From positions 26,352,001 through 26,412,000 of the forward strand of contig CM097885.1 of assembly GCA_044892525.1 (NCBI GenBank): a stretch of 60,000 bases of DNA, given 5' to 3'. This DNA comes from Schmidtea polychroa (taxonomy: Eukaryota). Below the pieces are notes generated by a model. The model did not search any database. It was not told where the DNA came from and saw only the letters and a program-made list of their open reading frames with translations. Both the position numbers and the translations under genes were made by a program. Shown here piece by piece: positions 1-60,000 of the stretch. Every line of letters begins with the position of its first letter. Position 1 is the stretch's first letter.

Positions 1-1828
1 CAATGGTAAAGAGCTTCTCTCAAATTTGGTCATAATTTTTTTATAATGATATTTAATGATGAAATTATTAGTATTTTTTAATGATATTTAAATTTTTATA
101 ATGATCTTAAGAGTAAAAATATTTTGAAATAAATATAAGGGGAAATCCCTCGCAAAAATTTGGTTTTTTGGTTTATCATCATGGATTTCAAGGGCCCAAA
201 TTTCTTTGTACAACATATACAACATACGAAATCATTCTCAGTACTAGAACACAAAATGAAACACCCTCGACAATGGTAAAGAGCTTCAAATCTCAGACAA
301 TCATAATTATCCATAGAAATAACAACAACTTTGAAATAGGTCTACGAAAGTGCGATATCTCAATTTATGTTTTCCCTGATGAAAATTTATTATGACATAA
401 TTCGAATAAAGCAAAAGAATTTCAAATTGATATCAATAATCACAGTTCACAATCATCAAAATACTCCGGTGAGAATGATCCTTCGTACTTTAAAATTGGG
501 ATAACAATAAGCAACCCATATCTTCATGGACAACAGAAGATATCTTAGAGTTTTATCTAGTCAAAGGGAAGATCTTGATATATACAAAATCCGAAATCAT
601 TCTCACTACTAGAACACAAAATAAATCACCCTCGACAATGGTAAAGAGCTTCAAACCTCAGACAATCATAAATATCCATAGAAATAACAAGTTTATAATA
701 GGTCTACAAAAGGGCGATATCTGGATTTATGATATTCCAGAAGGCATTTTTGTGAAGGTTTTCATCGGGAATTTCAAATTGATATCAATAATCAGATATA
801 AGGAATGGATGTTCTTAAGGCCTAAATGTATAGCCTTTTGAGTGATAAATAGAGCAACAAGGCTAGGGGAATAACATTGAACGTTACCGACTTAAAACAT
901 CAATCGTAATTTGATTGTTATCATAATAATTCGATGATTTCAATACCACAATCTCGAATAGTAAGTAATAATCATCAGTTATTTACAAAAAAATATATAA
1001 AATTAGCCCTAACTATTCTTGATGATAATAGGCATTGGGTAAATAAAAATGAAAGTTTAGCATATGGTCATTATGAAATAGTTAACATTTTTGTGAAGGT
1101 TTTCATGGGGAATTTCAAATTGATATATATCATTTTATTGTTTTATTATTATTATTATTCCAGCTGAATTATCTCTACGCCGGCTTTCTCTATAAGCTTC
1201 GGCATTTCCGTTTTTGGTTTATCATCATGGATTTCAAGGCCCCAAATTTCTTTGTACAACATATACAACATACGAAATAATTCTCACTACTAGAACATAA
1301 AATAAAGCACCCTCGACCATGGTAAAGAGCTTCATTGTCGATAAATATCCATAGAAATAACAACAAGTTTGAAATAGGTCTACAAAAGGGCGATATCTGG
1401 ATTTATGACTTACCAGAAAGCATTTTCGTGAAGGTTTTCCTCGGGAATTTCAAATTGATATCAATAATCACAGTTCACAATCAACAGGTTACACTTTCAT
1501 CTAAATCCTACGGTGAGAATGATTCTTCGTACTTAAATAATGGGATAACAATAAGGAACCCATATCTTCAGGGACAACAGAAGATATCTTAGAGTTTTAT
1601 CTAGTCAAATGGAAGATCTTGATATATACAACATACGAAATCATTCTCACTACTAGAGCACCCTCGACAATGGTAAAGAGCTTCAAACATCATACAATCA
1701 TAAATATCCATAGAAATAACAGCAAGTTTGAAATAGGTCTACAAAAGGGCGATATCTGGATTTATGATTTCCCAGAAGGCATTTTTGTGAAGGTTTTCAT
1801 CGGGAATTTCAAATTGATATCAATAATC

Positions 1829-2247
1829 AGATATAAGGAATGGGTGTTCTTAAGGCCTAAATGCTATAGCCTTTTGAGTGATAAAGAGAGCAACAAGGCT
1901 AAGGGAATAACATTGAAGGTTACCGACTTAAAACATCAATCGTAACTTGATTGTTATCATAATAATTCGATGATTTCAATACCACAATCTCGAATAGTAA
2001 GTAAAAATCATCAGTAATTTACAAAAAAATATATAAAATTAGCCCTAGGCATTGGGTAAATAAAAATGAAAGTTTAGCATATGGTCATTATGAAATAGTT
2101 AACACGGATATGGGTAATAGTAACAATGCTGAAGTTAATGATCCGGACGAAGATAATAATCAATATGTTAATCCACATTTCCCAAATGATGATTATGGCC
2201 ACTCACACTTTCCATATGAAAAGGAACATCAATATGTACTTGAATGA
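1829..2247 (+). pseudogene. Polinton pPolB C-terminal fragment (other copies at about 794-1085, 3512-3803, 4547-4984)
   Basis: RYKEWVFLRPKCYSLL..NKAKGITLK..IPQSRIVS.NHQLFT..KLALTNNDDNRHWVNKNESLAYGHY, colinear with the pPolB C-termini at 53140-53513 and 28143-28480. Confidence 0.85.
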
Positions 2248-2346
2248 ATTTTGAATTAAAATAAAATTTATTTAATATAATTATTGTTTTAGTTCTTACT
2301 TGTATCATTTGCATTTTATGTTGTTATTGTAAAGTATCCTTTAGAC

Positions 2347-2519
2347 CAGTGTTTCTCAAACTATGGGTCGCGATGACTTATGGAAAGATCTACAAATATA
2401 AATTTTGGAAGTTTAAGCCTTTTAAATTTATTTAATCTTTGTCATGTGGGTCGCAATAAAATTTTTGGCATGAAATGTCAAAAATTTGGGTCGTGATCAA
2501 AAAAGTTTGAGAACCACTG
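2347..2519. mobile_element. hAT-type MITE, 173 bp
   Basis: TIR cagtgtttctcaaact / agtttgagaaccactg (15/16); 8-bp TSD ctttagac at 2339-2346 and 2520-2527; empty site present in the second tandem unit (about 5076-5083). Confidence 0.95.
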
Positions 2520-5500
2520 CTTTAGACTATTTTATTGTGAAATAGTCAAAGTTTTTATTGTTGTGAACAATTTAGTTATTAAAAGGTTTTATCATTATTA
2601 TTATTATACAATTATTCAACAGATATCTTAGGTTTTTATCTAGTCAAATGGAAGATCTTGATATATACAACATCCGAAATCATTCTCACTACTAGAACAC
2701 AAAATAAAACACCTTCGACAATGGTAAAGAGCTTCTCTCAAATTTGGTCATAATTTTTTTATAATGATATTTAATGATGAAATTATTAGTATTTTTTAAT
2801 GATATTTAAATTTTTATAATGATCTTAAGAGTAAAAATATTTTGAAATAAATATAAGGGGAAATCCCTCGCAAAAATTTGGTTTTTTGGTTTATCATCAT
2901 GGATTTCAAGGGCCCAAATTTCTTTTTACAACATATACAACATACGAAATCATTCTCAGTACTAGAACACAAAATGAAACACCCTCGACAATGGTAAAGA
3001 GCTTCAAATCTCAGACAATCATAATTATCCATAGAAATAACAACAACTTTGAAATAGGTCTACGAAAGTGCGATATCTCAATTTATGTTTTCCCTGATGA
3101 AAATTTATTATGACATAATTCGAATAAAGCAAAAGAATTTCAAATTGATATCAATAATCACAGTTCACAATCATCAAAATACTCCGGTGAGAATGATCCT
3201 TCGTACTTTAAAATTGGGATAACAATAAGCAACCCATATCTTCATGGACAACAGAAGATATCTTAGAGTTTTATCTAGTCAAAGGGAAGATCTTGATATA
3301 TACAAAATCCGAAATCATTCTCACTACTAGAACACAAAATAAATCACCCTCGACAATGGTAAAGAGCTTCAAACCTCAGACAATCATAAATATCCATAGA
3401 AATAACAAGTTTATAATAGGTCTACAAAAGGGCGATATCTGGATTTATGATATTCCAGAAGGCATTTTTGTGAAGGTTTTCATCGGGAATTTCAAATTGA
3501 TATCAATAATCAGATATAAGGAATGGATGTTCTTAAGGCCTAAATGTATAGCCTTTTGAGTGATAAATAGAGCAACAAGGCTAGGGGAATAACATTGAAC
3601 GTTACCGACTTAAAACATCAATCGTAATTTGATTGTTATCATAATAATTCGATGATTTCAATACCACAATCTCGAATAGTAAGTAATAATCATCAGTTAT
3701 TTACAAAAAAATATATAAAATTAGCCCTAACTATTCTTGATGATAATAGGCATTGGGTAAATAAAAATGAAAGTTTAGCATATGGTCATTATGAAATAGT
3801 TAACATTTTTGTGAAGGTTTTCATGGGGAATTTCAAATTGATATATATCATTTTATTGTTTTATTATTATTATTATTCCAGCTGAATTATCTCTACGCCG
3901 GCTTTCTCTATAAGCTTCGGCATTTCCGTTTTTGGTTTATCATCATGGATTTCAAGGCCCCAAATTTCTTTGTACAACATATACAACATACGAAATAATT
4001 CTCACTACTAGAACATAAAATAAAGCACCCTCGACCATGGTAAAGAGCTTCATTGTCGATAAATATCCATAGAAATAACAACAAGTTTGAAATAGGTCTA
4101 CAAAAGGGCGATATCTGGATTTATGACTTACCAGAAAGCATTTTCGTGAAGGTTTTCCTCGGGAATTTCAAATTGATATCAATAATCACAGTTCACAATC
4201 AACAGGTTACACTTTCATCTAAATCCTACGGTGAGAATGATTCTTCGTACTTAAATAATGGGATAACAATAAGGAACCCATATCTTCAGGGACAACAGAA
4301 GATATCTTAGAGTTTTATCTAGTCAAATGGAAGATCTTGATATATACAACATACGAAATCATTCTCACTACTAGAGCACCCTCGACAATGGTAAAGAGCT
4401 TCAAACATCATACAATCATAAATATCCATAGAAATAACAGCAAGTTTGAAATAGGTCTACAAAAGGGCGATATCTGGATTTATGATTTCCCAGAAGGCAT
4501 TTTTGTGAAGGTTTTCATCGGGAATTTCAAATTGATATCAATAATCAGATATAAGGAATAGGTGTTCTTAAGGCCTAAATGCTATAGCATTTTGAGTGAC
4601 AAAGAGAGCAACAAGGCTAAGGGAATAACATTGAAGGTTACCGACTTAAAACATCAATCGTAACTTGATTGTTATCATAATAATTCGATGATTTCAATAC
4701 CACAATCTCGAATAGTAAGTAAAAATCATCAGTTATTTACAAAAAAATATATAAAATTAGCCCTAACTAATAATGATGATAATAGGCATTGGGTAAATAA
4801 AAATGAAAGTTTAGCATATGGTCATTATGAAATAGTTAACACGGATATGGGTAATAGTAACAATGCTGAAGTTAATGATCCGGACGAAGATAATAATCAA
4901 TATGTTAATCCACATTTCCCAAATGATGATTATGGCCACTCACACTTTCCATATGAAAGGGAACATCAATATGTACTTGAATGAATTTTGAATTAAAATA
5001 AAATTTATTTAATATAATTATTGTTTGAGTTCTTACTTGTATCATTTGCATTTTATGTTGTTATTGTAAAGTATCCTTTAGACTATTTTATTGTGAAATA
5101 GTCAAAGTTTTTATTGTTGTGAACAATTTAGTTATTAAAAGGTTTTATCATTATTATTATACAATTATTCAACAGATATCTTAGAGTTTTATCTAGTCAA
5201 AGGGAAGATCATGATATATACAACATCCGAAATCAAAAAACACAAAATGAAACACCTTCGACAATGGTAAAGAGCTTCAAACCTCAGACAATCATAAATA
5301 TCCATAGAAATAACAACAAGTTTGAAATAGGTCTACGAAAGTGCGAAGAAGTCATTAAAAAGGAAGTCATCTCCTCCGGTGAGATAGATCCTTCGTACTT
5401 TAAAGTTGCGAAATCAATAAGGAACATAAATCTTCATGGACAACAGAAGATATCTTAGAGTTTTATCTAGTCAAAGGAGAGATCTTGATATATAAAAAAT

Positions 5501-5766
5501 ACGAAATCATTCTCACTACTAGAACATAAAATAAAGCACCCTCGACAATGGTAAAGAGCTTCAAACATCAGACAATCATAAATATCCATAGAAATAACAA
5601 CAAGTTTGTGAAAGTTTTCATCGGGAATTTCAAATTGATATCAATAATAACAGTTCACAATCATTATGTTACACTTTCATCTATATCCTCCGGTGAGAAT
5701 GATCCTTCGTACTTTAAAATTGGGATAACAATAAGGAACCCATATCTTCAGGGACAACAGAGGATA

Positions 5767-6019
5767 CAGGGTGGGCCAAAAGTAACGCTCTATTTTATTT
5801 ATAATAAATTTTTTAATCTTAATCCCATTTTTTAAAATTAATCCCATATTCTAATAGCACGTGTTTCATATTTTTTCCATGCCAATCCTTAGCACTTTAG
5901 AAAGAACCAAACTGATAGAAATGTATTATTCTAACGGAAAGTCGATTATTCTGACTCAAAGATCGTTTGCTAAATATTTTAATGTATCAAAATATCCTTC
6001 AAGATTTGTATCATTTTAA
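5767..6019 (+). mobile_element. 5' fragment of a Tc1/mariner-superfamily transposon (DUF4817-type HTH N-terminus)
   Basis: TA followed by cagggtgggccaaaagtaac TIR-like end; ATG 5879 gives MPILSTLERTKLIEMYYSNGKSIILTQRSFAKYFNVSKYPSRF; truncated. Confidence 0.75.
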
Positions 6020-6309
6020 TTTGTATCAAAGAACACAAAATAAAGCACCCTCGACAATGGTAAAGAGCTTCAAACCTCAGACAATCATAAATATCCATAG
6101 AAATAACAACAAGTTTTAAATAGGTCTACGAAAGGGCGATATCTGGATTTATGATTTCCCTGATGAAAATTTATTATCACATAATTCGAATAAAGCATAA
6201 GAATTTTAAAAAAGTAAAGATCAAAATATAGAAAAAAATAAATAGTAATGACTGAATAAACTTTTTTCATTTGTGGAAGAAAAAAGATTTAGAATAGGAA
6301 GCAGAAAAA

Positions 6310-7775
6310 TATTATCGGAGCGTGAAAGAATAATTTCGATCCAAATTATTAATACAGGACATACATTTATTCAACAGCATGAGAAACGGTCACATCAACC
6401 AATTAGATTAAGATAAAATTATTTTAAACTTAACTTAAATTGGTAAACCAATAGCAATTCGATATTTTGATACAGGATACAGAAAATGTTTTTTTAAGTG
6501 ATAACTGATCAAATTACTTTGCATAAATTAAACAATTGTTTCTAAAGCAGTATATGAATAAATGGCATACGATCCTAATAATATCAATGAACTGAATATT
6601 TACAACTATTTCATTTGCACAATATATAATTGCTAAATTTATATGAAAACACACAGACTTTGTCAATGAAATGCTTCCAACCGAATATATGCAGTGTGAA
6701 CAATTTTGGAAACATTCCATTGCTTGAGATGCTCGTAGAGCCACCGATTGATATCAATGATGACATAATGACAATTTTTGATTGGCTATAACTAGAATAA
6801 ATTTTATCATTTTATTTTCAACAATCATCCGCTTCATTACCAATGGCAATTAGCTTCATAGATGGCTATATGAAAAAAAGTGTTTGAAAAAACAATTTGC
6901 ATTTTCCAATAAAAGTACCCGGGTATTATATTTAGATTATCAGATCCGTTATACTCAAGGAATCTAGATTAAGTAATTGGGAAATTCAAGGAGTGAAACA
7001 AAGTGAAATCATATCAAGAATGGATATTCCTCAGTACCAAATGTTATAGTTTGCAAATACTAATAATGTAAACAGACCAAAAGGTTTATCATTGAAGGAA
7101 ACTGGAATACAATAAAATACCACATATTACGTGATAAATGAACCTGTAAATCGATGATATCATGACAAGTAGTCCTAAACAAGAGCTCATTTGCTATTAA
7201 CATATAAAATATATCATTTATTTATAGGTACAAATGATATATGAATGCTAGTAAACACTCCATCATATAAGCAATATTGAGAAAGCATTAGATGATGCCA
7301 TAAATGGTGACAAAACGTACAATTATAATAACTAGAAAATATTCACATCAAGAAATTGCAATATTACATAATGTAATGATTGCAAAGGTTAAATGTTATC
7401 ACGTTTTGTTGAATATTGTTATTAATGAATAAATATAATATTTAGGAATACTGTAAATTGTAAATATTTTTTGGATTTAATTAATAATGAAATATAAACT
7501 TACGTTGACATCATTTATTTTCTTATTATTTTATTTATTTTATTATTAGTTTTATATGACTTTTCTTTAAATAAAACCAGTTGATTGGGTTCGAATAAAC
7601 ACGTGTCATTTCTAAATTAATCGTCATATTTTTAGCGATTTATGCTTTTAAAATGTAAAATCAATAAAGTCCATTGCTTGGATTATCATCGTAATAGATA
7701 ATTTCGACTGAATTCCAAAAATCTAAATATATTTATATGTAAATTAAGATTCCCATTAAAAATTATTACTTTTTT
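6310..7775 (+). repeat. Diverged dispersed copy of the 55380-60000 block (ankyrin-repeat fragment plus pPolB C-terminal remnant)
   Basis: Shared colinear stretches e.g. cggtcacatcaaccaattagatta, agaccaaaaggtttatcattgaagg, aaaccagttgattgggttcgaataaacacgtgtc; 6945-7110 reads DPLYSRNLD.VIGKFK..YQEWIFL..KCYSL. Confidence 0.85.
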
Positions 7776-8244
7776 CGATAATACTGGATAAACATAACAA
7801 AAATATATTATGAAAATCATTTGATTTTAAATCGAGCAAAGCATTTTATGATACATAATAAAATTCACAATATTCAAACAATATTTATATTAGAAATTTT
7901 ACTAATTATATATTATATTACTAAATAAAGTAATATTTAAGTTTTAAATTAAATGTTGATTTAAGATTTTTTTTAATTAAACACTATTAATATAAAAAGT
8001 TTTGAAAAACAAAAGTTTAAAATTATTTTAATATTTTTAAAATAGGTAAAGAAAAAAAACGAATTAAAATAATTAAACTAATTTCAAAAATGATATGTAA
8101 ATGAAATATAAATTGTGAATAAATCTCTATTACAGTTGTTTCCATGTGGTTTGCAATGCGATTCATTAGATGTTAGAAGTTCGATGATCTTGAGATCGCA
8201 TATAATACCTGATGCTCTGCCTAAACTTCTCGATTTACTTAATA

Positions 8245-8806
8245 CAGAGCTCCGCAACCTTTTCTCACCCACTGCACACCTAAAGACTTAAAAAAATTTC
8301 GCGGGATACCAAAAACAAAAATTTTTAAAAATTTACGTGATAAGAAATGCACAATCAGAAAATGTATTTTTTTTTATTTGATAAATTTATTATCGCCGTT
8401 AACAACTATTTTTTATTTATAACTATAACTAATATGAACAATCACCTGTGCTTGTTTTAAGAAACATAATAGTTTTATATTGGGCTCAATATTTGAAAGA
8501 TCAACTCGAAGTATTTATATTTACATCATAAAAATTTATTGTTCTCAAAAATAAATTTCTCTAACATTTCTTGTATTTATTGTTCAGGCTGTAAAACTTG
8601 GTAGCACAATATAAGACAATAAATTTAAATGTGAACAACCTGAAATGTAATTTTTTAAAACCATGTTTATTGACCGAATATTTTGTCAACAACGCAATTA
8701 TTTGTAAACAAGATAGATATAAGCATAACGCACGTGTCCGTCATAAACCCTATATATTTTTTCTCGTGTAGGCATTGCGCCGCGGCACACCGGTTGCGGA
8801 GCTATG
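8245..8806. mobile_element. Probable non-autonomous hAT-like element
   Basis: TIR cagagctccgcaacc / ggttgcggagctatg (14/15); the 8-bp flanks do not match, so no TSD is confirmed. Confidence 0.55.
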
Positions 8807-8989
8807 CTCTAGAGTTTGCTTATTTCTTTCTTATTTTCAAAATTTCTAGTCATCAAAAACTTTACTTATTTATTTTTATGATTACTGATTTAATCGTTTT
8901 TTAAAAATCAAATAAATTCAATAAAGAAATTGTTGAACATAAAAATTTTTAAATATTCAAATAGTGGTAGACTTCCTTCCAGGAGTGCT

Positions 8990-10956
8990 TCATTATTTCA
9001 ATTAATTAAGGTTCAAATAAGTTAAGGTCCAAAATTTAAAAAAAAAGTAAATTATGGGTTAATTAAGAAAATTAAGGTTCAAAATTAAAAATTAAAGTAA
9101 ATGATGGGTCTAAAAATAAAATTTAAGTAATCAATGGTTCAAATAAGTGAATTAAGGTCAAAAATTTTAAATTAAAGTTAAATAAGTAAATTAAAGTAAT
9201 AATTTTTAAATAAGTTAAGTAATGTAATAAGTAAATTAAAGTAAGATTTTTAAAATTATTAACAAAATGTTAGAATAATAGTCGGTGATTGAGAATTGAA
9301 AATTTTAAATGAAAATTTTTATGAAATATTTATCAATGTTAATTTTAGATGGAAATTTTTATGTATTATTTTTCAATGGTAATTTTAGATGCAAATCATT
9401 GTCAATTAATCACTATATACAATTATTTGTTGAATATGTAAATAAGGGTTATATTTAGTTGTTAAGTAAATTATTGGTGTAAAATGTTAAATTAAGTTAT
9501 ACAAGGATAAATAGGTAAATTAAGAATAATTAAGTAAATTAGGTTCAAAATTTTAAATTAAAGTTAAATAAGTAAATTAAAGTAATTTAATAAGTAATTA
9601 AAGTAAGATTTTTAAATTTATTTACAAAAGTTAGAATAATAGTCAGAGTTTGAGAAATAAAAATTTTGAGTGAAAGTTTTTAATGAAATAATTTTTAAAG
9701 TCAAATTTTAATGGATTAAATTTTAATGAAAAATTTAATCGAATATTTTTTTAAGATAATTTTTAATAAAATTTTTAATGGAATATTTTTAAGTTAAATT
9801 TTTAATAGAAATTTTTATGGAATATTTTCCAAAGACAAATTTAGATGCAAATTTCAATAATAATAAAAATAATAGTAATAATAATTTTATTAATATTAAT
9901 ATAATATTAAAATTAATAAAAAATAATTATATTAATAATAATAATAATAATATAAAAATAATAATAAAAATAATTATAATAATTATAATATTAGGGATAG
10001 GCCTGCAGCCTGAAAGTTAAAATAATAAAAACAATAGAAAATTACGATATTTGGAAATAGGATAAACAAAAATAATAAATAATTACTTAAAATAAAATAT
10101 GGGTTTAATTTAAATACTATAAATAAATATAATCTATAATTAGTAACAACTAGTGTTACTAATACTATATATAGTAATTATAAAATTACTAATAATATAA
10201 TAAATAATTATAATATAATATAAATACGGGTTCGAAACGAGAACCAGGGACGAAAAATTTGACTAGAAATTTAGGACGCAAATATTGCAAACGAAAACAA
10301 ATTCACCACGAAAACTAAAAATAGTAAAACGAGGAGAAACGTGACAACATATTAGTTCAACGAAACTAATTAATTTATATCAAAAGATTGAATCTAGATT
10401 TCAATCAGTGTGGAAAGAAAATTGAATCGAACAGATTATATAAAAGGAAATTATTCATTGTAGCGGCAGGAGATTTTCAAGAAACAATAGCAGTGAGAGG
10501 AATCACGTTTTGAGAATTTACAATCAATTTACTTCAGAGGTAAAGAATTTTGAAGGATAAATTATTATCCTTGAGTAGTTAAATCAAGCGAATACAAAGT
10601 AGTGTTAACTTACTTTAGTATTTCTTAGGTGCGCCAAAATAAATTACCACTTACTTACCCAACTCTTTCGTCGACTTTGCGATCGTTGTGCTACACAGAA
10701 GCCATCGATCTCTTCCAGGCTGAGATAAACAGCAGGGATTAACAAATCCATTGTCTTGTATTTTTATCTCGACACATAGTTGTAAATTATTATTTGTAAA
10801 TAAAAGTTTTGTAAAGAGAAAGGAGTTTGTTTTTAATTTGTCATTCTATTTAATTTAAATACGCGCAACCACATTAAATATATTATATTTATACCTATTT
10901 TTAATTATTGGAGTCATAGTGTTGAGATCGGTAACCCCCACTTTTCGATCTTAACA
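8990..10956 (+). mobile_element. 5' LTR of Gypsy element X (3' end firm, 5' boundary uncertain)
   Basis: Ends ...cgatcttaaca directly before the PBS; A-rich degenerate repeats upstream; no matching TG start or second LTR found. Confidence 0.55.
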
Positions 10957-10959
10957 TTT

Positions 10960-10977
10960 TGGTGAGCCCGACGTGAT
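10960..10977 (+). promoter_or_regulatory. Primer-binding site, tRNA-Trp type
   Basis: tggtgagcccgacgtgat, one mismatch to the canonical Trp PBS tggtgaccccgacgtgat, 3 nt after the LTR CA. Confidence 0.85.
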
Positions 10978-11094
10978 ATAATTTACGGGGGGAATAGGAA
11001 TTTTATTTATAAAAGACAAACCCCTTTTTGAATCATTGAGTTAAGAAATGGGAGAGTAATAAATTTTAGACCAGGTAATAGAAACTAACAAATA

Positions 11095-13142
11095 ATGGCA
11101 GATATAAATAATTTACAAAATCTAAATGAGAATAATTTACAAAATAATAATATGCCTGTAGCTCAACCACCAGCGGTAGATTTTATGAGATATCCAACAA
11201 TTCCGATTAAACCATTTGGTGGAAACCCAGGGGAGTTTCCAGAATTTATGTCCGAATATTTCCAGTTAGCCAGAGCATTAGGATTCCCGGAACCGATAAT
11301 GATTTTGAGATTACCTTTATATTTAAAAGGGATGATGCGGGAAATATATAACGATGTTATAATAGCCGAGCATCCAGTTGAATGGAATGTATTGCGATTA
11401 GCGTTACAAAACAGAATACTACCGGGGATGCAACTAGAGTGCTGAGACAACAGTTTTATAATAGGCGTCAAAATTCGGATGAGCATGTTGGGGAATTTTC
11501 ATATCAAATAATGATGTTGGCAGGGAGAGCATTTGGTAATAGGGCAGCCTGGAATGATGCAACTAGAGCATTAGTGAAAGATCAGTTTTGGTCAGGGTTA
11601 TCGTCAGCAATGAGAAATGCACTCCGTTTGCACATAGGGGATAATTTAGAGGAATTAACTCGTAAAGCGTGTTTAATTGAAAGTAGCATTGAAAAGTCAA
11701 ATAATTTTACAATTAGTAGCAATTAGTCAGACATTGAGTGTTTTAATTGTCATAAAAAGGGACATATGTCAAAAGATTGTAAAAGTAGGAATAATTCTCC
11801 AGGGGACAAATTATGTACCAAGTGTGGGAGAAATAATTATGTGGCATCAAACTGTAGAATTTCGGACCTAAATTGTGAGAAATGCAAGCGCAAGTGACAT
11901 GTAGCGTCAGTTTGTAAGGTTAGTTTTGGGGGGAATAATTCAAATAATAACAATAATATAAATAGAAGCCCCGATAGGAATTTTCAAGGCAATAATAATA
12001 ATAACTTTCAGAGTAGAAATAATAATTTTAATAATAATATTAAAAGGGATGAAGTATATTCGGGGAGGGGGGTAAAATTAAATGTCATAAGTGTGGAAAA
12101 TTTGGTCATATTATGCGTTCATGTCCACAAAATCAGTTAACAAAGAACAATGGTAGTAGTAACAATGGTAATAATCGATCAAAGCAGACAACGTTTGACG
12201 TGAATTCAGATCATAAATTAACTTATTTGCAGCAGCTTTAATTAGAAATTCAAGAAGAGAGAAACAGGTTAGCAAGGCTAACAACAAATGAAACTGATGT
12301 GTACGACGAAAATGAAGCTGTTTATTTGACGTCAGCTAAAAAGAGGCGAAATAAAAATAATTATGTAGAACTTGAAGTGTTGATGCTTCAAGAAAGTCCA
12401 CAGGAGGACATAAAGGAAAAGACTGTGGTTATAGAACCAGAGGTCTGTGAGGGTTTACAGGTTTCACCCAGGAAAAATCTAGTGGCTATGGCAATGGAGT
12501 CAGAAGCCAACACAGAAATAGAAGGTTTCCCGGTTTCACCAGTTAAAAATCGTAAGGCTATGGACATGGATCCAATAGCTAATATAATAGTTCCAACAGA
12601 AATTTTTCAAAAAAGATGGGCTTCGGTCAGTGAGCCGGAAGTTCTTATAGCCACATCATCCATGCGAGGTGAGTATTTTAGTGAACCCATAAAGGTTAGA
12701 GAAGCATCGAAAGAGGAAGGAAATCCCATCGATGACTGTAGAAAGGTTTTATTACGCAAGAGCGTATGGCAAAGAGAAGTGAGACAAAAATTAGAAAATA
12801 TTCGTTTAAACCCGGTTAAATGAGAATGAGGTTGACAAATTAATAGATATCATATCAGAGTTAGACAGAAATGAGGAATATCACCCAGAATTGAGAGAAA
12901 TTCTAAGAAATATTGGCTTAAATTGGAAACAAAGGGAGAATCTGGAGGATTCTAAAATTTTTGTATCTCTCCCAAAGGGTTGTTTTCGTAGATATACAAT
13001 TAACCCAAGTGAAAAAGTAGAAGCATTGGCAAAGAGAGTTTCTGAGTTAAAACCTCGATTCAGATGCAAATTATACTTATTGGGAGAAAGATTAATAGAG
13101 GGAGAAACCCTGTTAGATTGTGGTATACTACGGTTGGGCTAG
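11095..13142 (+). pseudogene. gag: Gypsy gag (frameshifted) with four CCHC-type knuckles, an acidic spacer and a ubiquitin-like domain
   Basis: PFGGNPGEFPEFMSEY..LPLYLKG..; RRQNSDEHVGEF; CFNCHKKGHMSKDC, CTKCGRNNYVASNC, CEKCKRK*HVASVC, CHKCGKFGHIMRSC; KIFVSLPKG..INPSEKVEALAKRV..LYLLGERLIEGETLLDCGI. Confidence 0.85.
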
Positions 13143-13897
13143 AACCGAGAATCGAGAGCTTGTTTTAATGAATCAAAAATATGTAACATAAAAATCGCAC
13201 CAAGTTAAATTAAAACATCAATCAATACAAATTAAAGTACATAACACATTGATGATAAATAAGATCCAGGTGGTAGAATGGAGGAACGAAAATAAAGGTC
13301 GCAATCACTAACACAATTAGGAGAAACATCACATTCGGAATAGCTAACAACTAAGAAATAGAATAATAATAAATAAATTAATGAGTAATAGATTAATTAA
13401 TAATATGAAAAATTTCTAAATAAATAAATTTAAAATTTAAAATAAATTATCTAGTAAACTGGTAAAATGATAAAAAATAGAATAAAAGTAGTAAAATTAG
13501 ATAAATTATAAAATTTATAAAACCAAATTGTTTAAATCAATGAAACTAAAGTAAAATTAACTGAACTTATTTAAATTATAAAACTTGTAAAACTAAATAA
13601 ATTAGCAAAAACTATTTAAATTATAGAATTTATAAAGATAAATCTTAAAAATTAAGAAAAATTAGAATTTTGATTAATTAAATTAAAAAATAAACAATTA
13701 CACACATTCATGCATGCATGCAAAAAATTAATCAGAATTGCCTCGCATTCTTATTGGATATAGTAGCAGAGAATGCGTAGGCGTATAATTCAATCAGTAT
13801 AAATACTGAGTGAAATTTCATTTTTCGCACAACCCCTAATGTATTTAAAAATTTAAAATGACACACCCCTAAGTAACCAACACTACCAGGGAAATAT

Positions 13898-15368
13898 ATG
13901 ATTATAAAAGCAAAGTTTCACAAGGAAACTGTTACAGCAGTGGACTTGGATAATGTCCTTACAATAAGTGAGATAGAAATTGATCAATTAAATCAAATAT
14001 CAGCCATACCACATATATTGGGAATCGAGCTGATGAAAAACGCAAGAGATGGGAAAGCCATTAAGATGATAATGGATTGGATACTGGAGTTGCGAATCCC
14101 AGTAGATACTCTTAGAGAGATAATGCCATTGGTTCTGCCTTTATTAAAAGAGACATCACAATTTCAGACACAAGCAAAGATGCTGTTGATTAAAAATGGA
14201 CATGCTATCAGCATCTGGAAGGTAGACAAGGTCCAGTGACGTTAGATATCAGGATACCCAGGAGAGGACACCTGATACAGCAATTCTCATGTTATCATAG
14301 AATAAAGAAACTGAGAAAAAGAATATCAGAAATAGTAAAAGAATCATTCATAATAATGATACATGGTTGTCAGGTGGATGACGACGAATTTCTAGTAGAT
14401 GTTGGATGTTTTCCAGATGAGGAAACAACTGTATTGATATTACTGGTAGAGTTTCCAGAGGATCAATGGGCAACCCTGAGATTGCCAGACAATGGTGATA
14501 TGGAGGATGAAACTGGATATCCCGAGCAAAAACAAGTAGATGCGGATACTCATCAAGAACCCGTAACTACAGTAGATCTAGATGAGGAGATAGATAAATA
14601 TCTAAAGGAACTCGATAGCACTGAAGATGAATTGGTCGAAATATTTCCAACAGAGGAAGATAAAAAAGTACAATTAAATCGAGACGAAACGAACATCGGA
14701 GCGAGTACTTCGCAACAGATCAAGCCATCAAGAGAAAGGGTGAGCCCGAAATTAGTCGAGAATAAAAGGAAGGAGAGAAGGGGTAGACCGAGAAAAAGTC
14801 AAATGAACCCGCCTCCAAGAGAACTTCTAAAACCAGTTACAATACAAAATGTAACAAAGCAGGCTCTAGCAGAGATAGCTAGCCAAATCGATGAAAGCGT
14901 TGAAGATGTTAGTGATAAAACGGAAACATGGAAAAGATTGAATCAAATATTACGACTGATTAAGCCCGATTGGCAAATTAAGAAAAAAATAAAAATATTA
15001 ATGTGGAGAAAATTACAGAAAAAGTCAAGAAAGCGATGGAAAAGATTCCAGGAAGCACCACAGAACAAGAGATGTTCGAAGTAGCAGGACAATTCATAGA
15101 TGAAGGCCTGACGAAAGGGAAAATGATAACGATTTTAGCCTTAATGTTTAAAAATGCCTTGATCATAATTAAATATGATTCATCGAGAGTCCCAGCAGCC
15201 ATAGACAGGTTAACTGATATCATCGAAGTGAACTTCGGAACATGGATGGCTGAGCACAAGTTTTGGGATATAAAAGAACCGAAAGGAAAATATGAGTTAA
15301 ATGAAGAATTGTTGACAGAAAATATTTCAAGTAGTCCACGGGGAACAGTGGATTTACTAGTTGGATGA
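13898..15368 (+). CDS. Accessory ORFs of element X; 14236-15084 has a ubiquitin-like N-terminus, an acidic region and an AT-hook, and probably frameshifts into 15003-15368
   Basis: LDIRIPRRG..RIKKLRKRISE..IMIHGCQVDDDEFLVDVG (Ubl pattern); RRGRPRK; TATAAATA at about 13798 upstream. Confidence 0.55.
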
Positions 15369-16930
15369 TGATGTTGTTGGTAATGATGGGAATATTGCGA
15401 CAGACAAATTCCCCAACGGCACATGATTGTAGCGAACCAATACTATCGCGAATCTACTCACTAGTAGACACAGTGGAATGCAAGGAAGCATATCCAGATA
15501 AAGTTGCAAAAAGGGAAGACGTGGAATATCATGTTTATCAGCAAACAGAGTTTTACAGAACCAGAGTGAGGGAATGTCGAATACAGAGAGCGACGTTTGA
15601 ATATTACTGTGGATCGAATAGTTATTCAGCATTTTTAGGAGCTAAACTCATTCCCACACCTTTAATAATCCCACCAGAGGATTGTGTAAATGCTTTTCGG
15701 ACAAAAACAGTTAAAATAGATCATAAGGTAACACTTACCGCTGAAGAAGGGAAAAAGTTGGGTATAACTATTACCCGGGGAGGACCGATAGCAGATGATG
15801 GTTCTTGTCAGGGCAGAAAGAAAGTAAGAGGTTCTAATGTAGTAAGCTATGTGGTAACAGTTGAGGACTACACAGTAGAGCTGATCGAGTACGAAGGAAC
15901 CTTTGAAGTATCCACGGGAAAAATGATGTCTCACCCAGAATGCAACTTGAAATTTGGTTATTATAAAACTAGTCTGGCAGCACTAACGTACCAATCAATG
16001 AGATACTTTTGTGATTTAGGATATCTGAAAAAGGTAGTATTTTCAAGGCTAGATGGGAAAAGTTTTACGTCTCAGGATGCACAACAAAGTGGTTGAGGAG
16101 ACAAGATAGCTCACAAAACGAAAAAGGAAGAAGTAGCGGAGAAAAGCACAACAGTAGTATTAGTCTCAAAGGACCCAACAGATGCAATTCCTTTATTCAA
16201 AAAGAAACAGACAACAAAATGTGGTGTACCAATATTTGAAACCAACTACAAGGGAATATACTTAGCATACAAATATGTTCCAGCGGCAGAATCATTACAT
16301 CTATCAGATAATAAAATAGCCAAGTATATCAATAATAAGATTGATTTCTTGTATCATGATTTACAGAAACAATTATTAGATGTGTATCAGGAAGTGATCC
16401 TGAACGACTGTCATTTAAATCGGGAAATAATACGGAATAGATTAGCAATATCTATAGCTAATCCCGATTTAATAATGCCAATGTTGACAGAGGAAGGAAC
16501 ATTTGGTAGAATTTTGGGTGAAGCAATTTATAGCTATCAATGTAAAGCAATAGATGTAGAAATTACCAAATATGATCGATGTACTTTGGAGCTTCCTTTG
16601 AAATATAAAGGGAAATTGAGATTCCTGATGCCAGTATCACATCAGTTATTAAAGGAGGATACCTCACCAGTAACGACAATTTGCAATCCAGCAATGTCAC
16701 CATTATACAAAATTAACAATATTTGGATTTCATTGCCAGACAGAAAGCCGCCTTCAAAACCAGTTGAAGTGCTTCAAGCTACAAAGTTAGAAACTAAAAT
16801 GGAGTTTCGACCATTAAACGAAATGTCAAAAGGCGGAGTATATACTCCGGAAGATATTGAAGAAGCTCGGTGACCCATTGTATTTCCCTAAATCAGAGAT
16901 CGGGGAGTGACAGAAATAATAACAAGAATT
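15365..16930 (+). pseudogene. env: Envelope glycoprotein, chuvirus/herpes-gB-like class III fusogen; in-frame stop at 16094-16096, 3' truncated
   Basis: Signal peptide, AHDC..YSLVDTVEC, VRECRI..YYCGSNSY, C..A, G.C.G, CGVPIFETNY, YINNKIDFLY..DC.LNRE..RLAI..P..GEAIY.YQC..V..C..ELP..RFL.P, GGVYTPEDI. Confidence 0.85.
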
Positions 16931-17336
16931 TATCAATCATTTGATGGAAAACCGAAATTTCAAAATTTTGAAAATAGTACTTTACAACAGTACCCTGTTA
17001 AAGCAAAAAGGAGGAAACGGCAGGAGTGGCCTGTGAATTTTTATCACCAAAAAAAAGTTAATACCAGAACGAGTTGAAGAGGAAATGCTAAAGAGGTTCG
17101 ATTTTAGAACAAATACAGATATATTACTATCTTCCTCATACCCAACGTATCAGATGAAGTTCGAGACAATGCCATCCTTGGGTACATCAGTATTGGAGAT
17201 GGTACCGAAATTTACATTTAGCACGTTGGAACGGCTAAAGGAAGAGTATCGAGACGAAATAAAATCGTAAAATGATAAAGATAGTGAAAATCAACAAAAA
17301 TTCAGAGATAATATTCGAGGAATCTCAACAATATTA

Positions 17337-17669
17337 ATGGTCAATACGGGTAAAAAGACTCATAAGCCCACGATTAAACTAAAAGTTAACAGGCATACGG
17401 TACATGCCATTATTGATTCAGGATCAGATTTGACATTGATCGAAGCAAATTTATTAAATGAAAAAGAATTACAAGCAATAGTGCCAACATTAACTGTGGC
17501 ATCGGGAGCACATGGACAACCTATCAATGTTATCGGAACATTAGATTGTGAATTAAGGTTGTGCGATCAAAAATTTAGACACGATATCAAGGTCACTAGA
17601 CACTGTATGGCAGAATGTATCGTGGGAATGGATATATTGAAAAAGTTAAAAGATATTGTATTCGATTGA
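17337..17669 (+). pseudogene. Retropepsin aspartic protease of element X; RT/IN missing
   Basis: HAIIDSGSDLTLI, ASGAHGQPINVIG, CIVGMDIL. Confidence 0.92.
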
Positions 17670-17739
17670 GCAACAGGTGAATTAGTAAAAATGACGGGTA
17701 GAAAACGGAAAACCTACAGTGTGGGTGTAGTGTTTTTGG

Positions 17740-17912
17740 ATAAGTAGTGGGTATAATGGGAATCCTGGGACACGCCACCCTATGAAACCGACAATTTAAT
17801 GCTTTCAAGAATTTGAAATTTTTAAAAATTCAAACTTTTAAGATTTCAAACTTTCAAACTTCAGAAGTAACGGGTGGCGTGCCACAGGATTCCCATCATA
17901 CCCGCTACTTAT
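17740..17912. repeat. 41-bp inverted repeat with about 90-bp spacer (MITE or Polinton-terminal hairpin)
   Basis: ataagtagtgggtataatgggaatcctgggacacgccaccc (17740-17780) vs reverse complement of 17872-17912, a few mismatches. Confidence 0.8.
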
Positions 17913-18252
17913 AAAAATAAAATATTTTGATTTTTTGATTTAATGATTTTTATAATTTTATGGATTTGATAAATTTTATAAACTTGGTTGGGTGGTACCC
18001 AAGAAAACCTTTGATTTAATGTTTTGGGGAATTTTATAATTTTTATATTTTGGTTTGAGTTCGAACCAAGGTTCTCACTCAAACATGGTTTGACTTTGAA
18101 TCAAGATTCAAAGTCAAACAAGATTCGATGAATTTATAATTTGAGATTTTATATTTTGGTTTGAACCCAAACTTTGGGAATTAGTGAATTCACTGGTACC
18201 CAAAGGTTGTGAAATTTTATATTATAAAAATCTGAAAATTCTATTATAAATA

Positions 18253-19546
18253 ATGAATAATATAAATCCTGAAATTTCAGAAAAAAATAAATTAAATCTT
18301 GATTATAATAAACAGTTTATTCATGAAATTAAGAAAAATTATGTACTTAAAATTTGTCCAACTCCTGGTTCCATTGCAAATTTAGATCGTGGAGGTGATG
18401 TAGTTTTTCTATCTCTTCAAATATCAAATCCTATAGATATTTGTAATGCAAAATCATATGACAAAATTGAATTAGAAATTGAAGCAAATAAAGATATAAC
18501 TCTAGAAAATAATTTCTTTCCAAATATATTCACCAACATGAGATTAAAATTAGGATCATCAGAAATTGAAAATATATCAAATCCAGGTTCATATTCTACA
18601 ATGTTAAATTTTGTTTTGACTGGTTGTGATTACAAAAATGAATATGGTGAATTGACAGGTTGGATCCCTGATGTTATCAAATGTGATTCGGATAAAGATG
18701 GTTTAGATGCAAATTATGGTTATTATATGGTTATTATAAGTTCAACTTTATAAATCTAAAATATTTGAGGGTTATTTTGAATTGAAACATTTATTTGGGT
18801 TCCTTCAAAATTATAATCGTGTACTCCATAATGTTTTTATAGAATTAATTTGTAATAGCGCAATAAATGATCAAATATTATTCTATGGAGCTGCAGATAC
18901 AAAAGTTAAATTAAAATTAAAAACATTTGAATTACATATACCCGAATGGACATAAAATCCACATGCTGAAATTAAATTACTTGAAAGATTAAATTCCAAC
19001 AAGTCCATAAATGTTAATTATTTAAATAGAAAATGTAGTGAATTTGACATGACAGAAGGTTCAACATATTCTATAAAAGTAGCAAATTTAGCATATCGAC
19101 AAACATATATTTTAATTGGATTCAAAGAAACAGGTGTATCCTTTCAAAAAAATAGCAACTTATTTATTCAAAAGATTGGAGCTGAAAATTTAAAATCAAT
19201 TCAAATTCAATTGAATAGTTCTTATTATCCGATAAATAGAATGGAGTTTATTATAGAAAACAATGAAAATATATTCCCATATCTAAATTATATTCAAACA
19301 TGCCAAGATTTCAAAATTAAACCACAATTAAATTTAGAAGATTTCAAAAATTTGTATTCTATATTTTGTATAAATGTTTCAAATCAAGATTAGCTATAAA
19401 TAATGTTGATGTTACTCTTCATACAATAAAGGATTCTAATTTTAAATCAAAAATATATACATTAATTCTTAAAGAAAATAAAATAAAAATGAAGTTGTAT
19501 GGTGGAAAGATTTCAATAATTGGAAATGTTAGAGGGGATTCCTAAG
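18253..19546 (+). pseudogene. Polinton/adintovirus double-jelly-roll major capsid protein (stops and frameshifts)
   Basis: ITLENNFFPNIF..LKLGSSEIENI.NPG..STML; FELKHLFGF..YNRVL; YILIGFK; LKSIQIQLNSSYYP; L.LEDFKNLYSIFCINVSNQ. Confidence 0.8.
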
Positions 19547-19651
19547 TTTAAGGAATAAACAACTTTTATTACCAAAACAAGTTTTGTTAATAAAACAAAG
19601 TTTAATTTTCCAAACAAGTTTGGAAAAATAAACAAAATTAAGTTTTTTAAA

Positions 19652-20145
19652 ATGTCTAGATATTTTTGGACATGTGAAATTTGTCATTGTAGTATTACAA
19701 GACATCATAAATCAAGACATCTCAAAACCAAAAAACATTCATCATTGTTAAATTTAAGATCTGAAAATAACAATTTGAATAATGATAATAATGACAATAA
19801 TCAATGGTTGGATTTCAATCTTTCAAGTAGATTTGCTTTTGAATCATCTTTTGATTCAAAAGTTCCTTGTAATTTAAAACAGGGCTTCATTGGTGATTTA
19901 CAATCTTCAAAAATAACATCAACATTATTTAAACCCTTTACTACTGAAAAATATCCAGGTGAAAGACATTTAATTAAACACAAATATACTGGACCTGGAA
20001 CACGATTAGATATTAGACTTGATTAAAATAATAATCCCAAACAAGGAGAGGAACCAATAAATAAAATTGACCAAGCTGCTTTGAAACACGACATTGCTTA
20101 CAATTCAAAATATCTTAGAGATAGAAATGTTGCTGATGTTTATAG
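19652..20145 (+). pseudogene. C2H2-like zinc finger fused to a parvovirus-VP1-type phospholipase A2 domain
   Basis: CEICHC..RHHKSRHLKTKKH; HKYTGPGTRLDIRLD*..EEPINKIDQAALKHDIAY..RNVAD (Ca-binding GPG loop, catalytic HD). Confidence 0.85.
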
Positions 20146-20577
20146 GACGAAAGGATCCCAAGAGTCAAAATTTAATTGAAGAATACACAAAAGATTTGAA
20201 TCAATTAATTAAAGGATTTTCTTCAGATGATAAAAATGAAATTAAAAAATATTTACATTTAATAAAATTAGTAGGTAGTTCAAAATCAAAATATATAGAG
20301 TTTAAAGAGTTATTTAAATCAAAATGAAAAGGGTTATAGTGTTAAAGAAGAAAAAGGAATAAAAGGAAAAGATTATATTAAAACAAATTCTATTAATCTT
20401 TTTATTGAACTAAGAAAATTATTGGCAGCAGAGAAAACAGGACATAATAATTTAAATGTTGATATTTTAAAGATGGCCAAAAAAACTATTAAAACATGGA
20501 ATAATTTCACAAGATAAATTTAATAAATATTCTCGTTAATAAATAAATTTAATAAACCTCAAGTTTTTTAAAATAAA

Positions 20578-20829
20578 ATGACTGAGTATTCAATATTAGA
20601 TTTTTTAACAACATTTGGAATTGATACAAAAACAAATTTCGATTTAAAAGATTATGCGAATTATTTAAATTTACCAATTAAAATTTTGATGAATGATGAA
20701 TTAAAAAAAATTGGTAAAACTAAGAAAAATAATATAATAATCAATTATCAAAACTCAGATAAAAAAGGATCTCATTGGGTTGCGATTTATAATAAAATTA
20801 TATATTTTGATTCTTATGGAATTAATTAA
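20578..20829 (+). pseudogene. Adenain-like cysteine protease, truncated
   Basis: IIINYQNSDKKGSHWVAIY..YFDSYG. Confidence 0.85.
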
Positions 20830-20925
20830 ACCAACAAAACAAGTGGAGGAATTCCTCGACCAAAATTAAGGTTTAAAACAATATATATGTTTCATATCAA
20901 TAATATTTTTACTTTATTAAAACAC

Positions 20926-20958
<33 letters not shown>

Positions 20959-21049
20959 TAATAATAATAATAATAAAAATAATAATAATAATATTTTGAC
21001 TTTATTAAAACAAATTAAGACAAAATTTCCCCTCTAAATTACCTTTAAA

Positions 21050-21280
21050 ATGAACCCTTGATCAATAAAATTCAAGCAAAGGTACTCTCAAAATATTAAT
21101 TTAAAGAAAATACACACACCCAATCTTTAAATAAACTATATAGCCGCCATCTTGAAAAAATGACCTTGACCTTAAAAATACGACCTTGGCCTTAAAATTA
21201 TGACCTTGATGAGTCATCTAATGACATTGATGAGCCATCCCATGACCTTGATGAGTCATGATCTTTGTTTCAATGGCCTT
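21050..21280. repeat. Clustered tgaccttga motifs, possible Polinton terminal/subterminal region (similar aaggtca cluster at 45190-45350)
   Basis: Multiple tgacctt(g/a) copies and gccgccatcttg; the terminal role is inference. Confidence 0.4.
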
Positions 21281-21281
21281 G

Positions 21282-21978
21282 ATGAAAGATTTTCTTCGAT
21301 TAAACAAAAAATCTTTTACAATAAAATTAACTAAACAACTTCCATCAGCATATCATTTATTCATCAAAAGTAATTATCCAGAAATAATTGAATCATATGA
21401 AATTTCATATCGAGGAACTTCATTTTGTTGGACATAAAAATGCTGTTGAAAGAGATATACATGAAATATTAAAAACTAATTTTTCAATGAATGTTTCAGG
21501 ACAACAATTTAAAGAATATAAAAATTCTAAAATTTGTTGGATGTGTAAACAATCTTTGAGTTCGAACCAGGGTTCGAGCTCATACAAAGTTATAGATCAT
21601 GATCATTTTAAAGAAGCAAATAATTATCGAGGTGCCGCTCATCAAAGTTGTAATTTAAATTGTAACAAACCAACAAAGATACCAGTTATATTTCATAATC
21701 TCTTTGGATATGATATTCATTTATTCATAAAACATTTGGCAATAAATGCAAAAAATACTTTTAAAGTTATTGGTTTGACAAAAGAAAAATATAAATGTGT
21801 GGAATATGGCTGCTTAAAATTTATAGATTCTATGAATTTCTTTGGTGGGAGTTTAGACTCGATTTCAAAAACAATGTCAACTGAAGGGTTTGAAAATACA
21901 ACAGAATATGTTTTACAGAAATATAATATTCCAATTGAAGAATATCCAACATGTTTAGCAAAAGGAATATATCCATAT
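21282..21978 (+). repeat. Inverted duplication of a pPolB segment (source about 26842-27558)
   Basis: ORF 21388-21987 is nearly identical to part of ORF 26383-28146 on the opposite strand, with a short deletion. Confidence 0.95.
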
Positions 21979-23079
21979 TTAACTTGATTTAATGATTTTT
22001 ATAATTTTATGGACTTGATAATTTTTATAAAATTGGTTGGTTGGTACCCAAGAAAACCTTTGACTTAAATCGGATTTTGTATTAAAAAAAATTTTTTTTG
22101 TATTGAAAATCCCTGGATCAATCGAGACAGCCTCACTATAGTCTGAAAATTCTATGCTTTTTTAGTGTAGACCGCCTTTTGTATTTAAAAAAATATTTTG
22201 TATTGAAAATCCCTGGATCAATCGAGACACCCTCACTATAGTCTGAAAAACAAATTTGTACTAAAAATCCCTGAAAGCAAAAAAAGTGAGTTGCAACAAT
22301 TGCGTAATCAAAAGTTGCAATATAATGATCAAATTTAACAAGTTACAAAGTCAATTAACTGAACAAGTTGTAAAGTTAAATGCTGCCATATTAAATTTAT
22401 GAATACTAAATTTAATACAATATACAACACAATAAATGAGATAATTACATCATTTAATAAGCGAGTTTCAAATTTAGAGTCTCGATAACACATATTAACC
22501 CTACACACATCATTAGAAAAAGAGCAGCTGAATTACAAGAGAATCATGCATAATAACCTAATACATATAAATATATAACAGACTTCAATAACAACAATTA
22601 GTAAAGAATGGTCTTGTTTTATGATTGTAAAAATTATTGATCCATATTTCTTTTTACTTACTGATGATGATGAAACAATGAAATGGTTGAAATGTGATTA
22701 TAATAGTTAGCTTCAAAAGGATGATGTCAAAATGACTAGTTATGATTTTTCACATGTGTATTGGCATGATAATACTGAATCGCATAAAACATACAAAGTT
22801 AAAAGTAAGAATATTAATTTTCCTAGTTCACTCGTAAATTAATTATATAGATTTAATATTTTATGATAAATAGATTGATGCTAACGAGGTTCGTAAAGCG
22901 TTGTCCGAGTTGTATAAAGATGTGCTCACATCAAGACCATGTGAAATACGAATGTTGATACCACAGATTCATCATAATTTAATAACGATTGAACAGTCGT
23001 GGAAGATAATAGTAAATATTATAAAACACTTTTAAAAAGTTATTATTAATAAAAGTTTTTTATTATTAAAATATATAAA

Positions 23080-23430
23080 ATGGAGAAGGTAAAAGAAGAT
23101 TAAAGTTATCCAGAATTGAGATCATCAGGATATCATATATAATCACCTTTTGAACCACAAGTCCTTGTAATTCAAAAGCACCTCTCCTACAGAGAGAACC
23201 ATCAGCACCTAGTGAATTAGAAGTTATGAGAGTAAAAGAATTCAAATCTGAAAAACTTCATTTACAAGATTTATTAAAACATTATAAAAAAATTAAACAT
23301 AGATGGAATAGAGCCGATTGTTTGAAAATTGCAGGTTGTTCTTTAGGTTTTGCAACAACAATATTAACAGTTATATTACCTGCAACTAACCAGTACTAAC
23401 ACTTGTACCAATAATTCTTGGGAAAATCAA
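23080..23430 (+). pseudogene. Degenerate Polinton membrane-type protein (adintovirus gasderminX-like)
   Basis: PSAP..MRVKEFKSEK.HLQDLLKHYKKIKHRWNRADCLKIAGCSLGFATTILTVILP. Confidence 0.4.
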
Positions 23431-24967
23431 GAAAATTTTTTTTTATAATCATCATATAAAAATGGATCAAATAAGTGTGGTAGATACGAGTAAATTAAAT
23501 ATATTTTTATTAAAACAAAAAGCTGTGGAATTCACAAAAATAAAAAGTGAAAATCATAACCTTAGACAACCTCACATTTGTAAAATGACTGGTACTTCAC
23601 CATAAACAATGACAAGAATTCGGAATGATTTAGAAATGCCTTCACCTTATAGACATAGAATTAGAGCAAAAAGAAACTTTTTGCGTCGAGGACTTTTGAC
23701 CAATGCAAAAATACCTTTTTATATTGGGAATAATAATACATCAAATAATCCTAATACATCAAATAATCAAGTTTTTGATCAAAAACAAATTAATCCCATT
23801 CCCAATACTATTCCTGGTAAATCATTTTTATGTAATCATTGTACCAAAACTTTTAAATCAATAATTGTATACTTGAAAATAATGAAAAAGATGTAATGGG
23901 TTCTGGTAACCAAGATGAGAATCCTAATATTTCTGGAAGTATTTATTCTCCACCTAAAAAAGTTTTTGATCAAAAACAAGTTTTTGAATTAAAAGAAGAT
24001 GAAGAAGTTGAAGAAATAGAATAAGATGAAGAAGATGAAGAAGTTTTGGATTCAAAACAAGTTTTGAATTCAAAACAAAATATTGCCAAAAAACAATTGG
24101 ATGAAATTCTAGGAAGATATGGATAAATTTTTATATAAAATTCCATAAAATTCTATATAAAATGGATTTAACTTCTGCAGTTCAAATAATTAATCAAGAA
24201 CCAGAAATAGAAAAATTATTTCTTGAACGTTTGGATGAATAAAATAATCAAGCTTTAGGAACACAAGTTGCAATTGGTCGAGTTTCTTTTGTTTTAAATG
24301 TTGGACGGGATATATTAATGAAAATAACAATGAATAAATTGGTTGATGTTCATCATTGAAAGAGATGGTTTATTAATGGAGAATGTTTATTTATTAAAAT
24401 GTGCTAATATGGTTGATAAAAGTGTTGTGGAATCTATACGTGGAAAAGTTACTATAGAGTGTAGTAGTGATGCGGGACGTAATAAAATAGTACAAGGTAT
24501 ATTCCATGAATTAATCCAACGGCCAATATAAAAAATATTACAAGAAAATATACAATATTTCTAGTATTAACTGATTTTATATATTTTATTTCATTAATAT
24601 TTTCCTCATTTTTCTTTATTAGTTCACCAATAAGTTTATGAAAAATTTCAAGTTTACGAATAGCTTGAATGGTATCTGAAAATCGTAAATTGATGGTTGA
24701 CATTTTAAATATTAAAAATATAAAATTTGATGTAATCATCTTTTTGCTTATAAAAGCATTCTTGTAATTATTAATTCAGATTTAATCGTCTTTGAAATTA
24801 TTGCTTGATATTTAATCATTCTTTTGATTTTTAAATTATATATTGTCACATTTCGTCATGACGAAATTTGACGAAGAATAATTTAATCTGATTTAAAATA
24901 TAAAATAATGATTGGAAATAATTTAAAGTAATTAAATATGATGGAATCCAATTTAATTTGATTGAAT

Positions 24968-27900
24968 CTAATCAGAATCATCTTTTTCACAATCTTTATA
25001 AGAATCTTTGTAATCATCAGAATCGTAAAAATTAGAATTATAAGAATAATCATCATCATTATTTTCAACATCACTTTTATTATTATTTTCAAAAGAATTT
25101 GATGATAATATTTCATCATTATATAAATTTATGTAATAATCCAAGTTTTCAAATACATCAGATATTTTTTCATATTCTTGTCCCGGTTTCATTTTAGCAA
25201 CATCAACATCTGTATATTTTGTTTTCAATATTTTATTTATTTGTTTCAACTTGTTTATGATGGGAATCCTATCATTTCCAAATGGAAGTGTATGAATTCC
25301 ATCAGATAAAATAAATCTTTTATCATCATAATTATTTAATGAAGTTTTGTTTGATTCTTGCAATTCTAAATCATGATCAACAGATTTAATTTGATGAACT
25401 GTTACTATTTTTTTCTCTGAATTTGGTTCCAAAATATCAGCATAATCTTGATGTTAAATTTTTTTAGTTAGAGATTTTTGGATTCCTTTATTTTTATTTT
25501 CTTCAATTGTATCTGGAAAACTTGGATTTTCCATTTCAAGAGAATATTGTTTTGATCGAAAAAATATAAATTTAATTATTGGGTTTCTCATCTTTGAAAC
25601 TAAACAATTCCCCAGATGTATTTATTAAATTTCTCAATATTTCTTTATTAGATATTTCCTCATATATATCAGGAGAATAAACTCGCAAAAACATACTATC
25701 AGTATCCATTGCATGCAGTGATATTCTATCACCAAAATGTGGTACTAGGATATCATAATATGTTTCATACATTTGAAGTTTTGATAATTCTAAAATACTA
25801 TATCCAATAAACATTGGTTTATTATATGTTTTTTCATAATTTTCAGTTTCAACTGCAACTAAATTTTTTGAAAATACTTGTGCATTTTTAAATGTTGGTT
25901 TTGATATTATTCTGTTATATCTTGCAAAATCTTTTTTATTGTTTGTTAATAATTCAATCTTTGTATACTTGTCAATATTTTCCATGATTTTTCCAAATAC
26001 AGAATTATTTAATAATTTATAAATGGTATCTCCAAATGCATCTTTTGCTCTTTTACATTAATTTCTCTTTTTAATGTTGTCTTGAATATATTTTTTCATG
26101 AATGGTGCTTGTCTAAATTTTATAATATTATGAACTTGCTCAATTATAATTCCATGTCTAACATAAAATTGTAACATTCTATAACTTCTAGAAAATATCC
26201 AATATTTAATATTTTGTTTATTAATTGTACAAGTACTTGTACAATTAAAAACACAAAAAGAATATGAAATGGCAATGGAATACCTAGTCCATGCGAAATT
26301 TTATACATCGATGCAACTGCTTTATATGCAGGAATAATGACACAATATATCTGTATCTTTGAATAAAGTTCTATAAACATGTTTATAATTGAATACTTCT
26401 TTCACCCATGGAAGAACTAATCCCACTTCGAATATTATTTTTTATTATATTAAACATGTTGATGTCTGATAATAATTCTATACTTTGGTTCGAAATCAAA
26501 CCTTGGTTTGAGTTTGAATCTTGACTCGAACTCAAACCTTGATTCGAAATCATATAATATAATAACATATCCCATGCTAATGATGGTAGAGTTATATAAT
26601 TATAAGCTTTCAATGGAAAAGTTTTTACAAATTTTTCAAAACAATCAGCGAGAATATAAACACTTAAACTTAGATACATGTCTGTATATTCTCCTATATT
26701 TTTACAACTAAATAATTTCCACATTTTTCTAGCTCGAGCATATTCTTTTTCTGATATATTTGATTGATCTAATATTGAATAAAATTTTTCACGTAGTGGT
26801 AATTCTATTTCTTGATATCTATCGAATGAATCAATGTAATCATATGGATATATTCCTTTTGCTAAACATGTTGGATATTCTTCAATTGGACTATTATATT
26901 TCTGTAAAACATATTCTGTTGTATTTTCAAACCCTTCAGTTGACATTGTTTTTGAAATCGAGTCTAAACTCCCACCAAAGAAATTCATAGAATCTATAAA
27001 TTTTAAGCAGCCATATTCCACACATTTATATTTTTCTTTTGTCAAACCAATAACTTTAAAAGTATTTTTTGCATTTATTGCCAAATGTTTTATGAATAAA
27101 TGAATATCATATCCAAAGAGATTATGAAATATAACTGGTATCTTTGTTGGTTTGTTACAATTTAAATTACAACTTTGATGAGCGGCACCTCGATAATTAT
27201 TTGCTTCTTTAAAATGATCATGATCTATAACTTTGTATGAGCTCGGACCCTGGTTCGAACTCAAAGATTGTTTACACATCCAACAAATTTTAGAATTTTT
27301 ATATTCTTTAAATTGTTGTCCTGAAACATTCATTGAAAAATTAGTTTTTAATATTTCATGTATATCTCTTTCAACAGCATTTTTATGTCCAACAAAATGA
27401 TTTAAAGTATCTTCTGGAGAAGTTCCTCGATATGAAATTTCATATGATTCAATTATTTCTGGATAATTACTTTTGATGAATAAATGATATGCTGATGGAA
27501 GTTGTTTAGTTAATTTTATTGTAAAAGATTTTTTGTTTAATCTAAGAAAATCTTTCATTATTTCTATTTGGTTTGATTGAAATTCTTGATTCGAACTCAA
27601 ACCTTGATTGAATCTATAAACATACCAAGAATCTAATAATTTATTTTTTTCTGTAATATTCAAATATTCTCGTTCTAAATTTTGTGTTTTATTAATTGCT
27701 TCAAAATCCCCATAAATTGTAACAAGAGATTCTAATAAATTTGAATAATTTTTAAATTTCATTTCAAGATTCTCTGGCATTTTAATTAATGCTGGTTCAT
27801 TATCTTTACACAATCTATCGCGTTTAATTGTAACAGCTTTAGAAGTTGAATAATAAAGACATCTTTCACAAGTATGTCCTCGTACTCTATGGGAAGATGA

Positions 27901-28146
27901 TGATCGAGATCTCATAAAACTTTGAAAGTTTTTTATCCAAACATAATGAGAAAGTAAATCATTTACCTCTTTCTTTTCTAATATAAATAAACTTATTGTT
28001 TTAGAGTTGAAACTTGTTTCAACTCTAAAACTTGTTATGGTTGAAGAATTCTCATCTAATATATAAATTGGTATAACCTTTTCACCATCTAATTCATAAA
28101 TATTAATTCTAAGTTGATTCAATCTTTCAAATTTTGACGTGTTCAA
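24968..28146 (-). pseudogene. Protein-primed DNA polymerase B of Polinton 2 (N-truncated, deletions, internal inversion)
   Basis: IYGDFEA, DHDH..YRGAAHQSCNL, PVIFHNLFGYDIH, FIDSMNF, KGIYPYDY, KLLNNSVFGK.MEN, MDTDS, FKDE, YDDKR..DGIHTLPFG. Confidence 0.95.
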
Positions 28147-29988
28147 TTTTCTAAGACATCGACCCTTCTATAATGTCCATATGCAAAACTTGAGTTTTTC
28201 CTTACCCAAGCTCTCTTATCGTCGTGATTATTTAAAGCTATTTTTCAGTTTTTAAAAGTAAACAGCTGATGATTCCGGGTTCTTATTCTAGTTTGAGGAA
28301 CGAACATGACTTGTTGTTGTTATAGCAGTCTAAATAAGATTGATGTTTGATGTCGGTCCTGGTAATTTTACGCCCTTAGTCCTAATTGTTGACTTATTTC
28401 CTAATAGGCTGTAACATTTAGGACGTAAGAAAACCCATTCACTATATCCTAACCTTTTACTCTCATTCTAAAACTTGCCTATAACTGAGTCAAATCCCTG
28501 GAATATAAAGGATGAGAGGGATCGTAATTTGAGGTATCTAAAAGGTCATCTGAAATCATCGCTTGTAATAATATATCTAATTTTAAATTTTTGACCTCTA
28601 AGAAGAAAGAGTCGGTATCACCCGCTACTAAATTAATTTCACAATTATAAATATCTCGATATCGTTGTAGCTCTATATACTGTAACTGATACATCCGTAG
28701 TTTGGATAGATCCAGTATTGATTGTCCGATGTAGCTGGGTCTATCCAAACATATAGAGTCCTTATTGAGATGCGCGGCAAACAGATCATCAGCTATTTCA
28801 ATTGTTTTTCTGAATGCCGGTTTTGACGAATATGTAATTAATTTTTCAGATGAATTACATAGTCGCAAATTCATCCTCTTTTTAAGGTTCTCTACGGATT
28901 TACCGTACAGGCTATTATTATATAATTGAAATAAATCTATATATTTCACTAACTGCATAAGCACGCAAGTTAGTGTTTTTATCGATATGATTTTTAAAGA
29001 TATGATTTTGTTTATATTTTATAGCTCTGTGTATATTTACAACCTTAGCCCCAAGTGAAAGATAAAGCCTCAGAAGTTCTTCTTTGGATAATGAGTGAGC
29101 ATCAGCTTCTCAATTTTTGAGTTAGGTGGGCACATCTTTTCCGGTCAAATCGGAAAGTCATTTAAAAAATCATGGAAATCAATCGGAATATCGATATCAA
29201 CTTCCATAGTATATCCATGTGGAAGTGTTTCGATATCCGCAACATTCACACACTCATCCAAAACTTCATTCAAGCCATCATACACCCAAGTAAAATCACC
29301 ATAGTGAAGACTTTGGCTAAGAGCCCAACCATACAGATTATTTATATCAATATACAATAATTCTGTATCATCTGAAGCAGCCGTGTAATGTCTGTTAACA
29401 AATGTTAACCCACCCCGTATTCCTCCCTCGTAAAAATTGAACATTTCCATGTCCTGTAAAAGTTCTATGGGTTCCGTTAATGTCATAAGCGCTGAGGCCC
29501 ATGACATACCGGGAATTCCATAGAAATTTAAAGGTTCCAATCCATTGTATGCAATGGCATTGGCACAGAATTGTTGAAAGTAATCAGCGAGTAGGAATAC
29601 ATCGAGTTTGAGGTAGGTTAACATATAGTCACGCAAATTTATACAGTTTTGCTGCGTCCAGATTAGTTGTGCCTTAGCGTACTTATCTTCGCTAACTCAT
29701 ACGGAAAAATACCTTTACAGTCAACTATAGTACCTTGAAAGACAGACGAAGTTAAAGGAAGAGAAGTTAGTGTTTTCACATCCTTAGCTAAATAGCAATT
29801 AACAAATTGCATAGAATCTATAAATCTCATAGCCAATTTATTGATATGTACAATTAACGAAATAAATTTTTCGGTTGAGGTAGGAACATGTAAAGCCATT
29901 GAGACCGTGTTTTAAAATATGGTGGAAGTCATAACCTCGTAAATTATGAAAGACAATAGGTAGTAGACGATAAATTTGACGAGCAACA
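28143..29988 (-). pseudogene. pPolB of Polinton 1, 3' part
   Basis: LPIVFHNLRGYDFH, FIDSMQF, KGIFPYE, GIRGGL, LLYIDINNLYGWALSQ, NNSLYGKSVEN, AGDTDSF, WVFLRPKCYSL, DDKRAWV..AYGHY. Confidence 0.93.
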
Positions 29989-31749
29989 TGTTGGGCTAGA
30001 ACTGACTTCTAGACCCAAATTTCTAATTGTGACTTAAATGTGTAAGGACACAGCATGCAAAAAGCAAAAAGTATAGTTAAATATTAAAAACTACACCAAA
30101 TAAACAATACTAATTAAAGAAAAAACAACAAAAACCTAAACACAGAAATTAAATAAAATTATACCAAAAGCAAGAGGTTATGAAAAATAGAACTCGAAAA
30201 TAACCAAATAAACACAGATAAACATAAAACAGACTCGAATAACTTAAAAGACGAAAAAAACCGAAAAAATTCCAGAAAAACCCAGAACATTCCATTAAAA
30301 TGGCGATGACCATCACAAAAGCCAGCTAGAACAATAAAAGTTAGAGAAAATAAATAAATTAGTATTAAAAATAATAAATCTTAAAAAGAAATTCATAAAA
30401 CACCAGTTAGAATAAAAATTAAATTAAAAGTAAAATAGAATGTTCTGGAACCGTTCCAAATCCATCATGGACGTCAAATTAACGAAAAATAATTAAAAAA
30501 TAATAATTTTAAAATAAAAACAAAAATTATGGCACAAAAATTGCCATTAAAAATAGCAAAATAGAAAATTCTGGAATAAAAAGAATTCGAGTTTGTTTTA
30601 ATGCATCAATACATACACGTGTACAAAATAGGTATATATACTGACACGTTTCAGTCAGAAGTAATCATTATTTTATGCCAAAAATTTCTTTTTGTCAACA
30701 AGATATCAATAGTAAGTAGTATTGTGTTTTTTTGTGTATTATGATTTGTGTGTTATTATTATTAACTCATCTATGCTAAAAAATTTTTTATATTTTGATT
30801 TTCCTTAGATTAACTTTTTAAGCGATGTACGAAGGTCGTTGTTCACTACAGTGCGTCGTTGTTCAGTCCTGCATTCGATTTGGAAAAATTTCATATGACA
30901 TGCCAACATGCATTATCTATATTATATTAATCGATATTATACGGCTCTTTTTGTTCGGGTCAGCCGGAGTTCGAACTACTTCATGGTCCTGCCATGGAGT
31001 TAGGTCGAGGAAACCCTCCGCCTGACTCTTTGTATTTATTTAAGGTCAACCGTAAATGGTTGACTCAGCACACAACACTAAGGTTAGTGGAAGTGGTCAC
31101 AGTGGGGCCATGGAAGCAATATTCTTCCCGACTTTTTACGTAACATACATTTAAATTCAACATTTAAAATCAGTACAACGAAATATACCCTAAGGTCGAT
31201 AAATTGAGTAGAACTCATACCTAAATTGACACAATTATGCAAATCACAGTAATGTAGATGGTTGACCAGTTATGCTTAGATATATGCCGAATTAGGTTTT
31301 CGTAACAGTAATTTATAGTAATCAGAGTAATAGTAAGTATAGAGATATTCGGCATATGTATAAGTAGAACTTAACAGGTCTTTGAATTCCTTTAGTATAA
31401 AAGTAGATATTATGATTAAACTATTAATCGATTAACCTAAGCCCCTACTTAAAATATTTCGAAAGATATAAGCACTTAACTATAAATTTCCCTGCCAATT
31501 ATGAAAGATAAATTGCGAATAAGGTTAATATTTTAGATACGAATTATATCGATCCCGAAAATATAGATATGAATGGGTAAATTTCGATTGTAAGTTATGG
31601 ATCGGAAATAATGATACGTAAAATTTGAGTGTCGGAATATGCTCATAGCTAACAATATATAACCTATATATACGTGGAACTCGCAATTAGTTACGAAGTA
31701 AACCCGAAAAATCCGGGAACCTGTGTTGGACAATTCATAAAAGTTGCAT

Positions 31750-32250
31750 AAAATCGAAATTATAAAATATAAAGTTATAAGTTGGAAAATCTAAAGTTAT
31801 AAATCTTAAAATATAAAATCATAAAGTATAAAATTTAAAGTTATAAATCCTAAAATATAAAGTTCTAAATCATGAAGTTTAAAGTTATAACTGATAAAAT
31901 ATAAAGTTATAAATAGAGTTATAAATTACAAAATCAAAAATTAGAAATTAGAAAATATAAAGTTACAAATCCTAAAATATAAACTTATAAATCGTAAATG
32001 TAGAGTTATAAATGGTAAAATATATAGTTACAAATCCTAAAATATAAACTTATAAATCGCAAATGTAAAGTTATAAATGGCAAAATATAAAGTTATAAAC
32101 TTATAAATCGTAAATGTAAAGTCATAAATGATAAAACATAAAGTTATAAACTTATAAACCATGAATGTAGAGTTATAACTAGTCAATTACAAAGTTATAA
32201 ATTATAAAAATAACGTTATAAATCGTAAAATATAAAGCCATAAACTGAAA
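31750..32250 (+). repeat. Degenerate ~22-bp tandem repeat (aaagttataaatcctaaaatat-like) inside element A
   Basis: Direct inspection. Confidence 0.8.
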
Positions 32251-32555
32251 AAAAATCAAAGATCAGGAAGTATAAAACGCACTTTTATCCATCATGAACC
32301 ATCAAATTGTAAGTTGCGGAAGATAAAATTATAAGTTGTAATTACTTATATATGAAATACTTATAAATGTAAACTACAAGATTAATACAATAATCCCCAT
32401 CTAGGTATAAATATAACTTATAAAGGTTATGATTAACTATTAACGGTAAATATACAAAATATAAATAACTATAATAGTTTGCCCTTGGCATAAAAGTTTT
32501 TAGCCATAAATTACAAATAGATAATAATTATAAGGTCATTATAATATCATGGTTA

Positions 32556-32595
32556 TTATTACTATTATTATTATTATCATCTTTATTATTATCAC

Positions 32596-32676
<81 letters not shown>
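32556..32676. repeat. (ATT)n microsatellite (others at about 20927-20992, 45030-45120, 45352-45385)
   Basis: Direct inspection. Confidence 0.97.
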
Positions 32677-32677
<1 letters not shown>

Positions 32678-33782
32678 GTATCATTACTAGTATCATTAAT
32701 ATTATTGTTACTATTAATATCAGTAGTCATATATCACTTAGTTATTATTAGTAATGTGGTTATTTGTCGTATGTAATTCAGTTATATATAGTTGTCCATA
32801 TCTCCTTAGTCATTATTGAAAATATTATGGATACATCTATTAATTATTTACATAAAATGTTACATTAATTATATCTCATTATCACCAATAGTAGTTATTT
32901 ACAAAAAAATCAATATTCTAACCCAATGCCGATTTAGGGATTTCCCTAAGAAATTAAAAGTAGGATTTACTCTTTGAACCAATAGAAGTGATCAAAACTC
33001 TGGGAAGTTATTTTTAGTAACACCCCCCTTAGAAGAATGCCACCATCCATCGGGTCGCCTGGGTATATGAGTAAAGGGTTACTATCAACTAATGTCAAAT
33101 GGATAAGTTAAACATGCAAATTTCATTAAATTAACATAAACAAAAATCTTTATTTATCAAACTACTTCGAATAATAAATTACCGTACATCAGTGTTATAA
33201 AACCAAAATCTTTGACTCTCGACTAAGAAGGATAAGACGGGCTCCAGGAGGTGAACCTCGATATCTTCAGCGGAGAAAATAATCGCCAAATTTTCTCTGA
33301 ATTAAGTATATATGATTTATACATAACTTACCGCGGTGAATAAAAGACGATTATACCACTTACAACGAATACAACCAAGGAAAGAGAGAGTGAACAAGAG
33401 ACTGAGCTCGTCACCAGTACCCATCGATTGGTGTACTCGCATTTAGTGGAAATTGTGCATAATTATTTAAAATTACCTAAAAATTTAAAATACAAAATTT
33501 TAAACTACCATCTGGTGGTAAATAGAATAGGAAGATTTAAAATAATAATTTAAAACAAAAATGATTTTTTGAGGAATTATGCCTAATATCGTTAGAACTT
33601 TTCCTAATTATATTAAATCAACAGGATATCTCAATAAACTGAATCGAAATTTTAGGTTTATAGTAATTGTAGTAAATTTAGTGATTAAAGTACCATTCGT
33701 TTTAAGTAAGGAAATTTTGTGTATAACGTGGATTGATAAGTTATATTGGTGGGGCACAGATCTTGATTCTTACCTTGTAGAC

Positions 33783-34148
33783 ATGTCGCAATCAGATGAT
33801 TCCAGAGAGGAGGAAGCCGATCGGCAGACGGTCACCCGACTCCGGACTCGGTACATCTGGTACCATATCCATCGGTGGGGCCAGGGACGGGACCTGGATT
33901 GCGCAGACCGAGTAATCCGGACGGGCCCCGGAATAGATGCCCCGGCATGGGTGAAGGTGGAGCCGGAAAATAACCGGTTGCAGGAGGCCCGAGATCAAGC
34001 GGCCTGGGATGTGGAAGCCGCGCAGATCCGGCTTAAGAAGATAGAGCTGTAAATCAGGGCAGAAAGGGAAGGGGTGCCCCTGGAAGAATTAGAGGAGGCC
34101 GAGGTACCCCCGAGAAAGAGAGGAAGGCCCCGCAAGCATCAATTGTGA
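33783..34148 (+). CDS. Element A accessory gene with C-terminal AT-hook; one in-frame stop at 34050-34052
   Basis: GC-rich island after an acceptor-like ttcttaccttgtag; MSQSDD..KKIEL*IRAEREG..PPRKRGRPRKHQL*. Confidence 0.65.
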
Positions 34149-34460
34149 ACAAAGGCCGACAATTGACGTAGTACAATAACTTCTTATTTAGTGGGTGTGA
34201 TTTAGTTAACGATCAAACTTGACTGGTGTTTATTGTTGAATAATAATCTCGTATTCATTTGGTGTCTTAATTAATGATTAAAAATTGACTAGGGTTTATT
34301 ATTAAATGAAGTGTTTTCCTTTTAAATCAAGTAACAAGTACATCAATGTCCTAGCGACATAGTACTAGTATTGATTAATAAGCACAATTATTCCTTGTTC
34401 CAATTTTTTTTTGTATGTGTAAACTTAATAACACCCTTTATGTTTTCAGTGTATAAGTTA

Positions 34461-34919
34461 ATGGAGAATCTTCGGAAGGATCGGGAGCAGGCCCAACAAC
34501 GTGCTGACGAACTCCGGGTCCGAGTGGACAAATTGAAAGGAAAATGTCGGGAGTTCGAGGGGACCTGGTTTAGCCCCGAAGCGATGAAGAAGAAAACAGC
34601 CCAGATCCTCCAGCTGCAAACTCAGGTCGCTCAGGACCAAATGGAGATCCGCGCCCTGAAATTGCAGGTGCGGGCACTCGAAACCGAGCGAAATGAGCAG
34701 TTGGTGCAGGTGGCCGTGGCAGGACAAATACGGCCACTGGCCGTGGAACTCGCGGCGATATATCCCCAAGCCGCCGAAACTAAGCCCAAAAGAAAACGGC
34801 TTGGACGAAACATCCGTGAAAAATTAAAGAAGGCCAGACTGGCCGAGTACGAAAGGCAAGCGGGTTCATCGCAAACGTCCACGACGAGACTAACCGGCCC
34901 CACCAACCGGCCGAGTTGA
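34461..34919 (+). CDS. Element A coiled-coil/basic protein exon
   Basis: GC-rich open frame after tgttttcag; heptad pattern; KPKRKRLGR basic patch. Confidence 0.6.
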   Translation: MENLRKDREQAQQRADELRVRVDKLKGKCREFEGTWFSPEAMKKKTAQILQLQTQVAQDQMEIRALKLQVRALETERNEQLVQVAVAGQIRPLAVELAAIYPQAAETKPKRKRLGRNIREKLKKARLAEYERQAGSSQTSTTRLTGPTNRPS

Positions 34920-35322
34920 ACTTTTATTCCGTGTCATTTATTTCTGTAGTGTTTTATATGCCTTGTAGTACTAAAATATTGTTTCTTTTGCTTATCGTTA
35001 AAATAATATATATTTTGTAGCGTTAAAATAATGTCTGATATATTTTATGATTGTCTGAGAAACGAGAGTTTGTGCGTGAGATTGGGAAAACAATTTTGAT
35101 AAGGGACCTGAGAAATCGGACACACACCTTTTATCGGTAGTGCGTGAACCCATGGAGTACTCGACAATTATAGTGCCTTGATGCGCTCACTTTTTGCGAG
35201 TACTCAACCCTTGGTACAGTACCAACGTTGATTACTCAACGGGTACCAAGCGGACAAACAACGTTTCATGTTGGGTTACGCTGGTAACAGCACTTAATCA
35301 TTCGACCACCAGTAACCCACCA

Positions 35323-35381
35323 AACATTACATTTTCGGCAAGATGCCCCTAGATATTTACCAGAGAAATGACAGTGGTCTC
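35323..35381 (-). pseudogene. 59-bp pPolB piece stranded between elements A and B
   Basis: Reads (R)DHCHFSGKYLGASCRKCNV, linking CYLCKKPIVNSVRD (42441 onward) to ARQIYRLLP (29988 downward). Confidence 0.92.
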
Positions 35382-36521
35382 TGTAGTGAGCCGTTACACG
35401 GCCTTAACAATATCTATATACCTATTATACTATATTATATTATATTATATTATATATAAATGCGCGGTCACCAACGAATAAGGACCAAACAGAACACAAG
35501 TATAGTCAATCAAAAGTCGTGCGATCAGCTAATACTTCTACTTATCAATCAGGCTCTATTAATCAATCTCAGACGAGTAAAGCAAATTCGATGCCATGTT
35601 ATCATTATCAAGATAAACTGTATTCGGCTCCCAATAGTTTTAGTGTTGGCTTTCATAGACCAACACCCTCATCCATTACAATTCGCGAAATACGGAACAA
35701 ATCCTAACAATAATATGAACCCGAAAAGATCTTTTTATCAAACCACCACACGTCTTTACAAATTCTGATCAAGGTGATAATGCAAAAAAGGATCAGAACG
35801 GCAAAGGATATACATTTCCTCAAATATTGTATGCGAATGACAATGGTCAAAATGGTTCATGGACAAATCGGCAGGCTGTAAAATCTTTAGAAATAATCGG
35901 ACTATATGAAATTATTATTTTTAGTTAACATTTTGTAAATGAGAAATGCCTGTTGAATATGTTTACCTGGTCTGATTATATTTACATTTTTTATATAGTT
36001 TCTATAATATATTTTTGTTTTACTTAAATAAGTGAAAATTGGAATTTAAATAAAAATTGTGTAAATCGAATTTATTATATAAATTGTCTGACTTTAAATT
36101 GAATTTAATTACTTTTCTTCTCAAATGATTTTAAAATTATTTACATTACTGATATTGTTAAATTTCATAACCTCGAACAAGGAGGAAGTATGTAAGGATA
36201 TTAATTCATCTGATGATAGGTATTCACAAATCGTGTTATTGAATCACTTTCCATTTGGTCTTGTTAATAAAACTAATATCATACAAAAGATAATCATGCT
36301 AGATGAGTGGGACGAATGTATTAAATATTGTTGTGACTACAAACAATGTGACGCGGTTTTGTTCAATACTACCCATTTTAAAATAATTCATTGCGAAAAT
36401 CCATCATTATGTCAGCCAGAAAAAAAAGAAAACTGAAGAATTATTTAGCGTTTTCTCGAATAATGGTCAAAGAAATGATTCTATTGCCAAATCACCAGAA
36501 AGGACTACGCCAACCACAACA
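35382..36521 (+). repeat. Inverted LTR copy, 1140 bp
   Basis: Reverse complement of 41301-42440; I saw one substitution (THFK vs THCK); TG..CA ends. Confidence 0.95.
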
Positions 36522-36522
36522 T

Positions 36523-36553
36523 TGGTGTCAGAAGTGGGATTTGAACCACGCCT
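36523..36553 (+). promoter_or_regulatory. Extended tRNA-Leu PBS copy (complement of about 31 nt of the tRNA 3' end incl. CCA)
   Basis: tggtgtcagaagtgggat-ttgaaccacgcct = complement of AGGCGTGG(G)TTCAAATCCCACTTCTGACACCA. Confidence 0.88.
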
Positions 36554-38722
36554 GTGTTGTTGACAACCGATGCACTGACTCACCCACAATTTAATATCGT
36601 GCCTCATTGCTGGCCAAACCACATGTGAATGCAATAGGTTGAAGGTAGCCGACGAACCTGGATGATGTAAGTCGTGAATGGAGTGGAAAGCTAATTTCCG
36701 TAAGGAATCGTGCAAAATCGGTCTTAAAACACCTGATAAAGACGAGTCAAAGTGTACTCCGTCCACGATTTCAAGCTTATCGCCAAAACAAGCTAGATCT
36801 TTTGCCGAAGGTGGATTGTCGCGGAGGCACTGTACTGGAAATATCGGATCGTGCAATATAGCGTTGGTGCTGCGGGAAAGACAGTCTGCAATAACGTTTT
36901 CTTTGCCGGCAATGTGGCGTATTTCGGAAGAAAATTCTGAAATATAACTGATTTGCCTCTGTTGTCGTGGAGATGGGTCTTTCATTCCAAAAAGATAAGT
37001 TAGCGGTTTGTGGTCAGTGTAGATGACAAAAGGACGACCTTCAAGCAAGTGCTTGAAATGTTTGATTGAAAGATATATGCCTAAGAGTTCTCGGTCGAAA
37101 GCCGAATATTTCCGTTGTGCGGAAGAAAGTTTCTTTGAGAAAAACTCTAAGGGTTCAGAAATGTCATTATGTAATTGGTGTAATACTGCACCAATAGCAA
37201 CGTTTGATGCATCAGTGGTCAGACTCCAAGGTAAATCAGCATTGGGAAAATGGAGTGTTTGAATTTTCGAAAGTGCCGACTTAGCGTTTTCAAATGCACT
37301 GAGTGTGGTATCGCCCCATGACACTAAAGACTTTTTTGGTTTTGAAACAAGACCTGAAAGAGGTGACAAAATGTCAGAAACCCCTGGAATAAAACGATGA
37401 CAATAGTTTATCGTTCCCAAAAAACTTCTCAGTTGTGAAACTGTTTTTGGAAGTGGGAATTTGGCTATGGTATCTAGTCTATCCGGAGGAGGTCGGATTC
37501 CATCTCCGGAAATTAAATGTCCCAGAAAACGAGTCTCGTGTTGGAAGAAGGTACACTTATCAACGTTTACCGTAAGGTTGTATTGCCGAAGTGCTGTTAA
37601 AGTTCTTGTCAGATGGGTTATATGCGTCTCTAAATCAGGTGATCCGATTAAAATGTCGTCTATGTAAGGAACTGCGAAAGGCAGGTCCATTAAGACTTGA
37701 TCAATATACCTTTGAAAGGTCTGTGCAGAATTACGAAGGCCAAATGGCATATGCACGTACTCGAAAAGTCCGATCGGAGTTATTACGGCTGTTTTTTCTA
37801 TGTCAGACTCTCGCACGGGTATCTGATGGTACGCCTTCACGAGGTCGATTGTGGAGAAAATCTTTGCCTTCGAAAGACGGTGAAGGATATCACTAACAAG
37901 CGGCATGCTATAGGAATCATGTACCGTAATAGCATTAAGGTTTCGATAGTCGCCACACGGACGGAAAGTGCCATCTTTTTTTGGGACCAGGTGCAATGGC
38001 GATGACCATGGAGATTTAGATCTCCGAATGGTACCCTCATGTAAAAGGTTAGTGAACTCGGAACGTACAAATTCGAGTTTTTCATTCGACAGTGGTCTAA
38101 TTTTGCATCTAACTGGTAAAGATGAAGTTGTGTCGATCGTGTGGCAGTAAAGCGGCTTCGAAACGTCACTTATTGGCGTGTTAAAACACCTATTAATAAT
38201 ATCTAAGGCTATTTTTGGGTATTCGATTGTTATAACCGTTTTCGACGGAGTAGTATTTATATCGTCCGTTCCTATCCGTTGTGGATCTTCAAAGATGTTT
38301 GAGGGAATAGTGCTGCAGTTTAATTGGTTATTTATCCTTAAAGTGCGTCCACGGCAATCTACAAGTAGTTCGTTAGCGCTTAAAAAATCAGATCCAAATA
38401 TGGGGATAATAACCTCTGCTATATAAAATTTCCACTCAAATAATTGGTCGCCCAGAAATGGCAACGAGAAAGCAATTGTCTTTGAACCTAAAGTCTCAAC
38501 AACACTACCGTTTGCGGCCTTCAAAGAAATATCGACAGTGTTGAGGTCTGGAAGGTACTCTTTAGGTAAGATCGACAAGCTGGAACCAGTGTCGACAAGG
38601 AATTTTAGTCTGTTGGAAGGAGACGACAATATATTAAAAGCGTTTGACTCTGCTTCTATTAAAAATAAATCTGATTTTGATGAAATTTTGCCTCCCACCT
38701 CTGCCGCTAGAAGTGGTGGCAT
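36554..38722 (-). CDS. pol: Gypsy pol: protease, RT, RNase H, start of integrase Zn-binding domain; integrase core absent
   Basis: FLVDTGS; SPWSSPLHLVPKKDG..DYRNLN; YIDDIL; TTDAS..YSAFDRELL..TDHKPL..NVIADCLSR; H..HHPG..CIGCQ; AAAAAAC -1 slippery site at the gag-pol overlap (about 38727-38734). Confidence 0.97.
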
Positions 38723-39990
38723 TATAAGTTTTTTTGATTGTTTGCTTTAGGTTTTGTGTAATTGGAGCAGCCTTCGAAGCATTTTAAGGCTTTATCTCCA
38801 AACCTGTCGTGGTATATACACTTGTCAAGTATCTGACAGGATGGTGCTTTGTCTCGCCAATTGCAACCTAGGTGGAAGAACCGTGCCTTGTTACGAAACT
38901 TAAAATGGAAACGGCACAGGTTCCTGGTTGCAGGTGAAGGTGAACGTTGACGAGTATTTTGCACAAAGTGTGATTTTTGGGCATATTGCCTGTCGTCATT
39001 TGTCCGCCTGGTGGACATGCTATTCTCAAGCTCGCTGATGCGTTTAGTGAGGCCTGTAATAGCGCAAAGTAAGGCTTCTTCGGTCGAAGGTTTTAAAGAA
39101 GAAGAAGAAGGTAAAATTTCGGGGTTAGTGCTGCTACTTAACTGCACAGAGCAAGTTGGTTGCGGACCAAGTTAATCTTGTCGGCCATCTTTGCTAGCTC
39201 TACCACGTCTGCTGTTGACGAAAGCGCTAAAATTTGTTGTGCGTGTGGCGGTAAAGCAGACAGAAAAAATTGCCTCAAGAGTTTTTGATCCGCCGCAGCC
39301 TCCGGATGTATTTGCGTTAGTTCCGCCATGGCGTGTTGCAAGAACTGTGATGGTTTCCTGCTGCCCAAAGTTTGCGTCTTAAAGTATTTAGTGAAGACGG
39401 CAGCTGTAGGTTCCTTAAAAATATCGAGGATTGCCGTACGCAATTCTTCATATGGGTTTTTTACGCTAGTAGGCGAAGTGCGAAGGATCACGGACGAAAG
39501 TTTACTTAATATCGTCGGCGGAATCAACGGTAAGATGCGACAGTATTTGTCTCGTGAACTGGTTACCTCGATTCCCTCGAGTGCTAGTTCGGTAGCTATC
39601 AGCCAAGTAAGTGGAGAGTTATTCTCATCCAAAAAATATTGACATAAGTACGTTGATCGCTGGTTGTTGGACCTACGTTTATGTTTTGCCTGTTTGGGGT
39701 TGCTGCCTGAGTCATTCTCCGAATCGGAGGAACCGCCAGAAAGTGGCAACAAACAATGAATGACGCTGTATGGTGTCACTCCATAGTCGCCCAAGGTACG
39801 ACTGTCGGAAAGGATGTTGCCGTTATACGACAAGAGAAAACGGCATTTGTGATTAGTCAATATGCTGTAATTTTTAGAAAGACCTTTAATTGTAGTGTCT
39901 GTGTCAACTGAAACGGTTTGTGTCTTATTTGTTCCAGGGTTTTCTATTAATATTTGGAACTTTTTGGGCCCCGGTGCGGTGCTACCCTCT
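38722..39990 (-). CDS. gag: Ubiquitin-like domain plus Gag (DUF7041/CsRn1-like), frameshift near 39140
   Basis: FQILIENPGTNKTQTVSVDTDTTIKGL..LSYNGNILSDSRTLGDYGV..IHCLLPLSGG; PLTWL..KY..PYEELRTAIL..LGSRKPSQFL..FLSALP..LAKMADKI; CRFHFKF..C and CIYHDRFGDKALKC..C. Confidence 0.9.
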
Positions 39991-41281
39991 CGTGTGGGCT
40001 GATGCTTATTTAAATAATTTATTATAATTTTATATATGATATCAATAATAATATAAATCAATAATAATATAGTATAATTTAATAATAATATAATAATATA
40101 ATTTAGAGGTAATCGATCTAAGGTACCTGGCGGTGCTGACACGGGCATTGCTTGATTGAGTCTCGATTCGCTGGGAGACGGTTTATTATCGTGAATAAAT
40201 GGCTGTCCCGGTGCACGAGAGTTTAATGTGAAAAAATCATTATTCTGTTGCATTAAGAATTCATTTGGATTTGGTCGAAGCATGATGCGTTGTGGGGCTG
40301 TGTATAAGACATCACTCGTTAGCAATTTGTTATTTGGTATATAATTGTTGATCGGAGTCATTTTTTTACGATTTTCAACGGCAATCATCTCAGCCAATGC
40401 TTGCCGGGAAACATTAATCGAATCAAAATCTATATCGGCTGTATCTTTATATTTCTGATCGTAATGTGAATTCGGTTTCTCCGAGCCAAATATGCGATTT
40501 ATATCCATTTCGTTTCGATCATGATACTGACCGTAGTTAAGCACACCGTTGTTGTTTGCCTGTTGATTGATGTTGTGATCGTATGACTGATTATTATTGT
40601 TGTTATTCTTGATTGCGGCGTGGTTTTGAGAATTTAACTGGCAGAAACTTTCCAGCAGAGAATTCGACGAACCAACTGAATTCAAACTGTTCATAAATGA
40701 TTTCTGATCTGAAAGCCGTGACAGGGGAGATGTGGAATTCAGTGTACTGTGGAATTCAGTAATATCATTACCAGCTGAGCTTTTGAAAGCACTGAATAGG
40801 GGAAATTCGGATTTAGTATCCGATGATTCAGATTGTAATTGAATACTTTTACTGATAAATTTGAAAGACGATTTATTTATCGGGTCAGCAATTTGAAATT
40901 GACCATTTGGAATATGATTATTATCTGTGATATTTGCAGGGGTCGAAATGGAATCACATAGAACGACTACGGGATCCAAAAAATCACGATCTGGAATTGT
41001 CTGAATTAATTTGATATACTCTTCTCGATTCGATGACAAACAACAGGAATGAGCAATTATCAAATGATCTATCAGCCTATATATATCATGGGATATAGGA
41101 TTAAATTTTGATGAAAGTTTTAATTCAGGAAATATTTTGGAAAGCGTATGGAACATATTTTGACGTAATTCCGCTGTTCGTTTATGAGAAACTAACATAG
41201 ATTGTATTTCCTGTAATCTGGATTTAGCAATTATATTAGCCGCTAAATAAGTTTCTAAATGTTCAAATCTTGAACATTGTT

Positions 41282-41299
41282 ATCCCACTTCTGACACCA
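41282..41299 (-). promoter_or_regulatory. Primer-binding site tRNA-Leu (18 nt)
   Basis: Minus strand ..ccacaaca t tggtgtcagaagtgggat. Confidence 0.92.
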
Positions 41300-41300
41300 A

Positions 41301-42440
41301 TGTTGTGGTTGGCGTAGTCCTTTCTGGTGATTTGGCAATAGAATCATTTCTTTGACCATTATTCGAGAAAACGCTAAATAATTCTTCAGTTTTCTTTTTT
41401 TTCTGGCTGACATAATGATGGATTTTCGCAATGAATTATTTTACAATGGGTAGTATTGAACAAAACCGCGTCACATTGTTTGTAGTCACAACAATATTTA
41501 ATACATTCGTCCCACTCATCTAGCATGATTATCTTTTGTATGATATTAGTTTTATTAACAAGACCAAATGGAAAGTGATTCAATAACACGATTTGTGAAT
41601 ACCTATCATCAGATGAATTAATATCCTTACATACTTCCTCCTTGTTCGAGGTTATGAAATTTAACAATATCAGTAATGTAAATAATTTTAAAATCATTTG
41701 AGAAGAAAAGTAATTAAATTCAATTTAAAGTCAGACAATTTATATAATAAATTCGATTTACACAATTTTTATTTAAATTCCAATTTTCACTTATTTAAGT
41801 AAAACAAAAATATATTATAGAAACTATATAAAAAATGTAAATATAATCAGACCAGGTAAACATATTCAACAGGCATTTCTCATTTACAAAATGTTAACTA
41901 AAAATAATAATTTCATATAGTCCGATTATTTCTAAAGATTTTACAGCCTGCCGATTTGTCCATGAACCATTTTGACCATTGTCATTCGCATACAATATTT
42001 GAGGAAATGTATATCCTTTGCCGTTCTGATCCTTTTTTGCATTATCACCTTGATCAGAATTTGTAAAGACGTGTGGTGGTTTGATAAAAAGATCTTTTCG
42101 GGTTCATATTATTGTTAGGATTTGTTCCGTATTTCGCGAATTGTAATGGATGAGGGTGTTGGTCTATGAAAGCCAACACTAAAACTATTGGGAGCCGAAT
42201 ACAGTTTATCTTGATAATGATAACATGGCATCGAATTTGCTTTACTCGTCTGAGATTGATTAATAGAGCCTGATTGATAAGTAGAAGTATTAGCTGATCG
42301 CACGACTTTTGATTGACTATACTTGTGTTCTGTTTGGTCCTTATTCGTTGGTGACCGCGCATTTATATATAATATAATATAATATAATATAGTATAATAG
42401 GTATATAGATATTGTTAAGGCCGTGTAACGGCTCACTACA
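41301..42440 (-). repeat. 5' LTR of element B, 1140 bp
   Basis: tgtagtg..cacaaca followed by the PBS. Confidence 0.9.
41386..41697 (-). CDS. Signal peptide plus MANSC/MANEC-like Cys domain inside the LTR (second copy 36125-36436 +)
   Basis: MILKLFTLLILLNFITS; C..CIKYCCDYKQCDAVLFNTTHCKIIHCENPSLCQP cysteine spacing. Confidence 0.7.
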   Translation of the reverse strand: MILKLFTLLILLNFITSNKEEVCKDINSSDDRYSQIVLLNHFPFGLVNKTNIIQKIIMLDEWDECIKYCCDYKQCDAVLFNTTHCKIIHCENPSLCQPEKKEN

Positions 42441-44250
42441 GTCTCTTACCGAATTTACTATAGGTTTTTTACATAAGTAGCAATTTCGACAAGATTTAAA
42501 CTGACGTTCCTCAATGAAAGACATCGGTCCTATCAACTTATTATCTTCCATATCATAATACGGTATCACAACAGTAGTAGCAATTTCCTCAACTTCAACT
42601 TCCTCAAAATCAGTAATACAGTCAAGGCCATAAAATTCAAAATATTGTTTAGTATTTTTATAATTTTTTATTAATAAAAGGCCTGCTGAACTAGGCATAT
42701 GAATTTGATGATGACGAGCATCAGGGATTAAAACCGACTCAAAATCGGCATAAATTACAAAAGGTGGTGTTATTGTTTTAGAAAAATTTTGAAAATCGAG
42801 ATTTTTATTTTAGGGTAAAGTTTAAAGGGTTGTTCCTGTCTGATTTTTGGCACATAATGCGACATGAATATTAAACGCGTTATCTAATCGGAACCCGTTA
42901 AGACAGTGTGGGCACCATTGACATCTTATTTTAACCTTACAGTCATGGTTCCGATGACAGTTCATTAGTCTATTGATATTGGTCACAGCAGTATAATGAT
43001 ATCGATCCTTATTTTCTAATAATAACAAATAAATTGAGTTTCCGCCAGTGACCTTAGATCGATGGATAAGACTTAAATGAGGATGGTGAAAGACATAATT
43101 ATCAGGGGTTTCATCGTCATCAATTATTATAGTTGGAGTGTATGAAAGCACATTAATGGCTAATTTTAAATTTATGTTTTTCTTTTCGAATTTAGGAATT
43201 TTGATTAATTTCATGGGACAATACGTGACTTCGTCATATTCACTCAAAAATTCAGTGTATTTAGATACTCTTTGAGGATTTTCACCTATTTGATCTTTCT
43301 TTAATAAGTAAAGAATGGAATACAGAAAGCATTTATCGTCGCTATTTTTGATGTTTAATATAGCTTTCTTATTTTTCAAGTCAGAAGGGGTTTTAATATA
43401 TTGATGTCCTGCCAAGCGACTAATTGGTTCATATTTAGTGATAATAAAATGTATCTCAAGAATATTGATAACGCGCCATCCACTGCCTGAATAGGTAAAT
43501 TGTTCTATATTTTCATTTAGTTTATGAACCCCTTCGTTTAAAAAGTCATCAGAAAATGTCGTTGCATTATTAGAAAAGTAATTTTTACGGATTTCACCAT
43601 CTTTTTCAAATCGAATTAATATCGCAAATTGAATTTTGACGCTCCCCATTTTATTAATTTCTTTTATTAATTTAGTTTTGATTTTATCTATTAAAATTAT
43701 TTTAATTAATTGCGCATCTGATACATCAAAACGTAGTCTTGATAGCGCCATTTAAATTTTCTAAGGAAGAACCTCCAAATTGAATCAAATCATTGTATAA
43801 TATCTACATTATTTATAATAGATATAATTTTATTATCTATAATATTTTCATTATTTATAATAGGTATAATTTCGTTATTTATAATATTTATAGAGTCATC
43901 ACTGATTTCGATGACTTCCTTTTTAATAATTTTATTAAGTACATCATTTTCCTTATTTTCAGCAGGTCTTTTATTTTCTGATGTTTTATTTTGTATAATA
44001 TTTAAAATATCACAGTTATTTTTATTAATTTCCATAAATAGGTCTTTTTTATTTAATTTAAAAGAATTGAAATGATTTGAATGTTCTCTAAAAAATTCTT
44101 TATATCTAACGCTCTGGGAAGTTTTGCATATGGAGCATATAAAAAAGTTGATGCCATTAAATTTATGCTTGTAATATTTTTTCATGTTTTTATAGCATGA
44201 AATACCATGACCGATTGACGACATGCAATATCTCGGGTAAAAAGAACCTG
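42441..44250 (-). pseudogene. pPolB of Polinton 1, 5' part
   Basis: GSGWRV, YIKTP..KKAILNIKNSDDKCFLYSIL, HY..V.NINRL, CPHCLNGF, PPFVIYADFESVL, CRNCYLCKK. Confidence 0.93.
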
Positions 44251-44821
44251 ATAAAAAAAAATTAAATTATTAAAAAAATTAATTTATTAACATATTACTG
44301 GTTCGATTTCGATCAAGTCTTGTATCTCTTTTGCCTGCACTTCTATATGAATTTGAGTGTACCATTTTGACATGTTTTGTCTCTATCAGTTTTATACTAT
44401 CAAATCCCTCCAAAAAAACCACCAAGGTGCTTCAGAAATTCATTATAATAATACACTCATTTGATTGGTGGAAAACAAACTTAAAAATTTAATTATATTT
44501 TATATTTTAATTATTAAATATATTACGTTAAAATTTAAATTTATTTTAAAAACTTATTTTGACGGTTAAGTTGACAAAATAAAATTATTGCACATACTTT
44601 GCATTATCATATATAGTCTATCAGACAAGATATTCTGTTCCTCTAAGGGTAATGATCACAAAGGTATTGCTAAAACTTTAACATATTATTACACACAATG
44701 TATATAAAATATTATTAGTGTCCACACATGGTCATGCAACAAGTTAGTGGTCCCATCGATAGCTCATCATAAAGTCTAGTGTAAGATCTCTCTAATGATT
44801 TATTATTATTATATATCTATA

Positions 44822-45007
44822 TAATAAGTAAAGAATGGAATACAGAAAGCATTTATCGTCGCTATTTTTGATGTTTAATATAGCTTTCTTATTTTTCAAT
44901 TCAGAAGGGGTTTTAATATATTGATGTCCTGCCAATCGACTAATTGGTTCATATTTAGTGATAATAAAATGTATCTCAAGAATGTTGATAACGCGCCATC
45001 CACTGCC
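44822..45007 (-). repeat. Direct duplicate of pPolB 43302-43487 next to an (ATT)n tract
   Basis: GSGWRVINILEIH..DDKCFLYSILYLL near-identical. Confidence 0.92.
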
Positions 45008-45039
45008 TATTATTATAATTGGTAAAAATATTATTATTA

Positions 45040-45118
<79 letters not shown>

Positions 45119-45351
45119 CATTATATATACTCCTAGTCTATCAAACAAGATATTCTGTCCCCCTATGGTTACTGCTCACAAAGGTACTCCTCAGTAGGTC
45201 ATTTAAAGGTCAAAATTTAAAGTCAAATATTTAAACAAAGACATATTACGCCACAAAGACATTTTATCAAACAACGACATATGACTCATCAATTTAAACA
45301 AAGACATAGTCATTATATTTTTAATTTCCAAAGGTCAAATAAGGTCTACCA

Positions 45352-45391
<40 letters not shown>

Positions 45392-45449
45392 CTCCTAGTC
45401 TATCAAACAAGATATTCTGTCCCCCTATTCCCCCCTACACGTTTTTTTC

Positions 45450-46015
45450 GGAATGAAAGTACTCCAAGGCATCGTGAACAAAAAGAATGTTCTGGACAAT
45501 TTCAGAAGTGTTTGAAACACCCATCTTCTCGAAGCTGAGTAACAGAAGATACTACGATATTCAAAAGAATATACATTTTTATAACAATGAAGACTACAAT
45601 CCTGAAACTCCAATGACTATCCAACCACGAGAAAGCGGTGAAAAAATACTACAAAAAAGTATTTTTTCATTTACTAGATATTTCAGTGTGGAACGCATTT
45701 GTGTTGTACCGATAAAATGGAGGCGAAAGTAACAATTTGGAATTTAGAAAAACCTTGATAGAAAAGATAATTACAAAATATCATATCCACACTAAAAAAT
45801 CTGGAAGACCTAGTACTCAACCTGGTCCATTGTGTCTCACTGAGAGGCAATTTCCCGAATTAGTTCCAGTAACGGAGAAAAAAAGACTAACCTATATAGA
45901 TGTTGCGCTGTATGTTGCAGCAAAAAAGATAAGGGATACTTTTGCAGAAATTGCAATGTGGGATTATGTGCCGTGCCATACTTCATGGTGTACCATACAC
46001 AATTAAATTTTTAGG
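45450..46015 (+). mobile_element. piggyBac transposase remnant, internally deleted
   Basis: FWTISEVFETPIFSKL..RYYDIQKNIHFYNNE; KKYYKKVFFHLLDISVWNAFVLY; LEFRKTLI; C-terminal Cys-rich CAVC..YFCRNCNVGLC..YH. Confidence 0.85.
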
Positions 46016-46957
46016 TTTATTTATTTATTTATTTTTTTGTCATGTGTTCATATATATCAATAAAAAAATTTTGAACTACTTTTGTCTTCTATATAATTTT
46101 TTTAATATTTTACGAGAAAAAAAACATGTATTTAAAAAAATATACAATTTACTATTTCGGCCCGCCCCCAGGTAAAGTATACTTGCTACGCCACTGAAAA
46201 CAATTTTTTTTAATTTAATTAGGTATATAAACAAAATTTTCACTCGATAAGTTTTTGACACAAAATTCAAAATAAATGTGTAGGTTTACTATTTCAATTC
46301 CATTGGATATTTTTTCTCCTTTTGTTAGATACATTTTGTACACATTCATCATAAAAAACTATAATTTATACATGTGCAATCAATAAAATTTACATAAATT
46401 AAACATAACAACAAAATAAAATTTTAACTAAATAACTAAAATTACATAAATAAAAATAAAATTACATAAAACAATAATTTAAAATAATTTATTATAACAA
46501 TCTCTAAGGTGAAAGCTAATTCTAGCTTATTTCTGGCGATCCTCCAATTTCCACAGCACACAACTGGTGAATCGCATATGGGCTCATCTTTAATCTAATT
46601 ATTTTTCTATTTTTCTTATACGACGAAGAATATATACTGAAATATACTGAATACAGAACACCAAGTCACAAAGTTCTTCTGGCTACAGTTGTATCATCTT
46701 ATTAACAAGAGCTTGATACATTATTTCTAAAAATTAATTTAAAATTAAAAATGTAACTTACCATCAATTGATTGGGATAACATTTATATTGAAATAAATA
46801 AATAATGTACTTGTATTTATACCAATATTTAAACACAAAAGAAACACAGTCATGTACAACCAATCAAATTCATATACTAGTATTACAACATATATTTACA
46901 TATACAATCATATACAACACATATTGTTAGGTAATGGTTAGTAAGAAATTTAGTATT

Positions 46958-47288
46958 TCATACTCTTCTAATGTCGTTAAGAATATTTTCAACCAAATCG
47001 TGATAATCCAATGTTTTTATACCTAGTATGACTATCTTACCACTGGCAAACACATTAACGCATAAGGGATTATACTTTACATATCGCAAAACTGGAAAGA
47101 TTTCCGGTTCATATATGGAATTAGTTTTCTTTAATATATCATATAAATCAATTTTTGTTCCAATGTCTGCAGTTACAGTAATGGATTGAATTTGAAAATC
47201 CTCTATTTCTAAATCCTTCTACTTTTAGTGGTTACCTACATCCCATTATTCTACATTTACCAGATTTGAAAAACATAATTGGGTACTT
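46958..47288 (-). pseudogene. TATA-binding-protein-like gene, 5' truncated, one stop and frameshift
   Basis: KYPIMFFKSGKCRIMGCR* / KDLEIEDFQIQSITVTADIGTKIDLYDILKKTNSIYEPEIFPVLRYVKYNPLCVNVFASGKIVILGIKTLDYHDLVENILNDIRRV*; matches TBP IFSSGK.VCTG, DFKIQN.V.S.D, YEPELFPGL.Y, IFVSGKVVLTG.K. Confidence 0.88.
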
Positions 47289-47807
47289 TTAAGTCAAAAT
47301 TTAATAAAATATATTGGCACAGGGGAGCTGATGATGAACATGGGATGACGCAAGACCAATTTTGTAAAATAAAAATGAGAATAATAAAAGGATCCGATAA
47401 AAACTGGTCAAATAGATTACGACAAGGCGATGTAATTATTATCGATGATTTGTATCAAGAAGCCAATAAAGAAAAGGATTTTAATAATTTATTTACAAAG
47501 ATTGCTAGGCATAAAGGCGTAACATTTTTATAACACAGAATCTATTTCATCAAGGTGGAGCTCATAGAACTCGAAACTTGAATGTTCAATATTTGGTTGT
47601 TTTTAAAAATCCAAGAGATGCAACTGTAATTGATTTCCTTGCAAGACAAGCTTATCCTAATAATCGTAATTTCTTGATCCGTGCATTTCAAGATACAACC
47701 AAAATTCCATACGGATATATATTTCTTGATTTACATGTCCAGATGATTTACGGTTTAAAACCGATATCTTTAACAAAGAAGGTAGCATGATTTATAAACA
47801 AAGTTGA
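47279..47807 (+). pseudogene. Polinton A32/FtsK-like packaging ATPase, Walker A region missing
   Basis: IIIDDL, LFTKIARHKG, ITQNLF, RNLNVQYLVVFKNPRD, LARQ.YP, PYGYIFLD. Confidence 0.92.
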
Positions 47808-47828
47808 AATTATTATTATTTCTCAACA

Positions 47829-48339
47829 ATGATGTTACTTAAATCCCGTAGTAAAAAACTTCGAAATGTCATTAAAAAGGCACGTGAAACAATAATTCCA
47901 CCAAGAACTAGTTTCACCATCGAAAAAACTTATAACTGAAAATATCCCTGCAATTAATCGTATTTCGCACAATTCAGTTAAATCAGTTCCAAAGAAAACA
48001 AAATCAGTTACACAAGAATCAAGTCATCGCGGCTTTCCATATTTTAATGTATTATTAAAGGCTCCAAGCATTACAAGAATGAGTATTTTACAGTCGTTTC
48101 CTAATTACGTAATCAATGATTTACTTGATATTATTGTTAAGGTTGTAAAAGGTAAAGTAAATATCAGTAAATCAATTAAAAATGTTTTGAACAAGCATAA
48201 GAAACCGTTGTTATCACTGGTAAATTCCAAAAATCGAAAGCAAATGCGTAAAATAGTATATAAACAACAAGGTGGTCTTATTGGGGCATTACTTCCATTA
48301 GCATTATCATTATTGGGAGTAATAGGACAATCAATATAA
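47829..48339 (+). pseudogene. Polinton basic core-type protein with GGLIGALLP amphipathic C-terminus
   Basis: KHKKPLLSL..KQQGGLIGALLPLALSLLG. Confidence 0.6.
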
Positions 48340-48399
48340 ACAATGGGCACAACTAGTTCATTACCTAATCTTATACTAAAAAGTTAAAAAACAAAGTTT

Positions 48400-49345
48400 C
48401 AAATTCGAAAAAAAGAGACGAAAAATTGGTTATCAGGTCAACTGGCATATAGTCTGAATAAACCAATGTTGAAACGCTTTAATACAAGAGCGTATAAAAC
48501 ATATGGTATTAACGATTTATGGCAAATGGATTTGATGGATTTTTTGATGATTCCATTTTCTAAAATTAACAAGGGTTACGAGTATATTTTGACTTGTATT
48601 AATGCTTTCAGTAGATTTGCTCGTTCAATCCCAGTCAAAACAAAATCTGCAAATGAAAAGGCTTTGGCAATATAATCAATGTTTAAAAACGGAAAACCAA
48701 TTAATTTACAAACAGATTTAGGTAAAGAATTTTACAATAGTATTATATTATTTTTATATGTTATTTCAGTAAAACACCTTTGAAAATGAGCGATAGTGAG
48801 TCAGAATATGTCAGAATATTCAGTATTTTCACAATTTAAAGACGCTCATGTTGAACGATTTAATCGAACATTAAGAGATAAACTTAAAAAGTATTTTGTC
48901 TATCAAGGCAATAAAACATGGATAACTGTTTTACCAAAATTGATTAAGAGTCACACACCCCACAGAGGTATTAAGGGTTTGAAACCTGTTGATGTGACTT
49001 CATAAGATAGATTTGATATTCAAGATAAAATTAAAAAGCCAAAATATAAAGTCAATGATCATGTTCGAATATCTAAAATATCTGCTTCTCCATTCATCAA
49101 GAATTTCGACAACAATTGGAGTGATGAGGTTTTTCAAATTTCAAAAATCGATACAGTTCAAAATCCGGTCATGTATGTCATTAAAGATAGTTAAAATAAT
49201 CAAGTATCTGGTAAATTCTACGAACAAGAGCACCAAGTTATTCCTTCACCCACAATATTTTGAATTGAAAAAATATTGAAAACTAAAATGTTGAATAAAG
49301 ATAAACAAATTGGTGTGGATATCAAAACCCAACATGGATATCAGA
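48400..49345 (+). pseudogene. Polinton rve integrase with chromodomain-like tail, frameshifted
   Basis: WQMDLMD, YILTCINAFSRFA, QTDLGKEFYN, VERFNRTLR, W..VLP, YKVNDHVRI, NWSDEVF, GKFYEQE. Confidence 0.93.
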
Positions 49346-49754
49346 AACCTTAAGCACCAATGATTCAATTAAACGATTATTGCTACATATACATTACTAG
49401 GGGAATTTTAAATATTTCTTGTGATTTATATCCATTTGAAATAACATTTGAAGATGTGGAAAGTGCGAAACGATTGGAAGTTACCGAATTAACTATTAAA
49501 AGTACAGGTGAAACAATGCAAATATTAATTCCATCAGCTATTAACGGTGTAGGTAATACTCTCAAAATAAAGTTGACGTATACTGCAATAAGTGAATCAA
49601 TTTTTACATTTACTGATAATTTATACATCAAAAATCTTCAAGACTTAGTATAAATATAACTCAATGTAATCAGAATATCATGAAGTAAGTTTTAATTTAA
49701 CAAATAATTTAATTAAATTAGTTCTATTCAGGTTAATAAATTGGAAAACAACTT

Positions 49755-50069
49755 TTGGGAAATGAGTTTATTGGTTACCCGTTAGATAAAATCCCATATC
49801 TTGATGATAATCAAGCTATAGTCATCAATACCCAATCATCTACTCTAGGTGGTGAGCATTGGATTGCAATATATGTGAAACCAAACAAGATACATGTTTT
49901 CGAACCAATGGGATTCTATTATCCAGCTCTTTTAGTCAGTAAACTAGAAGCAATAGGTCGACCAATTGTTTACAATAAACATCGACATCAAGATCCATTT
50001 ACAACAACATGTGGTCAATATTGTCTTGTTTGGTTAAACTCAATGAATAAACGTGTTGATTTTAAATAA
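49755..50069 (+). CDS. Adenain-like cysteine protease
   Basis: IVINTQSSTLGGEHWIAI..FEPMG..HQDPFTTTCGQYC. Confidence 0.9.
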   Translation: MGNEFIGYPLDKIPYLDDNQAIVINTQSSTLGGEHWIAIYVKPNKIHVFEPMGFYYPALLVSKLEAIGRPIVYNKHRHQDPFTTTCGQYCLVWLNSMNKRVDFK

Positions 50070-50490
50070 ATTTTTAATAAAAATATCTAGTTATTTTATT
50101 GATATTAGCGTTTTTGAGAATGAATTTGGTGGATTAGTTATTAAAGAATTATGTATGATCAATACTAATATTGTTTTAAAACCCTTGCATTGGGTGTTCT
50201 CGACAAATGAATATCATGAAGATCGGATACTTGACGGTAAAAATTATTTCTGTCCAACGTGTATTTTAAGTATTATTGGTTCTGATCGAAAAACATCGAT
50301 TTTCTATGTCACTAATGAAAGAAAGGAAGAAATGTTAAAAAAATATTTTCCAACTTTGAGAATTGTAAATTATTCAATGAAAGAAAGTCATAATTTTCCA
50401 AGAAACATATCATGTCCCTTTTATGAACACGAAGATGATTGTGCATATAAAAACTGTTTACTAAGTGTATTAGATTATTTGAAATATTAA
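50053..50490 (+). CDS. Polinton accessory protein, possibly DEDD-fold derived
   Basis: FIDISVFENEFGGLVIKELC; terminal CPFYEHEDDCA..C. Confidence 0.35.
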   Translation: MLILNKFLIKISSYFIDISVFENEFGGLVIKELCMINTNIVLKPLHWVFSTNEYHEDRILDGKNYFCPTCILSIIGSDRKTSIFYVTNERKEEMLKKYFPTLRIVNYSMKESHNFPRNISCPFYEHEDDCAYKNCLLSVLDYLKY

Positions 50491-50639
50491 TAAATGTATT
50501 ATTTGTGTTTTCTTAATGTGTGTACGCTATTTGCTTTATTCTGATTGGGTAATTTTCATGTAGTAATAATAATAATGCATATATAAAGAAACGGCTTTTC
50601 ATTATTATCACTTTTTACATATACCCCACTACGAACAAA

Positions 50640-53513
50640 ATGGTACGTTTTTCTATTTTTATTTCATTTAAATTATTTTATTCAGAATTCAAACAATAAT
50701 AATAATAATAATAAAACTAACGATTCTTCGAATCAACAAGCCAACAATATGGTATGATTTATTAAAAATATTTTTTCTTTATATTAATTATTTAAATAGG
50801 TAAATCAAAATTATATCGCGATGATGAATTCTTTTCAAAATTACATCGCAATGATGAATGCTTTTCAAAATTATTCAAATGCTGTGCCAAATATTCCAAA
50901 TTATTCAAATGCTGTGCCAAATATTCCAAATTATTCAAATGCTGTTCCAAATATTCCAAAGAAAAAAAAGAAAATTCAATGTTAGTAAAATTTTATTGCA
51001 ATGTTATTTTAAATTTGATTGTTATCTTAAATTTATTGTTATTTTAAATTTAATTAGTAGTTTAATTATTTTTATTAAATTTCTAACATTTAATAACTTG
51101 TAAAAATAACTTCAATGTAATAATAACTTTGTAATAATAACTTTAAAATAATCAGTTTATTCGTATAGATTCGGTATTATGTAAACTTTTTATTTTAACA
51201 ATTATTAAGGTTAAATTACATAAGGGTCATATATCTGACATAAGGTTCAAACTATTCTAAATAAAGTGAAGATTTTTTAACCTTTTGTAAAAACTTTTCA
51301 TAATTTAATAATTATGTAATAATTTATTTATCTATTATCTTGTTAATTAATAATTAATATATATTTTTTAAATAGGTTTACTTTACCCGAATTATTGTAA
51401 TTCATCTTCGAATCACAATAATGAATGTCATCATATAATGACTAGATATTATCACCATAAATTTAATGGGGTTGATATCTTTATATGCCCGATATGTGAA
51501 ACTTACCATAACCAACCTTTTTTTGATTTCTTTCTTCAACATAAGGATCATCTTAGCAATTTTAAAATTACTAAAAAAGAGCTCTTTGAGTCCATTTAAA
51601 ATTAATAAAAGAAAAGCTGATATTGGTATAACTTACGGAATGACAAAAGTATTAAAACCTGAGATTATTATAATTAGTGATGGCGGCGAGGATATTCAAA
51701 TAGGTGGTTCTGTTAATATAGGTAATGAACCAATTGCAGAATCAGATTTAAGAGGAACTCGTAGGGTATTAAAATTTGATATTGACGAATTTAATGTTAA
51801 TCAAATTACTTTAACTGATAGGATAGTTACAAGACTTTTATCTGAAATAAATAAAATTGGTAGTGTAAAAGTTCAATTTGTGTTAAAATTCAGTTTGAAA
51901 AAGATGTTATAACAAAAGATGAGTTTTTATCGAATAATGCTGATGTTTTCTCTGATAATTTTCTTGTTGAAGGAATTAGGAAATTAAATGAAAAAATTTA
52001 AAGATTTAGTGAATTAGGAAGTGGTTGGACTATAATTAAAATTAGGGAAATTCATTTCACACTGACTAAATATTCGCGAATAAATAGGTTGACTGGTCAT
52101 CGATTTATTAAAACTCCTTTTAAACTTAAAGGAAAGAGAGCAATTATTAATATTAAGAACAGTGACGATCTTTGTTTTATATATAGTATATTAACATTAT
52201 TAAAACATGACAACTTTACGAGTATAGTTACACTAACTTTGTTAGCGAATTAAATTATGAGAAATAGATGATTGCCCTATGAGACTTCACAATATTCGTA
52301 GGTTTGAGGAAAAGAATCTAGGTCTTGCCATTATTAATAATGATGATAATGAAAATGATGATTTTGTTCCTCATCATCCTTATTTGGATATCATTCATCG
52401 TACTAAAGTGACTGGTGTTGATCCATTATATCTTTTACTCCTCGAAAATGATGGCCAATATCATTATACCGCTGTTATTAATTTACAACGCTTAATTAAT
52501 TCCCATACTGATGATATAGTTAGTGCAAGAATTCAATGTCAATGGTATCCTAGATGTCTTAATGGTTTTGGTTTACAGGATGCTTTTGACAGTCATTATG
52601 CATTATGTATTTAAAATCAGATAGGAACGACTTTGTACACTCTTCCTCAAAATAAATATTTAAAGTTTGATGATTTCTCAAAAACAGTAATACCACCATT
52701 TGTAATTTACACTGACCTTACCCAGTGACATAAAATATCATCAAAAGCATCTACCAATATCAGCCGGACTATTATTAGTTAATAATTGCTATGATCTTTA
52801 AAGAGTGCATCGATACAAACACTTCTTTGAGAGCTGATTCAACCAATAATCTAGATAAGAACTACTTTAAGCTTTTAAATAATAGTCTTTATTGAAAATC
52901 AGTGGAAAATCTTAAAAAACGGATGAATTTGAGATTATGTAATTCTGCTGAAAAATTATTACAAATTCTTCAAATCTGTCTTTTAGAAAGTGTATCAAGA
53001 TTTATGACGATTTGTTTAGATAGACCAAATATAGGTCAAACTAAGTTAAGTACACTACCTGCAATGATTTCACATAATCGTTTGGGTACTTTTATTATAA
53101 CTCTAACCTTCCTTTGTATTCAAGAAATCTTGATTCAGTAATAGGTAAATTCAAAGATGAAAGTAAGGGGCTTCGATATAAGGAATGGGTTTTCCTGCGA
53201 CCAAAATGCTAAAGCAAAAGCAAAAGAAATTACTTTGAAAGGAACTGAAATAAAACATCTTTCTTATCTTGACTGTTATGAGAACAATAAAATCTTTTCG
53301 GTTCCTCAAACTCGAATAGGAACTCGAAATTATCAGTTGTTTACGTTTAGGAATTATAAAATTGCGTTAAGTAACAACGATGATAAACGACACTGGGTTG
53401 GTAAAAATAAAAGTTTTGGATACGGGTATAATTTAGATGTCAGCCAAGATGTTGCCAAATATGATGATCCAGAATTGATCGAGATTGATTTTAATGATCC
53501 AGATTTTATTTAA
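50640..53513 (+). pseudogene. pPolB of Polinton 3 with putative spliced 5' exons and large internal deletions
   Basis: HKFNGVDIFICPIC, GSVKVQF, GSGW, AIINIKNSDDLCFIYSIL, HHPYLDIIHR, PPFVIY.D, KLLNNSLY.KSVEN, GKFKDE, EWVFLRPKC, NDDKRHW; colinear with Polinton 1 pPolB. Confidence 0.9.
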
Positions 53514-53879
53514 AATAATTTTTTGTATTTTGAAAACGATCTTTTTTATCATTTAATTAAATTAATTTAAAAATTATAACTCTGGTTTGAGAATAAATCT
53601 GTTAACTTGATAATTTTATAAGTAAACGTTCTTAGATTGATATAAATTATTATTATTATTTTATTATTATTATTTTAATATTATTATTTTGCGGGACTGG
53701 TGGCTAACTTTTTGATTTTGACGTTAGGTTCAAATCCAAGTTAGGTTCAAAAACTATTTTAAACAGTTATTTTTAATACAGATCAAATCAGCATACTTTA
53801 ATTGCTATAAATTGAAATTTTCATAAAAATCGGTTAATGATTTTTAGTTAAAGGTTCATTTGCTTGTAAATATCTTTGG

Positions 53880-54260
53880 TCCAGTTATCTGAAGCGGACC
53901 GGAACCGGGTGCCCTGGCGTGGGTAAAACAAGAGCCAGAGAATAATTGGTTAGTGGAGGCTCGAGATCAGGCTGAGCAAAAACAGGGGGAGAACCAAAAT
54001 CATCCCAAGTGCAAAGTTACTCATAAACATGCACCCGAAATAAATGATTTAATGAACTTGCGTAAATTTTGGTATGTTTGGTGTCTGATTGATGAGAGAA
54101 CGAACAAATATTTGGGAAAACAATTAAGATGAGGGACCAGAGCGAATCGGATATATATGTTCGATAGTAAGTGAACCCAGAGAGTGCGGATAGTGCGATC
54201 ACTTCTTGCGAGCACTCACAATCTTGATATCGTACCAACGTTGAATGCTCAGCGGGTATC
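53880..54260 (+). mobile_element. Deleted, diverged relative of element A
   Basis: GPEPGALAWVKQEPENNWLVEARDQA matches GPGIDAPAWVKVEPENNRLQEARDQA; cacttcttgcgagcactca..gtaccaacgttga matches 35188-35231. Confidence 0.8.
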
Positions 54261-54471
54261 AATCGGAGAAAAGGTTAGAACAGATTAGAACAGCATTTCG
54301 ATGCATCAAAAAGAATTTGCAATATCTTTCAAAATATGCCAAAGGGGACCATGAATTCTATTCAAATTATCGTTTGTTATATACAACGTCCAACTGGCAC
54401 TCCGGAAGAAAAATAGAAAAATTACCAATTGATTTTGCTCGTATATCAAATGCATGCCTTATTCTAGAATC

Positions 54472-54760
54472 TAGATAATCTTACAGTTCACAAGAGAGTT
54501 GATTTGGAAAGAATTACTTCTGAGTTTAATTTTGAATTTATTTTTCTTTCACCTTATATGCTAAACCCAATTGAAAACACATTTTCAAAAGTTATAAATG
54601 GGGTTAGATAATGCTTGCGTAACGGGTTACAGAAACACTCGCGAATATTATGCTTGAAGAAACTAATAAAGTTACATCAAATGATTGCATTGGATTTTTT
54701 AATCATATTCAGCGTAATATTACAAATGCAGCTGCCGGATTAGAATATATACATTATTAA
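54472..54760 (+). pseudogene. Tc1/IS630 transposase C-terminal remnant
   Basis: LDNLTVHK..FIFLSPYMLNPIENTFSKV..VTSNDCIGFFNH. Confidence 0.85.
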
Positions 54761-55623
54761 ATATATATACATTATTAAAATATACATTATTAAATATATT
54801 AGTTATTGATTTTTTTATATTAATTATTTTTTAAACTTATTATTTCAATTAAATTTCTTTTGTTTTTGAGAAAACGAAATTCATTGGCAAAACCAATGAC
54901 GCGAAATAGTCAAATGAGGAATATTTAAAATTCATTGGCAAAAACACGAAATAAACTGGCAAATGGTATATTTGAGTTTAATAATTTTTATTAGTCTAAA
55001 TAATGAAACAGAAGGATTTAGGTAATTTTATATTTAATTTTATTATTAATTTTAGTTACTTCTACCAACAGATTACTGAGAGATTAACAGCCGAAGATTT
55101 TTAATTAATAAATTTTAAATGATTTTTATAATTGATTTGTCTTAGTTTTCTTTTTATCATTATAATTTTAACGACTACAGTAAGCATGCATCGGAAACAT
55201 TCATGGAAACACACATGATTAATAACGACTTATACATGTATATGTGATTTCCTCTCACTAAATTTGAAAAATGTGTGTAGCTCAATAGAGATTGGTTGAT
55301 TTTTTAACAATTTTTTAAGTATCATATATGCGAGAGTATATTGGATTAAGAAGAGGAAGCTGACAAATATTAATATGGAACCCAATCGGAGCGAATAATT
55401 TCGATCACAATTAATAGAACACATGCAATTATTCAACAGCATGATAGACGGTCACATCAACCAATTAGATTAAAATAAAATTATTTTAAACCAATAAAAA
55501 TTCAGTATTTTGATAAAGTATACAGAAAATGTAATAGCTGATCAAATTACTTTGCATAAATTAAACAATTGTTTCTAAAGCAGTATATGAATAATGTCAG
55601 TGAAATGCTTCCAACCGAATATA

Positions 55624-57246
55624 CAGGGTTTAAACCCTTATTTAACGATTTTAAAGTTTAATTTAACGGCTTTAAAGTTTAATTTAACGGCTTTAAAGTT
55701 TAATTTAACGGCTTTAAAGTTTAATTAAACGGCTTTAAAGTTTAATTTAACGGGGTTAAAATTTAATTTAACGGTTTTAAACTTTAATTTAACGGATCAA
55801 TTAATATTCAATTTATTTTATACCTATGTCTACAAAAAAACAATTAAACAACGAAACAAGGAGTACAATAATAAAAAAGTACAACGCAGGTAAGGGAGCA
55901 AAACAAATTAGTAACGACCTTGAACTGAATGAGAATACAGTTTCTTCGGTTATACGTTTGTATAAAAAAGATGGTAGAATTGAGGCAAAGAACAGAAGAG
56001 CACCAAGAACAAAGAAAATTACTGAAACTGCTCAAGATCTAATAAGAAGCACAATACATGAGGATGTTAGTACCTCATTGATAAAAATGAAAGCATTACT
56101 TAAAGAAAAATGTTCAGTCAATGCTTCTATTGTAACAATTTCAAAGGCGATTCAAGAGATGAGTTATTCTATAAAAAGGGTAACTCTTGTACCAATAGCA
56201 AGAAACACTTTAAAGAATATCGATGATCGTGAAGCCTATTGCAATGAATATATATTGCAAGATGAATCAAGTTTAATTTTTATTGATGAATTCGGTGTAT
56301 CAATATCTACTAGAGTGGGTTATGGTAGAAGTCTGATTGGCACGCCTGCTTGCAAAAATATCAGATCGATTAGAAGTAAAAATATTTCAGTATGTGCAGC
56401 AATAATGAAAAGTGGTGTCCTTAAATTTACAATAAGAGATACTGCATATAATTCAATATCGTTTCTTGAATTTATGAGAGCAGTAATTAGCACTTTAAAT
56501 GAATCTGGTATTACAAGTGGTAGGATAGTGATGGATAATGCTTCAATTCACAAGAGTGAAAATTTAAGAAATTTTTTAGGTACAAGCGGTTTCGAACTAT
56601 TTTTTCTTCCTCCTTACAGCCCCCAGTTAAATCCTATCGAGGAAGTGTTCAGTAAATGGAAGCATATAATAAAATCCTGCAACTCGAAAACTATAACAGA
56701 ACTATATAGTAATATTGAAATTTCAGCAGCCCGTATTACAGAAGAGGATTGTCAAGGTTTTTTTAGACACACGCGTGTTTTTGCTTTGAAAGGTATACGA
56801 AGAGAAGATTTTTAATAAAGTGAATCTTAAACGTATTTTTTTCTTTATTCTTATCTTAATATATTATTTATGCCTTATTTAAGCCTTAAATATTTTTGTT
56901 CGTCCATCCGTTAAATTAAACTTTAAAACCGTTAAATAGTAATATTGAAATTTCAGCAGCCCGTATTACAGAAGAGGATTGTCAAGGTTTTTTTAGACAC
57001 ACGCGTGTTTTTGTTTTGAAAGGTATACGAAGAGAAGATTTTTAATAAAGTGAATCTTAAACGTATTTTTTTCTTTATTCTTATCTTAATATATTATTTA
57101 TGCCTTATTTAAGCCTTAAATATTTTTGTTCGTCCATCCGTTAAATTAAACTTTAAAACCGTTAAATTAAACTTTAAAACCGTTAAATTAATTTTTAACC
57201 CCGTTAAATTAAACTTTAAAACCGTTAAATAAGGGTTTAAACCCTG
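55624..57246 (+). mobile_element. Full-length Tc1/IS630-like DD34E transposon
   Basis: TIRs cagggtttaaacccttatttaacg with 21-bp subterminal repeats; TA TSD; empty site ccgaatatatgcagatc at about 57755; 230-bp internal duplication 56706-56935/56936-57165. Confidence 0.97.
55826..56815 (+). CDS. DD34E transposase, 329 aa, intact
   Basis: N-terminal HTH; FIDE, MDNASIH, LPPYSPQLNPIE with 34 residues between the second D and E. Confidence 0.97.
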   Translation: MSTKKQLNNETRSTIIKKYNAGKGAKQISNDLELNENTVSSVIRLYKKDGRIEAKNRRAPRTKKITETAQDLIRSTIHEDVSTSLIKMKALLKEKCSVNASIVTISKAIQEMSYSIKRVTLVPIARNTLKNIDDREAYCNEYILQDESSLIFIDEFGVSISTRVGYGRSLIGTPACKNIRSIRSKNISVCAAIMKSGVLKFTIRDTAYNSISFLEFMRAVISTLNESGITSGRIVMDNASIHKSENLRNFLGTSGFELFFLPPYSPQLNPIEEVFSKWKHIIKSCNSKTITELYSNIEISAARITEEDCQGFFRHTRVFALKGIRREDF

Positions 57247-58217
57247 TATGCAGATCACTACCCAATGATGGAGGACAGGTTGCCAGTGTGAACAATTTTG
57301 GAAACACTCCATTGCTTGAGATGCTCGTAGAGCCACCGATTAATATCATTGAACTGAATATTTACAGCTATTCGATTTGCACAATATATAACTTTTTATG
57401 AAAACACGCCGACTTGGTCAATGAAATTTCATGGGAATCTTTTCACATTTTCAGTTGACAGAGAACTCAAATACTCATGAGGAAGACAACAATTCATTGT
57501 TGCGGCTGGTGGTGAAATGCTTCCAACCGAATATATGGATATCACTACTCAATGATGGAGGACAGGTTGCCAGTGTGAACAATTTTGGAAACACTCCATT
57601 GCTTGAGATGCACGTAAAGCCACCAATTGAATGACGTAATGAAAAATTTTTGATTGGCTTGTAAATATCAATTGTAGAACTAGAATAAATCACGACCATA
57701 TTAAACAATTGTTTCTAAAGCAGTATATGAATAATGTCAGTGAAATGCTTCCAACCGAATATATGCAGATCACTACCCAATGATGGAGGACAGGTTGCCA
57801 GTGTGAACAATTTTGGAAACACTCCATTGCTTGAAATGCTCGTAGAGCCACCGATTAATATCATTGAACTGAATATTTACAGCTATTCGATTTGCACAAT
57901 ATATAACTTTTTATGAAAACACGCCGACTTTGTCAATGAAATTTCATGGGAATCTTTTCACATGTTCAGTTGACAGAGAACTCAAATACTCATGAGGAAG
58001 ACAACAATTCATTGTTGCGGCTGGTGGTGAAATGCTTCCAACCGAATATATGGAGATCACTACTCAATGATGGAGGACAGGTTGCCAGTGTGAACAATTT
58101 TGGAAACACTCCATTGCTTGAGATGCTCGTAAAGCCACCAATTGAATGACGTAATGAAAATTTTTTGATTGGCTTGTAAATATCAATTGTAGAACTAGAA
58201 TAAATCACGACCATATT
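57247..58217 (+). repeat. Tandem ~515-bp units encoding ankyrin-repeat fragments
   Basis: DNNSLLRLVVKCFQPNIWRSLLNDGGQVASVNNFGNTPLLEM (ANK pattern LL..G..V...N..G.TPL); ORFs 57431 and 57946 offset by 515. Confidence 0.7.
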
Positions 58218-58729
58218 ATCATCTTATTTTCAACAATCATCCACTGTATTACCAATGGCAATTTTCATTATAGATGGCAATTTTCATTATAAGATGCAAG
58301 AACACGAAATAGTCAAATGACCAATATTTAAAATTTGTGGTTAGGGTTTCCAGAGGCTGTTAAAATTTGTTCACCGAATTCAAGATTACCAAAATTATTA
58401 TTATCGTATCACTCAAAAATTATATGTCCCTAAGAGTGGAATTTGTCTATATGGCAATAAAATTTTCACAAAAACCAATACTGAAAGATTATATCTGTTA
58501 CCCAACTTCGAACCGAATCAAAAAATAATTTAGATAGGGATTTATATAAATTTATAACCAGTGGTGTTTACTGGAAGAGCAAGGAGAATTGGATAAATAG
58601 AATAAATCCGAGGATGTGCAACAAAGCAGAAAAATTGTTTAAATACAGCTCAAAAAAAAATTTTGAATGTTGATTAAAATTCCAAAAATTACCAATATTT
58701 GCTATTTTGTTAAATAAAGATGTAATTTG

Positions 58730-59235
58730 TTGAAAAAAGCCTAGTTATATTGGTCAGGCGGTGCTAGACCTATCGAAACTTAGAATGTATGAGCTACAAT
58801 ATATTGATTTGGCAAATTATCAATACACACATATTTTAAGTGTAATCACAACACTGATTATAACACTTATAAATCCTTATCAAAGGCACTTAACCCCTTC
58901 ATACACCGTGTGCAGAATTATGCACATAACATTTAAAAACTTATAGATTCCTTATTTAATATATTTTACTTCATCGCCATCTCTCCACGCACCGACCAAA
59001 CTATTTTGATTGTTTTAAAATCACACCACTAGTGACATCTATTAGTGATCAGTTTCACTCTATTTACTCCCTATGAACACTCTATTCTAATTCAGGTCTG
59101 AAGGGGTTAAAATAATAATGTATAATAATATACTCAATAAAACTGCCTAAGGCTAAATGTTATAGTTTGCTCAATAGTGATAATGTAAGACCAAAAGGTT
59201 TATCATTGAAGGGAACTGAAATACCACATATTACG
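58730..59235 (+). pseudogene. Scattered pPolB remnants
   Basis: KPSYIGQAVLDLSKLRMYELQY (58737-58820); KCYSLLNSDNVRPKGLSLKGTEIPH (59155-59230). Confidence 0.8.
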
Positions 59236-59335
59236 TGATAAATGAACCTGTAAATCGATGATATCGTGACAAGTAGTCTAAAACATCAGCTCATTTATAT
59301 ATATAAATCTAATTCAGGCGCCCAATGATATATAA

Positions 59336-59458
59336 ATGCCATCATATAAGCAATATAGAGAAACCATTAGATGATGCCATCATATAAGCAATATAGAGAA
59401 ACCATTAGATGATGCCATCATATAAGCAATATAGAGAAACCATTAGATGATGCCATCA
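59336..59458 (+). repeat. 38-bp tandem repeat, about 3.2 copies
   Basis: atgccatcatataagcaatatagagaaaccattagatg; a single related copy lies at about 7260-7300. Confidence 0.93.
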
Positions 59459-60000
59459 AGAACCCATCGATCACTCAGACTTGCAACACGTAATTACGTC
59501 ATGTTTTTTAATACGTCATCGATGACAAATCAAAAAATATCGTCTTGTTTACAAACTTAAACAATATGTAAGTAGTTCATAATATTAGGTAATCTGTTAA
59601 TAAGTAATTAGAATATCAATGGTGACAAAATGTACAATTATCTTGAATATTGTTCATTAATAATATAAATATAAATTTAGGAATTCTGTTAATTGTAGAT
59701 ATTTTTTGGATTTAATTAATAATGAAATATAAACTTACGTTGATATCATTTATTTTCGAATTCATATCTTGGAATTAGTTTTATCTGACTTTTCTTTAAA
59801 TAAAACCAGTTGATTGGGTTCGAATAAACACGTGTCATTTCTAAATTAATCGTCATATTTTTAACGATTTATGCCTTGAATTTGTAAAATCAATAAAGTC
59901 CATTGCTTGGATTATCATCGTAATAGATCATTTCGACTGAATTCCAAAAATCTAAATATATATATGTAAATTAAGATTCCCATTAAAAATTATTACTTTT

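Follow-up and report, generated by a model that had tools for sequence, protein, structure and literature searches.

A decayed gypsy-type element of Schmidtea polychroa with a gB-type env gene between gag and protease

Errantiviruses from Nematoda, Bryozoa and Platyhelminthes have been reported to carry only ENV proteins of the gB type and to share the order GAG-ENV-POL, all of them belonging to Ty3/gypsy according to the accessible text (Chary & Hayashi 2026, eLife, PMC13524379). The supplement of that study comprises nine flatworm elements, six of which are from Schmidtea mediterranea, and the identities published for Smed_1 amount to 32–36% with families 3–6 and to 64% with family 2. The entry mechanism of gB-type errantiviruses is stated there to be unknown, and in the main text as available the words 'Bcl', 'ubiquitin' and 'accessory' do not occur. 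For the planarian Burro elements, the order Gag (with several CCHC), Ubi/SUMO-like, BCL2-like, Env and PR is given in the text at hand, together with a relationship of env to mononegavirus glycoproteins (Arkhipova & Yushenova 2019, PMC6431247). Furthermore, a chuvirus-like glycoprotein is carried by mosquito BEL/Pao elements (Dezordi et al., as cited in PMC13524379).

Here, a stretch of 60 kb from Schmidtea polychroa (CM097885.1, positions 26,352,001 to 26,412,000; in the following, the window) was analysed, for which an original prediction had proposed a glycoprotein gene upstream of the protease of a Gypsy-like element and had regarded this order as unusual. It is not unreported, however, having been published for planarian Burro as well as for errantiviruses of flatworms, nematodes and bryozoans (PMC6431247, PMC13524379, as far as accessible). 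Judged from sequence comparison, the element is very probably a decayed, 3'-truncated Ty3/gypsy LTR copy of the GAG-ENV-POL type ('errantivirus', Burro-like), representing a sister family of Smed_errantivirus_4. Gene order, family and fold of env, the breaks as well as the missing anchor and the missing RT and IN are shown for the locus itself; as the copy has no RT of its own, its clade was deduced from env, gag, protease and relatives.

Identity and state of the env gene

On the forward strand, an env-like frame opens at 15335, with a run of methionines at 15365, and extends to about 16960 when stops are read as X. Both open halves exceed the 27-bit cut-off of the Pfam family PF24664 (Monjiviricetes_fusion), the first with 64 bits (E 8e-18) and the second with 131 bits (E 3.5e-38), the latter half also showing a weak match to Borna disease virus G (Pfam, E 0.0043). 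In an alignment of 104 sequences, 12 of the 13 near-invariant cysteines are retained in the window env, and the best 33 matches of the corresponding profile to PDB are all herpesvirus gB (top E 0.0017). An AlphaFold model derived from the same alignment (pLDDT 88) gave herpes gB throughout as top Foldseek matches in PDB (VZV gB at E 4.3e-15, TM about 0.4) and chu-like virus glycoproteins in BFVD (E 2.3e-37, TM up to 0.75). Based on the Pfam, PDB profile and AlphaFold/Foldseek matches, the segment 15365–~16960 is thus assigned as ectodomain of a class III fusogen of the chuvirus/gB (Monjiviricetes) type, in agreement with the fusion glycoprotein and the class-typical cysteine series originally predicted at 15365.

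The gene is not intact. The frame can be followed to about 16960, but it contains in-frame stops at 16094, in the middle of the ectodomain, and at 16871 and 16889. Moreover, the search for a membrane anchor recommended by the original prediction turned out negative, as all three frames from 16868 to 17400 lack one downstream of the ectodomain (best 19-residue hydropathy 0.88), whereas all 13 long relatives examined have one after the last ectodomain helix (1.79–2.54). A profile built from the anchor region of the relatives likewise did not match the window; since the pre-anchor helix, which does align there, escaped it too, this null result is not counted as evidence. Directly downstream, a degenerate stretch at 16949..17270 (+), with stops in the protease frame, connects env to the protease, and its first part weakly resembles the post-anchor tail of the relative P0001 (tblastn of residues 503–529 to 16949–17029, 41% identity, E 0.12). 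Because of this resemblance, the anchor has likely been lost by an internal deletion. The clean absence of the anchor after the last ectodomain helix could also be expected from a domesticated or deliberately secreted protein; this explanation is scarcely credible, considering three in-frame stops, one of them within the ectodomain, and that the frames of gag, linker and protease are broken as well. Hence, with the anchor absent and env stopped three times, the copy is a defective member of its kind rather than an intact errantivirus and can neither produce an anchored Env nor transpose by itself.

At the env start, a hydrophobic segment of moderate hydropathy (1.29) is present, as expected from the signal peptide proposed before. 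Its N-terminal nature was not corroborated: the segment is only moderately hydrophobic and lies inside a longer chain in relatives, so that it is probably an internal signal rather than an N-terminal signal peptide.

Env-before-protease order

Gag (11095), env (15365) and protease (17271) all lie on the + strand, gag beginning about 6.3 kb before the protease, which bears out the predicted position of the glycoprotein between gag/accessory frames and retropepsin on one strand. Recognisable pol sequence ends with the protease at 17271..17669, which is of retroviral aspartyl type with a DSG motif (Pfam RVP E 4.9e-9, gag-asp_proteas E 1.2e-7). RT, RNase H and integrase belonging to this copy were not found in the window with the pol sequences of relatives as queries. 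The element is cut off at a small inverted-repeat (MITE-like) piece with self-complementary ends (17733..17917), adjoining which is an 85-nt piece recurring at 21984–22068. After the element end, Polinton-like remains with weak DJR and PolB2 matches in Pfam follow from about 18250.

For assessing whether the order is native, env was searched against 1.84 billion representatives, resulting in 1017 matches at E up to 0.001, of which 150 were listed and 22 long relatives among the latter were picked for a domain scan. In half of these (11 of 22), a single chain comprises env and, after it, an aspartic protease; five of the 11 run on into RT-RNaseH without BEL-type Pfam domains, while env after RT or integrase was encountered in none of the 22. 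A gag or CCHC knuckle precedes env in four of the scanned relatives. P0005 matches the window in having, in order, knuckles, a ubiquitin-like module, env and protease, and P0019 carries gag, ubiquitin-like, Bcl-2-like and env parts; a Bcl-2-like stretch just before env is shared by the window, P0001, P0003, P0004, P0019 and, weakly, P0011. Two or more tandem protease-like domains after env were seen in P0004, P0005, P0006, P0007, P0013 and P0014. All these relatives are predicted proteins, with P0001 and P0152 visibly fused to host-type domains; since separate frames can be merged during gene prediction, true in-frame fusion may be less common than these single chains imply, but the order on the DNA is still as the predicted proteins report it. 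Given that 11 of 22 long relatives share env-before-protease and none has env after RT, sequence comparison identifies this order as native to the lineage and not as the outcome of a BEL/Pao or chuvirus insertion. Accordingly, the postulate of an enveloped Gypsy lineage resembling endogenous retroviruses, in which env precedes pol, is supported.

Insertion of a separate BEL/Pao or chuvirus-derived (EVE) env between the gag and protease of an env-less Gypsy had been considered from the outset, and mosquito BEL/Pao elements do carry such a gene (PMC13524379, available text), the nearest viral folds being chu-like virus glycoproteins. These viral glycoproteins, however, are just 16–20% identical to the window env in structural alignments, while the best sequence matches among those listed are Gypsy-type polyproteins with 30–38% identity (E to 1e-100). 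P0084, in which DUF5641, presumably a BEL-type marker, precedes env, was the single scanned relative with a BEL-type arrangement and shows only 24% identity (E 2.7e-22). In a tree of 55 ectodomain rows, calculated by a quick method and leaving out fragments and most of the 150 listed matches, the window env falls into a group of 15 rows (SH-aLRT 99) with 10 of 10 env-protease polyproteins, and P0084 is placed outside. In addition, no BEL-type Pfam domain is present in the 11 element ORFs scanned, and a chuvirus EVE is at odds with closest relatives being retroelement polyproteins and with flanks consisting of gag and protease. A separate insertion is therefore very improbable and largely refuted. 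The original prediction withstands this objection, with env grouping among Gypsy env-protease polyproteins, as well as the possibility that relatives lack env, since they carry it at this place.

Searches for related loci gave 18 pattern matches in viral contigs and 309 in metagenome contigs, of which none was confirmed, and a full-length copy was not obtained from either set. Among sequencing runs, 10 of the 18 listed rows share part of the stretch, with a best share of 0.33 and no RNA among those listed, a result that speaks neither for nor against any reading.

The window harbours further mobile elements. A second Gypsy lies on the minus strand at 35381–42441, with PR-RT-RNaseH-partial IN at 36467–38746 and a gag-like ORF (39138–41279) in which a ubiquitin domain is clearly recognised (Pfam E 5.5e-9). 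Its RT was considered as the RT missing from the env-bearing copy and rejected, having its own gag and about 31–33% identity to the pol of the relatives. This second element is situated between two arms of 1160 nt forming 100% inverted repeats, which could be due to a recent rearrangement or an assembly artefact. Decayed Polinton/Maverick-like pieces extend over 18250–29700 and 42363–53513, with double-jelly-roll-like (E 0.017), endonuclease VII-like and PolB2-like (E 6.6e-4) frames and a 100% inverted duplication (21282–21978 and 26842–27558). An open frame of 336 aa at 55805–56815 encodes a Tc1/mariner-type transposase (DDE_3 E 7.5e-30) and is flanked by inverted 21-nt tandem arrays, and nested direct repeats, including a spaced 100% duplication of 2718 nt, occupy positions 1–6200.

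The region upstream of env

The right part of a putative 5' LTR with TATA-like and AATAAA motifs can be placed at 10230..10956 (+), ending in AACA and with its left edge unfixed; a second LTR copy is not present in the 60-kb window, and the segment is thus unproven as a repeat. It directly precedes a tRNA-Trp-like primer binding site (10960..10977, +) that deviates by 1 mismatch in 12 nt from the complement of the Trp_CCA 3' end, as taken from supplement 1 of PMC13524379, and is the sole match with at most one mismatch on both strands of the whole 60 kb. Gag follows at 11095..12140 (+), broken by frame changes and stops, with a capsid-like region showing 75–82% identity to P0152/P0153 and four knuckles of CX2CX4HX4C type at 11739, 11814, 11874 and 12083, two of them degenerate (Pfam zf-CCHC E 1.7e-5; gag profile built from relatives only, iE 1.9e-18). 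The remainder of ORF1 (12242..13142, +) comprises a linker, a helical segment and a first ubiquitin-like module with weak Pfam support (ubiquitin, E 0.032). ORF1 is colinear with P0153 as far as 13019, that is, into this module, at 31–45% identity from 12242 onward.

ORF1 is separated by an AT-rich non-coding spacer of 728 nt and 22% GC (13143..13870) from ORF2, whose first ATG at 13898 opens a helical segment and a second ubiquitin-like module (13898..14440, +). Neither a primer site nor LTR likeness was detected in the spacer, and its pair of CCAAT-like (13753) and TATA-like (13798) motifs is not significant, the same being obtained in 157 of 2000 shuffles. The second module is recognised by a relatives-only profile (iE 6e-10 for 14230–14439 and 0.0035 for 14042–14203) and the region by tblastn with P0005 (E 0.002); the module has no Pfam match of its own. 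A likeness of the helical segment (13877–14236) to the TFIIS N-terminal domain was dropped, being without Pfam support, and an ESM Atlas search with this segment gave unnamed clusters alone, with recognition below threshold.

Following a linker, a domain directly 5' of env (14985..15296, +) appears to be Bcl-2-like from individually modest but mutually agreeing matches (Pfam Bcl-2 E 0.03; PDB BOK E 0.039). A profile of six sequences found Bcl-xL at E 7e-4, ranked under two designed helical proteins, while identity to P0001 is 41% and P0003 matches Pfam Bcl-2 with E 9.6e-4 at the matching position before env. A single-sequence AlphaFold model of this ORF (pLDDT 51) was not used, and a word-indexed search with it returned four candidates, none of which was scored.

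The presence of two ubiquitin-like modules leaves room for different readings. Tentatively, the layout may be a native one with two ORFs, ORF1 encoding gag plus the helical/ubiquitin-like part and ORF2 a second, diverged helical/ubiquitin-like part, the Bcl-2-like domain, env and pol; the spacer of 728 nt would then serve as an internal promoter or as an intron. Alternatively, two related GAG-ENV-POL elements may have become joined long ago within the spacer, one contributing LTR, gag and first module and the other second module, Bcl-2-like domain, env and protease, which would leave env before protease still native. For such a join speak the low identity of the two modules (24%, no DNA likeness), which a stop and the spacer (728 nt, 22% GC) keep apart, and the fact that profile searches found just one ubiquitin-like module each in P0005, P0008, P0019 and, weakly, P0011. 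No single close relative spans both halves either, P0153 covering ORF1 and P0001 the Bcl-2-like domain plus env, and these two share nothing significant with each other. Both close relatives, on the other hand, come under one source label, the two sides hardly differ in coding GC and strand bias (0.36 versus 0.37–0.38), the spacer shows no trace of a primer site or LTR, and the accessory domains of Burro have been reported as separate ORFs or polyprotein parts (PMC6431247, accessible text). A join of related elements is considered rather unlikely. Of the junction between two rearranged copies once suggested, only this variant retains some standing, as joining to an unrelated element is improbable. 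The native two-ORF layout was not found in the texts of PMC13524379 and PMC6431247 as available, whose figures or external sequence files may show it or the accessory domains. If the layout is true, a relative of Burro that is compact instead of giant would express Env and Pol, along with an anti-death protein, from an RNA of their own and without Gag.

Proposed function and comparison with known systems

From relatives and established retroviral biology, env of working members would be synthesised as part of a polyprotein. The hydrophobic segment at the env start could then act as internal signal directing the ectodomain into the ER, and a C-terminal anchor after the ectodomain as stop-transfer, with signal peptidase and the element's protease cutting the polyprotein and freeing its parts. 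A gB-like trimer would let particles fuse with or enter other cells, making such members presumably infectious, while the Bcl-2-like and ubiquitin-like domains would probably promote survival of the host cell or modulate protein turnover. The present copy adds one broken family to the published class and matters little on its own; being dead, it does not make the question of gB-type entry more testable. It does indicate that the Ubl-Bcl-2-like-env module of the giant Burro elements is also present in compact relatives.

With herpesvirus gB and the G proteins of chu-like and xinmo-like viruses, the window env has the class III fold in common, but sequence identity is only 10–20% and these are free viruses, not retroelements. 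Mosquito BEL/Pao elements, as described in the accessible text, share the glycoprotein family PF24664 but belong to another retroelement superfamily; the env of P0084, after DUF5641, is just 24% identical and stands elsewhere in the tree, and BEL-type gag, protease and IN domains with env after IN are not found in the window element.

Closer is the resemblance to Burro/GYPSM1, with which the order Gag(CCHC)-Ubi/SUMO-like-BCL2-like-Env-PR is shared, the Ubl and Bcl-2 matches being modest. Unlike Burro, with an ORF1 of 4,873 aa, the window element spans about 6.3 kb between gag start and protease, and it has two ubiquitin-like modules and a non-coding spacer, a comparison made with the published description of Burro. 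Among the scanned ORFs of the element, none matched the MATH, BIR or ankyrin domains of Pfam with E values up to 1. Being not giant and without MATH/BIR/ankyrin cargo, the element is not classed as Burro.

Compared with intact GAG-ENV-POL errantiviruses, in which a signal segment and an anchor flank the ectodomain and ORFs are intact, the window copy is broken, truncated and devoid of pol parts other than the protease, while the conserved-cysteine gB-type ENV is shared. It has a tRNA-Trp-like primer site, whereas PMC13524379, as far as available, gives neither tRNA type nor LTR for the six Smed elements; primer site and gag lie about 2.9 kb upstream of ORF2 here, and a similarly remote primer site may be the reason why no tRNA type is listed. 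Against the published ENV of Smed_errantivirus_4, 157 of 252 residues of domains I–II are identical without gaps when counted by eye, and P0001 agrees with that ENV in 110 of 119 residues of three shared blocks, likewise by eye. By program, P0001 and the window env are 64–65% identical, in accordance with the hand count, and these likenesses fit a planarian host. The gag-env-pol order on one strand as well as family and fold of the gB-type env are common to Smed_errantivirus_4, the described flatworm errantiviruses and the window family, the latter being distinct from Smed_errantivirus_4 at 62% identity, near the 64% between the published families 1 and 2.

Follow-up and report, generated by a model that had tools for sequence, protein, structure and literature searches.

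Retrotransposons of the Ty3/Gypsy type, for which Ty3 of S. cerevisiae is the model, have the order gag-PR-RT-RH-IN, LTRs with TG...CA ends, a PBS matching a tRNA, and a 5-bp target-site duplication. DNA of retroviruses that is extended into the tRNA primer has been reported in older virology papers. For Ty1 and Ty3, repeated plus-strand priming at the PPT is described as leading to dead-end strong stops that copy the tRNA (PMC5371799). In HIV-1, m1A58 is the strong-stop site, and when the stop is lost, synthesis continues into the tRNA; the same source says that such over-extended DNA is non-integrable (PMC8599865).

Three further systems combine retroelement enzymes or cDNA with inverted sequence. 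DIRS elements bear an RT and have inverted terminal repeats (PMC7192593), which are non-identical and go with an internal complementary region. Ginger1 transposons have a Gypsy-type integrase and TGT termini, and PMC2836005 proposes a Gypsy origin and calls the chain of events unclear. Autointegration yields aberrant, particle-made cDNA with an inverted segment (PMC7197481).

Here we describe an element in a stretch of 60,000 nucleotides of Schmidtea polychroa DNA (the window). It has the gene order, LTR termini, tRNA-matching PBS and 5-bp duplication of Ty3/Gypsy elements, but it differs from them in its inverted LTRs, two PBSs, two U3 ends and a tRNA read-through at an internal junction. In addition, it has no integrase core, PPT or 3' LTR, and its relatives have direct LTRs. 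The element belongs to a Gypsy family as a rearranged product rather than as a canonical copy. It probably represents one Ty3/Gypsy insertion, flanked by a 5-bp duplication, whose two U3 ends face outward: plus-strand strong-stop DNA likely overran its tRNA-Leu primer by 14 nt and joined a template of opposite polarity, and integrase likely inserted the resulting two-U3 cDNA, a probable dead end.

Structure of the element and its insertion site

The element occupies 35382-42440, and its boundaries agree to the base with those in a first-pass annotation made from the sequence. The features of the window are as follows:

35323-35381, minus strand: left flank, a 60-nt piece of an interrupted multi-copy polymerase-encoding sequence, 100% identical to 11 of 11 paralogues
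35377-35381: GTCTC, left copy of the target-site duplication
35382-36521, plus strand: left LTR, 1140 bp, U3 end outward, putatively over-extended plus-strand strong-stop DNA
36098-36436, plus strand: short ORF within the left LTR, with a signal-peptide-like start and a KIAA0319_N/PAN-like cysteine domain
36523-36540, plus strand: left PBS, 18 nt, the complement of the mature tRNA-Leu(CAA) 3' terminus with its CCA
36541-36553, plus strand: tRNA read-through copy, 14 further tRNA nt, from A58 through C48 into the variable arm
36553-38746, minus strand: pol, with protease motif, RT, RNase H and integrase H2C2 finger, stopping at the polarity switch
39138-41279 and 38722-39171 (region 38722-41279), minus strand: gag region, two ORFs
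41282-41299, minus strand: right PBS, 18 nt matching the tRNA
41301-42440, minus strand: right LTR, 1140 bp, the element's normal 5' LTR, U3 end outward
41386-41724, minus strand: mirror copy of the short LTR ORF
42441-42445: GTCTC, right copy of the target-site duplication
42441-43880, minus strand: right flank, where the interrupted polymerase-encoding repeat resumes, with 93-96% identity to most of the 11 paralogues across 0.9-1.5 kb, in pieces in two

The two near-identical inward-facing LTRs, each with a PBS, and the perfect GTCTC duplication that had been annotated were all confirmed. The LTRs differ by one mismatch (at 36378) and no gaps, which is 99.9% identity. A 1-nt spacer separates each LTR from its PBS, giving inverted arms of 1159 nt each, and both ends of the element are of the TG...CA type. 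The U3 and U5 termini have their first three nucleotides, TGT, in common. Two private variants are present in both LTRs and absent from 12 other LTR copies, and thus both arms come from one template.

Empty sites were found in paralogues of the interrupted repeat. All 11 paralogous loci fetched, out of 39 listed besides the window's own, have GTCTC once and continue with the sequence of the window's right flank. At a fixed place, this 5-mer would occur by chance with a probability of about 5e-4. The annotated reading of a polymerase gene through both flanks (VRD joined to HCHFSG) holds, as the frame of a paralogue (L122) is continuous across the empty site (VRDHCHFSG), with the left flank matching for 60 nt only, to 35323. 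The ORF that comes next on this strand in that paralogue has a Pfam DNA_pol_B_2 match, and we take the repeat to encode a Polinton/Maverick-type protein-primed DNA polymerase.

The product of pol matches RVT_1, RT_RNaseH and Integrase_H2C2 in Pfam, and Ty3 RT is the top of its 13 PDB matches (E 1.8e-90). The Gypsy assignment was made from the Pfam order in the window and a relative together with this PDB match. The gag region includes a hydrophobic stretch, a ubiquitin-like domain and a DUF7041-like domain. The domain in the short LTR ORF falls under the curated Pfam cut-off in the window and over it in another copy (L031). The internal sequence breaks off where the H2C2 zinc finger ends, and the integrase core, PPT and 3' LTR are missing, as had been annotated, with about 1.37 kb of the parent internal region gone. 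Direct-LTR relatives in the same genome, 98-99% identical in pol, possess an rve integrase core and a 3' LTR; their purine tract is short and weak. Relatives and solo LTRs of the family are also flanked by 5-bp duplications.

Inverted repeats are shared with DIRS elements, but a DIRS identity was rejected on the 99.9% identity of the arms, the integrase-type duplication and the direct-LTR parents. No tyrosine recombinase was matched in Pfam by the three internal ORFs, and no internal copy of the termini was present among the BLAST and repeat matches of the element.

The junction contains tRNA sequence

Beyond the left PBS, the sequence continues into the tRNA. This read-through is one base short in a run of C, and its final base is common to the element's minus strand. 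Past this point the polarity flips, and the element's minus strand follows, starting at the integrase zinc finger and leading back through the element to its 5' LTR. The chance of the 12-mer of the read-through is about 8e-9. The continuation agrees with the genome's own tRNA-Leu(CAA) genes, in which CCA is not encoded (3 of 3 gene loci read). The Leu(CAA) identity was read by eye, since ARAGORN gave no name for the intron-bearing tRNA.

The PBSs of relatives match the tRNA over 14 nt only (5 of 5, two of which are duplicates of one locus). The right PBS of the window has four tRNA-type bases that these relatives lack, and because of this difference its last 4 nt look tRNA-templated. The first-pass annotation had not noticed that tRNA read-through occupies 36541-36553, that the right PBS looks tRNA-templated or that the event recurs in other families.

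A second inverted locus and other read-throughs in the genome

The junction pattern with CCA was found at two places genome-wide. The second lies in another Gypsy family on another chromosome (G000:C4:67064600-67071965) and has the same anatomy. Its arms are 879 nt long and 100% identical, its duplication is GTATC, and the site is empty in 8 of 8 paralogues fetched. Its read-through stops at the same tRNA base as that of the window. Microhomology at the polarity switch amounts to 1 nt in the window and 3 nt in the second case. This locus retains an integrase ORF, and the RT and the DDE core are both there.

A general read-through pattern gave 40 matches genome-wide, versus 28 in a reversed control. 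Four were double listings and 20 were dropped as being without tRNA-like sequence; one, on a small contig, resembled a bacterial-type tRNA gene that encodes CCA. By inspection, 15 distinct places have the look of an LTR end, a PBS and a tRNA T-arm. A 5-bp duplication flanks seven of these, and for the other eight the limits were not definable within the 10-20 kb read. Only two of the 15 are inverted; other read-throughs in the genome rejoin the element in the same polarity and in register. A looser tRNA-Leu pattern returned nine places genome-wide, none of them new, and an initiator-Met-type pattern returned 313 matches, whose first 100 entries were swamped by two unrelated repeats.

The primer at 11 of the 15 places is tRNA-Leu. 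The base opposite A58 is misread in 8 of these 11, versus 1 of 11 for position 59 next to it, which is equally free. This is the pattern that a methylated A58 would cause. At both inverted loci, however, the base opposite A58 is the correct T, which gives no sign of modification in their particular primers. The tRNA numbering and the modifications m1A58 and m1G37 are assumed here for the primer tRNA of this animal.

Origin of the inverted copies

The following route would account for the window's element. Plus-strand strong-stop synthesis may have read through A58 of the mature, modified tRNA, and the overrun would leave a 3' end unmatched to the PBS, at which normal second-strand transfer would fail. 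A microhomology of 1-3 nt could have rescued this end in one of two ways, with the same product: it may have primed on genomic RNA, or a stalled plus strand may have jumped onto it. A second strong-stop DNA would give the other U3 end via ordinary PBS transfer, and integrase would accept both U3 ends. The window copy has neither a PPT nor a direct R repeat and could presumably not undergo normal retrotransposition. Nothing was found that accounts for the choice of the switch site: on duplex folding, no convincing pairing was seen between the extended 3' end and that site, and the predicted duplex is weak (-7.0 kcal/mol) and scattered over many short stems.

The terminus type at both ends, the 5-bp duplication and the single empty site support the annotated idea that a cDNA with two U3 ends was integrated in one integrase event. 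The first-pass annotation had also proposed that integrase was supplied in trans. This is not needed, since reverse transcription of full-length RNA is the most likely source of the truncation, and the particle's own integrase would then do; relatives do encode the rve core. Of the two origins it had offered, a one-off aberrant product of reverse transcription is favoured by the single-copy junction and the direct-LTR relatives. The same anatomy in a second Gypsy family shows that the error recurs, and the window's element is a case of a recurrent replication error that is probably a dead end.

Among other explanations, host end-joining of an overextended strong-stop duplex to broken cDNA before integration, instead of an RT strand switch, is improbable, though the product would look alike and the junction has just 1 nt of microhomology. 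It requires a free double-stranded U3 end on the strong-stop piece, and in the established model normal reverse transcription yields no such end. Moreover, the in-register, same-polarity rejoining at the other genomic read-throughs is what RT jumps produce. Rearrangement after integration, with the 3' part of a direct-LTR insertion swapped for inverted strong-stop cDNA in break repair, is very unlikely. The TGT common to the U3 and U5 termini offers a possible microhomology for it, but the swap would have to stop precisely at the edge of the duplication and do so in two families, and the private variants common to both arms argue against it.

An assembly artefact, such as a fold-back chimeric read or a misjoin, has a comparably slight chance. 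The arms are nearly identical, and in public contigs (4 of 21 listed runs) no piece bridging 36540-36553 was present among those listed, from runs that differ from the window at many places. Pieces listed from the same contigs include empty-site-type loose ends and a parent-type integrase continuation. A fold-back, however, would also mirror the flank, and here the left and right flanks together make up one empty site. The base that differs between the arms, the CCA-bearing tRNA sequence known at two places only and the independent second case with its own duplication also speak against an artefact.

Still less likely is a propagating inverted-LTR or TIR-like derivative, the other origin offered by the annotation. 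Perfect long inverted termini with a duplication, and the integrase ORF retained in the second case, would suit it. However, each inverted junction is single-copy in the assembly, and the genome-wide search did not return the same junction with different duplications; it returned the second family and direct-LTR relatives with an rve integrase core. In the window's family, 21 of 22 close LTR-start pairs are direct among the first 100 of 264 matches, and the 34 matches of the second family form nine direct pairs, one tandem array and one inverted case. Least likely of all is a fusion by later deletion of two independent insertions in opposite orientation, which would yield inward-facing LTR-PBS units and is put forward in general form for Ginger TIRs in PMC2836005, but it is largely refuted by flanks that are one target site with one duplication and by the private variants of the arms, and it leaves the tRNA extension unexplained.

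Relation to known systems and implications

In the cited sources, the tRNA-copying products of Ty1, Ty3 and HIV-1 are described as non-integrated dead ends, whereas here such products are integrated with duplications, twice with a flip in polarity. Autointegration was rejected as the origin: as described in PMC7197481, its junctions start at an LTR end made by integrase and give circles, whereas here the junction is in tRNA sequence past the PBS, in a product that has been integrated. Among titles and beginnings of abstracts, older subscription virology being outside the scope, no Gypsy or retroviral copy was described that is integrated and has two U3 ends.

A Gypsy-type integrase, TGT termini and inverted repeats are shared with Ginger1, and the second locus has an integrase ORF between perfect inverted termini. 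Ginger1 has 40-270-bp TIRs, a 4-bp CCGG/CCGT duplication, no RT and multiple copies; here the arms are LTRs of 0.9-1.2 kb, the duplications are 5 bp, RT is present and the copies are single. With both junctions single-copy, movement of the Ginger1 type, as several copies with new duplications, was not seen in this assembly.

A single dead copy probably has little effect on the host. An LTR end followed by CCA-bearing tRNA complement beyond 18 nt is a signature that can be searched for in any assembly. Standard LTR finders seek direct repeats and would therefore miss the inverted cases or mislabel them as TIR elements. The genome would also act as a fossil record of primer modification, in misreads opposite A58 and in stops beside position 37.

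The copies described here are likely integrated products of plus-strand synthesis that overshot the tRNA stop, a step usually held to be a dead end. A broader interpretation, which we regard as unlikely, is that tRNA read-through is a recurrent one-step Gypsy route to perfect inverted U3 termini accepted by the element's own integrase, that it is the missing chain from LTR retrotransposon to Ginger1 via integrase-keeping products like the second locus, and that hairpin RNA from inward LTRs seeds silencing of the parent family; these roles are putative, as is the long dsRNA proposed in the first-pass annotation. If our reading is true, integrase in vivo takes a cDNA with U3 at both ends. LTRs could thereby be turned into inverted termini in one step, a testable alternative for the question, raised in PMC2836005, of how LTRs could give rise to TIRs.

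Structure and target site of the inverted insertion

The Gypsy insertion in the window is bounded by an inverted repeat; in each arm, a 1140-bp LTR is followed by a single spacer nucleotide and an 18-nt PBS. Only position 36378 distinguishes the two arms, and one mismatch in 1159 nt suggests a recent insertion.

Arms and target-site duplication of the window element
35382-36540: left arm
41282-42440: right arm
35377-35381 and 42441-42445: target-site duplication GTCTC, flanking both ends

In 11/11 paralogues fetched, GTCTC is single and runs on into the right flank of the window element, and the two flanks are the halves of one target. The paralogous frame over the insertion site reads VRDHCHFSG, and the next ORF on the same strand matches DNA_pol_B_2. 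The first-pass annotation had described near-identical inward-facing LTRs with PBS, a 5-bp duplication, and a polymerase frame interrupted between VRD and HCHFSG. All of these were borne out, the last through the paralogous frame. The left flank matches the paralogues over 60 nt only.

Other repeats in the window are a polymerase-like piece of 700 bp, not an LTR, that is duplicated in inverted orientation (21282-21978 and 26842-27558, 99-100% identical), and a near-perfect direct duplication of 2718 bp, composed of shorter sub-repeats, within 1-5600.

Interior and relatives

Read on the minus strand from the right LTR, the order is PBS, gag region (with ubiquitin-like and DUF7041-like domains), and pol, which contains RT and RNase H and ends with the integrase H2C2 finger. 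The top PDB match is Ty3 RT. From 36553 to its right end, the element shares 98-99% identity with the 5' portion of relatives that have direct LTRs; these are four distinct loci, of which one is split by an insertion and one recurs on a duplicate contig. The relatives run on for approximately 1.37 kb through the integrase core into a 3' LTR, whereas the window element stops before. Of the relatives and solo LTRs checked, most have exact or near-exact 5-bp duplications. A count by eye over the first 100 of 264 exact LTR-start matches gave 22 pairs within 15 kb, 21 direct and the window element alone inverted. It is a member of a normal Gypsy family.

The LTR contains an ORF (36098-36436, plus strand; 41386-41724, minus strand) whose start resembles a signal peptide and which contains a KIAA0319_N/PAN-like domain. 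In the relatives L031 and L032, this ORF is part of a longer one extending into the gag region. The gag region (39138-41279, minus strand) has a hydrophobic stretch in addition to its two domains. Since related elements at G000:C2:141.85 Mb (L113) and C2:135.94 Mb (L111) share the LTR termini of this family and have LTRs of 376 bp and 146 bp, the 1140-bp LTR looks to have been enlarged by added sequence.

A tRNA-derived junction

Downstream of the left PBS, the leader of the element is absent. Positions 36541-36553 (13 nt) are the complement of the next 14 tRNA-Leu(CAA) nucleotides, one base short within a C run, and the minus strand of the element starts right after, with one base common to both. 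The tRNA stretch has more than 2000 genomic matches (2257 at <=1 mismatch), those listed lying mostly in tandem arrays. As CCA is absent from the tRNA-Leu(CAA) gene loci (3/3 read) and the junction pattern including CCA occurs at only two places genome-wide, the most likely source of the stretch is mature tRNA, copied when plus-strand synthesis passed A58. The right PBS matches the tRNA over 18 nt versus 14 nt in 5/5 relatives, and the arms have two variants in common that none of 12 further LTR copies shows. Most simply read, one cDNA combined a single template with two strong-stop DNAs that had copied tRNA.

A tandem array at G000:C2:74.62-74.70 Mb (L054-L064; period ~734 bp) carries tRNA-Gln, tRNA-Gly, and intron-bearing tRNA-Leu(CAA) genes.

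Recurrence in the genome

The other CCA junction, at G000:C4:67065466, belongs to a different Gypsy family. There, LTR and PBS lead into a tRNA extension that stops at the same tRNA nucleotide as in the window. The minus strand of a nearly complete element comes next, starting 16-19 nt inside the end of the 3' LTR and reaching back to the 5' LTR. The outer arms (879 nt) are 100% identical, and the duplication is single in 8/8 paralogues fetched. The pol retains the rve core. Its right PBS matches the tRNA over only 12 nt, and the same holds for two relatives; the element's RNA was therefore not the source of the long left PBS. In this second family, the full set of 34 exact LTR-start matches comprises 9 direct pairs, one tandem array, singles, and one inverted case. 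Like the window copy, it sits within multi-copy sequence adjoining polymerase-like ORFs.

Further read-through insertions
L066:601-7966 = G000:C4:67064600-67071965: second inverted-LTR Gypsy element, tRNA read-through junction, integrase core, duplication GTATC
near G000:C2:108875832 (L109): mini-element of LTR, PBS, tRNA read-through, and short U5 end, duplication GTGAT
near G000:C2:158862605 (L120): mini-element of the same make-up, duplication ATAGT

At L133:1591-2591 (G000:C1, 145.0 Mb), a solitary LTR from the second element's family has a polarity flip <=1 nt from the U5 position at which that element switches, perhaps a site of natural stalling or the RNA 3' end.

A general pattern (LTR-end CA, CCA complement, and T-arm complement) gave 40 matches versus 28 with the reversed control. 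By inspection, 15 distinct places resemble an LTR end, PBS, and tRNA continuation: 11 tRNA-Leu and 4 others, two of the latter doubtful. Five-bp duplications were found at 7/15, the places that could be delimited: both inverted elements, three elements that have direct LTRs and a tRNA insert, and both mini-elements, in which the extension rejoins the U5 end. A remnant at L141:3766-5666 (G000:C1, 9.81 Mb) has inverted arms of 191 nt and the duplication GTAGT, but no evident tRNA extension.

The base opposite A58 in the tRNA-Leu read-throughs is T in 3, A in 3, C in 4, and G in 1, so that 8/11 are misread, compared to 1/11 at the equally unconstrained position 59. Three extensions stop next to G37, at positions 39-38; a further one reaches slightly beyond. 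These sequence features fit reverse transcription over a predicted m1A58 and a block at a predicted m1G37. The window copy is a member of a recurrent, legible error class.

Proposed mechanism and alternatives

In Ty1/Ty3, the plus strand is primed repeatedly, and tRNA-copying dead-end strong stops build up, according to PMC5371799. For HIV-1, m1A58 is named as the strong stop, and DNA extended past position 54 is described as unable to transfer and integrate (PMC8599865). We propose that an over-extended strong stop without productive PBS pairing would be rescued through microhomology. A same-polarity jump would give a direct-LTR element carrying a tRNA insert, while an opposite-polarity join could arise via either genomic-RNA priming or stalled-plus-strand capture. 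A second strong stop would complete the other end, leaving two U3 ends terminating in CA-3', and integrase would insert this molecule. Integrase supply in trans, invoked in the first-pass annotation, is not required. Predicted pairing at the polarity-switch site is weak and does not account for where the switch falls.

An assembly artefact is unlikely: a fold-back would have mirrored the flanking sequence too, the arms are not fully identical, and the second case has a duplication of its own. Among the pieces listed, public contigs from 4 runs display the empty-site and parent forms, diverge from the window sequence at numerous positions, and do not bridge the window junction. The inverted element is real within the assembly and well explained. 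The first-pass annotation had also weighed a one-off reverse-transcription product against a propagating TIR-like derivative. The reverse-transcription error is the supported reading, though it is recurrent; a mobile family is not supported, as each inverted-element junction is single-copy in the assembly and 21 of the 22 close pairs listed are direct. The same annotation raised the idea that the inward-facing LTRs could yield long dsRNA, which would be a putative product. The window copy lacks a PPT and direct R and is thus probably a dead end. By the defining features of DIRS (PMC7192593) and Ginger1 (PMC2836005), the window element belongs to neither group.

In its workings, the window element resembles aberrant plus-strand transfer of the Ty3/retroviral kind; it is distinct from the autointegration circles outlined in PMC7197481. 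Across titles and abstract openings, with older virology papers outside the scope, no integrated element with two U3 ends was found described. The Ginger paper regards the route by which an LTR element would become a DNA transposon as unclear, and its suggestion is that two oppositely oriented LTRs came by chance to flank an integrase (PMC2836005). The inverted-LTR events described here produce that layout within one replication cycle, any mobility of such a copy being hypothetical.
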